Shown here: positions 1 through 64,000 of the stretch, in pieces | How positions within the stretch are numbered: position 1 is the stretch's first letter | Layout: every line of letters begins with the position of its first letter | Source of the DNA: Hoeflea sp. | Lineage (GTDB): Bacteria > Pseudomonadota > Alphaproteobacteria > Rhizobiales > Rhizobiaceae | Length of the DNA: 64,000 nt | Assembly (NCBI RefSeq): GCF_019084245.1 | Contig: NZ_JAHRFE010000022.1 | Strand: one strand, 5' to 3' | Notes under the pieces: model-generated | What the model was told of the DNA's origin: nothing | Database searches by the model: none | The model's input: only the letters and a program-made list of their open reading frames with translations | Made by a program: the position numbers and the translations under genes

Positions 1-240
1 AAACAGCCTAAACCAGTCAGGCTAGAGACGTTTGCCGTAGCCCGCATAAGCCCCGAATTGGTCAACGCTCTATCGGAGGCCATCCAAGACGCAGAGAAAT
101 ACCTAGGGGCAATCACTCTCTGCATTGATGAGTTTCTTTATTGTGGCGGAGAGTCAGTCGAGGCGACTGTGGGGCTAGATATCGAAGCACGAGCCTTTGA
201 GGCAACCATTGCTTCGTATATTGCAATGGCCAAGTCTTGA
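1..240 (+). CDS. hypothetical protein, 5'-partial
   Basis: frame 1 is open from base 1 (KQPKPVRLETFAVARISPELVNAL...) to TGA at 238-240. Confidence 0.5.
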   Translation, partial: KQPKPVRLETFAVARISPELVNALSEAIQDAEKYLGAITLCIDEFLYCGGESVEATVGLDIEARAFEATIASYIAMAKS

Positions 241-288
241 GGGACAAGGGAGTAATCATCCGGCGCAACCTCACCCCCCCCCTTGCGC

Positions 289-303
289 GTTCCGGTAATG
301 TTC
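289..303 (+). promoter_or_regulatory. alphaproteobacterial LexA (SOS) box
   Basis: GTTC-CGGTAAT-GTTC, exact GTTC-N7-GTTC, 13 bp upstream of the ATG at 317. Confidence 0.75.
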
Positions 304-316
304 CTATTGTTAGGCC

Positions 317-679
317 ATGCCCGAGGAATATTCGAAGTACCACCGCCACCCCGCAAAGCCGGTCCGCACGCTGCAGCACGCCGCCAACGACGGCCAGATT
401 ATCGCGGTCAATTGCAGCCTCTGCCGACGCCATATCAACTATCTGGCGTCAGATCTCGTGCAGGTTCTCAATCCCGCCAGGCCAGTCGACGCGCCGCCGT
501 TCGCGTGCTCTCGGTGCGGAAAAGCCGATTACATGAGCGTAAAGGTCAAGACGCCATCCGCGGGCGATTATGGCCATCTGGTTATCCGACGCCTGCTAGG
601 CGTGCGGAGTGTCTGGGAATGGGGCAACCGGCCGCTGGGTGATGAAGTGAAGCCGGATGCAGGCCGAAAGCGGAATTGA
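317..679 (+). CDS. small Zn-ribbon protein (two CxxC pairs)
   Basis: CSLC...CSRC; LexA box upstream; near an SRAP gene. Confidence 0.7.
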   Translation: MPEEYSKYHRHPAKPVRTLQHAANDGQIIAVNCSLCRRHINYLASDLVQVLNPARPVDAPPFACSRCGKADYMSVKVKTPSAGDYGHLVIRRLLGVRSVWEWGNRPLGDEVKPDAGRKRN

Positions 680-683
680 CGGC

Positions 684-911
684 TCAGCGGGCTTCGAGCC
701 TAGCTCTTGCAATTTCTCGATCAGTGCGAAGATTTTCGATTTCAGCAAGTTCAAGGTTAGTGATCACCGAAAGTAGCGATTGCCAAATCACGCTGCCTGC
801 CCAGCCAGCGGCCCGCGCTTGAGCAATTGCAGCGATCAACGCTGGCTCAAGGGCTTCCTCGCATTCCAGGTCATAGTCGGGATGGACTGGCGAAAACCTA
901 GGCGGATTCAT
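684..911 (-). CDS. conserved small hypothetical protein of rhizobial prophages
   Basis: AGGAG RBS; DLECEEALE...ARAAGW pattern recognised from similar prophage ORFs. Confidence 0.6.
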   Translation of the reverse strand: MNPPRFSPVHPDYDLECEEALEPALIAAIAQARAAGWAGSVIWQSLLSVITNLELAEIENLRTDREIARARLEAR

Positions 912-974
912 AATCAGCGCACTCCTATGGGACGCTGCTACAAGCCGTCAGACGCCAAATGGTTCCGCGAAGGC

Positions 975-1613
975 TCAGGCAGCATCCACCATCACAAGCT
1001 TGCCGTCCGGCAGCGGCCGCTGCAGTTCCTTCGCTTCCTCCCAGGGCGCCGACAGCCAGGTGTCGATCTCCCCGGCCGTGGTCAGGATTACCGGCATCGC
1101 CTTCGGGTGGATCGGCGCGACCACGGCGTTCGGCTCTGTCGTGAGGAACGCAAAAATGTCGGCCTCGACCTCGCCTTCTTTGACCTTGCGAACGCTGGTC
1201 CAGCGTGTCCAGATACCGGCAAAGACAAAGAGCGGCCGGTCCTCCGCTAACGCGAACCAATGGAGAGGTAGCCTCTTCGTCTCAGGGTCACGGTTTTGGC
1301 CATATTCCGAAAACTCAGTCGACGGCACTACGCAACGACTCTCCACGCCAAGCCAGCGCCGCCAATGGGGCGATGACACGTTGCGGACATTGGTCACGCC
1401 GCCATCGGCCTTGCCCTTGATGAACTTGGGCGGTGTTGGCATGCCCCAACGAGCACGGGCCAGCTCGCGCTTGCCGTCGCTATTGCGCACGATCGGCGCG
1501 GAGTAATCTGGGTAGATTTTCCCCGGCTCAAGGTTGCCGGCATGACTCACGACCGCACGCGTGAACTCCAATATGGCCTGCGGGCCGCTCGTGAGATTGT
1601 ATAAGTTGCACAC
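975..1613 (-). CDS. SOS response-associated peptidase (SRAP/HMCES/YedK family) abasic-site protein
   Basis: N-terminal MCNLY (catalytic Cys2), RWG, RCVVP..F.E, FAGIW, HPKAMPVIL motifs. Confidence 0.92.
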   Translation of the reverse strand: MCNLYNLTSGPQAILEFTRAVVSHAGNLEPGKIYPDYSAPIVRNSDGKRELARARWGMPTPPKFIKGKADGGVTNVRNVSSPHWRRWLGVESRCVVPSTEFSEYGQNRDPETKRLPLHWFALAEDRPLFVFAGIWTRWTSVRKVKEGEVEADIFAFLTTEPNAVVAPIHPKAMPVILTTAGEIDTWLSAPWEEAKELQRPLPDGKLVMVDAA

Positions 1614-1671
1614 GGCGTTCTCCTTCTCGGCTAGCCAAGCTTAAGAACGCCTAAAACGCAAGGATGCGCCC

Positions 1672-2346
1672 TCAAAGCACCGGCACGAAACGGCGCTCCG
1701 GATCAGCCCGCTTTCCGAGAAAATCAGGCCAATAGCCGACGACTCTTTGGGTGATCTCGGCTTCTGTGATGGTGGTTAGCAGCAATTGGCCGCCGACCGT
1801 TGTTGCGGCAGTGCCAGGATAGTTCGGCATATCCGCCGGCTTCCGAAACGCTTGAAAGAAGCGATGCCCCACATTCTCAAGCCCACATTCAAGCGATTGA
1901 TATGAAAGCCCGGCCGCAAGTTCCTCGCCATTGCCGCTGATCCACAGATCTTCCAACTCCTGCAGCACCATCGGCGCCATACCGAAATCGTTATCTCCGG
2001 TGGCAACGGCGAAGTTGCGGAAACCGAAACGCTTGCCCCACCCTGATATCAAGAAGAGTGACGTTGGCGGTAGCGGACAGGCTCGCCGTGACTTTAGAAG
2101 CGCCAGCCGCAGCTTATCTATCGCGTCGTCAAAATCCATCTCTGCGCACATGTTCGGGATAACGTATTCCGCCATGAAATTGCTTACCGGGATCGTTTCG
2201 CCACGCACCGTCACTGCGGCCCGCAAGCCCGGCAGCAGGATCGTCTTTGGCGACAGGCCAATCATGACGCCAGCCATATCGAGGATGAGAGTGTCGGACA
2301 AAATCTCAATTCGGTCGTCCATAACTAGGGAAATGGCGGCACTCAC
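1672..2346 (-). CDS. putative Ntn-hydrolase, proteasome-beta/HslV-like fold
   Basis: after Met removal S1, D17, K33, G48; C-terminal VGG..TTIT; homologous to 57828-58514; GTG start overlaps upstream TGA. Confidence 0.6.
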   Translation of the reverse strand: MSAAISLVMDDRIEILSDTLILDMAGVMIGLSPKTILLPGLRAAVTVRGETIPVSNFMAEYVIPNMCAEMDFDDAIDKLRLALLKSRRACPLPPTSLFLISGWGKRFGFRNFAVATGDNDFGMAPMVLQELEDLWISGNGEELAAGLSYQSLECGLENVGHRFFQAFRKPADMPNYPGTAATTVGGQLLLTTITEAEITQRVVGYWPDFLGKRADPERRFVPVL

Positions 2347-2558
2347 TTTTTGAGCTTTCTGCTAATCAAGCGCGCGCCGGCTCCTGATATCTGCGTGCCC
2401 AAGATCAGCGCATTAAGCCCGACGACTGCACTTAGCGCCGTGTTGGTAAACAGGAAGCCGCCGATGGCGACGCTCAAGCTAACCAGTTCCGCGTTGGCAT
2501 AGGACGTCATTGCCAGCAGCAAGGCGCTGGCCAGGAATAGTTTATTGATCATTGGCAT
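2343..2558 (-). CDS. 71-aa hydrophobic peptide with basic C-terminus, resembling the N-terminus of phage tail-tip proteins
   Basis: GGAG RBS, signal-like N-terminus, coupled (GTGA) to the downstream gene. Confidence 0.5.
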   Translation of the reverse strand: MPMINKLFLASALLLAMTSYANAELVSLSVAIGGFLFTNTALSAVVGLNALILGTQISGAGARLISRKLKK

Positions 2559-2722
2559 GGTTCTCCATCGCGCGGCGCGTGCGGCCGGCGCGTGATTTGT
2601 CTTTTAGTGTGGTGGTTGGTGTGTGGGGTGGCGCCCATTGCAGAGTGCCGATTTTTGGTTGCGCGACAACCGATTGCATGTTTTAGTATATGTGCTTGTA
2701 TAATTAAGACGGGGCAAAACAC

Positions 2723-3025
2723 ATGACTGAAGATGCGATTGAAGATCCGCTTGCAGACTCTGTCGGGTCTGACGGGGTGCGAACTTGGCAGATATTTTTA
2801 CGGAATGGAGACAAGATTGAATTTCGCGCGGCGTGGAATACCAATCAACAATTTTCGCCGGGAGTCTTTGTGTCGCATGTTGCTACCTGTCATCGGACTG
2901 GCGGTCGACCCGATATTGGGATAAACGTAGTTTATACATTTCCGAAGACTAATAACTCTGACGTCGGAGCGATTCGACTGGCGATCGATGTTATAGAGGT
3001 CGCAGCCGTCGTTCAGATTCCGTAG
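2723..3025 (+). CDS. hypothetical protein (AT-richer moron)
   Basis: ORF with AT-rich upstream region containing TATAAT; opposite strand to the head operon. Confidence 0.5.
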   Translation: MTEDAIEDPLADSVGSDGVRTWQIFLRNGDKIEFRAAWNTNQQFSPGVFVSHVATCHRTGGRPDIGINVVYTFPKTNNSDVGAIRLAIDVIEVAAVVQIP

Positions 3026-3145
3026 GGTAGAGACTGCGGCGCTATGCGGCGGCGATTTTGCTGCCGGTTATAGACATTCACGAGACCGAGCGTAGTCTGA
3101 CCAACAAGGTAAGTCGGGGGGACCCAGTATTGCGTTCTTATTACA

Positions 3146-4051
3146 TTGTCTAAATGCGCTTGGATCATCGCAATTGCGCTTGGACTGAATATCTGCCTAG
3201 CAAATCTTGCACGCGCTCAGCCAGTAGACGAAAACGCCCGCGGCGGCGATCGTGCCACTGAACGCCAGCAACAACCAAGCGCAGACATCAATCCAGCACC
3301 TCCGCCGTCCATTCAGGACCTGCTCCAGCGCATTGCCGGCGCGCTGGAGGCTGGGAATGACAAGCCAGAGTCCGATGCCGAAAGGGAGCGCGCTAAGCGC
3401 GATCTTTCTGCTCAAGAAGCCATGGCCAAGTGGGCCAAATGGATGCTGATCGCCACCAGTGCTAGCGTCATCATTGGCGGCTTTAGCCTGTTTCTTATTT
3501 GGCGCACCGTAATTTACGCCAAACAAGCCGCCGTGGCCGCTCACGCTACGGTCAATGTCAGCAAAGAAATTGGCGTCGCGCAAACGCGCTCCTATATTTC
3601 CGTAATCGGAGGGGGGTTTATTCTCAATAAAGGTGGGTATTCCGGCTTCATTGACGTGAGCAATAGCGGACATTCCCCGGCGGTTAATCCGAAGATTGAG
3701 GTCACAATAAATCTGGCGGAGGCATGGTTCGGCGGCGCAACCATGGGGGCCAAACCGCCGCATCGCGATATCCAGCCTTTCGTTGGTAAGAAGGATAAAA
3801 TTCAACCCGGCGAAACCTCGCGTTTCTATTTCTTTTGGACAAAGGAACAAATCGCCGAAATTTTTGATCTCCTCAACCATGGCCGAAATACCGTTGTCCT
3901 CACCTGCAAGCTGAGTTCCGAAACCATCTATCCCAAGGTGGTTGATAAGGGGGCTTGGCAACTTACTAACTACCCCGGCTTCGTTAGGGTTACTGATGAA
4001 AGTCGTGTGGCTGAGGGAGTCTTGTACCCCCGCCAAAGCCAAAAGAAGTAA
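3146..4051 (+). CDS. predicted exported/membrane-anchored hypothetical protein (moron)
   Basis: signal-like N-terminus, internal TM segment WMLIATSASVIIGGFSLFLIW. Confidence 0.6.
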   Translation: MSKCAWIIAIALGLNICLANLARAQPVDENARGGDRATERQQQPSADINPAPPPSIQDLLQRIAGALEAGNDKPESDAERERAKRDLSAQEAMAKWAKWMLIATSASVIIGGFSLFLIWRTVIYAKQAAVAAHATVNVSKEIGVAQTRSYISVIGGGFILNKGGYSGFIDVSNSGHSPAVNPKIEVTINLAEAWFGGATMGAKPPHRDIQPFVGKKDKIQPGETSRFYFFWTKEQIAEIFDLLNHGRNTVVLTCKLSSETIYPKVVDKGAWQLTNYPGFVRVTDESRVAEGVLYPRQSQKK

Positions 4052-4135
4052 TGCGGCCCCCGCCGCGCGAAGTCTCATGGTTCCGGCCTACTCAGCGCTG
4101 GACAATTCATGGTGATTTCCTGTTTTAGAGCGCGG

Positions 4136-5791
4136 TTAGACCGCGAACATGCTCAAATCGCTCAGGTCCGCGTCCTCATATGAAGACCGGCCCGACGCGC
4201 CCTGCGCGGCCCGCCCTATCGAGATAATCGCCGCAACGGCCGGATCTATCTTGTCAATCGAGCGCTCTTTCAGCGGGCGCCTGTTGCCGCTGGCGTCGGT
4301 ATGCAGGACAACGTTTCCGATCGCCCAGCGCAGCATTGGATTGCCGCCATGGACTAGCCGGCGCTCGAACATGAGCGCCTCAAAGTCAATGACGGGCCGC
4401 GCGAAGGTGGCGATGTTTTGCGGAAACTCGGCAACCGGCAGGCCATCGTCCTCAAGGGATTTCATGATGTCCTGCGCATGCCACCTATCGAAGGCGATTT
4501 CCTCGACCTGAAACCGTTCGGCCAGGTCGCGGATATAGTCCTCGATCATGCCAAGATCGATCGTATCGCCGGGCGTCACAGTCAAGAACCCCTGATCGCG
4601 CCATAGGGCATAGGGGACGTTATCCGTTCGCCGGCGCACCGCACCCTCAGGACAAAAGGTCTGGACGTGCAACGCGTAGCTGTCATCGGCTAGCGGTACC
4701 GCCAACGATACGGCCGCCAAGTCGATGCGCTTGGCCAGGTCGACTCCGATCCATGCGCGCCGCCCCTCGATTGCGGTAAGGTCCAGTTCACCGGAGTTTT
4801 CATCCCAGACGTCTAACGACCATTCGGGGTTAGCCGCGCCATCAAGCCAGACATTCAAATGAAGTTGGCGGAACATTTCCCGATCCGCCGGCCTGTGTTC
4901 GGCTTCGCGCACCATCTGGCGCATGCCGTCGACGTCGGGATAAGGCGGATCGCACGAAAGGCCAGGGTTGACCCGATGCCAAACCGCCTCATCGCGCCAG
5001 TCTTCCTCGGGGTCAGCTTCGAACAGGATCGGGAGAAACGCATTGTCTTCGATCTGTCCGGTGGCGACCGCCTTGGCATATTTGTACATTTCATGGGCAA
5101 TGTTTTCGTGCCCGATTCCGGCCGTGGTGGTGACAACCAAAAGGCTGCCAGGCGTCTTAACAAGGCCGGTTTTGATGGCGTCCCAAAGATCGCGCTTTTT
5201 CCATGCGTGAAGTTCATCGACCAGCGCAAAAACCGGAGTGCGCCCATGAGCCGTTGCCGCGTCGGCTGACATCGCACGATAGAACGCGCCGGATCGCTTG
5301 TGTGCAATCCGGTTTTTCGTGTCTTGAACTTGAAAGGCTTCGGCCAGCCGCGGATGCGCGCCAATTACGCCTTTCATTTCCTCCAAGGCTATGCGCGCCT
5401 GATCGCGGTCAACCGCTGCGCTAACCACCTGCGAACCCGGAATCCGTTCCGGCCCCAAGTGCAGCATTGCCAGCGCGGCGCCCAGCGTGGTCTTGCGGTT
5501 GCCGCGTGGGATTAGTGCGAAAACGGTCTTGATCCGTCGCGTGCCGTCTGGCTTTGTGTCGCCATACACCTTGCGGAGAATGCGCTCCTGCCAGCGGTCC
5601 AATTGAAAGGCCCGCTTAGTGGCCGTGCTCTTTGGATGGCGCAACGCTTTTAGAAACTTGACGGCGCGTTCGCCTTTTCCGTGCGGATCAGGAATGATGG
5701 AGTCGTCAAAAACCCACGCGGGATAGGCAGAAACATTTCTGTCCGAAATGTTTCCTTCAGATATCGCCAAGGGCGTCGTCGTCATCGTCAC
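4136..5791 (-). CDS. terL: phage terminase large subunit (Terminase_1 type)
   Basis: Walker A-like PRGNRKTT, Walker B LVDELHAW, nuclease GVDLA and IDPAVA motifs. Confidence 0.95.
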   Translation of the reverse strand: MTMTTTPLAISEGNISDRNVSAYPAWVFDDSIIPDPHGKGERAVKFLKALRHPKSTATKRAFQLDRWQERILRKVYGDTKPDGTRRIKTVFALIPRGNRKTTLGAALAMLHLGPERIPGSQVVSAAVDRDQARIALEEMKGVIGAHPRLAEAFQVQDTKNRIAHKRSGAFYRAMSADAATAHGRTPVFALVDELHAWKKRDLWDAIKTGLVKTPGSLLVVTTTAGIGHENIAHEMYKYAKAVATGQIEDNAFLPILFEADPEEDWRDEAVWHRVNPGLSCDPPYPDVDGMRQMVREAEHRPADREMFRQLHLNVWLDGAANPEWSLDVWDENSGELDLTAIEGRRAWIGVDLAKRIDLAAVSLAVPLADDSYALHVQTFCPEGAVRRRTDNVPYALWRDQGFLTVTPGDTIDLGMIEDYIRDLAERFQVEEIAFDRWHAQDIMKSLEDDGLPVAEFPQNIATFARPVIDFEALMFERRLVHGGNPMLRWAIGNVVLHTDASGNRRPLKERSIDKIDPAVAAIISIGRAAQGASGRSSYEDADLSDLSMFAV

Positions 5792-6164
5792 CAGGCGCGC
5801 CCCCTTTGTTCTTTGTTCGGCTTGCAGGCGTCAGACCTAGCTCCGCGGCTAGCCGGCGGGCGGCCTCGATCGCCTCTTTAAGGATGGTTGTTTCAGGCCG
5901 GCGCTTAAGGTCGCCGCTTACCGAAACCATTGTCAGCCCTTCGGCTTGCAGGATCGCTTCGGCCTCCCGCTTGCGCGCAACGCAAAGGCAATAGTCCTCG
6001 ACCGTCCCCAATTCGTGCGCGGCAATTTTCCGATCGGCGACTAGCTGCGGAACCACGCGCGCCCATTCGGCGCGGCCGTGCGGTGGCAACCAACGCGGCG
6101 CCGGCGGCGCTTTTGATAGCGCCCCGTCAAGCGAGTTGATTTCCGGTTTCCTGCCCCTGGCCAT
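5757..6164 (-). CDS. terS: phage terminase small subunit (P27 family)
   Basis: MARGRKP start, PPAPRWL, LGLTPASR motifs. Confidence 0.9.
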   Translation of the reverse strand: MARGRKPEINSLDGALSKAPPAPRWLPPHGRAEWARVVPQLVADRKIAAHELGTVEDYCLCVARKREAEAILQAEGLTMVSVSGDLKRRPETTILKEAIEAARRLAAELGLTPASRTKNKGGAPGDDDDDALGDI

Positions 6165-6166
6165 GG

Positions 6167-6745
6167 CTATTCCCAATCGTAAGAGCGGAAATTGTCGAGC
6201 GTCGATTCCGCACCATGTGGAACGCTCATCATGGAAACATCCGAAACGGATTCGCGGTTCTCGAAATAGCTTGACGCGATCTGCAGGATCGCCTCACGAA
6301 TTGCCGCCGGCACGTCGGCCGCAGTGGCGCCATAGCCTGCGACATACCGAACGCGGACGGCATTTATCGTGGCCTTCGGCGTTGGCCACCCGCTTGCCGC
6401 TGGCGCAATCCAGCCCGGCACGCTGTATGTGTCGACCTCATAATCCGTGCCAGCGGTCAAGGTGACTTCAAGGCCGGTATCCGGTGCGACGTATTTGACG
6501 GACGTGACGGACTGCAGCCGCCCAGCGGGCAGCTTAAGAGGGCCGCGCGGGAACGTGTCTAGCACCAACTCGAACTCAGTCGATATGAACGGAAACCCTA
6601 GATAGCGCTCCGCATATTCGCGGGCCGCTGTGATCTTCTTCTCAATGCCAGCGTCTTCATCGGCGTATTCGATGCGCGCGTGACTCTTAAATTCAGCGAC
6701 CGTCACCGGCTCGACGGCCGGCGCGGTTATCGTGATGACAGCCAA
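6167..6745 (-). CDS. head-tail connector (gp6-like, long phiE125 gp8 type)
   Basis: EPVTVAEFKSHARI, VPAAIREAILQ...YFENRE motifs. Confidence 0.85.
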   Translation of the reverse strand: MAVITITAPAVEPVTVAEFKSHARIEYADEDAGIEKKITAAREYAERYLGFPFISTEFELVLDTFPRGPLKLPAGRLQSVTSVKYVAPDTGLEVTLTAGTDYEVDTYSVPGWIAPAASGWPTPKATINAVRVRYVAGYGATAADVPAAIREAILQIASSYFENRESVSDVSMMSVPHGAESTLDNFRSYDWE

Positions 6746-6764
6746 GGCGGCCTCCTAGGTTAAA

Positions 6765-6845
6765 ATTCCTATTTAGGATGAATACAGAACGTCTCTACCC
6801 CGCTGGTCCAGGCCAAACGGCGAGAAATTGACGACCGCCCCCCGG
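6765..6845 (-). other. probable cos/packaging region
   Basis: minus strand GGGGGGCGGTCGTCAATTT...GACCAGCGGGG...CCTAAATAGG, resembles sequences between HNH and terS of HK97-like phages (pattern inference). Confidence 0.45.
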
Positions 6846-6875
6846 TTGTGCGAAGCTTTGAGAATGGGAAACGAG

Positions 6876-7319
6876 ATGAAAGTATTTCTTCGTTTGGTTC
6901 TCGTGCTGTTCGCGAGCACGATAGCGAACGTGTCCCTGGCTTCGGACAAGGAATGTCTTTCTCCCCACACAAAATATGATGTGTGCAAAGCGGCTAGAGA
7001 GATCCAAGAATCGATGGCGCCAATGCTTCCCATGACAATGAATGCAAACATGACGTTGACTTCGGTGGCTGCTATTGGCCCTATATTTGCCTATTACGTT
7101 AGATGGACGCAAACATGGCCTGAGATCGAAGCTGCCATGCAAAACGCTGGCACGACAAAAGCCGCGCTTCTACAGATGATGGATGCACAAACAAACGCGA
7201 TTATTTGCGGGCAGGAAACTACTGCTGCATTCATCGGTCTCGGAGGAACGGTCCAGTACCACTACATCACATCTGATGCAGTCCCCGTCACCACTACAGT
7301 AGTGTCTTCGTGTCCCTGA
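6876..7319 (+). CDS. secreted protein, possibly PA3611/AspS pilotin-like fold (moron)
   Basis: signal peptide MKVFLRLVLVLFASTIANVSLA; LP...T..SV...G...Y; C...GG..QYHY...C pattern; lower GC. Confidence 0.55.
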   Translation: MKVFLRLVLVLFASTIANVSLASDKECLSPHTKYDVCKAAREIQESMAPMLPMTMNANMTLTSVAAIGPIFAYYVRWTQTWPEIEAAMQNAGTTKAALLQMMDAQTNAIICGQETTAAFIGLGGTVQYHYITSDAVPVTTTVVSSCP

Positions 7320-7324
7320 ATTAC

Positions 7325-7687
7325 TCAGCACTGTAGACGCCCGAACGCACCCTCACTCTTGATCGCCTTGCGCCTGTTGCACGTGTCGTGAAATGGCTGC
7401 CAATTCGATCGGCGCCAAAACAGTTTCATGTCGCCTTTCGGCGCCTCTATGTGATCCACCATGTTGGCAGCACGACCGCAGCCACAAGCGCATAGCGGGG
7501 TGCCAAGCGCTGCCAGCCATGCCTTGGACTCCTTGGCCCACTTGCCATCATAGCCGCGCTGTGCGGCGCTCCCACGCGCCAGGTCACTAGCCTTCTGGCG
7601 TGCCTCTGCATTGCGCTGCTGACAGTCGCATCGCGTGCCCTTCGGCACTGCATAGCCGCACGGACAAATGACATTCGGCATGTTCAA
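7325..7687 (-). CDS. HNH endonuclease (terminase-associated)
   Basis: RGYDGKW, CACGCG, VDHI, N...H..CN..K. Confidence 0.9.
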   Translation of the reverse strand: MNMPNVICPCGYAVPKGTRCDCQQRNAEARQKASDLARGSAAQRGYDGKWAKESKAWLAALGTPLCACGCGRAANMVDHIEAPKGDMKLFWRRSNWQPFHDTCNRRKAIKSEGAFGRLQC

Positions 7688-7876
7688 TTCCTCTTTATGA
7701 AAGGGGCGACCATCATCCCGATGGCCGCCCCAGTGCGGTTCGGCAGAACCGCTTTTGCGCGTCGGACATCACCCCGACACTTGGCCACCCATCAGCACGC
7801 TATGACCTTCAGAAGGTGGCGGCTCGTGCTGACAGTTAAGGATTGACCCAACCCCAAGGATACGCCGCCGGATTGG

Positions 7877-8263
7877 TTAGGATACAGGTCGCGAAGCGGC
7901 ATGGCCCTTGACCACGACGGCGCCGGCCGCAATGGACGTGCCGCTGTTCTTTGTGATCACGGTCCGGATATATCGTTTGTTGCCAATGTAAGACTGTTTG
8001 TAGACCGTGCTCGCCGCAAGGGCTGCAGGCAGCGTGCCGATCAAGTCGGCCGCGGCAACGTCGGCAAAGTCTTCCGACGTTGTGGTGTCGGATTCCTGCA
8101 GTTTCGCAGTGAAGTTGCCGCTGGATACGATGGCGCCGGTGTTGACGACTAGGGCAGCAGAGTCGAAGCCCTTAAGGTCGATGGCGGCGCTGGTGTCGGT
8201 TGCGGCAAGCACCTGCGGCACAACGGCCGCCACGACGCCAATATTATGCGAAAGATCGCGCAT
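7877..8263 (-). CDS. conserved head-associated protein following the capsid gene
   Basis: MRDLSHNI...IDLKGFDSA...KLQESDTT; near-identical motifs in the paralogue at 63707. Confidence 0.8.
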   Translation of the reverse strand: MRDLSHNIGVVAAVVPQVLAATDTSAAIDLKGFDSAALVVNTGAIVSSGNFTAKLQESDTTTSEDFADVAAADLIGTLPAALAASTVYKQSYIGNKRYIRTVITKNSGTSIAAGAVVVKGHAASRPVS

Positions 8264-8332
8264 GGGTATTCCTTTCAAAAGGGGAAGCGGGCCGCCGAAG
8301 CGGCCCTATAGGATGTTCCGTATGGAAACGGC

Positions 8333-9475
8333 TTACGATTCAGCAACGCGAAGCTTGCGCAGCGCCTCAGCCATGACCAGATCCGCACCAACGCGGCGAC
8401 GCGCATGGAACCGGACCTTTCCGGTGGTGGCCTGAGTGTAAGGATCTCGCAGCATCGACATCGCCACGCGGTCATAGACGCGGTAAGCGCGGTTGACGTC
8501 GCCGAACAGGATCGGAAATTCCCCGGCGCCGATGTCATCCATATCGACGGCTTCGACAATCGGGCGACCAAGCAGCGTTTCAGGCTGGCCAGCCTGATAG
8601 CTCGGCTGCCAAAGGTAATTGTTGGTTGTGTCCTTCAGCTTGCGAATTGCTGCAATGGTCGTGCCGTTGGCCATCCACACGCCCTTATTCCGGTAGTAGG
8701 CGGGTAGGTCATACATGAGCGTGATCAAGCTATCGGCGGTGATCAGCGTTGCGTGACCGCTCGCGACATCGGTAACGCCAGCCGCGGCCATTATGCCGGT
8801 TGGTTTTTTCACGCCATTGCCGGAAACTAGCGCAACACCTTCAAGCCGGCCGAATTCTTCCGCCAAATCGCTGGCCACTTCGGACTCGACGTTTACCGCG
8901 GCGTCTTCGAGGAGCTGCACAGAAACATCGACATAAGCCGCCATTTCGTGAACCGGAATTTCGACCTGGCCATAAGCGGATTCGGTTTCGGTGCGCGTCT
9001 CGGTTTCGCCAACCCAATTTGCGGTCGGCGTCCCGGTGCGCTTTGGCAGGATAACCGAACCCCGCGACGTGGAACCAACGCGGGCCGCCTGCCGGACAGG
9101 CGAGAATTCAACAATGCCCTTTAAGATTTCCGTGGAAAGCTCAGCGGGAGCCAGATAGCCGCCGCGGGTGTCATCGGCAACGACCAGCGATTTTACTTCG
9201 TCGGCTGGCATACGTTCGGCGCCATATCGCAGGAAGCCTTCAAAGGCTTTGCGCTCCGGTGTCGGCTCATTGTCATTGGCTGCCTTGCCGATGATAGCCG
9301 GCCGCGCCAGCTTCGTTTCAAGTTCGGCAATGCGACCGGCCAAGCCGTTGTCGTTGGCGGCCTTAGCCTTCACCTCAGCGACGGATTCGGCAAGCGCGGC
9401 AAGCGCGGCCTTGACCTCATCAACCGGGTTGTCAGTGGCGGATTTGGTTTCGAGTTTATGAGCAAGATTGCGCAT
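8333..9475 (-). CDS. major capsid protein, HK97 fold
   Basis: GGYLAP, WVGE, YLWQP, LLGRP, FGD motifs; N-terminal coiled delta domain containing two AANDN. Confidence 0.95.
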   Translation of the reverse strand: MRNLAHKLETKSATDNPVDEVKAALAALAESVAEVKAKAANDNGLAGRIAELETKLARPAIIGKAANDNEPTPERKAFEGFLRYGAERMPADEVKSLVVADDTRGGYLAPAELSTEILKGIVEFSPVRQAARVGSTSRGSVILPKRTGTPTANWVGETETRTETESAYGQVEIPVHEMAAYVDVSVQLLEDAAVNVESEVASDLAEEFGRLEGVALVSGNGVKKPTGIMAAAGVTDVASGHATLITADSLITLMYDLPAYYRNKGVWMANGTTIAAIRKLKDTTNNYLWQPSYQAGQPETLLGRPIVEAVDMDDIGAGEFPILFGDVNRAYRVYDRVAMSMLRDPYTQATTGKVRFHARRRVGADLVMAEALRKLRVAES

Positions 9476-10012
9476 CTAGATTCCCTTAATTGTCTGATTG
9501 GTTTTGTTGATCGCCGCGACCAATGCGGCGAAGTCCGTGCCGCTATTTTTGACGGACGTGACGGTCGCGGATTCGTTCATCGGAAACGTCACAATTGACG
9601 CCTCCCGAAGTTCGATTTCGTGGAGAAGGCGGGCGCCTTGTTTGCGGTCCATTTCGTCGCGGATTGTGCGGAATCCGATGGAGATTCCATCAACCGCCTC
9701 AGCCTTCATGAAGGCGTAAACCTCGCGGCCCTTGACTGTATCAAGGAGGATTCTGCCCTCGGCTCGCAGGCCAAAGGCGTCCTCTTCAAATTTGGTCCAT
9801 ACGCCAATCGGCTCCGTCGTGTCGTGCTGCCACAACATCTTGACCTTGCGCGCCGGGTACTTCTGCAGGCTGCTTTTGAACGCGCCAGGCATAACGATAT
9901 CGCCGCCGCGGTCTTTGACTCCGAACACACTGGCATAACCAGAGAACGTGCCGTCTTCTGCGATCGCCTTGATATCAAGCTCAATCGCGGCGCCCTGTGT
10001 GGTGGTGGTCAT
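9476..10012 (-). CDS. HK97-family prohead protease
   Basis: FSGYASVFG, MLWQHD, GISIGF, EASIVTFPMN. Confidence 0.95.
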   Translation of the reverse strand: MTTTTQGAAIELDIKAIAEDGTFSGYASVFGVKDRGGDIVMPGAFKSSLQKYPARKVKMLWQHDTTEPIGVWTKFEEDAFGLRAEGRILLDTVKGREVYAFMKAEAVDGISIGFRTIRDEMDRKQGARLLHEIELREASIVTFPMNESATVTSVKNSGTDFAALVAAINKTNQTIKGI

Positions 10013-11226
10013 GCCGCCGCCTCCGTTGTGGGTTGGTTGTCGTTGGCGGCCGATGGCGCCGTGTCGATCGCCGGATTTGCGAACACCTCGCCGCCGTCAC
10101 GTGGCGCCATGCCAAGCCAGTCGCGCGCTTCATTAGGATTGAGAACGCGCGCCGTGATCAATGTGCTGATAGCGGTTGCGCGTGCCGTTAGGTCGGCTTG
10201 GCTGGTGTCGTCGATGTCGAAGGCGAACCGAAGACCGGAGCGCCGCTCGGCTTCCGTCAGGAGCGCGCGATTGAACGCGCCTTCTAGAACGCGCAGCCAT
10301 GGGATAAGAGTGTATTGAATAAACTCTTTCGCCTGTTGCTCTGAGTTTCCCCAGGTGTTCCGCGTCAATTCGTACAGCATGCCAGGCGGAACCCGGAATG
10401 CCCGCGCGATTTCAAGGATCTGGAATGTTCGGCTAGCCGTAAACTCGCCGTCGACGGACGTAAGCGCCATCTGTTGATAGGTCGCGCCTTCATACAGGAC
10501 GGCCGTTTTGCCGGCGTTGGCCTTGCCGCTAAACGCGGCCTTCCAACCTGCCAACATGGCCTTGACGCCATCCGTACCTAGCTTGTTTGGCGTCTGAATA
10601 ACCCCGCCAGGTCGCGCGCCGTTTGTCCAAAGGCCATTGGCATAACCCTCCATAGCCGACGCCGTGGCGATGGCACTACGCGCCATTGTGAGGGGACATT
10701 TTGTAAACGGGCCGCGGACGTGAAGGATGTTCTTTGCCGATGCGAATTGCCCATTAATCCGATAGCGCGGCTCGCCTGTCTTGTCGTCATAATCAACGGC
10801 AATTATTCCGTCGCGGTAGATGATCAGTTCGCGCGGCTGGTCGTAGACCTTGGTTACATAGGCAATGCCGCCCTGGTCCTTCGTCAATGCGCCGGCGACC
10901 AGATCGCGGATAAGCTCAAAGCCCGATGTCCAGCCGTTCGCCTGTCCGGTAAGCAGCGCCAGCGCCGGGTGGTCGGATACGTCTTCCTCAGCGTCGCCAA
11001 CCTTGCGCTTTAGCTTGATGTCCAGGCTTGGCGCCGCCTCGGCAATGACGCGGACCGCAGCCGACACGGCAGGGACGGACAGCGCTTCCGCGTCGCTGAT
11101 TGTCGAGCCGGCAGGCACCGCGCCGAACAGTTCGAGAAGTTCGGCGGTTGGATCGCCAAGTGATTTTTGCTCGGCCACCACGGGCGGCGCCGCAACAGGC
11201 GTTTCTGATCTACTGAATGGCCACAT
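10009..11226 (-). CDS. HK97-family portal protein
   Basis: NGARPGG, EIARAFRVPP, TPNE-like LNPNEARDWLGM; ends AANDNQPTTEAAA. Confidence 0.95.
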   Translation of the reverse strand: MWPFSRSETPVAAPPVVAEQKSLGDPTAELLELFGAVPAGSTISDAEALSVPAVSAAVRVIAEAAPSLDIKLKRKVGDAEEDVSDHPALALLTGQANGWTSGFELIRDLVAGALTKDQGGIAYVTKVYDQPRELIIYRDGIIAVDYDDKTGEPRYRINGQFASAKNILHVRGPFTKCPLTMARSAIATASAMEGYANGLWTNGARPGGVIQTPNKLGTDGVKAMLAGWKAAFSGKANAGKTAVLYEGATYQQMALTSVDGEFTASRTFQILEIARAFRVPPGMLYELTRNTWGNSEQQAKEFIQYTLIPWLRVLEGAFNRALLTEAERRSGLRFAFDIDDTSQADLTARATAISTLITARVLNPNEARDWLGMAPRDGGEVFANPAIDTAPSAANDNQPTTEAAA

Positions 11227-11638
11227 CGGCAGCCTCCTTTACAATGGACTGCACAATGCTGCCGATTGGAATCACGATCGTCGAAACGTCGAATTTCAGC
11301 CTTGGCACGTCGCGGTCGGAAATGATGCGAGGCGAGCCGCATGCCCGCCTCATGACGGCCGGTGCGACTAGCAAGGCGTCTGCGGCCGGTGGCGTCCGCA
11401 GATTTTGAGCGGCGGCTGCGATAGCCATCAGCCATGAGCGGCCGGCTCGCTCCAGTTCAAAAGCAATGCGAAGCACTGCGACGTCTTGGATGCTAAACCA
11501 GCGCCTGCCCTTGCGCTTCTCCGAGAACAGGACGTCGAGGGTCCGATTGCGGCTGATGATGACGTCTAGATGTTTGCGTGAGAGGCCGACGATTCGCGCG
11601 GCCTCGGCGACTGTGAGGTCGCGCGTTGTCCAGGCCAT
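11210..11638 (-). CDS. MerR-like HTH protein at the head of the packaging operon
   Basis: LTVAEAARIVGLS...GRRWFSIQDV...ELERAG; GGAGG RBS. Confidence 0.7.
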   Translation of the reverse strand: MAWTTRDLTVAEAARIVGLSRKHLDVIISRNRTLDVLFSEKRKGRRWFSIQDVAVLRIAFELERAGRSWLMAIAAAAQNLRTPPAADALLVAPAVMRRACGSPRIISDRDVPRLKFDVSTIVIPIGSIVQSIVKEAADVAIQ

Positions 11639-11681
11639 TGGGCGGCCTCCTACGATGGTTAGAATTTCGAAAAGGCAAACA

Positions 11682-11729
11682 AAAAGCTGCGCCAGTGAAG
11701 CGTCTTGCGTTCAAACTGGCGCAGCTTTT
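11682..11729 (-). terminator. intrinsic terminator-like hairpin upstream of the head operon
   Basis: perfect 15-bp IR AAAAGCTGCGCCAGT / ACTGGCGCAGCTTTT followed on the minus strand by a U-rich run. Confidence 0.6.
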
Positions 11730-11867
11730 ACAACCTCGCACCGTTGCAGGACGCGCCGGCGCGGAGGCGATCAACCCACTGTGCGAAAGCGGGGATCAGT
11801 GAATTGATGGTGAGTAACCGCGCGCGGCCACCCACCGGCCGGCGCGGTGAAGCGCGCCGAAACAGAA

Positions 11868-11891
11868 AAAGGCCGCATCGCTGCGACCTTT
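11868..11891 (-). terminator. intrinsic terminator-like hairpin
   Basis: minus strand AAAGGTCGCA-GCGA-TGCGGCCTTT then TTCTGTTT; GNRA loop. Confidence 0.55.
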
Positions 11892-11934
11892 CCCATAAAT
11901 ACCCTTTGGCGTGCTGAAATGGGGTACCCCAACC

Positions 11935-12654
11935 CTATGCGGCCCTAACCCCGCGCCAATATCGATCAACGATTTCGAAGCCGTCAAATATGCGTGCCCG
12001 CGCCTCGCCCTTGGCGCCCTTCACGCCGGCGCCCAGCAGTTTGCCGATTTCTTCAAGGGTGAGTCCATCAAGAACAGACCATTCAAACGCGGCTAGTATT
12101 TTCGGAACAAAGCCCAGCCTTGCGCGGAGGTAGGCCAAGTCCCGTCCCGCATCGATTGCGGCCAGCAAAGGCCAGTCGCCATTCCATGCCTTGGGCACTG
12201 GCTTGGCGTTCTGGCGCGGGGCGATTGCCACGTTTGCCTTCCGTCCCTCCACCTGTTTCACACCCTTGTCGCGGCCGCTCTCGTCCTGATCGCGCAGGAG
12301 GTAAAGGTCATCAAGCGCCTGGCCTTTCAGTTCGGGCAGATGCGCCATGTCGCTCAACTCTCGATAGCTCTCCGCAAGGCGGAGACAGTAGGCGTTGCCT
12401 TCAGTCTTAAGAAGCTTGGCTAGAGGCCAATCCTGATTATCGTTCGCGGCCTGGCCGCTGTACTTGCTTGATCCGATGCGCGCCGCCTGCGAGGCCAGCC
12501 GCCATTCTAGTGTAGGTCCATCCTCGATCGCCTTGCCGCGGGCTGCGGGCTTTGTCCGCGGTGGTGTCCAGTCATTGGCCGGTTCAATGATTTTCTGCAG
12601 CGTATGTCGGCGATCGAAAACCGCCGGGTCCTTCAAATCCATGTCTTCACCCAT
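11935..12654 (-). CDS. putative late transcription regulator with C-terminal sigma-70 region-4-like HTH
   Basis: DGLTLEEIGKLLG HTH; position between replication and head genes; start 12654 or 12642 uncertain. Confidence 0.55.
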   Translation of the reverse strand: MGEDMDLKDPAVFDRRHTLQKIIEPANDWTPPRTKPAARGKAIEDGPTLEWRLASQAARIGSSKYSGQAANDNQDWPLAKLLKTEGNAYCLRLAESYRELSDMAHLPELKGQALDDLYLLRDQDESGRDKGVKQVEGRKANVAIAPRQNAKPVPKAWNGDWPLLAAIDAGRDLAYLRARLGFVPKILAAFEWSVLDGLTLEEIGKLLGAGVKGAKGEARARIFDGFEIVDRYWRGVRAA

Positions 12655-12870
12655 GGTTAGTGTGTCGTCGTACCGGACAGGCCGGCGGCTAGTGGGTGGC
12701 TGCATAAAAGGAAATAGTAATTTCGCTGAATTTCCGCCACTATATTTATGCGGCCAGCTCAACTAAAAGCGGCGCATATCCGAAATTCGTCAAGTCCTGC
12801 TGTCCAGCTTCTTGCAAACATCAAGAAGCTCATCCCCGCTACGGACCGCTTCACCACTTATCAGCCTCTA

Positions 12871-13002
12871 CACGTTACACGCGTTACATACACATACACT
12901 ACATGTATGTGTATGTAACGCTGTGGTGTAACGCTTGCAGGCTATGATGTGGCCGCGTGACAAGGCGTTACAATTGTAGTGTTATGTAACGCTCTGTAAC
13001 GC
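12871..13002. other. putative replication origin: 18-bp palindrome plus CGTTACA/TGTAACG repeats
   Basis: GCGTTACATACACATACA (12881-12898) / TGTATGTGTATGTAACGC (12904-12921); further (G)CGTTACA or TGTAACGC copies nearby. Confidence 0.65.
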
Positions 13003-14079
13003 TGGTCTAAGATCAAATTTCCCATCAATCTCGATTAAAAATTCATCTGTCAAAGCGGCCCTCTGCCTTGAAAACCTTTGTCTTTTCGTGCCGTCCTTTA
13101 TATCGCCAGCCGCTTCATAGACCGCGGCCCGCCACTGATCTTCAGTCACAGGCGCATTGTCGTTGGCGGCAATGGCGGCCCGTAGAACCGCAGTCGCCTC
13201 GCCAATCGCGCGGCTAGCCTTTTGTAGCGGTTTTGTCACGCTCGGCGGTGCGCAGGGCACAAGAACCGGCGCCGTGGTGGCAATGCCATCGTGCTCGGCG
13301 AGCGTGACCGTTTCCATTCGATAGGTGCGGATCGGCCTGTCTGCCGACTCGTTGTTCTTCATCACTTGAGCCGTTGAAACGTCCCGCTTGCGGGTGATGA
13401 GGATAGACATATCGGCAGCCGCCTGTAGTTGCCCGCCGCCGCGCATGCGCTTCTCTCCGCTCACTGGCGTGTGGTGCACCACGACCACGGTGCAGCCGAA
13501 CGTTTGGCCGTCATGAAAATTTCCGCACCGCGTCGCGTCCGTCAGATTAAACACGGCACGCGCCATCCCGTCGGGGCTGGAATCGCTTACACTCATCGCC
13601 GCCGCCAGGGTGTCAATAACGACAACTTCAATGCTGTCATCCAACATCAGGTTGGCGGTTCGCAAAATCGCGCGCAGGGCATACGGCTCGGCTAAATCAA
13701 TCGGTCCGTCATAAACCAATACGTTGTCAAACGGCTCGCCGTCGTGGTGTTTGATGAACGCATCAATGCGCCGCTCAACCTGGCCCGCGCGTTCGGCCGC
13801 GATGTAAAGCACGTTTGACCGATACGGCAACGTGCCGCCGTCAAAGTCCAGACCAGCCGCAAGCCGGCATGTAACGTCAACAGCAAAAACGGACTTTCCA
13901 GCCTCAGAGGGTCCGTAAATCACAAGCAAGTCATTAGTCGCAACCCAGCCAGGCATGCGCCAATACTTACGAATATCGCGGCCTTCGCGGTTGTGGATCT
14001 TCAAATTGCTGGATATTTCAGAATACAAATTTTGATCTGTATCAAAATCTGACCAGTCAACACTTGACAAATTTGTCAT
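12982..14079 (-). CDS. RepA-type (AAA_25, RecA-like) replicative helicase
   Basis: Walker A GPSEAGKS, Walker B VVIDTL, VVVHH, RGGGQL; no N-terminal primase domain evident. Confidence 0.85.
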   Translation of the reverse strand: MTNLSSVDWSDFDTDQNLYSEISSNLKIHNREGRDIRKYWRMPGWVATNDLLVIYGPSEAGKSVFAVDVTCRLAAGLDFDGGTLPYRSNVLYIAAERAGQVERRIDAFIKHHDGEPFDNVLVYDGPIDLAEPYALRAILRTANLMLDDSIEVVVIDTLAAAMSVSDSSPDGMARAVFNLTDATRCGNFHDGQTFGCTVVVVHHTPVSGEKRMRGGGQLQAAADMSILITRKRDVSTAQVMKNNESADRPIRTYRMETVTLAEHDGIATTAPVLVPCAPPSVTKPLQKASRAIGEATAVLRAAIAANDNAPVTEDQWRAAVYEAAGDIKDGTKRQRFSRQRAALTDEFLIEIDGKFDLRPALQSVT

Positions 14080-14150
14080 AATGCCCTATTCTCCTTTATG
14101 TGTAATTGAACAATTTGCCCGCCCTGATTTTTCAGTGGCGGGCTTTTTTT
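14064..14150 (+). ncRNA. predicted promoter plus ~50-nt counter-transcribed RNA upstream of the helicase gene
   Basis: TTGACA (14064-69)-N17-TATTCT (14087-92); hairpin 14117-14143 followed by T7 on the plus strand only. Confidence 0.55.
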
Positions 14151-14152
14151 GG

Positions 14153-14353
14153 TTAGTCGATAGTGTCTTCCGCTTCCCTGGCTGCGAACTCGGCCATATC
14201 TTTCCGCTTCGCCGGATCCTCGATCCGGATCATTCCTTGAATAACCATAAGCGAGGCAGCCCCGTCAGATGGAAGGCCCACGGCCATCAACTGGCTGATC
14301 GCATCCTCAATAATTTCGCGGGCCTTCTGATTCTTGTAGTCGCCGACCTTCAT
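14153..14353 (-). CDS. small hypothetical protein
   Basis: ATG overlaps the alpA TGA (ATGA); MKVGDYKNQKAREII... Confidence 0.65.
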   Translation of the reverse strand: MKVGDYKNQKAREIIEDAISQLMAVGLPSDGAASLMVIQGMIRIEDPAKRKDMAEFAAREAEDTID

Positions 14354-14562
14354 GCTGCAGCCCTCGCCTGTACCTTTGTCCTTATCCACGCCATCACCTC
14401 AGAGCGAACAAACGCCACTCGCCTGTCGCCAAGCTCTACGGCGATCGGGAATCTGCCTTCGGCGCGGTAGCGGTTGAGCATCGTGCGCGACATGCTGGTC
14501 ATGCGGCAGGCGTCGTTCAACGAAACCAGCGTTGGTTCATTATCGTTCGCGGCTTTTTCCAA
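14350..14562 (-). CDS. alpA: AlpA-family regulator/excisionase
   Basis: AAGGAA RBS plus TTG; SLNDACRMTSMSRTMLNRY...FP.....G.RRVAF..SEV..WI. Confidence 0.88.
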   Translation of the reverse strand: MEKAANDNEPTLVSLNDACRMTSMSRTMLNRYRAEGRFPIAVELGDRRVAFVRSEVMAWIRTKVQARAAA

Positions 14563-14710
14563 TTTAATTTCCTTCCGGGGTTGACAGGTTTGCAGGAAAT
14601 GGTAGATTGACATCAGTGCTTCAATTGGGCTATCTGTTGATTGCTTACATCAGAGATGCCAGTCTGAAATCTAGTTGCATCTTACAAAAATGTCAACATG
14701 GCCGCTTTGG

Positions 14711-15886
14711 CTATTGGCAGTAGTCTGCCCATTCGCCCATCAGAGCGCGCCGCCGCTCCAAAGCATCCGACCGGGCGTAAGACCTTTCAACCGCATCGCC
14801 AACCGCATGACAGAGCGCCGCTTCTGCTATTTCGCGGGGCGCATGCGCGACTTCGGTTGCCCAATCGCGGAAGGTCGATCGGAACCCGTGAACCGTATAG
14901 GCGGCCGCCCCTGCCGATTTCAGCGCCTTTGCCAAGCTCATATCGGAAAGCGGCTTTCCGGCGCGCACGCCGGGGAAAACAAGATCGTTTACTGATTGCG
15001 CTTTCATAACCTTTAGCACCGCCAAGGCCGCGCCTGACAGCGGCACGCGATGCGGCTTGCCTCCCTTCATCCTTATGGCCGGAATCGTCCAGACGGCCGA
15101 CTCTATGTCAATCTCCCCCCATGTCGCGCCTCGGGCTTCCCCACTGCGCGCCGCCGTCAATATGGTGAACTCCAGCGCCCGCGCCCCGACGCCCTTGATC
15201 TTTGCCAGCGACCGCATGAAGGTCGCCACATCTTCATGCGGCATAGATGCGTGATGACGGGCCGCGACAAGCGCGTTCGGCTTGTGCAGCACATGCTCAA
15301 GATTGCCCTTCCACGCGGCTGGATTGTCGCCGGTTCGGTGTCCATCGACGCGGCTCGCGTCCAGAACGCGCTCAATCGATTCCCGCAACTTTTCGGCGGT
15401 TTCCTGCTTCACACCCCAAAGCGGTTCCAAGACCTTTTTGATGTCCTGAATGTCAATGTCGCCGATCGGCCGCCCGCGTATCGCAGCGGCATGGTTATTG
15501 ATTGCGTTCCGCCATCGCGCCTCGGTTTTCGCGCCGCGCCATTTGCCAGCCTTGACGGCGCGGTCAATGAACTTGTCGGCATAGGCTCCAAACAGGACCA
15601 CGGCAGGCGTAGAAGCCTCGACTTCGCGCTTGTCGCGAATCGGATCGACTCCGGCCCGCACCATTGCACGCGCCTTCTGTGCCGCTTCCCGCGCATCTGC
15701 CAGACTAACAGAATGAAGCGGGCCTATGCCCATTTCACGCCGTCTGCCAAACAAGGTGTAGTTGAAGATCCAGTACCGGCCGGTGCCCTTTGTGACCAGC
15801 CACAGACCACCACCATCACGCAGCTTGAGCGCCTTGCTTGCCGCGATTCCTTTGACCGTCAGGACGTTTTTTGTATGGCTCCCCAT
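14711..15886 (-). CDS. int: P4-family tyrosine integrase
   Basis: arm-binding N-terminus DGGGLWL...REMGIG; catalytic TAARSGE, HGFR, RSY. Confidence 0.95.
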   Translation of the reverse strand: MGSHTKNVLTVKGIAASKALKLRDGGGLWLVTKGTGRYWIFNYTLFGRRREMGIGPLHSVSLADAREAAQKARAMVRAGVDPIRDKREVEASTPAVVLFGAYADKFIDRAVKAGKWRGAKTEARWRNAINNHAAAIRGRPIGDIDIQDIKKVLEPLWGVKQETAEKLRESIERVLDASRVDGHRTGDNPAAWKGNLEHVLHKPNALVAARHHASMPHEDVATFMRSLAKIKGVGARALEFTILTAARSGEARGATWGEIDIESAVWTIPAIRMKGGKPHRVPLSGAALAVLKVMKAQSVNDLVFPGVRAGKPLSDMSLAKALKSAGAAAYTVHGFRSTFRDWATEVAHAPREIAEAALCHAVGDAVERSYARSDALERRRALMGEWADYCQ

Positions 15887-15890
15887 CGTC

Positions 15891-15911
15891 TTTCCCCGCT
15901 TTTTCCCCGCT
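15891..15911. repeat. tandem TTTCCCCGCT direct repeat, possible integrase arm site
   Basis: two 10-bp copies between the int start and att. Confidence 0.35.
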
Positions 15912-16027
15912 ATTGGGTATAGGGATTATGTAGTTGTTACGGACAAAATGGGCAAGCCAAATCGAGATAAATAAACGTTATCAATCAGTAAGTTATCGGC
16001 TTGGTTACAATGGATATTATCAAATAC

Positions 16028-16043
16028 CCGGCCCGGGGAGCCA
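16028..16043 (+). other. att junction: 3' end of a tRNA (probably tRNA-Asn)
   Basis: CCGGCCCGGGGAGCCA, CCA-ending T-arm/acceptor fragment as recalled for rhizobial tRNA-Asn; no 5' half present. Confidence 0.6.
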
Positions 16044-16224
16044 AATTTCCTTTCTTACGTCTGGCGCCGCGCCCACACCCCTCGCCGGAGTTGTTCGGTT
16101 GGGTCAAGTGTTGCGGCTGTCGGCGAAAAAAGCGCTGTTGCGGGCGTTTTAATCCGCGGTCTCGTTTCGGCGCGCTCCCATATCCCCAACGTCTCGGAAC
16201 TTCAGCGTTTTTTCGCAAAACTTC

Positions 16225-16250
16225 TGATCCGCTTTTTCCGTCCACCCGTA
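16225..16250 (+). promoter_or_regulatory. RpoE (ChrR-partnered ECF) promoter
   Basis: TGATCC-N15-CCGTA versus Rhodobacter sigmaE consensus TGATCC-N15-GCGTA. Confidence 0.7.
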
Positions 16251-16304
16251 TGACGCAATCAAAAGGCTCGGCGACTTTCGCCCAAACGGAAAAAATGTAT
16301 CGGG

Positions 16305-17765
16305 ATGGCACGCGACACCACATTTGACACGGACGCAGCAATCGTCTGGTTCCGCAATGATTTGCGGGTCAGCGACAACGCCGCGTTGATGGCCGCAAGC
16401 GCGCACAGCGCCGTTGTTCCTGTCTTCATCCGTGAAACCAATTCCCCTGCCCGGCCGCTCGGCGCCGCGCGGACCTGGTGGCTGCACCATTCGCTCCTGC
16501 GGCTTGGCCAGAAGCTCGAAAGCCTCGGCGCGCCGCTGCTTCTGCTAAGCGGTGATCCTGCCCAAATCCTGCCGGACCTGGTCAAGGCCAGCGGCGCGTC
16601 AGCGGTCTACTGGAACCGGCGTTATGATCCGTCGCACAAGGAAGCCGATGCGGCGCTCAAGGCCGAGCTTCAGGCCGACGGGCTGCGTGCCGAAAGCTTC
16701 GCCGGCCAGTTGCTGCACGAACCGTTGCGGCTCCAGACCGGCGGCGGGACCTACTACAAGGTCTACAGCCCGTTCTGGCGGGCGATGGAGCCCGATATCG
16801 AAAAGCGCCCGCCCCTGCCCGCACCGCAGTCGCTCACGCCGCTGTCGTCGGCTCGAGAGCTTGCGTCCGAAGAGCTGGCGAGCTGGAAACTGCTGCCCGT
16901 CAACCCTGACTGGTCCGGCGGCTTGAGCGACGCCTGGACGCCAGGCGAAGACGGCGCCCAGGCGCGGCTCACCGATTTTCTCGAAAACAGGATGCAGGGC
17001 TATGCCGAGCGCCGCGACATTCCCGGCATGGACGCGACCTCGGGGCTGTCGCCGCATCTGGCGAGCGGCGAGATTACGCCAGCGCAGATCATCGACGCGC
17101 TCGGCAATGCCGACTCGGACGCCTCCTCATCCGACCGGAGCAAATTCCGCAAGGAAGTCGGCTGGCGCGAATTCTCCTGGCACCTGCTCGCCAATGAACC
17201 CGGCCTGGCGGACCGCAATCACAATTCCCGGTTCGATGCGTTTCCCTGGATCAACAATGAGAAGACGCTTCATGCCTGGCAGAAGGGCCTCACCGGATAC
17301 CCGATTGTCGACGCAGGCATGCGCGAACTCTGGCGCACCGGCTGGATGCACAACCGCGTCCGCATGGTCGCCGCCTCGTTCCTGACCAAGCATCTGATGA
17401 TCGACTGGCGCCAGGGAGAGGCCTGGTTCTGGGACACGCTCGTGGATGCCGACCCGGCCTCCAATGCCGCAAGTTGGCAATGGGTGGCGGGCTCCGGCGC
17501 GGACGCCGCCCCCTATTTCAGGATCTTCAACCCGATCCTGCAGGGCGAAAAATTCGACCCCGACGGCGACTATGTCCGCAAGAACGTGCCGGAACTGGCT
17601 GAAATGCCTGCCAAATATATCCACAAGCCATGGGAGGCGCCAGACAGCGTGCTTGAAGCCGCAGGCGTCCGCCTTGGCGAAACCTATCCCGAGCCTATTG
17701 TAGACCATCAGGCAGCGCGCCAGCGTGCGCTCGCCGCATACCAGCAGATCAAGGATGCCGCATGA
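16305..17765 (+). CDS. phrB: class I deoxyribodipyrimidine photolyase
   Basis: WFRNDLRV.DN.AL, SGLSPHL..GEI, WREF, TGYPIVDAGMRELW.TGWMHNR.RM. Confidence 0.95.
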   Translation: MARDTTFDTDAAIVWFRNDLRVSDNAALMAASAHSAVVPVFIRETNSPARPLGAARTWWLHHSLLRLGQKLESLGAPLLLLSGDPAQILPDLVKASGASAVYWNRRYDPSHKEADAALKAELQADGLRAESFAGQLLHEPLRLQTGGGTYYKVYSPFWRAMEPDIEKRPPLPAPQSLTPLSSARELASEELASWKLLPVNPDWSGGLSDAWTPGEDGAQARLTDFLENRMQGYAERRDIPGMDATSGLSPHLASGEITPAQIIDALGNADSDASSSDRSKFRKEVGWREFSWHLLANEPGLADRNHNSRFDAFPWINNEKTLHAWQKGLTGYPIVDAGMRELWRTGWMHNRVRMVAASFLTKHLMIDWRQGEAWFWDTLVDADPASNAASWQWVAGSGADAAPYFRIFNPILQGEKFDPDGDYVRKNVPELAEMPAKYIHKPWEAPDSVLEAAGVRLGETYPEPIVDHQAARQRALAAYQQIKDAA

Positions 17766-19102
17766 ACGTTCATCTGTCGCCCCCAACCCTCAAGACCGGC
17801 CCCGAGCGACTGAAAATCGCCGTGATCGGTTCGGGCATCTCAGGCGCGTCCGCAGCCTGGGCGCTCCATGACCTGCATGATGTCACTGTCTACGAGGCCG
17901 ACTCGCGCCCCGGAGGCCACACGGCCACCGTCGATATCGAATATCAGGGCACACCTGTCTCTGTCGACACCGGGTTCATCGTCTACAACGAGCTCAACTA
18001 CCCCAATCTCACGGCGCTGTTTGCCCAACTCGACGTCAAGACCCATGACAGCGACATGAGTTTCGCGCTGTCGCTCGACCATGGCAAGCTGGAATGGGGC
18101 GGCGACAATCTGTCGACCCTGTTCGCGCAGAAGCGCAACCTGCTGCGCCCGTCCTTCATCCTGATGCTGCGCGAAATCCTGCGTTTCAACAAGATCTGCC
18201 TTCAGGACCGCGCCGAGGGCCATCTCGCCGCCCGCTCGATCGGCGATTATCTCAACTGGCGCGGGTTCTCGCCGGGCTTCACCAACAATTACCTGGTGCC
18301 GATGGCGGCGGCGATCTGGTCGACGCCGGCCAAGCGGATGCTCGAGTTCCCGGCCACCCACTTTGTCAATTTCTTCGAAAATCACCGCCTCATCTATTCC
18401 GAGCGCCCGGTCTGGCGCACGGTGACAGGCGGCAGCCGCAACTACCTCACAAAGCTGCTCGGCCCGCTTGGCGACCGCCTCCGGCTGAACGCAGCCGTCG
18501 TATCTGTGCGCCGCTCGGCGCAGGGCGTCGACATTCTCGACACCACCGGCCATTCCGAATCCTATGACCGCGTCATTCTCGCCTGCCACACCGACCAGGC
18601 GCTCCGGATGCTGGACCGTCCGACCGATGCCGAGCGCGAGATCCTGACCGCGATCCCCTATAGCGCCAATCGGGTAATTCTGCATCGCGACGAGCGGCTG
18701 ATGCCGGTGCGCAAGAAAGTCTGGGCCTCCTGGAACTACCTGCGCTCGTCTGACCAGCGCAGCGACGCCAATGTCGCCGTCTCCTACTGGATGAACCGGC
18801 TGCAGGGCATCGACGCGTCCATGCCGTTGTTCGTGACCCTCAATCCGGACCGCGAACCGCGCGCGGACATGGTGTTCGGCGAATACAGCTACGACCATCC
18901 CCAGTTCGGCCGCGACACCATGCAGGTTCAGGCCCTGCTGAAAACCATCCAGGGCGACAATCATACCTTTTTCGCCGGCGCATGGACCGGCTACGGTTTC
19001 CATGAGGACGGGCTCAGTTCCGGTCTGAGTGCAGCTGAAGCGCTGGGCGCCTCCCTGCCCTGGCGCACAGGCGCCGCAGCGCCCACCGAAGCGGTGGCCT
19101 GA
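17762..19102 (+). CDS. FAD-dependent oxidoreductase (RSP_1091/UfaD-like)
   Basis: GSGISG, GGHTAT, VDTGFIVYN, GFHEDG. Confidence 0.9.
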   Translation: MNVHLSPPTLKTGPERLKIAVIGSGISGASAAWALHDLHDVTVYEADSRPGGHTATVDIEYQGTPVSVDTGFIVYNELNYPNLTALFAQLDVKTHDSDMSFALSLDHGKLEWGGDNLSTLFAQKRNLLRPSFILMLREILRFNKICLQDRAEGHLAARSIGDYLNWRGFSPGFTNNYLVPMAAAIWSTPAKRMLEFPATHFVNFFENHRLIYSERPVWRTVTGGSRNYLTKLLGPLGDRLRLNAAVVSVRRSAQGVDILDTTGHSESYDRVILACHTDQALRMLDRPTDAEREILTAIPYSANRVILHRDERLMPVRKKVWASWNYLRSSDQRSDANVAVSYWMNRLQGIDASMPLFVTLNPDREPRADMVFGEYSYDHPQFGRDTMQVQALLKTIQGDNHTFFAGAWTGYGFHEDGLSSGLSAAEALGASLPWRTGAAAPTEAVA

Positions 19103-19104
19103 CC

Positions 19105-19956
19105 ATGAACGCACCTGTCAAACATCCTGTCATCAACAGCGACGAGGCCCCGGCCGCAGCATCGCTCTACGTTGGCGACGTCATGCACCAGCGCATGAAA
19201 CCGGTCGGCCACCGGTTCCGCTACAAGGTCTACTCTCTGATGATCGACCTTGACCGGCTCGATGAGGCGGGTCGTCTCTCGTCGCTGTTTTCGGTCAACA
19301 AGGCCAATCTGGTGTCGTTTCACGAAGCCGACCATCTGCGCGGGGTCACCGGATCATCGCTGCGCGCGCATATCGACGATCTGCTGCGCGACGCCGGCCT
19401 CGTGGAACGGGCGGCGCGGATCGAGCTTGCCTGTTATCCCCGCATCTTCGGCCAGGTCTTCAATCCGCTGTCGGTCTTCTATGCCTATGGTTCGGACGGC
19501 GCGCCCGCGGCGATGGTCTACCAGGTGCGCAACACATTCGGCGAAAGCCACACCTATGCCTGCAGGATCGAGGATGGCGACGTGAGCCCGGCAGGCATTC
19601 GCCAGAGCCGGTCGAAGCTGTTCTACGTCTCGCCCTTCATCGAACTCGGCATGCGCTACAATTTCCGCATGAACATCCCCGGCGAGACGATCAAGTGGCG
19701 AATCCTCGAAACCGACCCGTCCGGACCGCTGCTTGCGGCGACCTATCACGGCGCCCGCCGGGCGCTCACGACAGGCTCGATTTTGGCTTGCCTCTTGCAG
19801 TTTCCGCTTCTGACGTGGAAGATTGTCGGTGGCATTCACTATGAGGCGCTCAAACTGTGGCTCAAGGGAATGCGTTACGTGCCGCGCCCGGCGCCGCCTC
19901 CAGCCGCGAGTTTTCGCGACCAGGCAAAGCTCGAGCAGCAGGCGGCAAAATCGTGA
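19105..19956 (+). CDS. DUF1365 protein (RSP_1090/UfaO-like)
   Basis: V.H.R..P..H.F.Y, FNPLSVFY, V.NTFGE.H.Y, VSPF. Confidence 0.9.
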   Translation: MNAPVKHPVINSDEAPAAASLYVGDVMHQRMKPVGHRFRYKVYSLMIDLDRLDEAGRLSSLFSVNKANLVSFHEADHLRGVTGSSLRAHIDDLLRDAGLVERAARIELACYPRIFGQVFNPLSVFYAYGSDGAPAAMVYQVRNTFGESHTYACRIEDGDVSPAGIRQSRSKLFYVSPFIELGMRYNFRMNIPGETIKWRILETDPSGPLLAATYHGARRALTTGSILACLLQFPLLTWKIVGGIHYEALKLWLKGMRYVPRPAPPPAASFRDQAKLEQQAAKS

Positions 19957-19993
19957 CGGACCAACACATGACCAGACGGAGGAGGCTGCGCTC

Positions 19994-21244
19994 ATGAAGA
20001 CTGAAGCCACCTGGAATGACCATCAGGCCGCCGAAAAGCTGTCGACGGACAATCTATCGGCCTATCTGCGCGGATTGCCGGCGAAAGCCAAGATGGCGCT
20101 GCGCGGGCTCTTGCACATGGGCCACGGCCGATTGTCGATCCGCATGCCGGACGGACGGACCGTATTGATCGAAGGCCGCGCCGAAGGCCCGGAGGCCGTG
20201 CTGATCCTGCACAACTGGAACCTCGCGCACCAGGCGCTGACCGCAGGAACCATCGGCGTGGCCGAATCCTACATCGACGGCGATTGGGAAAGCCCCGATG
20301 TCACTGCGTTCCTCGAATTGTTCCTGGTCAATGTCGAGGTCGGCAACACGCTGGCCGGCGGCGCGCGCGGTCTTGCGCGGGTGATGGAACTGATCCGTCA
20401 CTGGCTCAATTCGAATTCCCGCTCCCAGGCGAAGAAGAACATCTCCGCCCATTACGACCTCGGCAACGCGTTCTATTCGAAATGGCTCGACGAGACGATG
20501 ACCTATTCCTCGGCGCTGTACCAGGACGGCGCCAATGACCTGGCCAGCGCCCAGACCGCCAAGTACCGCGCGCTTGCCCATGCCACGGGCCTCAAATCCG
20601 GCGACCATGTTCTCGAGATCGGCTGCGGCTGGGGCGGGTTTGCGGAATTCGCCGCCCGCGAGATCGGCTGCCGCGTCACCGGCCTGACCATTTCCCGCGA
20701 ACAACTGGCCTTTGCCCGTGACCGTATCGAGAAGGCAGGCCTGTCCGACAGGGTCGACCTGCGCTTCCAGGACTATCGCGACGAGACCGGGCGCTATGAC
20801 GGCGTCGTTTCGATCGAGATGTTCGAAGCCGTTGGCGAGAAATACTGGCCGACCTATTTCTCGAAGGTGCGCGAGTGCCTCAAGCCCGGAGGCAAGGCCG
20901 GCCTGCAGATCATCACCATCAAGCCCGAGGCCTATCAGACCTATCGCGCCAACCCCGACTTCATCCAGCGATACGTGTTTCCAGGCGGCATGCTTCCCAC
21001 CGAAAACCATCTCACATCGCTCGGCGAAGCGGCGGGTCTAGAGCTGGTCGGCCATCGCGCCTTCGGTCCCGATTACGGCCGGACGCTGGCCGAGTGGCGC
21101 GCGCGGTTCTGGAATGTCTGGGACGACATCCAGCCCATGGGCTTCGACATCCGCTTCAAGCGCCTGTGGGAGTTCTACATGTACTACTGCGAAGCCGGCT
21201 TCCGCTCCGGCCACATCAATGTCCGCCAGGTGGTGTACAAATAG
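19994..21244 (+). CDS. cfa: cyclopropane-fatty-acyl-phospholipid synthase family methyltransferase (UfaM-like)
   Basis: HYDLGN.FY, LEIGCGWGG, SIEMFEAVG, YVFPGG.LP. Confidence 0.92.
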   Translation: MKTEATWNDHQAAEKLSTDNLSAYLRGLPAKAKMALRGLLHMGHGRLSIRMPDGRTVLIEGRAEGPEAVLILHNWNLAHQALTAGTIGVAESYIDGDWESPDVTAFLELFLVNVEVGNTLAGGARGLARVMELIRHWLNSNSRSQAKKNISAHYDLGNAFYSKWLDETMTYSSALYQDGANDLASAQTAKYRALAHATGLKSGDHVLEIGCGWGGFAEFAAREIGCRVTGLTISREQLAFARDRIEKAGLSDRVDLRFQDYRDETGRYDGVVSIEMFEAVGEKYWPTYFSKVRECLKPGGKAGLQIITIKPEAYQTYRANPDFIQRYVFPGGMLPTENHLTSLGEAAGLELVGHRAFGPDYGRTLAEWRARFWNVWDDIQPMGFDIRFKRLWEFYMYYCEAGFRSGHINVRQVVYK

Positions 21245-21251
21245 GCCGCCA

Positions 21252-21288
21252 TTCACCGCCGCCGCGACAAACCGCCGGCGGCGGTGAA
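21252..21288 (+). terminator. strong hairpin after cfa
   Basis: TTCACCGCCGCCG ... CGGCGGCGGTGAA inverted repeat. Confidence 0.45.
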
Positions 21289-21354
21289 CCGCGGGACTGC
21301 CCATGCCGTAGACACGGTCACACTCACCAGGGCAATGCCTGCGCAAGCCGGTTG

Positions 21355-22740
21355 ATGCCGATTTCGGATATTTCTGTGACCGCACAAAGCGACGCCACCT
21401 CCACCGCCCGTGAGAACTCCGCAACAGTGGCGGCGCTGCCCCTGCCGCGGATCATCGCCTATGCGCTGCCCGCCATTCCGCTCGCGGCGCTGACCTTGCC
21501 GCTCTATGTGCTGGTTCCGACCTTCTACACCGAGACGCTGGGGCTTTCGCTCGCCTCGGTCGGCTTCGCGCTGCTGCTGGTCCGGATCTTCGACGCGGTC
21601 AACGATCCGCTGATCGGCTGGGCCGCGGACCGGTTCCGACCCAGCTTCGGCCGCAGGCGGACGCTGTTTGCCATCAGCCTGCCGCTCACGGCGATTTCCG
21701 CCTTCATGCTGTTCTGGCCGCCGGCAGACGCATCTACCTCGTGGCTGGTGATCTGGGGCCTGCTCCTGTCGCTAGGCTACACCTCGGCGCTCATCCCGTT
21801 CTCGGCCTGGGGCGCAGAACTGGCGACCGATTATCACGGCCGTTCCAGGATCACCGGCTGGCGCGAGGGCCTGATACTGGTGGGCACGCTGATCGCCATC
21901 GCCCTGCCCTTTGCCATCGGCTTTGACCGGGCCGACGGCGTGCACGGTCTGGCCATGCTCGGCATCGCGGTGCTCGTCACCCTGCCGCTGTTCGGCGCGG
22001 TCGCGATCTTCGCCACGCCGGAACCCGTCGAGCATTCCAAGACCCGGCTCAACTTGAGGTCCGGCATCGGCCATCTGGCGCGCAACCGCCCCTTCGTCCG
22101 GCTGATTGCGGCGTTCTTTCTCAACGGCCTCGCCAACGGCATTCCGGCGACGCTGTTCCTGTACTTCGTCTCCGAGCGCCTGGGCATGCCCGATGCCCGC
22201 GGGCCGTTGCTGTTTTTCTATTTTCTCTGCGCCATCGCCGGCGTTCCGCTCGCCACCTGGGCCGCGCGGCGGGTCGGCAAGCACCGGGCCTGGTGCTACG
22301 CCATGCTGGCTGCCTGCCTCGCCTTCGCGCCCGCGCCGCTTCTGCCCGAAGGCAGCCTGATGGCGTTTGCAGTGATCTGCGCCGTTACCGGCGTGCTGCT
22401 GGGCTTCGACCTGGCGCTGCCGCCGGCGATCCAGGCCGACGTGATCGATGTCGACACGGCCGCCTCGGGCGAGCAGCGCTCCGGCGTCTATTTCGCCGCC
22501 TGGAGCCTTGCCACCAAGCTCTCGCTCGCGGGCGGCGTGGGCATCGTTTTCCCGGTGCTGGCGGGCTTCGGCTTCGATCCGGCGTCGGAAGCCGGGTCGG
22601 TGCGGGGACTGACCGCGCTGGCGGTCGCCTATGCCTGGGTTCCGATTGCCGCCAAACTGGCCGCGATCGCCCTTATGTGGAATTTCCCGCTCGACGAGGC
22701 CGCGCAGAAAACGCTCCGCACCCGCATAGAGACCGCCTGA
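21355..22740 (+). CDS. MFS transporter (GPH/MelB-like)
   Basis: about 12 hydrophobic segments, D...DPLIG...DR..GRRR motif. Confidence 0.88.
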   Translation: MPISDISVTAQSDATSTARENSATVAALPLPRIIAYALPAIPLAALTLPLYVLVPTFYTETLGLSLASVGFALLLVRIFDAVNDPLIGWAADRFRPSFGRRRTLFAISLPLTAISAFMLFWPPADASTSWLVIWGLLLSLGYTSALIPFSAWGAELATDYHGRSRITGWREGLILVGTLIAIALPFAIGFDRADGVHGLAMLGIAVLVTLPLFGAVAIFATPEPVEHSKTRLNLRSGIGHLARNRPFVRLIAAFFLNGLANGIPATLFLYFVSERLGMPDARGPLLFFYFLCAIAGVPLATWAARRVGKHRAWCYAMLAACLAFAPAPLLPEGSLMAFAVICAVTGVLLGFDLALPPAIQADVIDVDTAASGEQRSGVYFAAWSLATKLSLAGGVGIVFPVLAGFGFDPASEAGSVRGLTALAVAYAWVPIAAKLAAIALMWNFPLDEAAQKTLRTRIETA

Positions 22741-22750
22741 GAGCGCGAAG

Positions 22751-23554
22751 CTATTCGGTTTCGAGCGGCCGCGTCTTCCACTTCGTCGCCGCATTCATAA
22801 GCGCGAAATAGGCCGGGTACGGCAGGAACTGCAGGGCTTTCAGCGCATAGATGAAGCGGCGTGGAAAGGTGATCTCGAAGGATTTCGACTTGAGCCCGTC
22901 GGCAATCCGCGCCGCCGCATCTTCCGGCTGCATCAAGGCGGGCATGGTGAAGGCATTGTCGGCGGTGGCCGGCGTGTCGACGAACCCCGGATTGATCACC
23001 TGAATTCGCACGCCAAACTTGTCGAGATCAAATTTCAGGCTTTCGGCCATGTTGATCAGCGCCGCCTTGGTCGCGCCATAGGCGGCACTCGTCGGCATGC
23101 CTCCATAGCCGGTGACCGAGGAGACGATCGCCAGCTGCCCGCGCCCGCGCGCCTTCATCCGCTCGAGCGCCGGCACGAGGCAATTGACAACGCCGGACAG
23201 ATTGACCGAGAAACTCTTGTCGAAATCGCTGACCTTCAGCGTTTCCCCGTAAACCGGCAGATAGATCCCGGCATTGAACACGGCAAGCGCCAGGCCCTGG
23301 CCCTCGGCGTCGATGCGGGCCGCGATACCTTCCATCGCCTTCGTGTCCGTCACATCGCCCGGCGCGGCGATGATCTTGCCGTTGATACCTTTGGCGTCCC
23401 GTTCAAGCTCAGCCAGTGCATCTTCGCTGCGTGCGGTGGCGAAGACCGTAAAGCCTTCGCGCGCGAGCTTCACCGCCAGCGCGCGGCCAATCCCGCTCGA
23501 TGCACCGGTGACCCAGACGGAACCATCTTCAGGCCTGGCGGAATAGGTGGTCAT
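22751..23554 (-). CDS. short-chain dehydrogenase/reductase
   Basis: TGASSGIG, NAG, YGATK. Confidence 0.9.
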   Translation of the reverse strand: MTTYSARPEDGSVWVTGASSGIGRALAVKLAREGFTVFATARSEDALAELERDAKGINGKIIAAPGDVTDTKAMEGIAARIDAEGQGLALAVFNAGIYLPVYGETLKVSDFDKSFSVNLSGVVNCLVPALERMKARGRGQLAIVSSVTGYGGMPTSAAYGATKAALINMAESLKFDLDKFGVRIQVINPGFVDTPATADNAFTMPALMQPEDAAARIADGLKSKSFEITFPRRFIYALKALQFLPYPAYFALMNAATKWKTRPLETE

Positions 23555-23641
23555 GATCTCTCTCCAATGCAAAACGTCCGAAGCTTGATACGCTCCGGAC
23601 GTCCATTCGGTTGCGGCATTCGCGGAATAAAAGCGCCTGGA

Positions 23642-24292
23642 TCAGCCGATGATGTCGCCGATCAGCTGGCGGAAGGAGCCCGTCAGCTTCAGCGGCGCAT
23701 CCATCACCGCAAAGCCGATGCAGGGTCGGCCCAGGTCGACGCTGGGACGGTGATCGACCGAATCGTCAGCCACTGAAATGTCGCCGCGCCCGTAATGTCC
23801 GCGCGAATCGCTGAAGGCGCCATCGAGAACCAGGGACAGTTCGCTGCCCTCATGGGTGTGGGCCGGAACGGTGCGGCCCGGCTTGAGCCAGAACAGATTG
23901 ACATGGCAGCCCTCGATGTCGCCGAGGTCATATTCCTTGAACCCGGGCATCTTGGTGCGCCACGGCACATCACCTGCGTCAAAACCGACAAAATCATAAA
24001 GCGCCTTGGGGAACACCCGACCGTCCTGACTGGCGAATTCGGAAACCGGTGCAACTTCGGGGACCGGCGAAGCGAGTACGGAAGCAAGCATGGCGTCACG
24101 ATCGGACAGCGCCACCGGGTCGATATCCATCAGCTCGAGTCCGGCCATGGCTTCCAGATTGCGAACCTTGATCAGGTTTTTCGGCTTCAGTTCAAGATGC
24201 GCTTCGACCAGCACACGCGCAGGCGTCGGCAGCGTTCCCGCGACATATCTCGCAAGCAGCGAATCCAGTGTATCGATGTGTTCACGCACCAT
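23642..24292 (-). CDS. chrR: ChrR-family anti-sigma factor (ZAS plus cupin)
   Basis: LLARYVAG.L, HLEL (atypical HxxxC site), cupin HTHEG.EL.LVL.G. Confidence 0.85.
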   Translation of the reverse strand: MVREHIDTLDSLLARYVAGTLPTPARVLVEAHLELKPKNLIKVRNLEAMAGLELMDIDPVALSDRDAMLASVLASPVPEVAPVSEFASQDGRVFPKALYDFVGFDAGDVPWRTKMPGFKEYDLGDIEGCHVNLFWLKPGRTVPAHTHEGSELSLVLDGAFSDSRGHYGRGDISVADDSVDHRPSVDLGRPCIGFAVMDAPLKLTGSFRQLIGDIIG

Positions 24293-24377
24293 GCGTATCC
24301 AGCTTTCCATCATCTCGGCGTCTGTTTCGCGCTACAAGCGAATTAACGCATTCCAGTCTACTCTGATTGTCTCTGCT

Positions 24378-24403
24378 TACGCCCGGACACGCAATCCGGA
24401 TCA
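24378..24403 (-). promoter_or_regulatory. RpoE promoter of chrR
   Basis: minus strand TGATCC-N15-GCGTA, exact consensus. Confidence 0.8.
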
Positions 24404-24630
24404 CCGGAACATCCCGTTTCTCATTTTTGCCCTTTTAAGGCAAATAATCCCTTATGCTGTTATGTCCCGAAGCACCTCTTTCTTGCAACTTCCCCCTTGA
24501 GAAGCCACAACTGCCTGCATAGTGGCGCGATCCAGACAGATGGTTCCCATCTGTCTGGACAAATCGCCCCACCAGATCAATAGTTTGCTCCGCGCGCCTG
24601 TGTGACCACAGCAACCAACAGGAAATCCCC

Positions 24631-25668
24631 ATGCCAGCCCTCGACTCAGTCCTCGACGCCATCGGCAACACCCCACTCATTCGCCTCAAGGCGGCGTCCG
24701 AGGCCACGGGCTGCACCATTCTCGGCAAGGCCGAGTTTCTCAATCCCGGCCAGTCGGTCAAGGACCGCGCGGCGCTCGAAATCATCCGCGACGCCGAATC
24801 AAAAGGATTGCTCCGTCCCGGCGGCACCATTGTCGAAGGCACCGCGGGCAACACCGGCATCGGGCTGGCGATGGTCGCCCGCGCGCTCGGCTACAACACC
24901 GTGATCGTCATTCCCGAAACCCAGAGCCAGGAAAAGAAGGACGCGTTGCGCCTGCTCGGCGCTGAGCTGGTCGAGGTTCCCGCTGCGCCCTATCGCAATC
25001 CCAACAATTATGTCCGTCTGTCGGGGCGGCTTGCCGAGCAGCTGGCAAAGTCCGATCCCAACGGTGCGATCTGGGCCAACCAGTTCGACAATGTCGCCAA
25101 CCGCCAGGCCCATGTGAAGACCACGGCGCCGGAAATCTGGCGCGACACCGATGGCAAGGTCGACGCCTTCATCTGCGCGGTCGGCTCTGGCGGGACCTTG
25201 GCCGGCGTCGCCGAAGGCCTGCGCAGCCGTTCAAGCAGCGTCAAGATCGGGCTGGCCGATCCCGATGGCGCGGCCCTTCACAGCTTCTACACCACCGGCG
25301 AGATGGCCTCCTCAGGCAGCTCGATCACCGAGGGCATCGGCCAGGGACGCATCACCGCCAATCTCGAGGGCTTCACCCCCGACATGTCGTTCAACATTCC
25401 GGACTCCGAGGCCATTCCGCTGGTATTCGACCTGCTCGAATACGAGGGGTTCTGCCTTGGCGGCTCCTCCGGGATCAATGTCGCGGGCGCCATCCGCATG
25501 GCCCGCGAAATGGGGCCGGGCCACACCATCGTCACCATCCTTTGCGACTACGGCAACCGCTACCAGTCCAAGCTGTTCAATCCGGAGTTTCTGGCGTCGA
25601 AGAACCTGCCGCTGCCCGCATGGCTGACCCGCAAGAGCGAAATCTCCGTCCCCTACATCAGCGAATAG
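24631..25668 (+). CDS. cysK: cysteine synthase A
   Basis: IGNTPL, NPGQSVKDR (PLP Lys), GSGGT. Confidence 0.93.
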   Translation: MPALDSVLDAIGNTPLIRLKAASEATGCTILGKAEFLNPGQSVKDRAALEIIRDAESKGLLRPGGTIVEGTAGNTGIGLAMVARALGYNTVIVIPETQSQEKKDALRLLGAELVEVPAAPYRNPNNYVRLSGRLAEQLAKSDPNGAIWANQFDNVANRQAHVKTTAPEIWRDTDGKVDAFICAVGSGGTLAGVAEGLRSRSSSVKIGLADPDGAALHSFYTTGEMASSGSSITEGIGQGRITANLEGFTPDMSFNIPDSEAIPLVFDLLEYEGFCLGGSSGINVAGAIRMAREMGPGHTIVTILCDYGNRYQSKLFNPEFLASKNLPLPAWLTRKSEISVPYISE

Positions 25669-25689
25669 ATTCCACGAAAGCCCTTTTCC

Positions 25690-26415
25690 ATGTCCGCCCT
25701 TTTCCTTGAAGACGCCTACCTGTCCACCGTCGAAGCGCTTGTCACCGGAATCCGCGAGGATGGCGGCATCCTGATGGACCAGACCTGCTTTTACGCCACC
25801 TCCGGCGGCCAGCCCGGCGACACCGGGTTTTTCGAGCGCGAGAATGGCGACAAAATTGTGATCGCCGGAACCGTGACCGGCGACACCAAGGCCGAGATCA
25901 TCCACATACCCGCCCCGGGACAGGCAACGCCGGATCTTGGCGAAAAGCTGGTGCTGCACATCGACTGGGATCGACGCTACCGATTGATGCGCATGCACAC
26001 CGCCTGCCACCTGCTGTCGGTGGTCTGCCCCTACCCGATCACTGGCGCATCGGTGAACGAGGAGGACAGCCGGGTCGATTTCGACATGTCCGAGACCATC
26101 GACAAGGCCGAGGTCACGGCGAAGCTGATGGAGCTGGTGAAAGCCAATCATCCGATCTCGACCGAATGGATCTCGGAAGCCGACCTCGACGCCAATCCGG
26201 GACTGGTCAAGTCGAAGAATGTCCGCCCGCCGCGCGGCCAGGGCACTGTCCGCCTGGTCTGCATCGGCGAAAGCTCGTCCATCGACAGCCAGCCCTGCGG
26301 CGGCACCCATGTCGGGGAAACAGCCGAAGTCGGCGAAATCCACATCGGCAAGATCGAAAAGAAGGGCAAGGAAAACCGCCGCTTCCGCATCCGCTTCGGC
26401 CCGGCGCCGGAGTGA
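25690..26415 (+). CDS. alanyl-tRNA editing protein (AlaX)
   Basis: FYATSGGQPGD, MRMHTACH, QPCGGTH. Confidence 0.92.
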   Translation: MSALFLEDAYLSTVEALVTGIREDGGILMDQTCFYATSGGQPGDTGFFERENGDKIVIAGTVTGDTKAEIIHIPAPGQATPDLGEKLVLHIDWDRRYRLMRMHTACHLLSVVCPYPITGASVNEEDSRVDFDMSETIDKAEVTAKLMELVKANHPISTEWISEADLDANPGLVKSKNVRPPRGQGTVRLVCIGESSSIDSQPCGGTHVGETAEVGEIHIGKIEKKGKENRRFRIRFGPAPE

Positions 26416-26590
26416 TCCCGGCCCGTGCATCGCGATCCGGACAATCTTAAGGGTTTGTTTGAGAGTTCATTAAAGCCCGCGGGCGTAGACCTCGCCTGAT
26501 CCGATCAGGACGCCTGCCCCGCAGCCGCCAGCTGGATCGCGTGACCAGATGCATTGCATCAGGCCCGTCGAACCTTTGAGAAGCGAGCCG

Positions 26591-26902
26591 ATGTCTGCCA
26601 TCCAAGCCGTATCCTATCCTGTCTCAGCCGTTGTGCAGAGCCATCAGCAACTTCCCCCGCGCGACAGCGCGGGCCAGTCCGCTCCCAAACCATCGGCAGC
26701 ACACGCCGCACTCTCGACGGATCTGGCCGCAGTATCGAGCCGCGTCAACGCCTTTCTGGCGATAGAGCGGTCGGCCAGCACCAACGGCACGCATCCGGAC
26801 CAGCAATCCCCTGACCCCGAGGCATCGGAAACCGCAGCCCCCGGCGCCAACACCGTCGACCTGGACGATGCGCAGATCTACCAGCCGTCCTCTCGGTACT
26901 GA
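26591..26902 (+). CDS. hypothetical low-complexity protein
   Basis: ORF only. Confidence 0.4.
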   Translation: MSAIQAVSYPVSAVVQSHQQLPPRDSAGQSAPKPSAAHAALSTDLAAVSSRVNAFLAIERSASTNGTHPDQQSPDPEASETAAPGANTVDLDDAQIYQPSSRY

Positions 26903-27070
26903 GCCTGCAGGCGCGAACACTGCCCGGCTTCTCTTGGGATTTATCTGCAAAATCAAGCCTGCCTCATTGCCGCCAGCCCTCGCCATCGCGTATCATGCGC
27001 TCAGCCCCCGCTTCGAACGGGCTGATGCCCTGCCTTGATCTTTGAGGCCCCGCAAATGAGGACTCCAGCC

Positions 27071-27934
27071 ATGACCGCAACGCCTGAGACAAGCCCGTTC
27101 GTCGTCTCCTTCGACTGGCTCAAGGACCGCATCGGCCAGCCGGATCTCAAACTCGTCGACGCCTCCTGGTATCTGCCGGCGCAAAACCGCAACGGCGAGG
27201 CGGAGTATCGCACGGCCCGCATTCCGGGCGCCGTGTACTTCGATCTCGACCGGATCGTCGATCCGAATTCCAGCCTGCCCCACACGCTGCCCGACGCGGA
27301 GACCTTCGCCAGGGCTGCGGGCGATCTCGGCCTCAAGGAGACCGACACGATCGTGGTCTATGATGGCCCGGGCATGTTCTCCGCGCCGCGGGTCTGGTGG
27401 ATGCTGCGCATCTTTGGCGCGGGCAACACCTATGTTCTGGATGGCGGGTTTGACGCCTGGAGGCATCAGGGTCTGCCAGTGGAAACCGGCGATCCGGCAC
27501 CGCCGGCGCCGGCCACATTCAACGCCTCCGTCAATCCGGCCGCGGTCAGCAGCTTCGAGCATATGCGCGCAATTGTCAGTGACGCGACCGCGCAGATCGC
27601 CGACGCCCGCGGCCCTGGCCGGTTCACCGGCACGGAGCCGGAGCCGCGCGAAGGCATGCGCTCAGGCCACATGCCCGGCGCCCTCAACGTGCCTTTCGTG
27701 AACCTTCTGGACGGCGGAAAACTCAAACCGCTCAGTGAGTTGCGGCAAGTCCTTGAATCGTCCGGCCTGGATCTCGACAAGCCGGTTGTCACCAGCTGCG
27801 GATCGGGCGTAACCGCAGCCGTCATCACGCTGGCGCTGCAATCGATCGGACACCGCGACAACACGCTCTATGATGGTTCCTGGTCCGAATGGGGCGGGCG
27901 CGATGACACTCCCATCGCCACCGGAGAGGCTTGA
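27071..27934 (+). CDS. sseA: 3-mercaptopyruvate sulfurtransferase
   Basis: tandem rhodanese domains; DARGPGRF.G..PEPR, SCGSGVTA. Confidence 0.93.
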   Translation: MTATPETSPFVVSFDWLKDRIGQPDLKLVDASWYLPAQNRNGEAEYRTARIPGAVYFDLDRIVDPNSSLPHTLPDAETFARAAGDLGLKETDTIVVYDGPGMFSAPRVWWMLRIFGAGNTYVLDGGFDAWRHQGLPVETGDPAPPAPATFNASVNPAAVSSFEHMRAIVSDATAQIADARGPGRFTGTEPEPREGMRSGHMPGALNVPFVNLLDGGKLKPLSELRQVLESSGLDLDKPVVTSCGSGVTAAVITLALQSIGHRDNTLYDGSWSEWGGRDDTPIATGEA

Positions 27935-27935
27935 G

Positions 27936-28505
27936 ATGGTCAAGGCTGTCAAACCCAAGTCGCTCAAGGCGACCGTCACCCATCTCGAGATCAAGCGCTA
28001 TCCGCACACATTGAAGCCGCTGCCGGTCAATCTCCACGCGAGCCTGATCAAGGCCACGAATATCCCGCTGCATTTCTACCGCTATTTGCAATGGCAGGTG
28101 GGCCGCGAATGGCATTGGGTCAACCGCCTGCGCATGACTGACGAGCATTTGTCGAAGATCGTTCACGCCAAGACCACCCACATCTATGTGCTCGGCGTCG
28201 ACGGCGCGCCGGGCGGGTTCTTTGAGCTGACCGAACTTGGCGATGCCACCGTCGAGCTCACCTATTTCGGCCTGATGGCGCATGCGCGCGCCCGCGGGCT
28301 CGGCGAATGGATGCTGGGCCAGGCGCTGTCGACCGCCTGGCTGATGACGCCGGCGCGGGTGATCGTGTCCACCAACACGCTCGACCATCCGGCCGCCTTG
28401 CCGCTCTACCAGCGCATCGGCTTCAACCCGGTGAGCCAGAACGAGGCGATCATCCGGCCGCTCGCTGACGAGGAAATCATGGCAGTGATCAAGTCGCAAG
28501 CCTAG
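27936..28505 (+). CDS. GNAT acetyltransferase
   Basis: YFGL...RARGLG, TNTLDHPAALPLYQRIGF. Confidence 0.85.
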   Translation: MVKAVKPKSLKATVTHLEIKRYPHTLKPLPVNLHASLIKATNIPLHFYRYLQWQVGREWHWVNRLRMTDEHLSKIVHAKTTHIYVLGVDGAPGGFFELTELGDATVELTYFGLMAHARARGLGEWMLGQALSTAWLMTPARVIVSTNTLDHPAALPLYQRIGFNPVSQNEAIIRPLADEEIMAVIKSQA

Positions 28506-28583
28506 CTCGGCGGCTGAAATCGGGTGGCGCGGGACGATCGCGCCGGCTACCTCGTGAGGTCTCATCAATCCGGCGAGGACACC

Positions 28584-29069
28584 ATGACCATCACATTCGA
28601 GCCCATGGACCAGGCGACCGCCGCACATTTGCGCGAAAACGGACCGGACTCCTATGGCAACGCCCCGGAACGGCGCATCTCGGACGGGGCCGGCGTGCCC
28701 TGCCGCTGCTGCATGCGTTTCGTCGGCCCGGGTGAACCATACCTGACTGTCGCCTGGCGCCCCTTTGCCGCCCTCCATGCCTATGCGGAGACCGGCCCGG
28801 TGTTCCTCCACGCCGAACCCTGCGCCCCCGACCCGATCGGGCCGGAGGAACTGCCGGCATTTCTTTCAAGCCCGGATTACATCCTGCGCGGCTACGATGC
28901 CGACGAGCGCATCGTCTACGGCACCGGCGGCGTGATCCGGCGCGAGGCGATCCGGGCGCGGCTGGATGAGCTGCTGGCGACGCCAGGCATCAAGGCCGTC
29001 CACATCCGCTCCGCGCGCAACAATTGCTATCATTGCAAGGCGGTGCGTGGCGAACCGACGCAACAATAA
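28584..29069 (+). CDS. DUF1203 protein
   Basis: PCRCC, AYAETGPVFLHA, HIRSARNNCY. Confidence 0.85.
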   Translation: MTITFEPMDQATAAHLRENGPDSYGNAPERRISDGAGVPCRCCMRFVGPGEPYLTVAWRPFAALHAYAETGPVFLHAEPCAPDPIGPEELPAFLSSPDYILRGYDADERIVYGTGGVIRREAIRARLDELLATPGIKAVHIRSARNNCYHCKAVRGEPTQQ

Positions 29070-29217
29070 CGCAGTGACCTCCACCGGATGTGGAGGTTTG
29101 ATGCAATTCAAAATCAGCGCCGCGCCGATATCGGAAGGCGCGGCGCAGCAGCATCAGGAACAAATGCAGGCCATGCCTTTGCGTTCACATGGATCCATTT
29201 GAACGACGCGGCCTGCA

Positions 29218-30311
29218 TCAGACTACAAAGAAATCACCCGCCGTCAGCGCCAGGCCGGTGCTCAGCGTGGCGAACTGGATCGCCGCGGCGCCGCCCGTGC
29301 CGTCGCTGTCATAAAACAGCGCGCCCGTGCCCGAATTGTAGATGATGCGGTCATTGGCGTCATTGGCGGATGCGCCGATGTGGAACGCCGAGGCCGCCAG
29401 CGCCCCGGTCGCCGTCAAGGCGGTGAAGATGCCATCCTCAAGCATGATCTTGTCGATGCCCACGGAGAAATCAACGATCGTGTCCACATTGGTGGATGCA
29501 TTGAGGGCGGTGTTGAAGACGAAGGTGTCGGCGCCCGCGCCGCCCACCAGCCTGTCATTGCCATTGCCGCCCGCAAGCGTGTCGTTGCCGGCGTCGCCTG
29601 ACAGGATGTCGTCGCCATCGCGCCCGTAGAGCACGTCGTTGCCATTGGCGCCCCAGATCGTGTTGTTGCCGGCGTCGCCGCGCAGGCTGTCATCATGGTT
29701 CGAGCCGTACAGGTTCTCGATCGAGACATAGGTGTCGCCAGCCGCAAACCCGGTGTTGAGCGAGGCCAACTGCAGATCGGCGATCAGCCCGGTGGTGGCA
29801 TCGCTGTATTGCGCCCGGTCCGTGCCCGTCCCGCCGTCGAGCCTGTCGGCGCCGGCGCCGCCGATCAGCACGTCATCGCCAATGTTGCCGTAGAGCGTGT
29901 CATTGCCATCGCGCCCGAAGATCACGTCGTTGCCACCCGCACCCCAGATCGTGTTGGCGCCGGCGTCGCCGCGCAGCGTGTCGTCATGGTTCGAGCCATG
30001 GAGGTCCTCGATGGAGATATAGCTGTCGCCAGCCGCAAACCCGGTGTTGAACCCGGCGAATTGCAGATCGGCCAGCACGCCGGTGGTCGCGTCGTTGTAT
30101 TGCGCCCGGTCGATGCCGGCCCCGCCATTGAGAACGTCTGCGCCGGCGCCGCCGATCGTGTTCGCCCCGGCGTCGCCGCGCAGATTGTCATTGAAGTTTG
30201 AGCCAGACAGATCCTCGATCGAGACATAGGTGTCGCCGGCAGCGATCCCGCATAGAACGAGCTGAGTGAACTCTCAGTGTCAAAAGGCGTCCCAAGAATC
30301 TGTATCGGCAT
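29218..30311 (-). pseudogene. RTX/hemolysin-type Ca-binding repeat protein, internally deleted and frameshifted
   Basis: GGxGxDxL repeats and a T1SS-type C-terminus intact from ~30250; GGAG plus ATG MPIQILGTPFD at 30311 is out of frame with the repeats. Confidence 0.7.
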
Positions 30312-31014
30312 TTGTTTACATCTCCGCAAAGCCTCGTCAGGGCTAGTATGTCATGGAACCAGCAAGCTGTAACCTTCGCTCGCAGTAAATTTTCTGTTGA
30401 TCAACTTACTGATGCAGCGAAGAATGTCACCTCCCCTCCCGAATTGTTCTTGATCACGGCGTCGCCCGCTGATCTGCCATCGTAGAAACTTAACATCGAC
30501 CCGAATATTCATAGTTCGAGCCGCCGGTGTTCAGGCACCGAGTGAGAAATGGGGTAATTGGCGAAGTCTCGGCGGCGGCCGAATACACGAAAGTTAGCAC
30601 GGAGGCGCCAGCCGAAAAGGGTTTGAGATCTCTTTGGCTTCTTGCGAGGCTTGTGGTCATCGGTTTCGTCCCTTATCGTCAGCCGTACGAACTACAATGG
30701 CCCTTAGTTCCCGCAATACTTGGCACTGTATCGGAGTGCAATGCACCGATCGGTGGGTTGCTTCACCGTCACAAGCCCAGCTTCTGGGAACTGTTGCGTC
30801 TAGGTGATTGGTTGTTCCGAAAATGGATGGCGTCAGGTGCGCGTCCCGTTCACGAGTTCGGAGTAGTTACGGCACGACCTCGTCAACAGAGCTGTCGGAC
30901 TATATCTCTGGACATAATGATTTCGCTCCAGTAAATTAACGTATCTGCGTTGAAAAAATGCGTTCCCATCAAAGAATTGAGTGGAATATTTGGATTTTCT
31001 GGGACAGCAGCACG

Positions 31015-31836
31015 ATGTTCAGGGAAGTTTCAGAAGCTGACTACAAGACGATCTGTGGCGGGGTCATCGAGATGCAGCGCGCGGCTGATCTGCGAGATTT
31101 GACACATGTCCTTGTAAGGACCGCGATGCAGCTTGTGCCATGCGACCACGGAGGCTACTCCGAGGTCGATGTGCATTTCGGCCGCTTCGAATTCACGTCG
31201 AGCGAACGCGAGGTGACAGAATGGGCGCAGCAGCGGGCGGAGACATGCATAAGGTTGCTGCCCACGCATCCCGTCCACCGCTTTCGACTGGAAAATCCGG
31301 GCGTCCGGGTCGTGCGGCTCTCGGACGTGATCGCGCCGTACGATTTTCGCCAGACCGCCCACTATCAGGAGTGGTTTCGAAAGGTTGACGCCGAGTACCA
31401 AGTCGTGATGCACATGGGCGTCGATCCTCGTACTCCACTACCCGACGGGTCACTGCCCGCAACGCTCGGCGTCCCCCTGAACCGCAGCAGCAGCGACTTT
31501 TCCAGCCGCGAGGTGCAGGCGCTGTCGCTCTTGCAACAACTCGCCATACCGGTGCTGCGCCTGCGGCGAGCGCAACACCAACTAGAGATGCTCGATGCCG
31601 CTACCCTCTCGCCGGAATTGACCCGCAGTCTCATGCGCCTCGGATTGAGCCAGCGCCAGGCCGAAGTGGCTTTCTGGATGCTTAAAGGCAAGAGCAACAC
31701 GGATATCGGCGCCATTCTCGATGTAGGTGCCCAGACAGTCCGCCATCATACCATCGAGATCTACAAGCGGCTTGGCATAACGGGCCGGCTTTCTCTCCAG
31801 CGCAAGATACTTCACTCCGTAAGCGGCACCGAATAG
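31015..31836 (+). CDS. LuxR-family HTH regulator (GAF-like N-terminus)
   Basis: LSQRQAEVAFW...GKSN.DIG.IL......V..H...IY.RLG. Confidence 0.85.
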   Translation: MFREVSEADYKTICGGVIEMQRAADLRDLTHVLVRTAMQLVPCDHGGYSEVDVHFGRFEFTSSEREVTEWAQQRAETCIRLLPTHPVHRFRLENPGVRVVRLSDVIAPYDFRQTAHYQEWFRKVDAEYQVVMHMGVDPRTPLPDGSLPATLGVPLNRSSSDFSSREVQALSLLQQLAIPVLRLRRAQHQLEMLDAATLSPELTRSLMRLGLSQRQAEVAFWMLKGKSNTDIGAILDVGAQTVRHHTIEIYKRLGITGRLSLQRKILHSVSGTE

Positions 31837-32098
31837 GGAAACCGCACTTTGACAGGGGGACGCCCGATACAAGCTTCTCTCGGAGTTGAGCCCAATGCGT
31901 GCCCCCAATCGATGCAGGCCGATGCCCGCCCCCCTGTAACGGCCTTCGTGCGGGCCCGCGAATGGCTGCATTCGGGAATTAGGTCCAAGATCGTGAAGGG
32001 CAACCTCGGGGGGCGCTAGGCGGAAATCATTTCCGCTTCGGGGCCGGAAGTTGACGGACTACTTTTCGCCACCCTTGCAGAGAGGCAGACGCTCGCAC

Positions 32099-32205
32099 CT
32101 ACTGCATAATTCCTTAAATCGGAATCGATTTAAGGAGGAAATTATGCAGCAGCTTTAAGCTCTGCTGCGACCTTTGTGCGTTTGATTAAACGCACGGCGC
32201 AGTAG
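32099..32205. repeat. RIME-like rhizobial intergenic palindromic element
   Basis: CTACTGC...GCAGTAG termini; TGCATAATTCCTTAAATCG/CGATTTAAGG and GTGCGTTT/AAACGCAC palindromes. Confidence 0.75.
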
Positions 32206-32409
32206 AACATTTCTGATTGAAGACAGACGCGAGGCAGATACAGTCGGTATCGCAATTGACCGAGTGTGGCAGCGCCCCGTCAATATCGAGTTGGTGGCCA
32301 TCACCAAAGCCGAGCTTCAATTCAGCGCAAAAATCCCGCCCGCACGTTCAAGTGCGGACGGGACCGGGCTGGTGTGGACAGCCCACGGAGCTTGGTCTGC
32401 CTGAAGGCC

Positions 32410-33528
32410 TCAGGCTGCCTTCAGCGCCTGGTCGATGTCGGCCAGCTCGTAGCCCAGCGCGTCGGCGACCGGGCGGCTTGTGATGCGGCCCTTGTGGACA
32501 TTGAGGCCGGCGCGCAAATGGCGATCCTGGGCAATGGCGGTGAGCCCCTGGTCGGCCAGCATCAACCCATAGTGCAGCGTGGCGTTGTTGAGCGCATGCG
32601 CCGAGGTGATCGGCACGGCCCCCGGCATGTTGGCGACGCAATAATGGATGACGCCGTCGACCTCATAGGTGGGGTCGGCATGGGTGGTGGCGTGCGAGGT
32701 CTCGAAGCAGCCGCCCTGGTCGATGGCGACGTCGACGATCACCGAGCCCGTCTTCATGCCCGAGAGCATCTCGCGGGTGACGAGCCTGGGCGCGGCAGCG
32801 CCCGGGATAAGCACGGCGCCGATCACGAGGTCGGCCGAGAACACTCCCTCTTCCAAAGCCTCGATGGTCGAATAGCGGGTATGCACCCGGCCGTTGAAGA
32901 GATCGTCAAGCTGGCGCAGGCGCGGCAGCGACCGGTCGAGAATGGTGACGTCGGCGCCGAGCCCCACGGCCATCCTGGCCGAATGCAGGCCGACCACGCC
33001 GCCGCCGATGATGGTGACCTTGGCCGGCAGCACGCCGGGCACGCCGCCCAGAAGAATGCCGCGACCGCCATTGGCCTTCTGCAGCGAGGTGGCGCCCGCC
33101 TGGATGGCGAGCCGTCCCGCCACTTCCGACATCGGTGCGAGCAGCGGCAGGCCGCCGCGATCGTCGGTGACAGTCTCATAGGCAATCGCAGTGCAGCCCG
33201 AAGCCAGCAGCCCCTTGGTCTGCTCGGGATCCGGCGCCAGGTGCAGATAGGTGTAGAGCAGCTGGCCGTCGCGCAGTTGCGCCCACTCGGCCGGCTGCGG
33301 TTCCTTGACCTTGACCACCATGTCGGCGCGCTCGAAGATTTCCCTGGCGGTTCCCGCGATCTTCGCACCGGCAGCCTGGTAGGCCGCGTCATCCGCGCCA
33401 ATCCCCATGCCCGCCTTGGTCTCGATGATCACCTCATGGCCGTGCGCCACATATTCGCGGACAGCGCCGGGGGTGAGACCGACACGGTATTCATGGTTCT
33501 TGATTTCACTGGGGCAGCCTACGCGCAT
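32410..33528 (-). CDS. ald: alanine dehydrogenase
   Basis: [39 protein letters not shown]. Confidence 0.96.
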
Positions 33529-33693
33529 TGAAGTCTCCTCTGGCGGCGATTGGCGTCTTGAGCGCCATATCGGGTTTCAATGCGACTTATCCTACCATTC
33601 CGGCGGCGAAAAATCCTTGCAAAGCAGCCTTGTCGGGCTGGCCGCAACAGAATATTCTTGCGCCGAATTGACTTTTATTCGGAGAATTCACGA

Positions 33694-34158
33694 ATGGGAG
33701 ACCTTGATACCATCGATATCGCCATTCTGAAGACGCTTCAGAGTGAGGGACGAATCTCCAACGCCGCGCTCGCCGAGCGCGTCGGCCTGTCGGCCTCGGC
33801 CTGTTCGCGGCGGCTCGACATTCTGGAAAAGTCGGGCGTCATCAAGGGCTATCACGCGCGCCTGTCACACAAGGCGCTCGACTATCGGATGATCGCGATC
33901 GTCCATATCTCGCTGTCCGGGCAGTTCGCCAAGACGCTGGCGGAATTCGAGGCGGCGGTCAAACTCTGCCCCAATGTGCTGGTCTGCTACCTGATGAGCG
34001 GCGAGTATGACTACACCTTGCGCATCGCCGCGCGAGACCTTGAGGATTACGAGCGCATCCACCGCGACTGGCTCTCGGCCCTGCCCCACGTGGTCAAGAT
34101 CAACTCGAGCTTCGCGCTCCGCGAGATCATCGACCGGCCGAATGTCGGATTGAACTGA
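33694..34158 (+). CDS. Lrp/AsnC regulator (AldR-like), divergent from ald
   Basis: D.ID..IL..LQ..GR.SN..LA..VGLS...C..R. Confidence 0.92.
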   Translation: MGDLDTIDIAILKTLQSEGRISNAALAERVGLSASACSRRLDILEKSGVIKGYHARLSHKALDYRMIAIVHISLSGQFAKTLAEFEAAVKLCPNVLVCYLMSGEYDYTLRIAARDLEDYERIHRDWLSALPHVVKINSSFALREIIDRPNVGLN

Positions 34159-34162
34159 TTGT

Positions 34163-34177
34163 TGACTAAAATTATCA
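34163..34177. promoter_or_regulatory. iron-responsive operator-like site (TGA-N9-TCA)
   Basis: TGACTAAAATTATCA upstream of a siderophore-interacting gene. Confidence 0.5.
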
Positions 34178-34235
34178 TGTTATTTCAAACATGATCTGAT
34201 AGAGCGGTCCCACGCTTGACAACAGGAGTGAGACC

Positions 34236-34982
34236 ATGACAGCGCGCCCCGAACCCCGCAATCTCGATGTCCTCGGCAAGGCGCGGGTGACGCCGAACAT
34301 GCTCCGGATCACCCTCGGCGGCCCGGGCCTCACCGGCTTTCCCGCAGACCAGATCAGCGCCTATATCAAGTTGCGCCTCAAGGATGCGCAAAGCGGCCGG
34401 GATGTGGTCCGCACCTATACGGTGCGCCATCATCGCGAGGGTGAGATCGACGTGGATTTCGCGCTTCATGAGCCCTGCGGACCAGCAACCTCGTGGGCGC
34501 TGAACGCGCAGGTGGGCGACAGCGTCCTGGTGGGCGGTCCGGGACCGCGCAAACTTGTCCACGCCGATGCGGACTGGTTCCTGCTGGTTGGCGACATGAC
34601 CGCGCTGCCGGCTATTTCGGGCAACATCGAAATGCTGCCCAGGACAGCCAGGGGCATGGCGGTGATCGAGGTCATCGCCCAATCCGATATAGAGGATCTC
34701 GAGACACCGACGAATTTTACCATTGACTGGGTGGTCAATCCGCATCCGGGCCAGTCGAGCGCGCTGTTGCTCGAGCGGGTCCGTCGTCTTGATTGGCCCG
34801 AAGGCAATCCGTCCGTCTGGGCCGCGTGCGAATTTTCCAGCATGCGGGCCTTGCGCGACTATTTTCGCTCGGAGCGCAACCTCACTCCAAGCAACCTCTA
34901 CATATCGAGCTACTGGAAAGCCGGCAGCGACGAAGACGCCCACAAGATCGCCAAGCGCAAAGATGCAACTGTCACGGCGTGA
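34236..34982 (+). CDS. siderophore-interacting protein (ViuB/FhuF-type FAD reductase)
   Basis: TPNMLRITLGG, RTYTVR, GDMTALPAI, SSYWK. Confidence 0.9.
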   Translation: MTARPEPRNLDVLGKARVTPNMLRITLGGPGLTGFPADQISAYIKLRLKDAQSGRDVVRTYTVRHHREGEIDVDFALHEPCGPATSWALNAQVGDSVLVGGPGPRKLVHADADWFLLVGDMTALPAISGNIEMLPRTARGMAVIEVIAQSDIEDLETPTNFTIDWVVNPHPGQSSALLLERVRRLDWPEGNPSVWAACEFSSMRALRDYFRSERNLTPSNLYISSYWKAGSDEDAHKIAKRKDATVTA

Positions 34983-35083
34983 TCTGACACAACATATCGG
35001 CCGCCAACCAGGTTGACGGCCGATCGTCGACTGCCTTGGGCGCAACCATCCGATCTGGGCGCCCGGAGCGATCTGTCAGCTGA

Positions 35084-35449
35084 TTAGCGCCAGTAAGGCG
35101 GCTGGCCGTAATGCCCGTACAACTGCGCCTGGGTTGATGGCTTCCAGTCGTAATCCGACCCGGACTTGTATTTCGGTGCGCCTTCGACCTGTTCCTTGGT
35201 GACATCGACACGGTATCCGCCGAGGCTCTCGTCATACTGCAGCTTTTCCCAGGGCAAAGGATAGTGGTCGTCGCCGATGCCGAAGAAGCCGCCGAAGCTC
35301 AGGACCGCGTAGGAGACCTTGCCTCCAACCTTCTCGATCATCACTTTCTCGATGGATCCGATGTGCTTGCCGGAGCGGTCATAAACCTCTGTACCGGCAA
35401 CCTTGTCACTGCCGATCACAGCGGTGTTTTCCTTGGTGAGTGTGGACAT
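35084..35449 (-). CDS. PRC-barrel domain protein
   Basis: V.GT.VY...G..IG.I...MI.K..G.V.YAVLSFGGF.G.G...YPLPW..L. Confidence 0.88.
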   Translation of the reverse strand: MSTLTKENTAVIGSDKVAGTEVYDRSGKHIGSIEKVMIEKVGGKVSYAVLSFGGFFGIGDDHYPLPWEKLQYDESLGGYRVDVTKEQVEGAPKYKSGSDYDWKPSTQAQLYGHYGQPPYWR

Positions 35450-35672
35450 GGGTTTCTCCTTTGATGTGGCGAATACCGCCATGGTTTCCCGTGCAGACCG
35501 GCGCTTCTCAAGGCGTTTTCGCCACTGCCCCGATCCTGCTCAACCAACGCCGAAAGGTCATCCTTGTTCCAAATTTCATTGGGACGTTTTCAAGGCATGC
35601 GCGCCGTTTTGGAGCCGCATTTCACCGGGTTACGCACGAGCCTTCTGCGGCTGACAGCCCGTAGTTCGAAAC

Positions 35673-36506
35673 TCAGCTCGAAACCGGTTCGCCGCCATTC
35701 GGGTGCAAGACCTGGCCCGACATGTAGCTCGAGTCCTCGCAAGCCAGGAACAGGAAGCACGGCGCCACTTCATTGGGCTGCCCCGGCCGGCCAAGCGGGG
35801 TGTCGGAGCCAAAACTCTCCACCTTCTCCGGTGGAAACGTGGCCGGAATCAGCGGCGTCCAGATCGGGCCCGGCGCAACGCCGTTGACCCGGATGCCCTC
35901 AGGCGCAAGCTTGTGCGCCAGCGCCCTGACAAGGGCGACGATGGCGCCCTTGGTCGAGGAATAGTCGATCAACAGATCCTGGCCGCGATAGGCGGTCACC
36001 GATGTGGTGCAGATGATCGAGGATCCGGCGGAAAGATGCGGCAGTGCCGCCTGGATGATGAAGAACTGGCCAAACACATTTGTCTCGAATGTCTTGCGCA
36101 ATTGCTCCTCAGAGATATCTTGCGGGCTTTCCTGCGGATGCTGCTCGGCTGCATTGGCAATGACGATGTCGATCTGGCCGAAACACTCCATCACCTTGCG
36201 CAATGTCGAAAAACAGAACTCCCGGTCCCCGATGTCGCCGGCAATGGCCATGGCTTTGGATCCCTCTTTCTGAATAAGCGTCACGGTCTCCTGCGCATCC
36301 TCCATTTCGTCCTTGTAGAGAAGCGCGATCTGCGCACCCTCGCGCGCAAACAGTTGCGCCGTCGCCCGGCCAATGCCCGAATCGCCTCCGGTGATCAGCG
36401 CCACCTTGCCCTCAAGTCGCCCCGATCCGCGATAGCGCGGTTCATGGTCGGGCTTGGCTTGCATCGCGGATTCGTGGCCAGGCTGCTCCTGCTGGGTCTC
36501 GGTCAT
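35673..36506 (-). CDS. SDR oxidoreductase (general stress YhdF-like)
   Basis: TGGDSGIG, YSSTK, GRPGQPNEVAP. Confidence 0.92.
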   Translation of the reverse strand: MTETQQEQPGHESAMQAKPDHEPRYRGSGRLEGKVALITGGDSGIGRATAQLFAREGAQIALLYKDEMEDAQETVTLIQKEGSKAMAIAGDIGDREFCFSTLRKVMECFGQIDIVIANAAEQHPQESPQDISEEQLRKTFETNVFGQFFIIQAALPHLSAGSSIICTTSVTAYRGQDLLIDYSSTKGAIVALVRALAHKLAPEGIRVNGVAPGPIWTPLIPATFPPEKVESFGSDTPLGRPGQPNEVAPCFLFLACEDSSYMSGQVLHPNGGEPVSS

Positions 36507-36783
36507 CAGTCACTCCTTTTGGATTGTGCAAGGCAAACTCGCAACCGCCTTGAAAGTTCCCGCTCGATAATCCGCCCGAAGGCGCCGCGGTCGATGAGTG
36601 CCACAACCGCCTGGAAAGCAGGCGCCTGTCGGAAAAACTTCAAGGCTTTGACCGGGTGAAAAAATACCGCTTGACCGGCCCATGCAGATCGCTGAAATCG
36701 TCAACCGTGCTGTCGCACTTCGACCGATCGAAGCCTGCAACGCGCGGCATGATTGGCCACATGTAACCTTGATAGGCAACCCG

Positions 36784-37155
36784 ATGAAACTTCTCAAACT
36801 GAGCGCCGCACTGCTTTTCACTGCATTCATCAGCGCAACCGGAGCCGCGGCGCAGACCGGGGCGGAATGCGTTTTCACCATTCACAACGACACCAATGAA
36901 AACACGCTGACCGGCTTCTACACCAGCGAAGACGATGGCGGCACCTGGAGCGACAATTGGCTCAGCCGCAAAATGGCGCCCGGCCAATCCGCCAAGGCCG
37001 AGTTCACCGCCGACACCTGCGCCTGCGAGCAGGTTTTCCAGGCCGGATGGCTTGCTGAGGACAATTCAAGCGAGGTCCTGGATGACCCTCACACCATCGA
37101 CATCTGCGAAGCCAGCAATGTCTATCTCGGCGACGACGAAGTCACTTTCGACTGA
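36784..37155 (+). CDS. secreted Cys-containing hypothetical protein
   Basis: signal peptide MKLLKLSAALLFTAFISATGAAA. Confidence 0.7.
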   Translation: MKLLKLSAALLFTAFISATGAAAQTGAECVFTIHNDTNENTLTGFYTSEDDGGTWSDNWLSRKMAPGQSAKAEFTADTCACEQVFQAGWLAEDNSSEVLDDPHTIDICEASNVYLGDDEVTFD

Positions 37156-37270
37156 GCCGGAAACCCCAGTTTCAACGACCTGAAGATGCGGCGCGGAACC
37201 AAAGGGTCCCGCGCCGTAAATTTGTGAGGCATGTACTCGCGGACCGACAGGCGTCGCATCCGCGCCCGGA

Positions 37271-37567
37271 CTATCGAAACAGCGCCGGGCCCTGCTCGTC
37301 GATGATCTGCCGCGCCTTGCGCAATGTCGCCGCTTCCACCTCGTCCTTGCTTGAAAAGATGTCGGCGCGGATGAACTTGTGTTCCCTGGCGCTCTCGCCC
37401 TCGCCCTTGACGATGCGCCCCGCAACCCGCCACTGACCGCCTTCGGCCATCGGCTCGGCGTAGATCAGGCAATCCTTGTAGCTATCCGGTTCATTGGCGG
37501 GTTGCGGCTGACGCGAAGCTCCATTGCCACCAAAAAGATTGCGGATGCTGTCCAAAATTCCTGCCAT
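37271..37567 (-). CDS. HlyU-family protein
   Basis: P..EGGQWR.AG.I.K......H.FIRAD...S......KA..IIDEQG..LF. Confidence 0.8.
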   Translation of the reverse strand: MAGILDSIRNLFGGNGASRQPQPANEPDSYKDCLIYAEPMAEGGQWRVAGRIVKGEGESAREHKFIRADIFSSKDEVEAATLRKARQIIDEQGPALFR

Positions 37568-37897
37568 GACCTGCTCCTTGCTTTCACTGTCACCTGGTTC
37601 CAGACCGCTGCCGTCAAGCCGGAAATGACGGAACCTGCCCGGTCTCTGATCGCACATGCGGGTTCCGCGCGGGACGGATCGGTAGATCTGTTTTAGGTCA
37701 TCGGCAAGGACAAAGTCCATGAATGACCAACGCGTTTCTGCGCTGCTGCATCCGATTTCATCGCATCATCCCGGCAGCCGAGAGCCGCTCGGATTCACCC
37801 GGCTTTAACCGCGTCCGACTTTTCGGGCCGTCATTAGTGTTTTGATTACAACCTGTTGCCACACTTGCCGTCCTGACAGCCAGGGAGGCGAACGGAC

Positions 37898-38215
37898 ATG
37901 AAGAACTATATCGGCCGCGCGCTCAAACGCGACAGAACCAGGGTTCGCGCCAAGATCGACTGCATGGGTCAGAAAACTCATGGCGCGGTGCTTGATCTCT
38001 CGCAGCATGGCATCTGCCTGTATCTGTCGGTCGACATCCCCGTAGGGCGTGGCGACAAGATCACGGTTGAAACCGAAGAGATGGGGCTTCTGATCGGCAC
38101 CGTCCGCTGGATCAGGCGTCCGCGCGTTGGTGCCGAGCTGGTGCTGACGTCGAACAACCGCGCCAAGGTCGAAAGCTACTACCGCATGTTCAGGGACGAG
38201 CGCCTGCCCGCCTGA
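37898..38215 (+). CDS. PilZ domain protein
   Basis: R..R motif, DLSQHG, GGAGG RBS. Confidence 0.8.
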   Translation: MKNYIGRALKRDRTRVRAKIDCMGQKTHGAVLDLSQHGICLYLSVDIPVGRGDKITVETEEMGLLIGTVRWIRRPRVGAELVLTSNNRAKVESYYRMFRDERLPA

Positions 38216-38353
38216 CGCGCCAGCGCGCATGCGCCCTCCGCTTGCTGCTCTGTGCGCCGCCTGACAGCCATTGCGCCTTGGCCTTGCCTGACCTAAGTTC
38301 GCGCCACGTCATCGAGAGGTGAGCGAAGCGACCCGGGACGGGAGGATATTGCC

Positions 38354-39346
38354 ATGGCAAAGCGGACATCGAGGACACGCAAGGTGCTGTATTTCATCGC
38401 GTTTTTGATCATCGCCGGCGGCCTGGCCTTTGCCTTCGGGCCACGTCCTGCTGTCGATACCTCTGTTGATTTTTCCGAAGCCACCCTCCCCGATGATCTC
38501 GACCAGTACCTCGCACAGTCGGAAGCCGGCTTTGAAGATCTGCGAGACGGCAGCGAGCGGCGGATTGTCTGGGCCTATCCGGCCTCCAAGGCCCGTACGC
38601 CCCTGGCCATCATCTATATCCACGGCTTTTCGGCCGGCCCCGGCGAAACCCGGCCCTTGTCGGATCTCATCGCCAGCCAACTTGGCGCAAACCTCTATTA
38701 TGCCCGCCTCGCCGGCCACGGACGCAGCGGCGACGCCATGCTCGACGGCTCGGTCCACGCCTGGGTCAACGATCTCGCCGAAGCTGTTGCCATCGGCCGC
38801 CGGCTCGGAGAACGCGTCGTCATCGTGGCGACCTCGACCGGGGCATCGCTCGCGACCTGGGCCGCCACCCAGCCGGACCTGATGCGCGACGTCGTCGGAC
38901 TGGTGCAGATTTCACCAAATTACGGCGTTCAGGCTGCAGGCTCCGGCCTGTTGACCATGCCCTGGGCCGAGAACCTGGTGCCGCTCATAGCGGGCCAGCG
39001 CCGCTCGTTCGAACCCATCAACGACCTGCACGCCACTCTTTGGACGCCAGAATATCCGAGCCTCGCGCTTCTGCCGATGGCGTCGCTGGTGCAACTGGCC
39101 AACGGAGTTGACGCGGCAAGAATTTCGGTCCCGTCGCTGTTCATCTTCTCGCCGCAGGATCAGGTCATCCGGCCCGAACTCGCCAAAGAAAAAGCTGAGA
39201 ACTGGGGCGGACCAGTTCAGACCATAGAGGTCACAGACAGCGATGATCCGAACAATCATGTCATCGCCGGCGATGCGCTGTCGCCTTCGACCACCGAGCG
39301 GCTGGCTGCGCAGACGGCGGAATGGATCGCCGGGCTTCAGCTCTGA
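38354..39346 (+). CDS. alpha/beta hydrolase
   Basis: IHGFSA, ATSTGAS nucleophile region, H near the C-terminus. Confidence 0.85.
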   Translation: MAKRTSRTRKVLYFIAFLIIAGGLAFAFGPRPAVDTSVDFSEATLPDDLDQYLAQSEAGFEDLRDGSERRIVWAYPASKARTPLAIIYIHGFSAGPGETRPLSDLIASQLGANLYYARLAGHGRSGDAMLDGSVHAWVNDLAEAVAIGRRLGERVVIVATSTGASLATWAATQPDLMRDVVGLVQISPNYGVQAAGSGLLTMPWAENLVPLIAGQRRSFEPINDLHATLWTPEYPSLALLPMASLVQLANGVDAARISVPSLFIFSPQDQVIRPELAKEKAENWGGPVQTIEVTDSDDPNNHVIAGDALSPSTTERLAAQTAEWIAGLQL

Positions 39347-39367
39347 TTTGCGGTCGGGACCCGGTCG

Positions 39368-40642
39368 TCAGATGATCAGGTTCGAGATGATCTCGTTGTC
39401 GGTGATATCCTGATAGCTCAGCCCCGCCTGATCGAACGCCGCGGTCAGGCGATTGAAATTTTCCGGCGCCTTGGTTTCGATACCGATCAGGATCGAGCCG
39501 AAATTGCGGGCTGATTTCTTCAGATACTCGAACCGGGCGATGTCGTCATCCGGGCCAAGCAGGTTGAGGAAATCCTTGAGCGCCCCCGGACGCTGGGCCA
39601 GCCGCAGAACGAAGTATTTCTTCGTTCCCGCATAGCGCATTGCCCGCTCCTTGACGTCGGGAAGCCGCTCGAAATCGAAATTCCCGCCCGAGACCACCGC
39701 CACCACGCTTTTGCCCTCAAGCCTCTCCGGCCCCAGCGCCTCCAGCACCGAGAGCGACAGGGCGCCCGCGGGCTCCAGTACGATGCCTTCGGTGTTGAGG
39801 ATCGTCGTCATGGTCAGGCAGATGGCGTTTTCCGGCACGATCTGGACCTGGTCGGCACGAAACCGCTTGAGGATCTCGAAATTCCGCATGCCGATTTCCG
39901 CCACGGCCGCGCCGTCCACAAAATTGTCGATCTTGGCGAGCTTGACCCTGTGCCCCGCCGCGAGACTCTGCTTGAGGCTCGGCGCGCCTGCGGGCTCCGT
40001 CAGCAGGAACCGGTCATCGTCGATCAGCCCCTCGAAATAACGCGCCATGCCCGCCGAGAGACCGCCGCCGCCCACCGGCAGCACGATCAGGTCGGGCGTC
40101 TCTCCCTCGGGCAACTGCGCAACGATTTCTGCCGCCACCGTCGCCTGCCCCTCAATGATGTCGTCATGATCGAAGGGCGGCGCCATCAGCGCTCCCTCTT
40201 CCACTGCAAATTCCTGTGCGGCCTGGTAGCAGGCGTCGAAATAATCCCCCGTCAGCCGGATCTCGATGAACTCGCCGCCAAACATCCGGGTCTTGTCGAT
40301 CTTCTGCTGCGGCGTCGTCACCGGCATGAACACCACACCCTTCTGCCCGAAATGCCGGCAGACATAGGCAAATCCCTGCGCATGATTGCCCGCCGAGGCG
40401 CAGACGAACAACGTTTTCTGTGACGTGTCTTTGAGCGCCTTGCGGATGAAATTGAAGGCGCCGCGGATCTTGTAGGACCTGACCGGCGACAGATCTTCCC
40501 GCTTGAGCCAGATGCGTGCGCCATAGCGCGTCGACAAGTGGTCATTGAGCTGCAAGGGCGTCGCTGCGAACAGCGCCCGCATCTCGCCAAGCGCATCGTC
40601 GGCGGAAGCCCGGAATTGATCAGGTGATTGTTTTTCGCTCAT
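39368..40642 (-). CDS. ilvA: threonine dehydratase
   Basis: KREDLSPVRSYKIRGA, SAGNHAQG, VGGGG, ACT-like C-terminus. Confidence 0.95.
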   Translation of the reverse strand: MSEKQSPDQFRASADDALGEMRALFAATPLQLNDHLSTRYGARIWLKREDLSPVRSYKIRGAFNFIRKALKDTSQKTLFVCASAGNHAQGFAYVCRHFGQKGVVFMPVTTPQQKIDKTRMFGGEFIEIRLTGDYFDACYQAAQEFAVEEGALMAPPFDHDDIIEGQATVAAEIVAQLPEGETPDLIVLPVGGGGLSAGMARYFEGLIDDDRFLLTEPAGAPSLKQSLAAGHRVKLAKIDNFVDGAAVAEIGMRNFEILKRFRADQVQIVPENAICLTMTTILNTEGIVLEPAGALSLSVLEALGPERLEGKSVVAVVSGGNFDFERLPDVKERAMRYAGTKKYFVLRLAQRPGALKDFLNLLGPDDDIARFEYLKKSARNFGSILIGIETKAPENFNRLTAAFDQAGLSYQDITDNEIISNLII

Positions 40643-40717
40643 CGCCGGTCTATGCCACGGGAACCCGCCGGTTGCGAGTCCGAACCGGTTTTCACGGGGT
40701 ATCAGGGGATAGCGGCT

Positions 40718-42175
40718 TTGCACGGCCAGACAATCCGATCCGCAGTGTACGTCGCTTCCATGGCGGGACTGTATCTTTCTGTTGCCATGCTTGTGCCAGC
40801 GGCGGTGGATTTCTATTACGGCAATCCCGACTGGCAGGTTTTCACGGTCTCGGCCTTCTCGGTCGGCGCGATCTGCCTTGCGTCCGCCACGGCGCACCGG
40901 GGCGCCAATGCGCCCTTCTCGCGGCGCCTGGGCTTTCTGGTGGTCAACCTCCTGTGGCTCACGCTGTCGATCACCGGCGCCGTCCCGCTTTACCTGTCGG
41001 GTCTCGGGCTCGATGTTGCCGACGCGCTATTTGAATCCGTGTCAGCCGTCACCACCACCGGGTCGACGGTCATTTCCGGCCTCGATTCGGCTCCTCCCGG
41101 CCTGCTCCTGTGGCGGTCGATGCTGCAGTGGTTCGGCGGAATCGGCATTGTCGCCATGGGGCTTCTCGTGCTGCCGTTCCTCAAGGTCGGCGGCTTCACC
41201 GTGTTCAAGATGGAATCCTCCGACACCTCGGAAAAGCCCTTCGCCCGCTTTGCCGTCTTCGTCCGCGCCTTCTTCGCCATCTATATCGGGCTGACCGTGA
41301 TCTGCGCCATTCTCTACAATGTGCTGGGGATGAGCGAATTCGACGCCGTCAACCATGCCATGACCACGCTTGCGACCGGCGGCTTTTCCACCCACGACGC
41401 CTCCTTCGGCGCCTTCCAGTCGTCGCCGGCGCTGATCTGGACCGGGACCATCTTCATGGCGATCGCAGGGATGCCCTTCTCGGTGCTGATCCTGTTTGCC
41501 GTGCGCGGCCGGCTCGACGCCCTGCGTGATCCGCAGATCTTCGCCTATGCCGGCATGATCGGAGTGCTCGCCATCGTCATCGCGCTCAGCCTGCGGCTTG
41601 GCCAGGGCGAGAGTTTCGGCTATGCGCTGACCCACGCCGCTTTCAACATAGTCTCAATCGTCACCACGACCGGCTATGCCAGCACCGACTACACGCTGTG
41701 GGGACCGTTCGCCATCGTGCTGTTTTTCATGGCGACCTTTCTGGGCGGCTGTTCCGGCTCGACATCCGGCGGCATCAAGGCCTACCGGCTGGTGATCATC
41801 GCGAGTTCGATCCGCTCCGGCCTGATGCGGCTGATCTATCCCAACAGCGTCCGCCCGGTCCGCTACGGCACGGTCGCGGTCGAGCCGGAAATGCAGCGCA
41901 CTGTGTTCCTGTTCGTCTGCGCCTATCTCGGCATCTGGGCGCTCGGCGCGATCGCCCTTGCCGCAACCGGCCTCGATGTGGAAACCGCAGTCTCCGGCTC
42001 GATCACGGCGCTTGCCAATGTCGGCCCCGGCATCGGGCCGGTGATCGGGCCGGCAGGCAATTTCAGCACGGTCGGAGATCCGGCCAAGCTGATCATGGTC
42101 TTTCTGATGCTGCTGGGCCGCCTGGAAATACTTGCGGTGCTGGTGTTGCTGATGCCCGCATTCTGGCGCGAGTGA
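40718..42175 (+). CDS. trkH: TrkH potassium uptake membrane protein
   Basis: FESVSA.TTTG, TGGFS, GGCSGST.GG.K, NVGPG. Confidence 0.92.
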   Translation: MHGQTIRSAVYVASMAGLYLSVAMLVPAAVDFYYGNPDWQVFTVSAFSVGAICLASATAHRGANAPFSRRLGFLVVNLLWLTLSITGAVPLYLSGLGLDVADALFESVSAVTTTGSTVISGLDSAPPGLLLWRSMLQWFGGIGIVAMGLLVLPFLKVGGFTVFKMESSDTSEKPFARFAVFVRAFFAIYIGLTVICAILYNVLGMSEFDAVNHAMTTLATGGFSTHDASFGAFQSSPALIWTGTIFMAIAGMPFSVLILFAVRGRLDALRDPQIFAYAGMIGVLAIVIALSLRLGQGESFGYALTHAAFNIVSIVTTTGYASTDYTLWGPFAIVLFFMATFLGGCSGSTSGGIKAYRLVIIASSIRSGLMRLIYPNSVRPVRYGTVAVEPEMQRTVFLFVCAYLGIWALGAIALAATGLDVETAVSGSITALANVGPGIGPVIGPAGNFSTVGDPAKLIMVFLMLLGRLEILAVLVLLMPAFWRE

Positions 42176-42264
42176 GGATCGCGACTATAGTATTATAATG
42201 AACTACATTATCCATCGGTTAACCAAAACCTGTTCTCCTTCGAAGATACGGAGGATCAGATCGA

Positions 42265-43761
42265 ATGCACGCTTTGCAGGTATCATTTCCCGACAGGTCG
42301 GATGATCTGCCGGACGCCGGACCAGTGGATGCTCGCGCCGCACCGACGCAGGACCAGGCTGGACTCGAGCGGGCCATGAACGTGATCGGCTCGCAGATTG
42401 GCGAATTGTCGGTCAATATCGCCGACACCAGCGGCATGATCGGCGATGTCTCGGGCTCCATGTCACGGCAGGCCGAGGAGTTTCATGCGCTCACCCGCGA
42501 CATCTCGATGATCGCCCGGTCGAATGAGACCGTCGCCGAAGCCTCGAACGGCGCGATCGTCGCCGCCAAATCCACCCAGGCAGGCCTCGACACCACCACC
42601 AAGAGCGTCAACGGCATCCTCGTCAATGCGGTCTCCGACATCAAGTCGATGGCGCAGAACGCCACCGAGATCACCGTCGTGCTGAATTCGGTCTCGGGCC
42701 AGATCCGGGAAATCCACTCCTTCTCGGAGGCCATCCAGGGGATCGCCACCCAGACCCAGTTGCTGGCCGTCAACGCCGGGATCATGGCGGCGCATGCGGG
42801 CGAAGCCGGCCGCGGCTTCGCCGTCGTCGCCGACGCCGTCAAGCAGCTCGCCGACAAGACCGGCAATGTCTCGCGCGACATGGTCTCCCGGCTGCAGGCG
42901 CTGCGCGGCATTGTCGACAAGCTGCAGAAGCAGAACGCCGACAATGAAGCCGTCGCCACCGCCGCCTATCAGCGCTCGACCGAGATCGACGAGGAACTGA
43001 AGAAATTCACCGGCTTCAGCCAGAGCGTCGCCGGCATGATCACCGAGATCGAGCGCATCAGCGCTCCGGTCGAGGAAACCACAAGGGTCTGCTCGACAGT
43101 GCTCGCCAAGGTCTCCGATCTCGACACCCAGGTCCACCACAGCGCCAAAATGCTGACCTCCGCCAGCGCCAAGATCGACCGGCTGGTCTCGTTTTCGGAA
43201 AATGTCATCGGCGAAGTCGCCCAGAGCGGGATCGAGACCGAAGACACGCCGCTGATCCGGCAATGCATCGCCAAGGCAGGCGAGGTCGGCGCCCTGTTCG
43301 AACACGCCATTCAAACCGGCGCGTTGTCGATGGCGGACCTTTTTGACGAAAACTATCAGCCTCTGCCGGGCACCGATCCGCAGCAGCACGTGACCCGCTT
43401 TACCCGCCACACCGACCGCCTGCTGCCGCCAATCCAGGAAGCCATGCTCAGCTTCGATCCGCGCGTGACCTTCTGCGCCGCCGTCGACCGCAACGGCTAT
43501 CTGCCGACCCACAACCACATCTTCTCGCAGCCGCAGAGTTCCGATCCGGTGTGGAACGCCGGCAATTGCCGCAACCGCCGCATCTTCAATGACCGAACCG
43601 GGCTCTCCGCCGGGCGCAACCGGAAACCCTTCCTGCTGCAGACCTATCGCCGCGACATGGGCGGCGGCAATTATTCCCTGATGAAGGACCTCTCCGCCCC
43701 GATCCTCGTCGACGGCCGCCACTGGGGCGGCCTGCGCATAGGCTTCAAGATCAGCGTTTGA
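42265..43761 (+). CDS. soluble methyl-accepting chemotaxis protein with C-terminal sensor-like domain
   Basis: IATQTQLLAVNA..AA.AGEAGRGFAVVA; no TM segments; C-terminal D.NGY.PTHN...RHWG domain. Confidence 0.88.
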   Translation: MHALQVSFPDRSDDLPDAGPVDARAAPTQDQAGLERAMNVIGSQIGELSVNIADTSGMIGDVSGSMSRQAEEFHALTRDISMIARSNETVAEASNGAIVAAKSTQAGLDTTTKSVNGILVNAVSDIKSMAQNATEITVVLNSVSGQIREIHSFSEAIQGIATQTQLLAVNAGIMAAHAGEAGRGFAVVADAVKQLADKTGNVSRDMVSRLQALRGIVDKLQKQNADNEAVATAAYQRSTEIDEELKKFTGFSQSVAGMITEIERISAPVEETTRVCSTVLAKVSDLDTQVHHSAKMLTSASAKIDRLVSFSENVIGEVAQSGIETEDTPLIRQCIAKAGEVGALFEHAIQTGALSMADLFDENYQPLPGTDPQQHVTRFTRHTDRLLPPIQEAMLSFDPRVTFCAAVDRNGYLPTHNHIFSQPQSSDPVWNAGNCRNRRIFNDRTGLSAGRNRKPFLLQTYRRDMGGGNYSLMKDLSAPILVDGRHWGGLRIGFKISV

Positions 43762-43770
43762 GGATCGCCG

Positions 43771-44394
43771 TCAGCCTTTCGGCGCCACTGCCTTTTGCAG
43801 CGACCTCACATCGTCCGGCGTATCGAGGTCGATGAAATAGGCCGGATCTGTAAACTCAACACGGTTGACCATTTCCGGATGATCCAGTGTAAACCGCCGG
43901 CATCCGGGATTGGCTTTATCGGCCATCAGGGACGGCTTCAGCGCCAGGGGGATGACCAGCGGATTGCCGCGGTCAGCACCGTTGACCGGGATCGTGATGC
44001 GGGTTTGATCGCCAGCGCGGTGCGCCTCCAGAAGCCTTTCCAGCGCAGCGCAATCCAGAAGCGGTTGATCGCCCAGAACTACAAGCGTTGCACGCGCCTC
44101 CGGCGCTGCCATCAGCCCGGCGACCACGGAGCCCGCCTGCCCTGAAGCAAAGTCCGGATTGTGCACGAACCGCACATCAAGCCCATCCAAAGCTTCCTTA
44201 ATCTCGTGAGCCTGATGGCCGGTCACAACCGTCACCGGCGCATCGCAGAACTCGGCACAGGCTGAAACCGTCGCGCGAATCATCGGGATGCCGTTGATTT
44301 CGATAAGCAGTTTGTTGACCGCGCCCATGCGGCGCGACAGACCTGCCGCCAGAACGATTGCCGCAGTGTCATACATCCCATCCATCCTCGCCAC
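43771..44394 (-). CDS. molybdopterin nucleotidyltransferase family (MocA-like)
   Basis: LAAGLSRRMG..NKLL, LGDQP, DLDTPDD. Confidence 0.88.
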   Translation of the reverse strand: MARMDGMYDTAAIVLAAGLSRRMGAVNKLLIEINGIPMIRATVSACAEFCDAPVTVVTGHQAHEIKEALDGLDVRFVHNPDFASGQAGSVVAGLMAAPEARATLVVLGDQPLLDCAALERLLEAHRAGDQTRITIPVNGADRGNPLVIPLALKPSLMADKANPGCRRFTLDHPEMVNRVEFTDPAYFIDLDTPDDVRSLQKAVAPKG

Positions 44395-44453
44395 CCTGGC
44401 GGCGCCCGCGTCATCTGGTGCGGTGTCCGCTGGGCGACATTACCGAACCGGTT

Positions 44454-44990
44454 TCAAAAAGCATCGCGCAAGCGGCCGACCCAGCCTTTCTTGACCGCGG
44501 CTTCCTCGCCTGGCGTGACTTCCGCGCCTGGCGTGTCTTCCGCGACAGGCTGCGGACCGACAATCTCGCTGAACTTCGCAAAGAAATCGCCGGCCAGCTT
44601 CTTCGCCGTTCCATCGATCAACCTGCTTCCGAGCTGGGCGATCTTGCCACCGATTTCGGCCGAAACGGTGTAGTTGAGCACTGTCGCATCGCCATCGGGC
44701 TCCAGTACGACGTTGGCGCCGCCCTTGGCAAAGCCCGCCATGCCGCCCGATCCTTCACCACTGATCCTGTACCCGTTCGGCGGATCCAGATCCGACAGCG
44801 TCACCTTGCCGGTGAAGCTCGCCTTGACCGGGCCGACGCGCAACGTCACCTTGGCGTCCATCTCGGTATCTGAGGTTTTCTCGATCGACTCGCAACCGGG
44901 AATGCACTGGCGCAGGACGTCTACGTCGTTCAACGCGGCGTAGACCCGCTCGCGGGAAGCCTCGATGCGCTGGGATCCATTCATTTCCAT
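44454..44990 (-). CDS. coxG: CoxG membrane anchor (SRPBCC)
   Basis: CIPGCES, GKIAQLGSRLI. Confidence 0.9.
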   Translation of the reverse strand: MEMNGSQRIEASRERVYAALNDVDVLRQCIPGCESIEKTSDTEMDAKVTLRVGPVKASFTGKVTLSDLDPPNGYRISGEGSGGMAGFAKGGANVVLEPDGDATVLNYTVSAEIGGKIAQLGSRLIDGTAKKLAGDFFAKFSEIVGPQPVAEDTPGAEVTPGEEAAVKKGWVGRLRDAF

Positions 44991-45005
44991 CTTGGTATGT
45001 CCTTG

Positions 45006-45830
45006 TCAGAGTGTACGTTGGCCGCGGCGGCGGATCTCGATCATTTCCGCAACAATCGAAAACGCGATTTCGTCCGGTGTGATGGCGCCGAGATCCAGAC
45101 CCGCCGGCGCATGGATGGTTTCAAGTTGTGCCGGGGGGATGCCGGACTCTACCAGATCGGCCTTGAGCGCGGCAGCCTTCTTGCGGGAGCCGACAAAGGC
45201 GAGATATTTGGAGGGCGCTTGCACGGCGGCTTTGAGCGCAACGCTGTCGCCGCGGCCCTGGGTGGCGATCACCACGTAATCCCGCTCGCTTCCATCCGCC
45301 GGGACCGCATAGCCGTCGATCAGCCGGTCGGTTTCGCCAAAGCTGGCGTGGTCGGCTGAAGGCGCGCAGATGGTGACGAAAAATCCCATGCGCCGGGCAA
45401 GATCCGCCAGAGCAACGGCCACCGGCGAAGCGCCGCAGATCAACAGGTTGGGTCTGGGCAGGACCGGCTCCACGAACACGTCCATGGTTCCTTGGCTGGG
45501 GCACATGTTCTTGGCGTAGATGACGCCTTCGCGCACTTCGCCGGCCTTGACCTGATGCTCCGACAATTGATCGTCGGGCTGGATGCTCACAAGCCGCGAC
45601 TGTCCGTCGGCAAGCGCCTCCCGTGCAGCCTTGAGCACGGCGCCCCGGGCGCATCCGCCACCGATCCATCCTTCGGTGATGCTCCCGTCTGAAAGGATCA
45701 CAGCCTTTGCGCCGGCCTTTGCCGCGGTCACCGACACCGTGCGCACGACGGTCGCCAGCGCGAACGGCTCGCCCTTGGATTTGTAGTCATTCATCAGATC
45801 CAGAATATCGGCCGGTTGCGGCATGATCAT
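45006..45830 (-). CDS. coxF: CoxF / XdhC-family accessory protein
   Basis: GWIGGGC, CPSQG, VGSRKK, GLDLGA.TPDEIA. Confidence 0.9.
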   Translation of the reverse strand: MIMPQPADILDLMNDYKSKGEPFALATVVRTVSVTAAKAGAKAVILSDGSITEGWIGGGCARGAVLKAAREALADGQSRLVSIQPDDQLSEHQVKAGEVREGVIYAKNMCPSQGTMDVFVEPVLPRPNLLICGASPVAVALADLARRMGFFVTICAPSADHASFGETDRLIDGYAVPADGSERDYVVIATQGRGDSVALKAAVQAPSKYLAFVGSRKKAAALKADLVESGIPPAQLETIHAPAGLDLGAITPDEIAFSIVAEMIEIRRRGQRTL

Positions 45831-47014
45831 ATCCTCGCCAGATAGGGTTCAAGGGATTTGAGGCTTTCCAGATTGTGCGCCGGGGCGAACAGATCGATGT
45901 AGGGAAGTGCGGCCTTCATGCCGGCGGCTTCCGGCGCGTAGCCCTGCCAGCCGATCATCGGATTGAGCCAGGCAATGCGGCGGCAGCGGCGGCGCAAGGC
46001 CTGCATCTCGACGCCCAGATTTTCCGCCGGGCCGGTGTCATAGCCGTCCGAGACGATCATCACGCAGGTGCGCGAATGGATGCAGCGCTTGGCATGCCAG
46101 CGGTTGAACGTGGCAAGGCTTTCGCCGATCCGCGTACCGCCGCCGGTTCCCTGCGCCAGCAGCGACATGCGCTCCATGGCGCGTTGCGGATCGCGCTCTT
46201 TGAGCGCCGGCGAGATATGGATCAGGCGGGTGTGGAACACAAAGGCCTCGGCCTCGCGAAAGCTGTCGAGCACGCCATGCATGAACCGCAGGAAAACGGC
46301 CGAATAGAGGTTCATCGAACCCGATGCATCAAGCAGCACGACAAGCCGCAGCGGCTTGTCCTTGCGTTTGCGCCGGATCAGCTCCAGCGGCGTGCCGCCA
46401 TGGGCTATGCTCTTGTGGATCGTTCGCCTGAGGTCCAGCCGCTGGCCGGAGCGACGGGCATGCATCCTGCGCGTCAGCCGCGCGCGCATGCTCTTGGCAA
46501 GCCGTTCGGCAAGTTCGTGCGCGGCCGCCAGATCCTCGGGCTGGGTCAGGTGGCGGAAATCCGTTCGCGACAGGATCTCGGTTTTTGACGCCCCTTCGCG
46601 CTTGGACCGGCCGGTCTCGGAGACTTCACTTCCCTCCCCGCGCTCGACATGGTCGGCGTGATCGCTTTCGCCAAAGCCGCGCTGGCCCGCCGATAAGGTT
46701 TGCAGCCCGGACGGGGATTTCTGCGGCGCGCCGGAGATGCGCGTCGCCGACTTCATGCCGCGGCTCAGCCAATAGGCATCGAAGATCTCGTCGAATTTCT
46801 GCCAATCGGATTGCCGGCTGCACAACAGCGCTTTCAGGCTTGGCCGCAATCGCGAGGGGCGGATCGCATCGCCGCTGCTCATGATCGTCAGGGCATCGCG
46901 GGTTTCAGCCAGGCCGACAACAAATCCGTTATCGCGCAGGATCCGGGAAAAGCCGTTGAGCTTCGTCCGGGCGCCTGCCCCCAGCGGGTTTTCCGATGCC
47001 TGCGCCATGCTCAT
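45827..47014 (-). CDS. coxE: CoxE vWA-domain protein
   Basis: LLDASGSM, GGGTRIG, SDGYD, WLNP. Confidence 0.92.
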   Translation of the reverse strand: MSMAQASENPLGAGARTKLNGFSRILRDNGFVVGLAETRDALTIMSSGDAIRPSRLRPSLKALLCSRQSDWQKFDEIFDAYWLSRGMKSATRISGAPQKSPSGLQTLSAGQRGFGESDHADHVERGEGSEVSETGRSKREGASKTEILSRTDFRHLTQPEDLAAAHELAERLAKSMRARLTRRMHARRSGQRLDLRRTIHKSIAHGGTPLELIRRKRKDKPLRLVVLLDASGSMNLYSAVFLRFMHGVLDSFREAEAFVFHTRLIHISPALKERDPQRAMERMSLLAQGTGGGTRIGESLATFNRWHAKRCIHSRTCVMIVSDGYDTGPAENLGVEMQALRRRCRRIAWLNPMIGWQGYAPEAAGMKAALPYIDLFAPAHNLESLKSLEPYLARI

Positions 47015-47015
47015 C

Positions 47016-47891
47016 TCAGGCCACCTTGCCGAGCAGACGGTCCGAGACTTCGCGGGTCATGCGGGATTTGTCCTCGGCGGTCTTGATCAGGCACATCAGC
47101 GTCTCGTGCACCGATTCCGGCTCGTCCCGGAGATGGCGGATCTCGAGCCCCGCCAGCGTCGCCGCCCAATCGAGCGTTTCGGCAACGCCGGGCGATTTGC
47201 GCAAGTCCTCCTTGCGGATCAGGCTGACCATGGTTGCGATCTGCAGCGCCAGGCCGGAATCGATTCCGGGCAGGCGCGACAGGATGATCCGGGCCTCGCG
47301 GTCGACATCGGGATAGTCGACATAGTGATAGAGGCAGCGCCGGCGCAGCGCGTCACTGAGTTCGCGGGTACCGTTGGAGGTCAGGATGACGCGGGGGATG
47401 GTTGTCGCCGTGATCGTCCCGAGTTCGGGGATAGAGACCTGGAAGTCCGACAGCAGTTCGAGCAGGAACGCCTCGAATTCCTCGTCCGCCCGGTCGACCT
47501 CGTCGATCAGGAGTACCGGGGGCTTGCTCTGCCTTATCGCCGCAAGCAGCGGCCGCTCCAGGAGATAGGCCTCGCTGAAGATATGCTCCTCCACGGCGGA
47601 GGCATCGGTTCCTTCGCGCGCCTTGATGGCCAGCAGCTGACGCTGATAGTTCCATTCATAGAGCGCGGCGCTCTGGTCGAGCCCCTCGTAGCATTGCAGG
47701 CGGATCAGTTTGGTGTCGTAGGCAAGCGCCAGGGCGCGCGCCACTTCGGTCTTGCCCACGCCGGCTTCGCCTTCCAAGAGCAGCGGCCGCTTGAGGCTTT
47801 CCATCAGCCACAACGCGGTCGCCAGGTCGCGATCGGGAATATACCCGACCGCGGCCAATTGCAGGGCGACCTTTTCCTGAGGGATTTTCAC
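47016..47891 (-). CDS. coxD: CoxD MoxR-type AAA+ ATPase
   Basis: GEAGVGKT, LIDEVDR, DALRRRC. Confidence 0.92.
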   Translation of the reverse strand: MKIPQEKVALQLAAVGYIPDRDLATALWLMESLKRPLLLEGEAGVGKTEVARALALAYDTKLIRLQCYEGLDQSAALYEWNYQRQLLAIKAREGTDASAVEEHIFSEAYLLERPLLAAIRQSKPPVLLIDEVDRADEEFEAFLLELLSDFQVSIPELGTITATTIPRVILTSNGTRELSDALRRRCLYHYVDYPDVDREARIILSRLPGIDSGLALQIATMVSLIRKEDLRKSPGVAETLDWAATLAGLEIRHLRDEPESVHETLMCLIKTAEDKSRMTREVSDRLLGKVA

Positions 47892-47907
47892 TGGCGTTTT
47901 CCCCTGC

Positions 47908-50339
<2,432 letters not shown>

Positions 50340-50343
<4 letters not shown>

Positions 50344-50840
50344 TCTGCTGCCTCCTGAAACGGGGTGCCGTTGATTTTCGCGGCGGCATACTGGATCGAC
50401 TTGACGATGTTGACGTAGCCGGTGCAGCGGCAGAGATTGCCAGAAATGCCATGGCGGATTTCGTCTTCGGTGGGCGTCGGATTCTCCTGCAGCAGGCGGT
50501 GCGCCCGCAGGATCATGCCAGGCGTGCAGAAGCCGCATTGCAGGCCATGCATCATGCGGAAGCCCTCCTGCAGCGCGCTCAGCGTGCCGTCGGCATTGGC
50601 GACGCCTTCGATGGTGGTGATGCTGGCGCCGTTGGCCTGAACCGCGAACGTCATGCAGCTCTTCACCGACATGTCGTCCATGTCGACGGTGCAGGCGCCG
50701 CAATGGCCGGTGTCGCAGCCGATATGGGCTCCGGTCAGGTTCTGCTGCTCGCGCAGGAAGTGGATCAGCAATGTCCGCGGCTCAACCAGGGCTTCGACCT
50801 TCTTGCCGTTGATCGTCAGTTCAATATGCGATTTCGTCAT
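50340..50840 (-). CDS. coxS: CO dehydrogenase small 2Fe-2S subunit
   Basis: GC..G.CGAC, QCGFC, NLCRC. Confidence 0.96.
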
Positions 50841-50852
50841 CAGATTTCCCCC

Positions 50853-51719
50853 TCAACCTTTGGCGCGGGACTTGGCCCGCTCGAGTGCGCGCCGCACCAT
50901 GATGCCTGCCATTTTGGTGCGATACTCCGCTGGCCCGCGCATGTCCGACGCCGGGTTCGTGATCGCCTCGGCGGCAGCCACGGCGGCGTCGACCGACGCC
51001 TTGTCGAGGCTGCTGCCGACCAGAAGCGCTGCGGCGTCGGAAGCCCAGAGCGGGGTTTCCGACACATTGGTCAGGCCGATGGAGGCGCTGGTGCATGTCC
51101 CGCCCGCCATGGTGATGACGACCGCGGCCGCCGCGGTGGCGTAATCGCCGACCTTGCGCTTGAGCTTTTCATAGGCCGAACCATGGCCCGGCGCCGGGAT
51201 CGGGATGCGGACCGCAGTCAGGATCTCGCCATGCTCAAGCGCCGTGAAATAGGCGCCCTGGTAGAAGTCGCGCGCAGCGATGTCGCGGTTTCCGTCCGGA
51301 CCCGAGACGCTGTAGCTCGCACCCAGGCACATCATCACGGCCGGCATGTCATTGCCGGGATCGCCATTGGCGACATTGCCGCCGAAGGTTCCCTTGTAGC
51401 GGATTTGCGGATCGGCGATGAGCCGCGACGTTTCGGCGATGATCGGAATGTGACGCTCAAGCTCTTCGGAGGCGATCAACTCGAACTGGGTTGTCATGGC
51501 GCCGATGACAATGTCGTCGCCCTCGACCGAAATGCCTTTGAGATCGCCGATGCCTGAAAGGTCGACCAGATGGTGCGGTGACGCAAACCGGGTCTTCATC
51601 AGCGGTATCAGGCTGTGACCGCCCGCAAGCACGCTGGCCTCCTCGCCCAGCTTGCTGAGCAGGCCGACAGCGTCGTCAACGGTCTGAGGTCGATAATAGT
51701 CGAATGTGCCAGGTATCAT
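50853..51719 (-). CDS. coxM: CO dehydrogenase medium FAD subunit
   Basis: AGGHSL.P.MK.R, GTFGGN. Confidence 0.95.
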   Translation of the reverse strand: MIPGTFDYYRPQTVDDAVGLLSKLGEEASVLAGGHSLIPLMKTRFASPHHLVDLSGIGDLKGISVEGDDIVIGAMTTQFELIASEELERHIPIIAETSRLIADPQIRYKGTFGGNVANGDPGNDMPAVMMCLGASYSVSGPDGNRDIAARDFYQGAYFTALEHGEILTAVRIPIPAPGHGSAYEKLKRKVGDYATAAAAVVITMAGGTCTSASIGLTNVSETPLWASDAAALLVGSSLDKASVDAAVAAAEAITNPASDMRGPAEYRTKMAGIMVRRALERAKSRAKG

Positions 51720-51848
51720 TCTAGCTCCTCCCAAAGCTTGGCTGATCAAGACCAGATCATGGAATGCGCCCGAAGGCCGACATTCCGATCAGTCTTCACC
51801 GATGTGCGAAAGAGGATGCGATATGGCGGACCGGAACAACCCCAGGCT

Positions 51849-51893
51849 CACGAACACCACATATATTCACGAAATGCGCCCTGGCTGCACGAA
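51849..51893 (-). promoter_or_regulatory. three TTCGTG direct repeats upstream of coxM (LytTR/RcoM-type site)
   Basis: CACGAA at 51849, 51868 and 51888. Confidence 0.55.
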
Positions 51894-51919
51894 CTGCGTC
51901 AATAATGTTGACGTAAATT

Positions 51920-53110
51920 TCAGGCGTCGCCCGGATGCCGGCGGGCCTGATGGGCTGCCAGTTCCTGCTTCAGATCCGCCACCCGGGCCCGGCTGATCGG
52001 CACCGTCCGGCGCACCGGCGAATCGAGTTCCGCGACAGCGGCGTCTCCGGATCTCTTCACCCGGCCGACATGCGCGAGATTGACGATATAGCTGCGATGG
52101 GTGCGGTAGAATGCCGGCTTTGGCAGGCGTTCGAAGATTTCGGTGATCGAGAGCGGGCAGAACAGATCGTCGCGACCGTTGAAGACATAGGTGTAGTGGG
52201 CATTCGCATGCACAGAGATGACTTCGTTTGGCGCGATGTGAAACCGGCTTCCATTCTTGTCGATCGGCAGCAGATCGGCCGAACCGCTGTCCGGCAGCGA
52301 AACCGCCCCGGCGGCAGGTTTGGCCGCGTCACCGACATCACGCCCAGGCTCATTGAAGTCGTCGGTGGTCTCGTCTCCGGCTGACCGGCCGGTCGGGCCC
52401 GGGCTTCCCGCCATCCGTTTCGGCACCAGCGTCAGCATGAAGATACCGGAAATCGCAAATGCGACAAAACTGACGATCAAGGCCAGGGTGTCGCTCGACA
52501 TGAACGACGTCGCGGCAACGGATGCGGCAAAGGAGAAATCGAAAGTCGTCCCTGCCATCGCGGTGTAGTGCATGCCCGAGACCGCGCAGCCCAGGAAGGT
52601 GGCGCAGAGAAACAGCGGCGGCCGGCGATCCGCCGAGAACGCCAGCCAAAGCGCCAGCCCCGAAGCCGTGACGGAAATTGCGAAACTGATGGCGACGTAG
52701 ACCGGATCATAGCTGATCCGGGCGCTGGAATGCAGCGCGATCATGCCGACATAATGCATGGTGGTGATGCCGATCCCCATGACGCCCGCCGCGATGGCCA
52801 GCAGGTGCCGGGCGCGCAGGCTGGCCAGATAGATGGCGATGCCCGTCACCAGCACGCAGAGCAGGAAGGACAGCAATGTCGGCAGGACCAGATAGTCGAC
52901 CCCCGACGTCATCGACATGGACAGCATGCCGATGAAATGCATGCTCCAGATGCCGACGGCCAGAGTGATGGCCGAAGCGGCGATCAGCAGCCGGCGGTTG
53001 AGCGCAAAGGCCCCCGGGATGCGCAGGGCGAGGTTCAAGCCGACATAGCTTGCCTGGATGGCGACGATGACCGAAAGCGCAACCAGATAGTGATTGTGGT
53101 GCGATGACAT
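51920..53110 (-). CDS. coxC: MHYT-LytTR regulator (CoxC-like)
   Basis: MHF.GM / MHY repeats; C-terminal F.RTHRSYIVN LytTR. Confidence 0.9.
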   Translation of the reverse strand: MSSHHNHYLVALSVIVAIQASYVGLNLALRIPGAFALNRRLLIAASAITLAVGIWSMHFIGMLSMSMTSGVDYLVLPTLLSFLLCVLVTGIAIYLASLRARHLLAIAAGVMGIGITTMHYVGMIALHSSARISYDPVYVAISFAISVTASGLALWLAFSADRRPPLFLCATFLGCAVSGMHYTAMAGTTFDFSFAASVAATSFMSSDTLALIVSFVAFAISGIFMLTLVPKRMAGSPGPTGRSAGDETTDDFNEPGRDVGDAAKPAAGAVSLPDSGSADLLPIDKNGSRFHIAPNEVISVHANAHYTYVFNGRDDLFCPLSITEIFERLPKPAFYRTHRSYIVNLAHVGRVKRSGDAAVAELDSPVRRTVPISRARVADLKQELAAHQARRHPGDA

Positions 53111-53349
53111 TACAGGTTGGCCATCTCAGCTCGGAATTGCCCTGGTTTTCGGATCATCCCACAAGGCTAGCACAGTTCGTTTGCCGATTTCCACCAGGGT
53201 TGCCACCGGGACTGATTGCCGCGCCATGGCATCTGAAAATCCCGGACAAGCCCGATCTCCGGCAGGCACGACGGGCGGCCGGATGAGAGGAGAAAGCGCG
53301 ATCCGAAACCCGCGCCTTGGGCTGGCGGACCGCAAGGCCCAGCAGAAAT

Positions 53350-53405
53350 TGGTGCGGACGACGGGAATCGAACCCGTACAGCCTCGCGGCCGAGGGATTT
53401 TAAGT
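53350..53405 (-). other. att junction: 3' half of tRNA-Leu(TAA) from the anticodon loop to CCA
   Basis: minus strand CTTAAAATCCCTCGGCCGCGAGGCTGTACGGGTTCGATTCCCGTCGTCCGCACCA; the 5' side (ACGAA) cannot pair with TCCCT; no D arm. Confidence 0.85.
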
Positions 53406-53572
53406 TCGTTCCGCGCGGTATCCCAGCGGGTGCCATTGTCCATCTCTGTCCCTTGTAAAACAAGGCATGACCGAGGGTTTACGGTTCCGCATCGTTCCTA
53501 TAAGTAGACTATGGGTGACGTCAATTGGATACCCTGACGGCGACCCCAGTTTGACCGAGGGAGCGAAAATCC

Positions 53573-54763
53573 TTGCCCGTCCTATCCGACGATTTCGTGC
53601 AGAATCGTATCGCCCTTCGTGGTCGAGACGAACTGATTATCCGTGACAGCAAGCTCACCGGCTTCGCGCTCCGCGTTCGCCGCCGCGCCGACGGGTCACT
53701 GTCGAAAGTATTCTTCGTGACGCACGAAATCCCGTCGGCCGATGGGAAGCGGCGCCGACGCAAAATCATGATCGGCGACCATGCCACCTTCCCTGCCGAG
53801 AAGGCGCGAGCCGAAGCTCAGGCCATGTTGCAGGCTTTCAAGGTTGGTGACGATCCTGGCGCCGCTCGCGCTGCCAAGAGGGCACAACCGCTTTTTGAGG
53901 ATCTTGTTGCCGAGTTCGAAGAGTCTCACCTGCCCGAAAAGGCGGCAGCGACGCGCAAGGATTACCTTGGTCGCATTCGCCGGAACCTGCTTCCCGAGTT
54001 CAAGGGTCGGCGCGTGGCGGACATCACGGCAGAGATGGTGCGCGCCTTCATGCGAAAGAAGCGGGCCAATCCTATCGATGCAAACCGCTCCCTCGCCGTC
54101 CTGTCGAAGATGATGAGCCGCGCGATTGAACTGGACATGCGGAAGGACAACCCCTGCTCCCGGATTACCAAGAACAAGGAAACAGCGCGCGAGCGTTGGC
54201 TGGACGAAACCGAACTGCCTGTCTTCGTTAAGGCGCTGGCTGCTGTGGAAGGGCCGCACGGCGATTGCATCCGGTTCCTTACTGTCACCGGCTGGCGCGT
54301 CTCTGAGGCCTTGTCCCTGACTTGGGATATGGTCGATCTGCCGCGCTTGGTTGCGCGCCTTCCTGAGACGAAGACCGGGGTCAGTGTCCGGGCGCTGTCG
54401 ACCGACGCGGCGACGATCCTTGACGGCCAGCCGCACCGGGTCGGCTTCATATTCTCTGGCCGCCGCGGGACGCAACCCATTTCTTATAAGCGCTTGCGAG
54501 AAGTCCTCACCAAGGTTTGCGCGGCTGCGAAGATTGATCCGATAACGCCCCACGTCCTTCGCCATACAGCGGCGACATGGGCAGCTATCAGTGGAGCCGA
54601 GGCGCACGAGTTACGCGAAGCGTTCGGCTGGAAGACGCTGGCGATGACGGCGCGCTATGTGTCGAAGTCGGAAAGTCTCGCGCGCCGTGGTGCCCAACGC
54701 GCGGCGGACGCGATGAACGTTCTGCAGAAGCCATCCGCGGCAGTGGAGGTGCTGCGCAAATGA
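53573..54763 (+). CDS. int: tyrosine integrase with arm-binding domain
   Basis: RDSKLTGFALR, TGWRVSE, KTG, HVLRHT, RY. Confidence 0.93.
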   Translation: MPVLSDDFVQNRIALRGRDELIIRDSKLTGFALRVRRRADGSLSKVFFVTHEIPSADGKRRRRKIMIGDHATFPAEKARAEAQAMLQAFKVGDDPGAARAAKRAQPLFEDLVAEFEESHLPEKAAATRKDYLGRIRRNLLPEFKGRRVADITAEMVRAFMRKKRANPIDANRSLAVLSKMMSRAIELDMRKDNPCSRITKNKETARERWLDETELPVFVKALAAVEGPHGDCIRFLTVTGWRVSEALSLTWDMVDLPRLVARLPETKTGVSVRALSTDAATILDGQPHRVGFIFSGRRGTQPISYKRLREVLTKVCAAAKIDPITPHVLRHTAATWAAISGAEAHELREAFGWKTLAMTARYVSKSESLARRGAQRAADAMNVLQKPSAAVEVLRK

Positions 54764-55176
54764 CACCTGAACAAGGTCGCAAGGAATACGCTCGAATCCT
54801 CAATGATGAGCTTAACCTGGGCAATAAGGACGTGAAATGGCTGCTGGCGGCGGCGATGCGGCTAGAGGGTGACCCCTTAGCGCAACTTATTGTGGACCTC
54901 TTGGAGGGCACTCATTCCAGTGGAATAAAGCTCGAGCTAGCCGGCGGTCGAAGAGGAAAGCGAAGACGCGATGACTATGAAGATATGCAGATCGCAATCC
55001 TGGATCTAGTCGTTGATTTGGGTCAACCGCTGGAGTCAGCGTTGGCAGCTATCGAGGCCAAGTTTAACTATAGGAGATCGCAGATACACACGGCCTACAA
55101 GGCGGGGCTACAGGACCGTCTCTCTCTGAATGAAAAGCTTGGACCCAAGAGCGAGTCCGACATATTCGGCGATTAA
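54760..55176 (+). CDS. hypothetical protein coupled to int
   Basis: ATGA overlap with the int stop. Confidence 0.6.
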   Translation: MTPEQGRKEYARILNDELNLGNKDVKWLLAAAMRLEGDPLAQLIVDLLEGTHSSGIKLELAGGRRGKRRRDDYEDMQIAILDLVVDLGQPLESALAAIEAKFNYRRSQIHTAYKAGLQDRLSLNEKLGPKSESDIFGD

Positions 55177-55253
55177 ACCGGATCGAATATTGTTGTTTGA
55201 ATGAATATCGTGCGTAATGTGTCTGTCACCTTCACAAACAGAAAGGTGACGAT

Positions 55254-55568
55254 ATGGACCTTCCCGCATCCAAACTCTTTTCGCAGCGCATGGCGCATTG
55301 GACTGGCAACGGCCTGTCCGGTGCGGCGCTATACCAGCGACTCGCCGAAGATGACGAGTTGCCGATTTCCTTCGATCCGACCGAAACGGCAGCCATCATT
55401 GGCGTCAATCCGCTCAGCCTCAAGAAGCAACGCAACCGTGGCACCGGGCCTGAGTTCATGCGAGCATCCGAACGGGCGGTTCGCTACCCTCGCCCGTCGC
55501 TTTGCATGTACCTGGCTAGCCGCTATGTCACCCGCGATGCCGGTTCGATCACAGGAAGGGCAGCGTAA
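55254..55568 (+). CDS. AlpA/excisionase-like HTH protein
   Basis: ETAAIIGV...SL...R..G.GP.F......VRY. Confidence 0.8.
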   Translation: MDLPASKLFSQRMAHWTGNGLSGAALYQRLAEDDELPISFDPTETAAIIGVNPLSLKKQRNRGTGPEFMRASERAVRYPRPSLCMYLASRYVTRDAGSITGRAA

Positions 55569-55759
55569 TGCCCTGCCCTGACCCCATCGAAAAAGCTGCC
55601 CGATGGCTTGCTGAGAACCGCGGCGGAATGACCCGGCCGATCATTCCAACGCTTCGCGATCAGTTCGGGCTCGATTTCGACGATGCGATCCGGGCTTCTG
55701 TCCTGGCCGCGAAGATCGAATATGTCGAAGCTCTGCCGAGCGAGAGGGCCAACCAATGA
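55568..55759 (+). CDS. small prophage hypothetical protein
   Basis: TAATG overlap; AARWLA...PIIPTLR.QFGL. Confidence 0.65.
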   Translation: MPCPDPIEKAARWLAENRGGMTRPIIPTLRDQFGLDFDDAIRASVLAAKIEYVEALPSERANQ

Positions 55760-55968
55760 CGAAGGACGAAGCGCTTGCACTGGTGCTGGCTTACCGAGCC
55801 CACGGCGGCACCCGAAGGGCAATCGTCCTCAGAGGCGGCAACCTGGGTATCGACATTTGGGAGGGCGACGACGGCGCCGCCCTTGCGTTCTGGCGGAAAT
55901 ACTTCGTGCCGTTGGACGACGCCGGCCGCGCCGCGATCTTGAAGGCGCTCGCTGAGGTGCCGGCATGA
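55756..55968 (+). CDS. small hypothetical protein
   Basis: ATGA overlaps at both ends. Confidence 0.6.
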   Translation: MTKDEALALVLAYRAHGGTRRAIVLRGGNLGIDIWEGDDGAALAFWRKYFVPLDDAGRAAILKALAEVPA

Positions 55969-56429
55969 AAAAGAATTTCAAGCGGAAAGGCAAAGGCAAA
56001 TTCATCATGCTCGATGGATATGTGAAGCGCTCTGCTGCCTGGAAGGATCTCACGCCGAATGACCGTTGCGCTTATCTTGAGGTCAAGTGGCGCTTTGACG
56101 GCGTGAACAACGGCCGAATCGGACTTGGTTGTCGCGAACTCGCCGAAGAGCTTGGCTGCAGCAAGATGACCGCGCTTCGGAGTCTCGAAAACCTTCAGCA
56201 GAAAGGGTTCATCTCAAAGGCCAAGGCGAGCGGCTTCAACCGTAAGGACAGGGTCACTGCTGAGTGGCGTTTGACCGAGTACCCTTGCGATGTGACGGGT
56301 GAATTGCCGACAAAAGAGTTCACACGTTGGGGCTCTCACGAAAAAACAACAGTATCACCAGAAGGACACACAGTATCACCACGAGGACACCTCGAGAGCG
56401 AAAAGGGGGTGAAATATGCCTCACAGTAA
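55965..56429 (+). CDS. winged-HTH replication initiator-like protein
   Basis: NNGRI.L..RELAEELG.S..T..R.L..LQ.KGFI; iterons within its 3' end. Confidence 0.7.
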   Translation: MKKNFKRKGKGKFIMLDGYVKRSAAWKDLTPNDRCAYLEVKWRFDGVNNGRIGLGCRELAEELGCSKMTALRSLENLQQKGFISKAKASGFNRKDRVTAEWRLTEYPCDVTGELPTKEFTRWGSHEKTTVSPEGHTVSPRGHLESEKGVKYASQ

Positions 56430-56477
56430 CACCCATGATACTGTCAGGCCCGGTTTCCGCCTTTCACAGTATCACCA
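56349..56477. repeat. iteron-like repeats ACAGTATCACCA
   Basis: exact copies at 56349, 56370, 56466; variant at 56423; inverted TGATACTGT at 56436. Confidence 0.75.
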
Positions 56478-56513
56478 CGGGTACACATATATATCTACCA
56501 TAGGGGAGGAGCG

Positions 56514-56822
56514 TTGATGACGACTGACGACCTTCCTCTGTTCGGGTGGACCCCGCCTGCGCCACGTCGTCAAGTCCTGCTCTTCCCGATGATCAACCGG
56601 GTAGGCAAAATCCGACACGTCGCGAAGTTGCTTTCCACCAAGAACGGTGATGACGCTGACCTGTATTGGCGACAAATCCGATCAGGTCTGCAGAAGCAAC
56701 TTGAGCGTGTCGGCGCTACCCAGCACGAAATCGATACAGAGATCCGGGCATTCTTCCAAGCCGTCCAGGCTGAGCTGGTTCGGATCACATACTTTGATCG
56801 GAACAACGGAGGTGCAGCATGA
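56514..56822 (+). CDS. DUF6074-like prophage protein
   Basis: DLPLFGW...VLLFP...RVGKIRHVA. Confidence 0.65.
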   Translation: MMTTDDLPLFGWTPPAPRRQVLLFPMINRVGKIRHVAKLLSTKNGDDADLYWRQIRSGLQKQLERVGATQHEIDTEIRAFFQAVQAELVRITYFDRNNGGAA

Positions 56823-57346
56823 CGAAAAGCAATCGTCTCCCTATGCTGGCTGAAGTCGCCAACACTCACCATGACGCAGCGGTGGCCGCACTTCGCATTG
56901 CGGCCGATACCGCCCGTGTCGCCGGCAATGCGCTCCTGGAGGCAAAGACCCTTGTTCCGCACGGTAAATGGGCTGGGTGGATTAAGGCCAACTTTCGAGG
57001 CGGCATGCGCACCGCTCAGAGATACATGAAGGTCGCGAAGAATTGGGAGACGATCGCAGGCAAAAACGACAGCGTGTCGCTTTTGACGGTGACGCAAGCC
57101 CTCGAGCTTCTTGACGGCGGCGACGAGCTTGAACGAGCGCTAAAGAACCAAGCCGAAGCGGAAGCCATCCATTCGGAATTGAAGTTCATGGACCAGGCGC
57201 TCGCAACCGCCGACGCCGATGGCCTCAATCACATCATCGCCCGCGTCGAAGAGATCAACCGCCGCTTGGTCGACCTTCGCGACGTTGCCATCCGCGAATC
57301 CTGCCGGCTTCGCAAGGAACTCGACGCATTGAAAGAAACGGCCTGA
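56819..57346 (+). CDS. DUF3102-domain protein
   Basis: G..L.EAK..VPHG.W..WI...F....RTAQRYM. Confidence 0.75.
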   Translation: MTKSNRLPMLAEVANTHHDAAVAALRIAADTARVAGNALLEAKTLVPHGKWAGWIKANFRGGMRTAQRYMKVAKNWETIAGKNDSVSLLTVTQALELLDGGDELERALKNQAEAEAIHSELKFMDQALATADADGLNHIIARVEEINRRLVDLRDVAIRESCRLRKELDALKETA

Positions 57347-57392
57347 AAATTTCTCCCGGTCGAAAAACACCCAAAACCTGAAAGGAAATGAC

Positions 57393-57716
57393 ATGACCCG
57401 AGATTTAGACGAACTCGACCAAGCGCTGATACAAGCCGCGCGCCAGAAAATTGTCGATTTGCCGCATGTTGTCGGCGTGATCGATGGCAACGTGCCCGGC
57501 GAATTTCTGGTGCTTACCTTCCAGGAGGCCGAAGACGGCGACCAAGGTATGACGCTTGAAACATGGACTGTCGCCGGACCGAGCGGGGAGAAGCCCGGCG
57601 AGTTCATGGTGTCATTCCGTCCCGCGCACCTTGAGGCGCTGGCTCACCTGATGACAGAAGGCCGGAAGTTATTGGAGCGCGAAGCCAAGGTCGCCGCGCC
57701 CGGAACTGCGAACTGA
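57393..57716 (+). CDS. hypothetical protein
   Basis: AAGGA RBS, ORF. Confidence 0.55.
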   Translation: MTRDLDELDQALIQAARQKIVDLPHVVGVIDGNVPGEFLVLTFQEAEDGDQGMTLETWTVAGPSGEKPGEFMVSFRPAHLEALAHLMTEGRKLLEREAKVAAPGTAN

Positions 57717-57732
57717 TCGAAAGGACACGACC

Positions 57733-57831
57733 ATGACCGACACACCCGAAACGATCCGCGAGGCGAAAGCCAGCGCCGAAAAGGCTTGGCGAGAGAGTCA
57801 GGCCGCCGAAGCGAAAGGCGGTGCAGCATGA
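57733..57831 (+). CDS. 32-aa peptide coupled to the Ntn-like gene
   Basis: AAGGA RBS, ATG 57733, TGA overlapping ATG 57828. Confidence 0.45.
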   Translation: MTDTPETIREAKASAEKAWRESQAAEAKGGAA

Positions 57832-58514
57832 GTGCGATCAACGTATTCCTTACGGATGAAGCCGCCCATGTCTTCACCGATGGCGCAATGTACGACCTTG
57901 ATGCCGGCGGCAAGATTTTAGGAGTTTGCTCCAAGCCTCTTACCCTGCCTCACCTCAATGCGGTCATCGCGTCCACGGGCTACATTTACGTGAACTATAT
58001 GTTGATGGGAGCTATCTGCGATTCGCGTGTCTCATCTTTTGATGAATTGAAGGATCACTTCGGTGCGATCGTGAAAAAGGCGTCAGCGGAGGCGCTGAAG
58101 ATTCCCGGCATGCCGAAAGGCCTTGGCTTCTTTGAAACCGTCATTGCAGGGTGGAGCGAGCGCGCCGACCGGCCGCAAGCCTACGCTATGGATCGAGGCT
58201 TCGGCGGCCTGGATGCGTCGAGGCCAATGCAAACCCGGAAGGTGTATCGCAAACCCGATCACCCCGAATTGCCGAAGACTAAGCGAACGGAACACGTTGA
58301 AGCGGACGGGCTCAGTCTGATGGAAGATCAGCGTCGACTTCTGTTCGGTTCTCACGATGCGCCAGGACTTGAAGCCCATGCCGTCGGGGGCTTCTGCCAG
58401 ATGACGACGGTCACCCGCGACGGCATTTCGATGAAGATCCTGCGGCGATGGCCGGATTTTATCGGCGAACCTATTTCCGTGACGCCTGACGCCGCTTCTT
58501 CGACCCTTTTTTGA
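57828..58514 (+). CDS. putative Ntn-hydrolase, proteasome-beta/HslV-like fold
   Basis: true start MSAINVF; S1, D17, K35, G50; VGG..TTVT...WPDF.G shared with 1672-2346. Confidence 0.6.
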   Translation: MSAINVFLTDEAAHVFTDGAMYDLDAGGKILGVCSKPLTLPHLNAVIASTGYIYVNYMLMGAICDSRVSSFDELKDHFGAIVKKASAEALKIPGMPKGLGFFETVIAGWSERADRPQAYAMDRGFGGLDASRPMQTRKVYRKPDHPELPKTKRTEHVEADGLSLMEDQRRLLFGSHDAPGLEAHAVGGFCQMTTVTRDGISMKILRRWPDFIGEPISVTPDAASSTLF

Positions 58515-58584
58515 TAGGCACAGCGCTGAAGCCGGCCCCGAAAAGGGCAGTGGTGATTGCCATGATGCCAGTGAAAATAGCCAT
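58471..58584 (-). CDS. 37-aa hydrophobic peptide with basic tail (tail-protein N-terminus remnant?)
   Basis: AGGAAAG RBS; MAIFTGIMAITTALFGAGFSAVPIKKGSKKRRQASRK. Confidence 0.4.
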   Translation of the reverse strand: MAIFTGIMAITTALFGAGFSAVPIKKGSKKRRQASRK

Positions 58585-58672
58585 GATCTTTCCTTTCATG
58601 ATTTGAGGCGGCACCATGCCGCCTCTCTCGTCTCTGGGAAGGGCGCCAGCCCGCTCAGAGTACTAACGGCCA

Positions 58673-60685
58673 TCAGGCGAGCCCTGCCTTCTGGTTCTTG
58701 GCGAACTTCGCTTCGGACTTCTGGACAGCAACATTAATGATAGTACCTGATGCCGTTTTGATCTGCTGATCCGCAATTGAAGCCATGCGCCCGCTGTCGT
58801 CTTGCAGGAAGATGGTCACGACATCGGACGATCTGCCGCCATCTTTGGGCATGTTGGATTTCAGGGTGCCGATAATTCCATCGGTTTGGTTATCGGTGAA
58901 GATGTTTTCCTTCTTCTGCACCAGCGCCATGACCTCATCATGCTTTGCCCGCTGCCCGCCGAAGTTGCCTCCTTGGTGGAATACCCCGGCGAACGGCGCT
59001 CCAGTTGGGAACGGGACCACACTGCCGCCGGTGCCGACTGTACCGCCATCATGGAACAGGCCTACGCTACCGAGCGCCAAGCTCGTCTGGGAAACGCCAC
59101 CGAACAAGCTGCTGAGGATGCCGCCGCCGCCGCCAAAGAGCCCGGCAAGCGGTCCGTTACCGAGGAGCGCGGCTTGAGCAACCGCCTTGATCAGGGTGTT
59201 GACGAATTGGTCGAGCGCGTCGTTGCCGGTCTTGATCTTCGGAACGAGGCTGTCGAAGGCATCGGCAGTTATGTCCTTGAAGAACTCCGCTGCTTCACTG
59301 GCCTGGCGCTGCGCCTCGGTCTCGTCATGGATGGCCTGGATCAGATCGACAATCGCAAGTTTCTGATCCTCGGTTGCCGCCGCTCCGGCCTGTCGAAGAG
59401 CTCGCGATTTATCCCGCTCGATATCGGTCATGCCGATTTCAGCGCGTTCTGTCTGGAGATCGGCGATCAGATCCTTGACGGCCTGGGCTTCCCTCAGAGC
59501 GGCCTCGGCAGCCTTGTTGCGGCTCTTGCTCGCCGTGCCCCCGGTGCCCCCCGTTACGGGCGTCGTGGCCGGTGGCAGCGTCCCTGCCCCTGTATCGCGG
59601 GAACTGAGGATGGCAAGGATCTCGGCTTCCGTCTTGGCGATTTCCTCGGCACGGGCCTTGAGCGCCAGAACGCCGGTATCAAGCTTTGCCTCGGCACCGG
59701 CCAGAACGGACGTGTTCCCGCGCTGCGCATCCTGGGCTTCAAGGATCTTCCGTTCGATCTCGAGCCGTTCAAGGCCAAGCTCCGCAAGCTGATTGTTGAG
59801 CCCGCGCGTTGACTGGTTTTCGATATTGCGCATCGAATCCACGACTTTTGCGAATTCAGATGCAAGCCCCGCAGCAAGCCGCGCCGTGGAAACAAGAAAC
59901 GGCGCCAGATCGATCAGCGCCTTCTTCAGTTCCAAATCCATGACCCGGCTAGCTGTCGATAGCTGATCGTTCATCTCTTCCGCCCGCACCAGAAGCTCGC
60001 GATCGATGACAATGCCGAGCTTCTGCGCCGCCGCTGCTGTCCTGTCGAAACCCGCCGAGCCATCTTTCAAAAGCTCGACCATTCGCGCGCCGTTGCGACC
60101 GAATGCTGCCGATGCAATCGCGGCCTTTTCGGTTTCCGATGTTGCAGCCTTCACCGCGTCCGCGACGAGGCGGAAGCGCTCTTCCTGGGTTTTCGCGCTT
60201 TGCAGTTGCTTGAGCAGTTCGGGGTTTAGCTGTTTTAATTTTCCGGCAAGTTCGCCCTGGCCGACCGCTGCAAGGCCGGAATTGCGAATGAAGGCGATCA
60301 GGCTGGCGTTTAATTCGTCGACGCCGACGCCGGCCAGATCGGCCCCGTAGGCCATTTCCTGATAAAAATCGGAACCGAGGCCGGTGGCCTTCGCGCTCTT
60401 CGCGATCTTGTCAAAATCAGCGACAGCATCACGTGCCTTGTTCAGCGCCGCGTTCATCGAAAGAATAGACCCAACCGATGCCACAGCGCCCGCTGCAAGG
60501 CCAGCGAAGGCCGCCGCACCTATGCCAGTTCCCAGCCCCGCAAACCGCCGCTGAAGAGCAAGAACGCCCTTGCCCATGCGTCCGGTGGTCTCATTCGTGA
60601 CCTTTTCACCGCGCCTGAGGCTTGCCTCGTAAGCTCTCAGATCGGCGTCAAGCGCGACCCTAATCGATCCAACTGTAGCTACCAT
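58673..60685 (-). CDS. phage tail tape-measure-like protein
   Basis: VGSIRVALDAD N-terminus, long Ala-rich helical body, C-terminal FHDGGTVG...DEV.A.VQK.E. Confidence 0.8.
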   Translation of the reverse strand: MVATVGSIRVALDADLRAYEASLRRGEKVTNETTGRMGKGVLALQRRFAGLGTGIGAAAFAGLAAGAVASVGSILSMNAALNKARDAVADFDKIAKSAKATGLGSDFYQEMAYGADLAGVGVDELNASLIAFIRNSGLAAVGQGELAGKLKQLNPELLKQLQSAKTQEERFRLVADAVKAATSETEKAAIASAAFGRNGARMVELLKDGSAGFDRTAAAAQKLGIVIDRELLVRAEEMNDQLSTASRVMDLELKKALIDLAPFLVSTARLAAGLASEFAKVVDSMRNIENQSTRGLNNQLAELGLERLEIERKILEAQDAQRGNTSVLAGAEAKLDTGVLALKARAEEIAKTEAEILAILSSRDTGAGTLPPATTPVTGGTGGTASKSRNKAAEAALREAQAVKDLIADLQTERAEIGMTDIERDKSRALRQAGAAATEDQKLAIVDLIQAIHDETEAQRQASEAAEFFKDITADAFDSLVPKIKTGNDALDQFVNTLIKAVAQAALLGNGPLAGLFGGGGGILSSLFGGVSQTSLALGSVGLFHDGGTVGTGGSVVPFPTGAPFAGVFHQGGNFGGQRAKHDEVMALVQKKENIFTDNQTDGIIGTLKSNMPKDGGRSSDVVTIFLQDDSGRMASIADQQIKTASGTIINVAVQKSEAKFAKNQKAGLA

Positions 60686-60715
60686 GTTGAAATCCTTTCG
60701 CTTTTCGCCATACGT

Positions 60716-60760
60716 TCAACAATTGAGAACGATATTATCATGTTCGTTCACAATTGTTGA
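60716..60760. promoter_or_regulatory. inverted pair of 13-bp operator-like sites
   Basis: TCAACAATTGAGA (60716-28) and TCACAATTGTTGA (60748-60, reverse complement TCAACAATTGTGA). Confidence 0.5.
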
Positions 60761-60808
60761 TATGAGGATGAAATTCCTATAAGGATTATAGTCCTAAACA
60801 TCGGAGAA

Positions 60809-61999
60809 ATGCCATTGTTCGCCAGACTGCGACAGGTTTTCAGCGCACCGGATCGGAAGAGCCTGGCGAACCCGACCGAGGAGGAGCTGAGGCTGTTCAC
60901 CGGCGGCACCCTTGGCGGATCCTTCGCGGTCTCCGCGACCGAGGCGCTGCAGGTGCCATCCGTGCAGCTTGCAATCCGTCTGATCAGTGAAGGAGTCGCC
61001 GCTCTTGATCGCCGCGTGGTGCGGATCGATGGATTGCAACAGATCGACGCGCCCGACCATCCCGCAAGCCGCTTCCTGACCAGCCATTGGAACGACTGGA
61101 CCTCGCCTTTCGAAGGCGTCCGCGATCTGGTCTCTTCGGCGCTCACTCATGATTTCGGCGGCGTGCAGTGGCTCAACAAGCCCGACGGCGAGCTTCGGGA
61201 AATCGTCGCCTATCGGTCGCTCACGGTCCAATTCGATACCGACACCGGGGAACCGAGATATCAGCTTGGCACGCGCCCGCTGCCCGCCGATGAAATCGTT
61301 CATATCCGCGGCCCGTTCTCGCGAAGCCCGCTCAGCCTGGCACGCGAAAGCATCGGCGTTGCGCACCTCATGGCCGAACGCGCGGGCAAGCTGTTCAAGA
61401 ACGCGGCCCGGCCGGGCGGCTGGATTGAGTTCCCCGAATTTCTGGACGAAGACGCCTTCATCCGCATGAAAAAGAGTTGGGAAGAAGCGCACGGTTCATC
61501 CGAAAACAGCGGCAAGACCGCAATCCTCTACGCCGGCGGCAAGTTCCATGCTGCCGAGTTCAAGTCGACCGACGCTCAATTCCTCGAGCTGAAGAAAGAG
61601 CAGGTGGTCGAGATCGGCCGGGCCTTCGGCGTTCCGCCTTCGATGCTGTTCAATCACGACAGGGCGACCTGGTCGAACTATGAGACCGCCGCCCGGTCCT
61701 ACATGGTCGAGACGCTTGAAGCCTGGATTCGCGTCACTGAGGCAGCACTGACCCGCGCCTTGATCCCGGCTGGCGAGCGGAAGACGTACCGCGTTGTCAT
61801 CGATCGCGACGATCTCACCCGGGCCGACCTGGTGGCCCGCGCGACCGCGATCAACAGCCTTCGCGCTTCCGAGGTTCTTTCGGCAGATGAAGCCCGCGAT
61901 TGGTTGGGCATGGCCCCGCGGCCGGCTGATCGGCTCGACGATTACAAGAACCCAAACATCAACCCTGATCGCGCACCAGCGCCAGCGGAGGCCGCGTGA
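60809..61999 (+). CDS. HK97-family portal protein
   Basis: NAARPGG, EIGRAFGVPP, SADEARDWLGM. Confidence 0.95.
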   Translation: MPLFARLRQVFSAPDRKSLANPTEEELRLFTGGTLGGSFAVSATEALQVPSVQLAIRLISEGVAALDRRVVRIDGLQQIDAPDHPASRFLTSHWNDWTSPFEGVRDLVSSALTHDFGGVQWLNKPDGELREIVAYRSLTVQFDTDTGEPRYQLGTRPLPADEIVHIRGPFSRSPLSLARESIGVAHLMAERAGKLFKNAARPGGWIEFPEFLDEDAFIRMKKSWEEAHGSSENSGKTAILYAGGKFHAAEFKSTDAQFLELKKEQVVEIGRAFGVPPSMLFNHDRATWSNYETAARSYMVETLEAWIRVTEAALTRALIPAGERKTYRVVIDRDDLTRADLVARATAINSLRASEVLSADEARDWLGMAPRPADRLDDYKNPNINPDRAPAPAEAA

Positions 62000-62502
62000 T
62001 GGAACGCCTCTTCATCGAAACAAAGATTGTGGCGAGTGACGCCGGTTCCGTCTCAGGAATCGCCTGGAAATTTGGCGAGCCGGATCGCATCGGCGACTGG
62101 ATCGAACCGGGCGCATTCAAGGGCGCGAAGTTCCCGCTGCCGATGCTGTTCGGTCATGACATGAATGATCCGGTTGGAACCTGGGACACGGCCGAAGAGA
62201 AGGCAGACGGGTTTCACATCACCGGAAAGCTGTTGATCGAAGACGTTGCCCGCGCCCGCGAAGTCAATGCGCTGGTCAAATCCGGCGCGGTGCGCGGCCT
62301 GTCGATCGGCTTCATCACCAAAAAGGCCAGTGCCCGCTCAGGCGGTGGCCGCACCATCAAATCACTCGAATTGCTTGAGGCGTCCCTTGTGACGATCCCC
62401 ATGCATGCCGGCGCGAAGGTAACTTCCGCCAAGTCGGCAGTCCTGGCGCTCAACATCGCCGCTGCCATCAACCGCGCAACCGCGCATATCGAAAGGAATT
62501 GA
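61996..62502 (+). CDS. HK97-family prohead protease
   Basis: MLFGHD, GLSIGF, EASLVTIPMH. Confidence 0.93.
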   Translation: MMERLFIETKIVASDAGSVSGIAWKFGEPDRIGDWIEPGAFKGAKFPLPMLFGHDMNDPVGTWDTAEEKADGFHITGKLLIEDVARAREVNALVKSGAVRGLSIGFITKKASARSGGGRTIKSLELLEASLVTIPMHAGAKVTSAKSAVLALNIAAAINRATAHIERN

Positions 62503-62503
62503 G

Positions 62504-63682
62504 ATGAAACATCTCACCAAAGAAGCGCTGCGCGGAAGCGTGGCTATCGACCGAAAGGGCGATGACGAAGATCCGGTCAACCTCGTCACCAAGGCGCTGG
62601 ACGACCTGACCAAGTCGGTCGACGAGCGGCTGAAGAAGGTCGAGGAGAAGGCCGCCGCGCCGGACCTGACCAAGCTCGAGGACCGGCTGAAGGCAGTTGA
62701 GACGAAGGCCAACCGCCCGGCTGGTTCCGGCAATGCCGACGATCCGACCGAGGAGGCCAAGGCCGAGAAGAAGGCGTTTGGCACTTACCTTCGCCACGGC
62801 CAGCAGGCACCGACCGAGGAACTGAAGGCGCTCACCGTCTCGAATGACGAACAGGGCGGCTATCTTGCGCCGGCAGAAATGTCGACCGAGTTCATCCGCG
62901 ACCTGGTCGAGTATTCGCCCGTGCGTTCGGTGGCTTCGGTGCGCAACATCGCAGCACCTTCGGTGAAGTATCCGAAGCGCACCGCCGGCACGAACGCTCA
63001 ATGGGAAGGCGAAGCCGAGGACAGCGAAGAATCGACCGTCACTTTTGGTCAGGTGGAAGTTCCGGCCCGGAAGCTGATGACGTTCGTCGACATCTCGAAC
63101 GAGCTTCTGTCCGACAGCGGCGGCACCGCGGAGCAGGAAGTGCGCCTGGCGCTTGCCGAGGACTTCGGAAAGAAGGAATCGACGGCGTTCGTCAATGGCG
63201 ATGGCGTCAAGCAGCCGGAAGGTCTGATGACCAATGCGGACATCAGCAACACGATCAATGGTCATGCCACTGTCCTGGCGGCCGATCCGCTCATCACGCT
63301 GATGTATGCACAGCCGGCCATGTACCGGAATGCCGGCTCATGGATGATGAACGGCACCACGCTCGCCACCGTCCGGAAGCTGAAGGACGGCAATGGCAAC
63401 TATCTGTGGCAGCCGAGTTTCCAAGCTGGTCAGCCTGAGACCATCCTTGGCCGCCCGGTGATCGAAGCCGTCGACATGCCGGACATCGCGTCGGGCACGT
63501 TCCCGATCCTGTTCGGCGACTTCTCCGCCTATCGCATTGTCGATCGGCTGGCGATGTCGATCCTCGTCAACCCGTACTTGCTCGCAACCAAGGGCCTGAC
63601 CCGCATTCACGCAACCCGCCGTGTCGGTGGCCGCGTGCTTCAGGCTGCCCGGTTCCGCAAGCTCAAGATGGCCGCGTCGTAA
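62504..63682 (+). CDS. major capsid protein, HK97 fold
   Basis: GGYLAP, WEGE, YLWQP, LGRP, FGDF. Confidence 0.95.
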   Translation: MKHLTKEALRGSVAIDRKGDDEDPVNLVTKALDDLTKSVDERLKKVEEKAAAPDLTKLEDRLKAVETKANRPAGSGNADDPTEEAKAEKKAFGTYLRHGQQAPTEELKALTVSNDEQGGYLAPAEMSTEFIRDLVEYSPVRSVASVRNIAAPSVKYPKRTAGTNAQWEGEAEDSEESTVTFGQVEVPARKLMTFVDISNELLSDSGGTAEQEVRLALAEDFGKKESTAFVNGDGVKQPEGLMTNADISNTINGHATVLAADPLITLMYAQPAMYRNAGSWMMNGTTLATVRKLKDGNGNYLWQPSFQAGQPETILGRPVIEAVDMPDIASGTFPILFGDFSAYRIVDRLAMSILVNPYLLATKGLTRIHATRRVGGRVLQAARFRKLKMAAS

Positions 63683-63706
63683 GACAGGCCGGGAAAGGAA
63701 AAGCAC

Positions 63707-64000
63707 ATGCGCGATCTCGCAAACAACATCGGAGCTGTGCAGGCCGTCGCGCCTGCCGTGCTCTCGGCAACAGACACCAGCGCCGCGATCGACCTTCTCG
63801 GGTTCGAAAGCGCGGCCCTGATCCTCAACACCGGCGCCATCGTGTCGGCTGGTGACTTCACGGCCAAGCTTCAGGAAAGCGACACCACGACCGGCGGCGA
63901 CTTCGCCGATGTTGCGGCGGCTCACCTGGTCGGAACGCTGCCGGCCACGCTTGAGGCGGCAAGCGTCTACCGGCAGGGCTATATCGGCACGAAGCGGTAT
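63707..64000 (+). CDS. conserved head-associated protein, 3'-partial
   Basis: MRDLANNIG...IDLLGFESA...KLQESDTT, paralogue of 7877-8263. Confidence 0.8.
   Translation, partial: MRDLANNIGAVQAVAPAVLSATDTSAAIDLLGFESAALILNTGAIVSAGDFTAKLQESDTTTGGDFADVAAAHLVGTLPATLEAASVYRQGYIGTKRY

Follow-up and report, generated by a model that had tools for sequence, protein, structure and literature searches.

Several well-characterized Ntn hydrolases, including HslV (ClpQ), the 20S proteasome beta subunits, Anbu and BPH, have the same alpha-beta-beta-alpha fold that is predicted for the protein family described here, with an Asp and a Lys at equivalent positions. Like members of this family, HslV lacks a propeptide and carries a Thr or Ser directly after the initiator Met, whose removal exposes the N-terminal nucleophile. 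Beyond these proteins, many divergent bacterial proteasome homologues have been catalogued, among them PPH, RPC, DPH and AAH; PPH and AAH are linked to phages and RPC and DPH are proteobacterial, with no informative genomic context reported for any of them (Fuchs, Alva and Lupas, 2021; PMC8665760). Peptidases of another type are known from the tail gene cluster of phage lambda, in which gpI (TAPI) is ubiquitin-like and gpK (TAPK) combines JAB and NlpC/P60 domains, with the JAB peptidase predicted to release the ubiquitin-like domain at its C-terminal Gly (Iyer et al., 2006; PMC1779556). Among phage satellites, tape-measure genes have been reported for the EPIPs and are stated to be otherwise absent (PMC12822802, a preprint of December 2025). 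The locus analyzed here touches on all of these systems. It forms part of a 64,000-nt stretch of the Hoeflea sp. genome (hereafter called the window) that contains two satellite-like elements, E1 and E2, each of which carries one copy of a gene for a putative proteasome-like enzyme. The analysis traced the window to MAG contig JAHIQK010000021.1.

The copy of primary interest resides in E2, an element of 17.5 kb (measured between its tRNA-Leu att copies) that is inserted in tRNA-Leu(TAA). Its left end lies within the window, and the intact tRNA-Leu and attR are located ~17.5 kb away, beyond the window (L028, 18308-18392). The part of E2 covered by the window comprises the following features:

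53350-53405, no strand: attL of E2 (56 bp), which imperfectly duplicates the 3' half of tRNA-Leu(TAA)
53573-57716, plus strand: integrase and early genes of E2, given singly in the next five lines
53573-54763, plus strand: tyrosine integrase
55965-56429, plus strand: HTH/replication-initiator-like protein
56514-56822, plus strand: DUF6074 protein
56819-57346, plus strand: DUF3102 protein
57393-57716, plus strand: 107-aa ORF of unknown kind
57733-57831, plus strand: 32-aa ORF, possibly a coupling ORF or a remnant
57828-58514, plus strand: putative proteasome-beta/HslV-fold Ntn-hydrolase homologue of E2 (228 aa, ~25 kDa)
58471-58617, minus strand: ORF for a membrane peptide, MAIF (probable start ATG 58584; 37 aa, beginning with MAIFTG and ending in a basic tail)
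58673-60685, minus strand: tape-measure protein of 670 aa (phrog_10574, E=3.5e-54), convergent with the enzyme gene
60809-63682, plus strand: start of the head module (portal, S78 protease and major capsid protein)

Past the window, E2 continues with genes for connector proteins, gp17-like tail completion, head closure, TerS and TerL.

The mechanically derived ORF of the E2 enzyme gene (57786-58514) begins with a TTG codon. The family alignment instead places the conserved N-terminus MSAINV, an instance of the family-wide M-S/T-A-I-N pattern, at ATG 57828, the start codon given in the original prediction. The same prediction had described the gene as coupled to a 32-aa peptide, and the stop codon of the ORF at 57733-57831, which is called in L002, indeed overlaps the enzyme start as ATGA. 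The C-terminus of this short ORF (...AEA..GGAA) resembles the end of a 165-aa protein encoded upstream in the related element L015, so that it may represent a remnant or a coupling ORF. The E2 protein contains the putative nucleophile Ser2 as well as Asp18, Lys36 and Gly51. The last three, singled out earlier as D17, K35 and G50 in Met-less numbering, proved to be invariant or nearly so across 149 homologues (D18 149/149, K36 148/149, G51 145/149), as did Gly108 (149/149).

Confident AF2 models were obtained for both window copies, with a pLDDT of 87.8 and a pTM of 0.87 for the E2 protein and values of 90.4 and 0.88, respectively, for its E1 counterpart. Foldseek searches of the PDB with these models yielded 533 (E2) and 1075 (E1) matches at E<=1e-3. 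All 50 matches listed per search were 20S proteasome subunits or Anbu, with a probability of 1.00, an E-value of about 1e-8 and TM scores of 0.5-0.73 (0.61 for Anbu, 5nyg). The modelled secondary structure of the E2 protein follows the order of proteasome beta subunits, with five strands, two helices, further strands, one helix and again strands. Helices H1 (54-66) and H2 (71-89) are present in the models; Asp18 is located at the end of strand 2 and Lys36 ahead of strand 4, which is followed by the conserved Gly. As far as the models can tell, both copies have a proteasome-type alpha-beta-beta-alpha Ntn fold. Together with the family-wide conservation of the putative nucleophile and of the Asp/Lys pair, this result substantiates the earlier proposal, made from the sequence alone, of an Ntn/proteasome-like protein.

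The family to which these proteins belong is large and unannotated. An exhaustive profile search retrieved 3,847 representative clusters at E<=1e-3, nearly all of them aligned from residue 1, and the N-terminal M-[ST] is found in 152 of 161 family proteins. It is also present, along with D18 and K36, in all 28 copies from the 25 elements sampled below, including the second copies of tandem pairs. In an unbiased profile comparison with E. coli HslV by hhalign, T2 of the family pairs with T2, D18 with D18 and K36 with K34, corresponding to Thr1, Asp17 and Lys33 of mature HslV (a weak match, E=0.025). No meaningful alignment resulted from the same approach with a Thermoplasma beta-subunit sequence. 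Pfam, NCBIfam and PADLOC returned nothing for either window copy. Similarly, 117 homologues gave zero Pfam matches, so that no member can be assigned to PF00227 by sequence profile, and sequence searches of the PDB by phmmer and by profile produced no relevant match, with no proteasome chain found by the profile at E<=10. Matches to BFVD structures were weak and involved other HslV-like phage proteins. A PHROGs match to phrog_13702 ("terminase large subunit") was weak and confined to the N-terminal part, and we take this label to be a mis-annotation.

The second copy is encoded in E1, whose features, all on the minus strand, are as follows:

1672-2346, minus strand: E1 paralogue of the enzyme, 224 aa, GTG start; keeps Ser2, Asp18, Lys36 and the Gly and has S110G and Q168F
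2343-2558, minus strand: hydrophobic ORF of 71 aa, rich in Gly and Ala and basic at its C-terminus; its stop codon and the GTG start of the paralogue overlap as GTGA
4136-15886, minus strand: E1 core with a cf-PICI-like layout, given singly in the next lines
4136-5791, minus strand: TerL
5757-6176, minus strand: TerS
6167-6745, minus strand: adaptor
7325-7687, minus strand: HNH
8333-9475, minus strand: capsid
9476-10012, minus strand: protease
10009-11226, minus strand: portal
12982-14079, minus strand: D5-type primase/helicase
14711-15886, minus strand: integrase

Beyond TerL, E1 carries cargo that includes the enzyme paralogue and a gene for an SRAP peptidase. An att repeat was sought for E1, and none was found. 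We also considered a helper prophage nearby, but the 37 kb between E1 and E2 are ordinary chromosome, and the window contains none. In public gene calls, the E1 paralogue is shortened to 216 aa, and the conserved Met-Ser is lost as a consequence.

The two enzymes are 24% identical over their full length (tblastn, E=6e-7; pairwise BLASTP, E=1e-9). The original prediction had noted a C-terminal string common to both (VGG..TT.T...I......WPDF.G), which the alignment recovers, and had suggested building an HMM; both copies match that of the family (8e-63 and 1.5e-35). The portal and capsid proteins of the two elements are 43% and 49% identical, reflecting a common ancestry of their head modules. 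The integrases, at 24% identity over 179 aa and both assigned to phrog_1, are distant kin within one tyrosine-recombinase family, so that their earlier description as unrelated has to be given up.

To place the two copies in a wider context, we compiled a sample of 25 distinct elements from metagenome contigs, IMG/VR, plasmid records and one genome scan, a small number relative to the ~3,850 clusters of the family. A capsid gene is present within the fetched locus in 19 of them, and the viral contigs with an enzyme gene span 9-30 kb. A tail tube gene was seen in a single element (L020). On the complete circular replicon pB146-3 of Methylorubrum (16,127 bp), the enzyme gene is accompanied by a head module, a tape-measure gene and a gene for tail completion (DUF3168), and there is no integrase. 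The named hosts, Methylorubrum, Methylobacterium, Bradyrhizobium, Brevundimonas and Bosea, are all Alphaproteobacteria, and cultured carriers include Methylorubrum sp. B1-46 (plasmid pB146-3; WP_231347186.1) and Methylobacterium bullatum. The single genome scan contributed one locus, from a Bosea MAG, and no further viral loci were retrieved with the E1 protein alone or a second sub-alignment as queries. On Bradyrhizobium plasmids, the enzyme gene stands alone as an orphan, without any element visible in its surroundings. By contrast with this presence in capsid-encoding elements, tblastn searches of 50,697 phage genome records with the window protein, a central family member and the family consensus gave no match, for the consensus even at E<=0.1, although the sensitivity of BLAST is limited for so divergent a family. 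In the 25 elements sampled, the family marks small (~10-18 kb), capsid-encoding, tail-less and mostly integrative satellite-like elements of Alphaproteobacteria. The frequent capsid genes and the absence of matches in phage genomes favor the conserved satellite function that had been inferred from the two window copies over random cargo. The finding named in advance as fatal to this idea, a family made up of ordinary phage tail-region genes lacking an N-terminal Ser/Thr, did not materialize, given that phage matches are missing and the Ser/Thr is conserved.

The usual genomic partners of the enzyme are a satellite tape-measure protein and a small hydrophobic protein, the latter either free (~40-70 aa) or present as the tail of a ubiquitin-like (Ubl) protein. 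A tape-measure gene confirmed by homology, with a product of 590-906 aa, adjoins the enzyme gene in 16 of the 25 elements; its position is nearly always directly upstream, typically with a 4-nt ATGA overlap. Nine of the ten adjacent candidates tested match PHROG tape-measure families, and one matches Pfam TMP_2. In the remaining 9 elements, E1 among them, no such gene is adjacent to the enzyme gene, which excludes a strict dependence on a tape measure encoded in cis. In E2, the ORF for the MAIF membrane peptide directly follows the tape-measure gene, and its 3' end overlaps the 3' end of the convergent enzyme gene by 44 bp. The peptide is homologous to 40-aa ORFs situated between the tape-measure and enzyme genes of L009 and L011, with an alignment score that was reached by none of 1000 shuffles. 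A 72-aa hydrophobic ORF in a Brevundimonas element is comparable to the 71-aa coupled ORF of E1. In 7 of the 25 elements, but in neither element of the window, a ThiS-like Ubl protein of ~160 aa is encoded directly beside the enzyme. It consists of a ThiS-like domain ending in Gly and a subsequent Gly-rich hydrophobic tail. The three best PDB matches of its profile are ThiS structures (1f0z, E=1.6e-3; 2k5p; 2lek), with alignments that stop at the C-terminal Gly-Gly of ThiS; a further weak match is to a "putative tail assembly protein".

Based on this context, we propose, with a probability of roughly 0.5, that the protein is a morphogenetic peptidase, that is, an active enzyme of the Ntn type that acts on the tape-measure/peptide module during the hijacking of helper tails; its activity, substrate and role are all inferred. 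The protein has no propeptide. Removal of the initiator Met by methionine aminopeptidase is expected, because residue 2 is small, and would expose Ser1 (Thr1 in most homologues), a step that we infer from the precedent of HslV. Ser1/Thr1 may then act together with Asp17 and Lys35, although catalysis, too, is an inference. The enzyme would process or mature the tape-measure/peptide module as the satellite acquires helper-phage tails, whether by building or by borrowing them, and could in this sense be a functional analogue of the lambda pair of gpK (JAB/NlpC) and gpI. Several points speak against this reading. There is no biochemical evidence for any member of the family, and a free peptide without a Ubl domain leaves nothing obvious to be cleaved off. 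The nine elements without an adjacent tape-measure gene, the orphan copies in Bradyrhizobium and the rapid divergence of the enzyme also count against it.

This divergence leads to the strongest of the alternatives. The enzyme changes much faster than the head genes: 24% identity between E1 and E2 compares with 43-49% for the head proteins, and in L015 and E2 an enzyme identity of only 26% stands against ~85% at the nucleotide level. More precisely, L015 and E2 are 84.6% identical in nucleotide sequence over a stretch that starts with the N-terminal half of the tape-measure gene and takes in the entire head module, whereas the C-terminus of the tape measure, the enzyme and the early region are unrelated or highly diverged. 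Such a pattern suits a protein engaged in interaction, specificity or conflict no less than it suits a maturation protease of the housekeeping kind. It is conceivable that the enzyme is an accessory conflict protease directed against helper-phage or host proteins, serving helper interference, counter-defence or exclusion, and that it occupies a variable hotspot, with its proximity to tape-measure genes reflecting no more than shared module boundaries. Its evolution or exchange at a far higher rate than that of neighboring head genes would agree with this idea, as would its variable position (after the TerL, capsid, primase or tape-measure gene), its tandem duplication in L009, L011 and L019 and the setting of the E1 copy amid low-GC cargo, beside the SRAP peptidase gene and a membrane-protein gene. 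However, there is no PADLOC match, the 4-nt coupling, be it to tape-measure, Ubl or peptide genes, is seen repeatedly in elements distant from one another, and the catalytic residues never decay, not even in duplicated copies. We regard a conflict protease as unlikely, without setting it aside.

A rather improbable alternative is a non-catalytic assembly factor that uses the proteasome fold as a scaffold, either as a ring adaptor or as a tape-measure chaperone, in place of gpG/GT-type chaperones or a distal-tail protein. The slot directly behind the tape-measure gene, which the enzyme gene occupies, encodes tail-tip proteins in siphophages, and the elements with a tape-measure gene contain no recognizable chaperone genes, the genes preceding the tape-measure gene being of Neck1/tail-completion types. 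In addition, rings with 6- or 7-fold symmetry are typical of proteasome homologues (PMC8665760). What such a factor does not readily explain is the near-universal Ser/Thr after the Met and the invariant Asp and Lys, which are hard to account for without catalysis; proteasome alpha subunits, by contrast, are inactive and have N-terminal helical extensions (PMC8665760).

A more specific proposal than the morphogenetic peptidase, and one that we consider equally doubtful as the assembly factor, is a minimal pair of a Ubl protein and a proteasome-like enzyme. Here, a peptidase or connectase-like transpeptidase would act on the C-terminal Gly of the ThiS-like protein, where cleavage would set the hydrophobic peptide free or pass it on, and would also mature the satellite tape measure, around which helper tail parts would assemble. 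If this were true, a satellite could own its DNA-entry device, independent of the helper tape measure and of exclusion systems directed against it. When free peptides were compared with the C-terminal tails of Ubl proteins, the observed score was reached by 2-5 of 200 shuffles for three peptides, and those of L009 and L011 gave no signal; the similarity is not clearly above compositional expectation.

The position of the E2 gene requires separate consideration. As originally described, it closes the run of co-directional genes that begins with the integrase and early genes of E2, and the E1 copy lies downstream of TerS/TerL. The notion of a different operon context holds insofar as the positions differ, but the difference is partly the product of a rearrangement. 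In relatives, translational coupling links the enzyme gene with the tape-measure gene and the small membrane peptide, and in L013, the early genes, tape measure, enzyme and portal follow each other in this order and in the same direction. Gene order and sequence comparison indicate that the tape-measure and peptide half of this conserved module is inverted in E2, which leaves the enzyme gene at the end of the early operon. The arrangement is a stable one, since L015 has the same inverted tape-measure layout. Inverted repeats were considered as the cause, but the only pair, of 24 nt and 79% complementary, covers two ribosome-binding sites and start codons and is unconvincing as a recombination site. 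An early regulatory protease, acting for instance in repressor cleavage or induction control, could be suggested by the co-directional placement of the E2 gene at the end of the integrase/replication operon and by its location after the primase gene in the Brevundimonas locus L023, but is very improbable, given that the gene lies in the late/structural block of most elements (after the tape-measure, TerL or capsid gene) and that its E2 position is explained by the inversion shared with L015, with L013 having all genes co-directional at the same place.

Our findings provide a first functional clue for stand-alone bacterial proteasome homologues, whose context here consists of capsid-forming satellites, a tape measure and sometimes a ubiquitin-fold protein. 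A module in which tape measure, peptide and proteasome-like protein recur together would suggest that helper tails are hijacked in a manner not yet described. Moreover, a stand-alone proteasome-like enzyme beside a ubiquitin-like protein offers a tractable bacterial setting, for which cultured carriers exist. In a full-text literature search, no publication was identified that connects phage satellites with proteasome-like or Ntn proteins, and the combination of tape-measure protein and enzyme appears to be undescribed.

While HslV and other proteasome homologues are encoded by housekeeping genes, the present family resides on mobile satellites and lacks a sequence match to Pfam Proteasome or to PDB chains. 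HslV is also ~50 residues shorter, the family having an insertion between residues 120 and 160. No HslU-like AAA+ partner was detected in neighborhoods with precomputed Pfam data, where the sole AAA gene, on pB146-3, is small and distant. With PPH, RPC, DPH and AAH, the family shares the Thr/Ser-Asp-Lys triad, the lack of a propeptide and an occurrence in Proteobacteria; some of those homologues are carried by phages (PMC8665760). Helix H2 is missing from both PPH and RPC; PPH has only ~140 aa, and RPC has an extra C-terminal domain. The family described here can be neither of them, because it has helix H2 and a length of 228 aa, without an extra domain. AAH has been reported in many phage genomes (PMC8665760), in contrast to the zero phage matches obtained here. 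The family may overlap with DPH or AAH, whose representatives are WP_074989469.1 and WP_035979212.

The likeness to lambda gpI/gpK lies in a ThiS-like ubiquitin fold whose C-terminal Gly is followed by a Gly-rich linker and one more C-terminal segment, encoded beside a peptidase gene and just downstream of the tape measure. The lambda gpK peptidase is of the JAB/NlpC type, whereas the present enzyme has a proteasome-type Ntn fold, and neither a JAB nor an NlpC peptidase is found beside the Ubl genes in the precomputed Pfam lists of L004, L005 and L024. Equivalents of gpJ, gpL and gpM were not identified in the elements, although no specific search for tail-tip proteins was made. With no JAB/NlpC protein and a Ubl gene in only 7 of the 25 elements, the resemblance to the lambda TAPI/TAPK module is functional and does not amount to membership.

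The elements themselves are close to cf-PICIs in being small and integrative and in encoding their own portal, protease, capsid, connector and terminase, with no tail tube except in L020. E1 and E2 both meet the head-gene criterion of cf-PICIs. The absence of tail genes, which is also part of the cf-PICI definition, applies to E1, which has none, but not to E2 and 15 related elements, which possess a tape measure and often a gp17-like tail-completion gene. Many elements thus share a tape-measure gene with the EPIPs (PMC12822802). They are set apart from both cf-PICIs and EPIPs by their alphaproteobacterial hosts and by the proteasome-like enzyme, which is not listed as a satellite gene. Measured against these systems, the enzyme superfamily is a known one, found here in a context that is new, consistent and accessible to experiment.

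The same chromosome carries two head-module satellites, at positions 1-16300 and 53350-64000 of the window, whose portals and capsids are 43% and 49% identical, respectively. They lie 37 kb apart, and the DNA that separates them contains no helper prophage. Element 2, the second of these satellites, is inserted at a tRNA-Leu(TAA) gene (window 53350-53405; 18308-18392 in L028, the locus that holds its far end). On the integrase side, the duplicate of the 3' half of this gene is imperfect, with identical 16-nt ends and a diverged middle part.

Two inverted repeats are found around the tape-measure gene and the gene for the predicted Ntn-hydrolase homologue (the enzyme gene) of element 2:

60716-60760, near-perfect inverted repeat of 17 nt, arms TCAACAATTGAGAACGA and TCGTTCACAATTGTTGA, spacer of 11 nt
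57372-57395 and 58582-58605, inverted repeat of 24 nt, 79% complementary, TGAAAGGAAA..ATG

The 17-nt repeat is placed within a 123-bp intergenic gap from which the tape-measure and portal genes diverge, and its appearance is that of a late-gene operator. The arms of the 24-nt repeat flank the enzyme gene and each span a ribosome-binding site and start codon, namely those of a 107-aa ORF and a small peptide ORF; this repeat may reflect chance or be the trace of a rearrangement.

In element 1, the paralogue of the enzyme (1672-2346, minus strand) is annotated in public gene calls as a protein of 216 aa that starts at an internal ATG. Conservation within the family, together with the GTGA at which this gene overlaps the upstream ORF, points to the GTG at 2346 as the start and to a product of 224 aa. 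Its immediate downstream neighbour is an SOS-response-associated peptidase gene:

975-1613, minus strand, SRAP gene (PF02586, E=1.7e-22; phrog_1599)

Between the paralogue and TerL, the GC content drops to 0.53 (window 2600-4100), compared with about 0.60, and this stretch contains a further ORF:

3197-4078, minus strand, ORF of 293 aa

Its product, apparently hydrophobic at both the N- and the C-terminus as judged by eye, had no match in family searches and shows no relationship to the Cys-rich protein of 287 aa encoded after TerL in element 2.

In three related elements the enzyme gene is present twice in tandem, after the tape-measure or capsid gene (L009, 6000-7305; L011, 10001-11305; L019, 8814-10592). 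The Ser/Thr, Asp and Lys residues are retained by both copies in each case, and with such an arrangement a hetero-oligomer would be possible.

Another relative, pB146-3 of Methylorubrum sp. B1-46 (NZ_CP088250.1), is deposited as a circular plasmid of 16,127 bp. It amounts essentially to a head module together with genes for the enzyme, a tape-measure protein and a DUF3168 protein. No integrase is present anywhere in the 16,127-bp record, and pB146-3 probably represents a satellite, either episomal or excised, that was deposited as a plasmid.

Follow-up and report, generated by a model that had tools for sequence, protein, structure and literature searches.

The window analysed here, a 64,000-nt stretch of a Hoeflea sp. 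contig, contains the left part of a 17.5-kb island that is integrated at tRNA-Leu and whose right end is reached 6.9 kb beyond the window. On the left, blastn of one island end against the other identified attL (53350-53405), a 56-nt imperfect copy of the 3' part of tRNA-Leu(TAA), and the intact tRNA-Leu that forms the right end was located by ARAGORN 6.8 kb beyond the window (L001 7002-7086, corresponding to window 70811-70895). A tyrosine integrase (53573-54763, +; PF00589, PF22022, PF13356; phrog_1) is followed by a replication-initiator-like helix-turn-helix (HTH) protein (55965-56429, +; weak HTH Pfam matches; phrog_8102/270, replication initiation), a DUF6074 protein that is a conserved gene of the satellite chassis (56514-56822, +; PF19551, E 4e-25), and a 242-aa protein with one weak PHROG match (57786-58514, +). 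Homologues of the HTH protein occupy the equivalent place in L004, L010, and L013, and those of the DUF6074 protein are found in C21, L004, L008, L010, and L013. The tape-measure protein (TMP) gene comes next on the opposite strand (58673-60685, -), and beyond it lie the genes for portal protein (60809-61999, +; PF04860, E 6e-71), S78 prohead serine protease (61996-62502, +; PF04586), HK97-type major capsid protein (62504-63682, +; PF05065, E 3e-84), and a 128-aa head-module protein that continues past the window end (63707-64000, +; phrog_5707). Past the window (L001 327-6473), the order is HNH, head-tail adaptor, HK97-gp10-like tail completion protein, SPP1-gp17-like tail terminator (PF11367 at 42.8 bits, cut-off 24.5), head closure protein, TerS, TerL, a zinc-ribbon protein, and two unknown genes, followed by tRNA-Leu.

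This integrase-bounded set of HNH, TerS, TerL, portal, protease, major capsid, adaptor, and connector genes, recognized by Pfam, PHROG, and att sites, supports the original prediction that the island is of satellite type and encodes its own heads. Its tail-related set consists of the TMP, the gp10-like completion protein, and the gp17-like terminator; no tube, chaperone, distal-tail, tip, fibre, or lysis genes were found across the whole island with Pfam and PHROG, and no pseudogenes were seen in it. Neither AlpA nor a primase was matched in the island (Pfam/PHROG), where the HTH initiator-like protein, DUF6074, and DUF3102 are present. A TMP-less neighbour, element 1, has a primase-helicase.

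The minus-strand frame at 58673-60685 is uninterrupted, with zero stops in 670 codons, and its best PHROG match is phrog_10574 (E 3.5e-54, residues 6-558), with eight further TMP PHROGs matched in the same scan; Pfam and NCBIfam scans of the 670-aa protein gave zero matches. Over residues 457-657, the protein shares 39.7% identity with the C-terminal end of the TMP (861 aa) from Brucella phage BiPBO1, and the TMP of P0056 is matched at E 1e-33. Lambda gpH, in the solved tail structure (8iyk_H), was matched at its C-terminus by the TMP family profile only (E 5.8e-12), with single-protein phmmer against the PDB giving zero matches. Translation and homology thus bear out the earlier claim of an intact 670-aa TMP-like reading frame on the minus strand and indicate that it encodes a genuine, intact siphovirus-type TMP. 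The database gene call of 634 aa is probably too short, and the 670-aa start is favoured because an AAGGA ribosome-binding site lies 7 nt upstream of it and the N-terminus is conserved in alignment with the paralogue and phage TMPs. A TMP tree resolves the Hoeflea clade alone, leaving deep branches unresolved and the phage TMPs on very long branches.

As originally described, the TMP gene diverges from the portal gene, and the spacer between them is 123 bp (60686-60808). Within this divergent control region lie the palindrome CGTTC-N9-GAACG (60713-60731) and another conserved box, CGTTCACAATTGTTGATAT..GGATGAAATTCCTATA (60745-60785). Aligned with the two other Hoeflea islands, the spacer has a mean identity of 77% with the palindrome arms kept; a sigma-70 consensus scan of it found no promoter, and terminator-like matches were no commoner than in shuffled sequence. 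The proposal that the TMP is separately regulated is not supported, since this conserved, palindrome-bearing spacer is common to the TMP gene and the portal operon and therefore suggests co-regulation, probably through one putative palindromic operator region used by the TMP gene and the head operon. On the other side, a GC-rich 9-bp hairpin predicted by RNA folding of 58500-58700 lies between the TMP gene and the convergent 242-aa gene (58605-58625) and is likely a bidirectional terminator. The 37-aa open reading frame noted earlier as a downstream stub does exist (58471-58584, -). Its reading as a tail-gene remnant was rejected, as it has no homologue anywhere. Related islands contain no counterpart of this frame, which sits beyond the strong hairpin, and a gene remnant is improbable.

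The lack of tube and chaperone genes beside the TMP, as first reported, extends to the whole island and to the whole 4.8-Mb genome. Neither the PF06199 tube profile nor tblastn with the tube, chaperone, and distal-tail proteins of relatives gave any match in the 4.8-Mb genome, and reading the island to its right end revealed no ordinary tail operon beyond the window, an arrangement that would have counted against the original prediction. The tube, chaperone, and distal-tail searches likewise found no resident helper phage in the genome. The sole other TMP in the genome (1172 aa, on C40) lies inside a remnant of ~20 kb that retains TerS/TerL and an integrase and has no other virion genes, and a degraded gene transfer agent (GTA)-like cluster is carried on C28. 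The genome also holds three paralogous copies of the island, and the one on contig C21 shows the same divergent arrangement of TMP and portal genes.

Searching for related loci, with an alignment of 11 sequences, we found that an intact TMP is present in 23 of 27 related head-encoding (capsid-forming) islands of Hyphomicrobiales, from at least 15 genera. In most of these relatives the TMP gene is co-oriented in the late operon, directly after TerL, and the 242-aa gene, whose homologues adjoin the TMP in C21, L004, L007, L011, and L012, is usually co-transcribed directly downstream of it. The TMP is therefore not the oddly placed orphan it had seemed to be but a standard part of a satellite family. 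The comparison indicates that it is not a stray capture and that its divergence beside the portal gene is a rearrangement particular to the Hoeflea lineage. The same 17-kb gene set recurs in many genera at differing tRNA genes; one relative, read end to end, spans 17 kb from integrase to tRNA-Gln without tip or lysis genes. In many relatives, the TMP is encoded in a single operon together with tube and chaperone genes that belong to the satellite itself. The same tube-less layout as here persists across three Hoeflea islands, a Devosiaceae island (L011), and L020. Moreover, the presence of the TMP tracks with that of satellite-encoded gp10-like completion (HK97) and gp17-like terminator (SPP1) genes: the completion gene occurs in 22 of 23 TMP-bearing islands versus none of the four TMP-less ones, counts taken over islands that are not phylogenetically independent.

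The TMP comprises an N-terminal module (residues 1-60), a conserved helical centre (residues 62-514), and a phage-like C-terminal module (residues about 535-660) preceded by a Gly-rich linker, with Gly making up 28% of residues 501-560. Three hydrophobic segments (residues 48-81, 256-275, and 513-531) are present, a usual feature of TMPs. An AlphaFold2 model of low confidence (mean pLDDT 52.5) is helical from residue 2 to about 510, depicting a long, mostly alpha-helical protein with hydrophobic and Gly-rich segments. A Foldseek search of this model against the PDB was uninformative because it matched generic long-helix proteins only, none at E <= 0.001. The closest TMP, P0003, is encoded after TerL in an island that also encodes a tube; it is highly similar at residues 62-514, both termini are unrelated, and the value of 76% for the whole aligned stretch takes in the ~60 unrelated residues at its start. 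Within the C-terminal module, a segment of about 70 residues (about 543-612) has ~85% identity to a TMP encoded by a complete temperate siphovirus; the N-terminal part of that phage TMP falls in a different TMP family. The C-terminal motif, FHxGGTVG...FPTGAPFAGVFHxGGNFGG.RAKHDEVMALVQK, is also present in the L034-type prophage TMP. These alignments indicate that the TMP centre has been kept while both ends were exchanged between close relatives. The C21 and L004 copies (527-605 aa) have no C-terminal module altogether, yet are strongly conserved, and such short copies do not fit a simple rule in which the C-terminal end docks to the tip.

Pairwise comparison of the island TMP with its C21 copy gave a dN/dS of 0.26, and that of the C21 and L004 copies gave 0.084, estimates that are rough because dS is high (1.0-1.9). 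These values, the outcome of a check suggested with the original prediction, together with open reading frames intact in 23 of 23 TMP-bearing islands, indicate purifying selection on the TMP. In a comparison of two islands from this genome, identity reaches 91-95% in the head genes and 88% in the completion protein; among structural genes, the terminator (57%) and the TMP (62%) have diverged most. Within the TMP, identity between these two islands is 78-81% over residues 1-300 and 42-49% beyond residue 300.

Manipulation of a helper tail is the most plausible role for this gene because the TMP is intact and maintained without partner tube and chaperone genes, and hybrid tails from helper parts are the most likely form of it since the satellite makes heads but lacks a tail tube and tip. 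Judged by homology, the island encodes three proteins of the siphovirus tail lumen and head-proximal end, namely, the TMP, a completion protein of the HK97 gp10/lambda gpZ type, and a terminator of the SPP1 gp17 type. We consider it reasonably probable that the TMP is a functional gene of a capsid-forming satellite whose product is incorporated into chimeric tails made with helper tube and tip. TMPs normally require a cognate chaperone, and since the island has none, the satellite TMP would have to use a foreign one. When a helper siphovirus infects the cell, the satellite TMP would be loaded by the helper's chaperones, and its exchangeable C-terminal module would dock into the helper tail-tip complex. 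Helper tube protein would then polymerise around it, to roughly 100 nm for 670 residues, and the satellite's terminator and completion protein would cap the tube and hold the TMP N-terminus. The product would be a chimeric tail matched at its top to the head-closure and adaptor proteins of the satellite itself, and as a side effect, tip complexes would be diverted from the helper. The helper partner is hypothetical because no helper phage is present in the genome. [quoted passage not shown] Inside the neck, the tail completion protein contacts the TMP, and completion protein and terminator join the tail before head joining (PMC11661146). Tail compatibility of cf-PICIs is set by divergent adaptor and connector genes (bioRxiv 10.1101/2025.02.11.637232).

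Of the roles listed in the original prediction, helper-tail manipulation has gained support, and poisoning, ejection, and exclusion are less favoured: a place in chimeric tails is preferred to any of these alone because of the co-occurrence with completion and terminator genes, the swappable ends, and the ~85%-identical C-terminal motif. That motif would also allow competition for the helper tip complex, and the TMP could be purely a decoy that yields dead-end or wrong-length helper tails and is unneeded for satellite transfer. Attack on tail assembly by way of the TMP is known among satellites, an example being Rta in PLE11 (PMC12987554), and an island bringing neither chaperone nor tube would suit such interference. 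We nevertheless regard it as unlikely, since a decoy has no need for a conserved full-length ruler, many relatives place the TMP in an operon with the satellite's own tube and chaperone, and the TMP tracks with completion and terminator genes that are meaningful only on a finished tail. The hydrophobic segments and Gly-rich stretch, together with a position on its own strand adjoining the regulatory half of the island, might instead suggest a packaged or membrane protein for DNA ejection or channel formation, or a superinfection-exclusion factor in the lysogen. Such a non-tail role seems very unlikely given the end-to-end homology with tail TMPs, including the tip-embedded lambda gpH C-terminus, the placement in the late operon after TerL in most relatives, and the fact that hydrophobic segments are usual in TMPs.

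There is likewise only a small chance that the TMP is a functionless leftover of a tube- and chaperone-encoding satellite or prophage. In its favour, tube and chaperone genes present in many relatives are missing from the Hoeflea-type islands, and the last 78 codons of the C21 TMP run into the antisense of an inverted neighbour gene. A relic would not be expected to keep its reading frame in all 23 TMP-bearing islands, a dN/dS of 0.08-0.26 (rough, at dS 1.0-1.9), a conserved ribosome-binding site and control region, or a tube-less layout maintained in the Hoeflea, Devosiaceae, and L020 islands. Least credible is that the whole island is no satellite but a decaying prophage or a GTA-like domesticated cluster to which the TMP belongs. 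The many structural genes of the island, the degraded GTA-like cluster on C28, and the TerS/TerL/TMP remnant on C40 are in line with such an origin. Against it stand the intact att sites, the integrase and initiator, the same 17-kb gene set at differing tRNA genes in many genera, and three paralogous copies in one genome with no pseudogenes seen. Moreover, GTAs carry no integrase and a complete tail; those of the RcGTA type have no integrase or att and encode tube, distal tail, hub, and megatron, whereas the island has an integrase and att repeats and lacks those tail genes.

For the chimeric-tail role, the PLE satellites of Vibrio cholerae are the best model because they are the only case in which such tails have been shown experimentally. 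PLE11, PLE1, and PLE4 supply their own TMP together with helper tube, tip, and fibres, as we likewise propose for the island (Mathur, Boyd et al., PMC12987554). This swapping out of the helper TMP was first shown in 2026; chimeric tails are also suggested for some cf-PICIs, and some cf-PICIs carry putative tmp genes (Mathur et al., Nature 2026, PMC12987554). PLE is a parasite of a lytic myovirus, lacks capsid, portal, and terminase, and carries chaperone and hub beside its TMP, whereas the island encodes a full head and neck and a tail part of TMP, completion protein, and terminator only. The chaperone and baseplate hub that mark a PLE-type satellite found no match in the island with PHROG and Pfam or with the chaperone and distal-tail queries of relatives, and the island may therefore function like a PLE yet is no member of that group by gene content. 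It resembles cf-PICIs (Alqurainy et al.) in being integrase bounded, about 15-17 kb long, and equipped with HNH, TerS, TerL, portal, protease, HK97-type capsid, and head-tail adaptor/closure genes, with no lysis genes and with tail-facing genes as the most divergent part of the module. It differs in gene order (portal...TerL versus TerS-TerL-portal) and apparently in chassis (HTH initiator, DUF6074, and DUF3102 versus AlpA and primase). Tail and lysis genes are forbidden components for a cf-PICI in its definition and in SatelliteFinder (PMC10085698); no lysis genes were found in the island, but TMP, terminator, and completion protein are present, and many relatives add tube and chaperone.

To our knowledge, satellites were until 2025-26 assumed not to interfere with tail assembly, and tail genes still cause detection tools to drop a candidate. 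In the sizeable alphaproteobacterial satellite family described here, an encoded TMP is the rule, travelling with two proteins that meet it at the top of the tail. A broader scenario, which we consider possible at somewhat less than even likelihood, is that a large family of capsid-forming satellites in Hyphomicrobiales rebuilds the inside and top of the helper tail and steals the tip only, and that standard finders exclude these islands because they carry forbidden tail genes. Full versions would bring tube, chaperone, ruler, completion protein, and terminator, and the Hoeflea version would be reduced to ruler, completion protein, and terminator. The TMP would then be an adaptor with two swappable ends, the N-terminal end matched to the satellite's completion protein and the C-terminal end copied from the TMP of the current helper and plugging into its tip. 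If so, the TMP would fix helper range and starve the helper of tips. The locus marks the TMP ends as candidate determinants of helper specificity. Confirmation of chimeric tails here would extend such piracy, so far the domain of PLEs of a lytic myovirus, to marine and soil bacteria in which capsid-forming satellites exploit temperate siphoviruses. The natural series from islands with no tail genes, through those with TMP, completion protein, and terminator, to those that add tube and chaperone could reveal which parts a satellite must own.

The EPIP satellites of Mycolicibacterium aichiense, compared by their description, also carry capsid, adaptor, stopper, and TMP genes and form particles with tails of altered length, but they differ from the island in their actinobacterial host, serine integrase, and lack of a reported TerL or portal (bioRxiv 2025, PMC12822802). 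The TMPs of temperate Hyphomicrobiales siphoviruses, namely gp16 of Brucella phage BiPBO1 and those of the prophages at loci L017 and L034, have modules homologous to the N-terminal, central, or C-terminal ones of the island TMP, a similar length (610-990 aa, with about 990 aa in L034-type phages), and hydrophobic segments. TMP genes usually sit in a co-oriented tail operon, flanked by frameshifting chaperone genes and distal-tail genes, and in those phages the gene has such a place between chaperone and distal-tail genes, whereas the island TMP stands alone on the opposite strand, between the 242-aa gene and the portal gene.

The gene described in the original prediction as a 670-aa tape-measure-like ORF on the minus strand, divergent from the portal, proved to be an intact tape-measure protein (TMP) gene. 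Its 670 codons (58673-60685(-)) are free of interruption, and a profile search matched the product to nine PHROG families, all annotated as tail length tape-measure protein, with phrog_10574 at the top (E 3.5e-54; residues 6-558 against profile positions 4-551 of 640); Pfam and NCBIfam scans gave no family match. A profile built from 11 homologues aligns with the last 190 residues of lambda gpH as resolved in the tail structure (8iyk_H, E 5.8e-12). In Brucella phage BiPBO1, the final ~180 residues of the TMP (861 aa in all) are 39.7% identical to residues 457-657. By the PHROG, gpH, and BiPBO1 matches, the product is homologous to established TMP families. It has three hydrophobic segments (48-81, 256-275, and 513-531) and a Gly-rich stretch, and an AlphaFold2 model, of low confidence (mean pLDDT 52.5), is helical from residue 2 to about 510. 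Since AAGGA lies 7 nt 5' of the ATG at 60685 and residues 1-25 are conserved in phage TMPs and in a paralogue on contig C21, we favour the 670-aa form over the database call of 634 aa. The divergent portal gene (60809-61999(+)) is separated from it by 123 bp.

The window (C7:858-64857 in a 4.82-Mb genome of 46 contigs, nearest among named relatives to Hoeflea) was extended rightward by 20 kb (L001). The first gene 3' of the capsid gene encodes a 128-aa head-module protein, followed in L001 by an HNH endonuclease, a head-tail adaptor, a tail completion/Neck1 protein (phrog_5; the homologue in island L036 is annotated PF04883, HK97 gp10-like), an SPP1-gp17-type tail terminator (PF11367, 42.8 bits versus a cut-off of 24.5), a head closure protein, TerS, TerL, a four-repeat zinc-ribbon protein (L001 4554-5450; weak NinG and phrog_1271 matches), two genes of no assigned function, and tRNA-Leu(TAA) at the right end of the island. 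Beside the tyrosine integrase at the left, 56 nt (53350-53405) repeat the 3' part of this tRNA, so the island measures 17.5 kb. It also encodes an HTH initiator-like gene, DUF6074, and DUF3102, and holds a complete head, packaging, and neck set plus the TMP. Read to its right end, it has no tube, chaperone, distal-tail, fibre, or lysis gene, so that the lack of tail tube and chaperone genes first noticed beside the TMP extends across all 17.5 kb, and no normal tail operon, the arrangement that would have spoken against a separate TMP, appeared in the 20 kb added on the right.

Related islands were collected by a pattern scan that took one genome from each species (14 loci), by TMP and capsid protein searches in 400 genomes of the order (14 more islands), and through the closest protein in a collection of 5.8 billion (1 more). 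An intact TMP of 520-930 aa is present in 23 of the 27 islands with a window-type head module. It is co-oriented and directly after TerL in 18 of the 23 (L005-L010, L013, L021-L027, L031-L033, and L036), co-oriented and directly upstream of the portal in two (L011 and L020), and upstream of and divergent from the portal only in three Hoeflea islands (window, C21, and L004). Divergence from the portal thus reflects a rearrangement in one lineage and does not characterise the system. The same slot holds at least two unrelated N-terminal types (phrog_10574 and phrog_17300/339). Homology (tblastn or phrog_158) confirms a tube gene in at least eight islands (L005, L006, L008, L009, L010, L013, L024, and L026), L031 has one by a direct phrog_158 match, a 161-aa gene at the tube position in L036 is probably another, and in many related islands a small gene of chaperone type separates the portal gene from the protease gene. 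One relative read throughout, 17 kb from integrase to tRNA-Gln, has no tip or lysis genes. The TMP-bearing related islands are satellites rather than small phages; more distant TMP homologues (L015-L017) sit in complete prophages with the canonical order of terminator, tube, chaperones, TMP, and distal tail. The four TMP-less islands (element 1, L028, L029, and L030) have the adaptor only. Among them, element 1 is a second, more distant capsid-forming island inside the window (4136-15886(-)), in the order TerL (4136-5791(-)), TerS, adaptor, 115-aa gene, HNH, phrog_5707, capsid, protease, portal (10009-11226(-)), primase-helicase (12982-14079(-)), and probable integrase (14711-15886(-)). With the adaptor as its only neck gene and TMP, completion, and terminator genes absent, it is a natural TMP-less comparator.

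P0003, the TMP most similar to the window TMP, is 76% identical across 515 aligned residues; since its mismatches fall nearly all within the first ~60, the centre (62-514) is far closer than this value. The N-terminal 60 and C-terminal 150 residues of P0003, whose gene follows TerL in an island encoding a tube, are unrelated to ours. Residues 480-670 alone retrieve many phage TMPs of 750-1150 aa with other N-terminal families (PF20155, PF06791, and PF10145). Top-ranked among them is P0056 (987 aa), which has in common with the window TMP a stretch of about 70 residues at ~85% identity (FH.GGTVG...FPTGAPFAGVFH.GGNFGG.RAKHDEVMALVQK.ENIFTD.QTD). Its gene is part of a complete temperate siphovirus that also encodes a terminator, a tube, large distal-tail and fibre proteins, a muramidase, a holin, and an integrase. 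Thus, the TMP is a conserved ruler with exchangeable ends, and phages sharing its present C-terminal end are, as our best current guess, the likeliest type of helper.

A paralogous island of the same layout, with its TMP likewise divergent from the portal, lies beside tRNA-Gln at about C21 201000-217300 (L002 and L003). Between the two islands, portal, protease, and capsid are 91-95% identical in amino acids (dS 0.4-0.6) and the completion protein 88% (dS 0.48), compared to 71% for head closure (dS 0.8), 62% for the whole TMP (dS 1.3), and 57% for the terminator (dS 1.6). Within the TMP, identity is 78-81% over residues 1-300 and 42-49% over residues 301-670. Judged from sequence, the diverged parts would be those expected at helper-supplied components, namely the terminator (on the tube) and the distal TMP half (reaching the tip), and the conserved parts those expected to contact satellite-supplied components.

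The C-terminus of a TMP is anchored in the tail tip complex, as in the tail of lambda (structure 8iyk). The completion protein (gpZ, gp16.1, HK97 gp10, or 80alpha gp51) lies inside the neck, touching the TMP, and joins the tail with the terminator ahead of head attachment (PMC11661146). In Vibrio cholerae, PLE satellites swap out the helper TMP, chaperone, and hub to give chimeric tails, PLEs without their own TMP transduce poorly, and some capsid-forming PICIs (cf-PICIs) have putative tmp genes (PMC12987554). We think it probable, with some reservation, that the island TMP, completion protein, and terminator are likewise assembled with helper chaperone, tube, and tip; tails so made would have a top fitting satellite heads. 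Against this stand the lack of a cognate chaperone and of a known helper, the attachment of classical cf-PICIs to pre-assembled tails, and the C21 and L004 TMPs, which stop directly behind the Gly-rich segment, without the C-terminal module, and are nevertheless strongly conserved.

That the TMP is only a decoy, serving interference, is unlikely; a gp10-like completion gene accompanies it in 22 of 23 TMP-bearing islands versus none of the four TMP-less ones (one-sided Fisher p about 3e-4, descriptive only since the islands are interrelated). A non-tail role, at the membrane or in ejection, is quite improbable. We give slightly less credence to a relic. Relaxed selection or frequent pseudogenisation among homologues had been named as grounds for rejecting a functional TMP, and neither is indicated: the ORF is intact in 23/23 TMP-bearing islands, and dN/dS (NG86) is 0.26 for window versus C21 (0.12-0.16 over residues 1-300, 0.51 over 501-670) and 0.084 for C21 versus L004, rough values because dS is high. 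Least probable is a decaying prophage or GTA-like cluster. The genome has no match to tube family PF06199, nor any by tblastn to the relatives' tube, chaperone, and distal-tail proteins, and its sole other TMP lies in a C40 element of ~20 kb. This integrase-bounded, lower-GC element (C40 106500-127300), whose only virion-related genes encode a TerS-like protein, a 646-aa TerL-like protein, and the 1172-aa TMP (PF10145), represents either a remnant or a further type of satellite with a TMP. A degraded RcGTA-like cluster at C28 55100-62600 comprises portal, protease, a partial capsid gene, and a 1282-aa g15-like protein and has no tube gene.

Among known systems, the PLE TMP is probably closest in working to the island TMP, yet unrelated. 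The cf-PICIs are closest in appearance, but the window island departs from their "no tail genes" criterion, its gene order is permuted, and its replication and regulation chassis differ. Since SatelliteFinder counts tail profiles among its forbidden components (PMC10085698), islands of this kind are prone to be discarded. Satellite-encoded TMPs as such are already published; what is added here is how widely the family extends in Alphaproteobacteria, that its TMP is linked to completion and terminator genes, and that the ends of this TMP can be swapped.

The TMP-portal spacer aligns in the three Hoeflea islands (mean identity 77%) with a conserved palindrome, CGTTC-N9-GAACG, and a second box that is likewise conserved, which suggests a single putative operator region serving both directions; a sigma-70 consensus scan of the spacer found none. 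A 9-bp GC hairpin (about 58605-58625) lies 3' of the TMP stop, between convergent genes. Beyond the hairpin, a 37-aa ORF (MAIFTGIMAITTALFGAGFSAVPIKKGSKKRRQASRK, 58471-58584(-)), with AAAGGAAAG just upstream, encodes a single hydrophobic helix and a basic tail, is antisense to the 3' end of a 242-aa gene, and lacks homologues both in the related islands and elsewhere in the genome.

The 242-aa gene (57786-58514(+)) accompanies the TMP across islands, with homologues at L004 11581-12273, L012 11533-12210, L011 12519-13208, and L030 5222-5869. In L004 and L012 it overlaps the stop of a truncated TMP (520-527 aa) by 4 bp. Its product could process or replace the TMP C-terminus. The 605-aa C21 TMP ORF has its final ~78 codons antisense to an inverted, convergent 247-aa gene (overlap about 220 bp). 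L012 (Aquibium pacificus, 844-16874) is a different, capsid-less type of island at tRNA-Gln, ordered integrase, primase, S49-type protease, portal, gp10-like completion, TMP (520 aa), 242-aa-type gene, and trypsin-like protein; the completion-TMP-242-aa-type trio appears to move between satellite types. In TMP-less L030, the 242-aa-type gene is behind TerL and is followed by a 159-aa protein (4756-5235(-)) weakly matching central tail fibre J (phrog_31, E 5e-10). The 908-aa TMP of L020 (12711-15437(-)), directly upstream of the portal gene, contains an endolysin/lysozyme-like domain (phrog_938 and phrog_465). Homologues of the zinc-ribbon protein, which has four C-x2-C...C-x3-C repeats, follow the TMP in L005, L006, L009, L010, L013, and L024, and this conserved gene is always last in the late operon, behind TerL or TMP.
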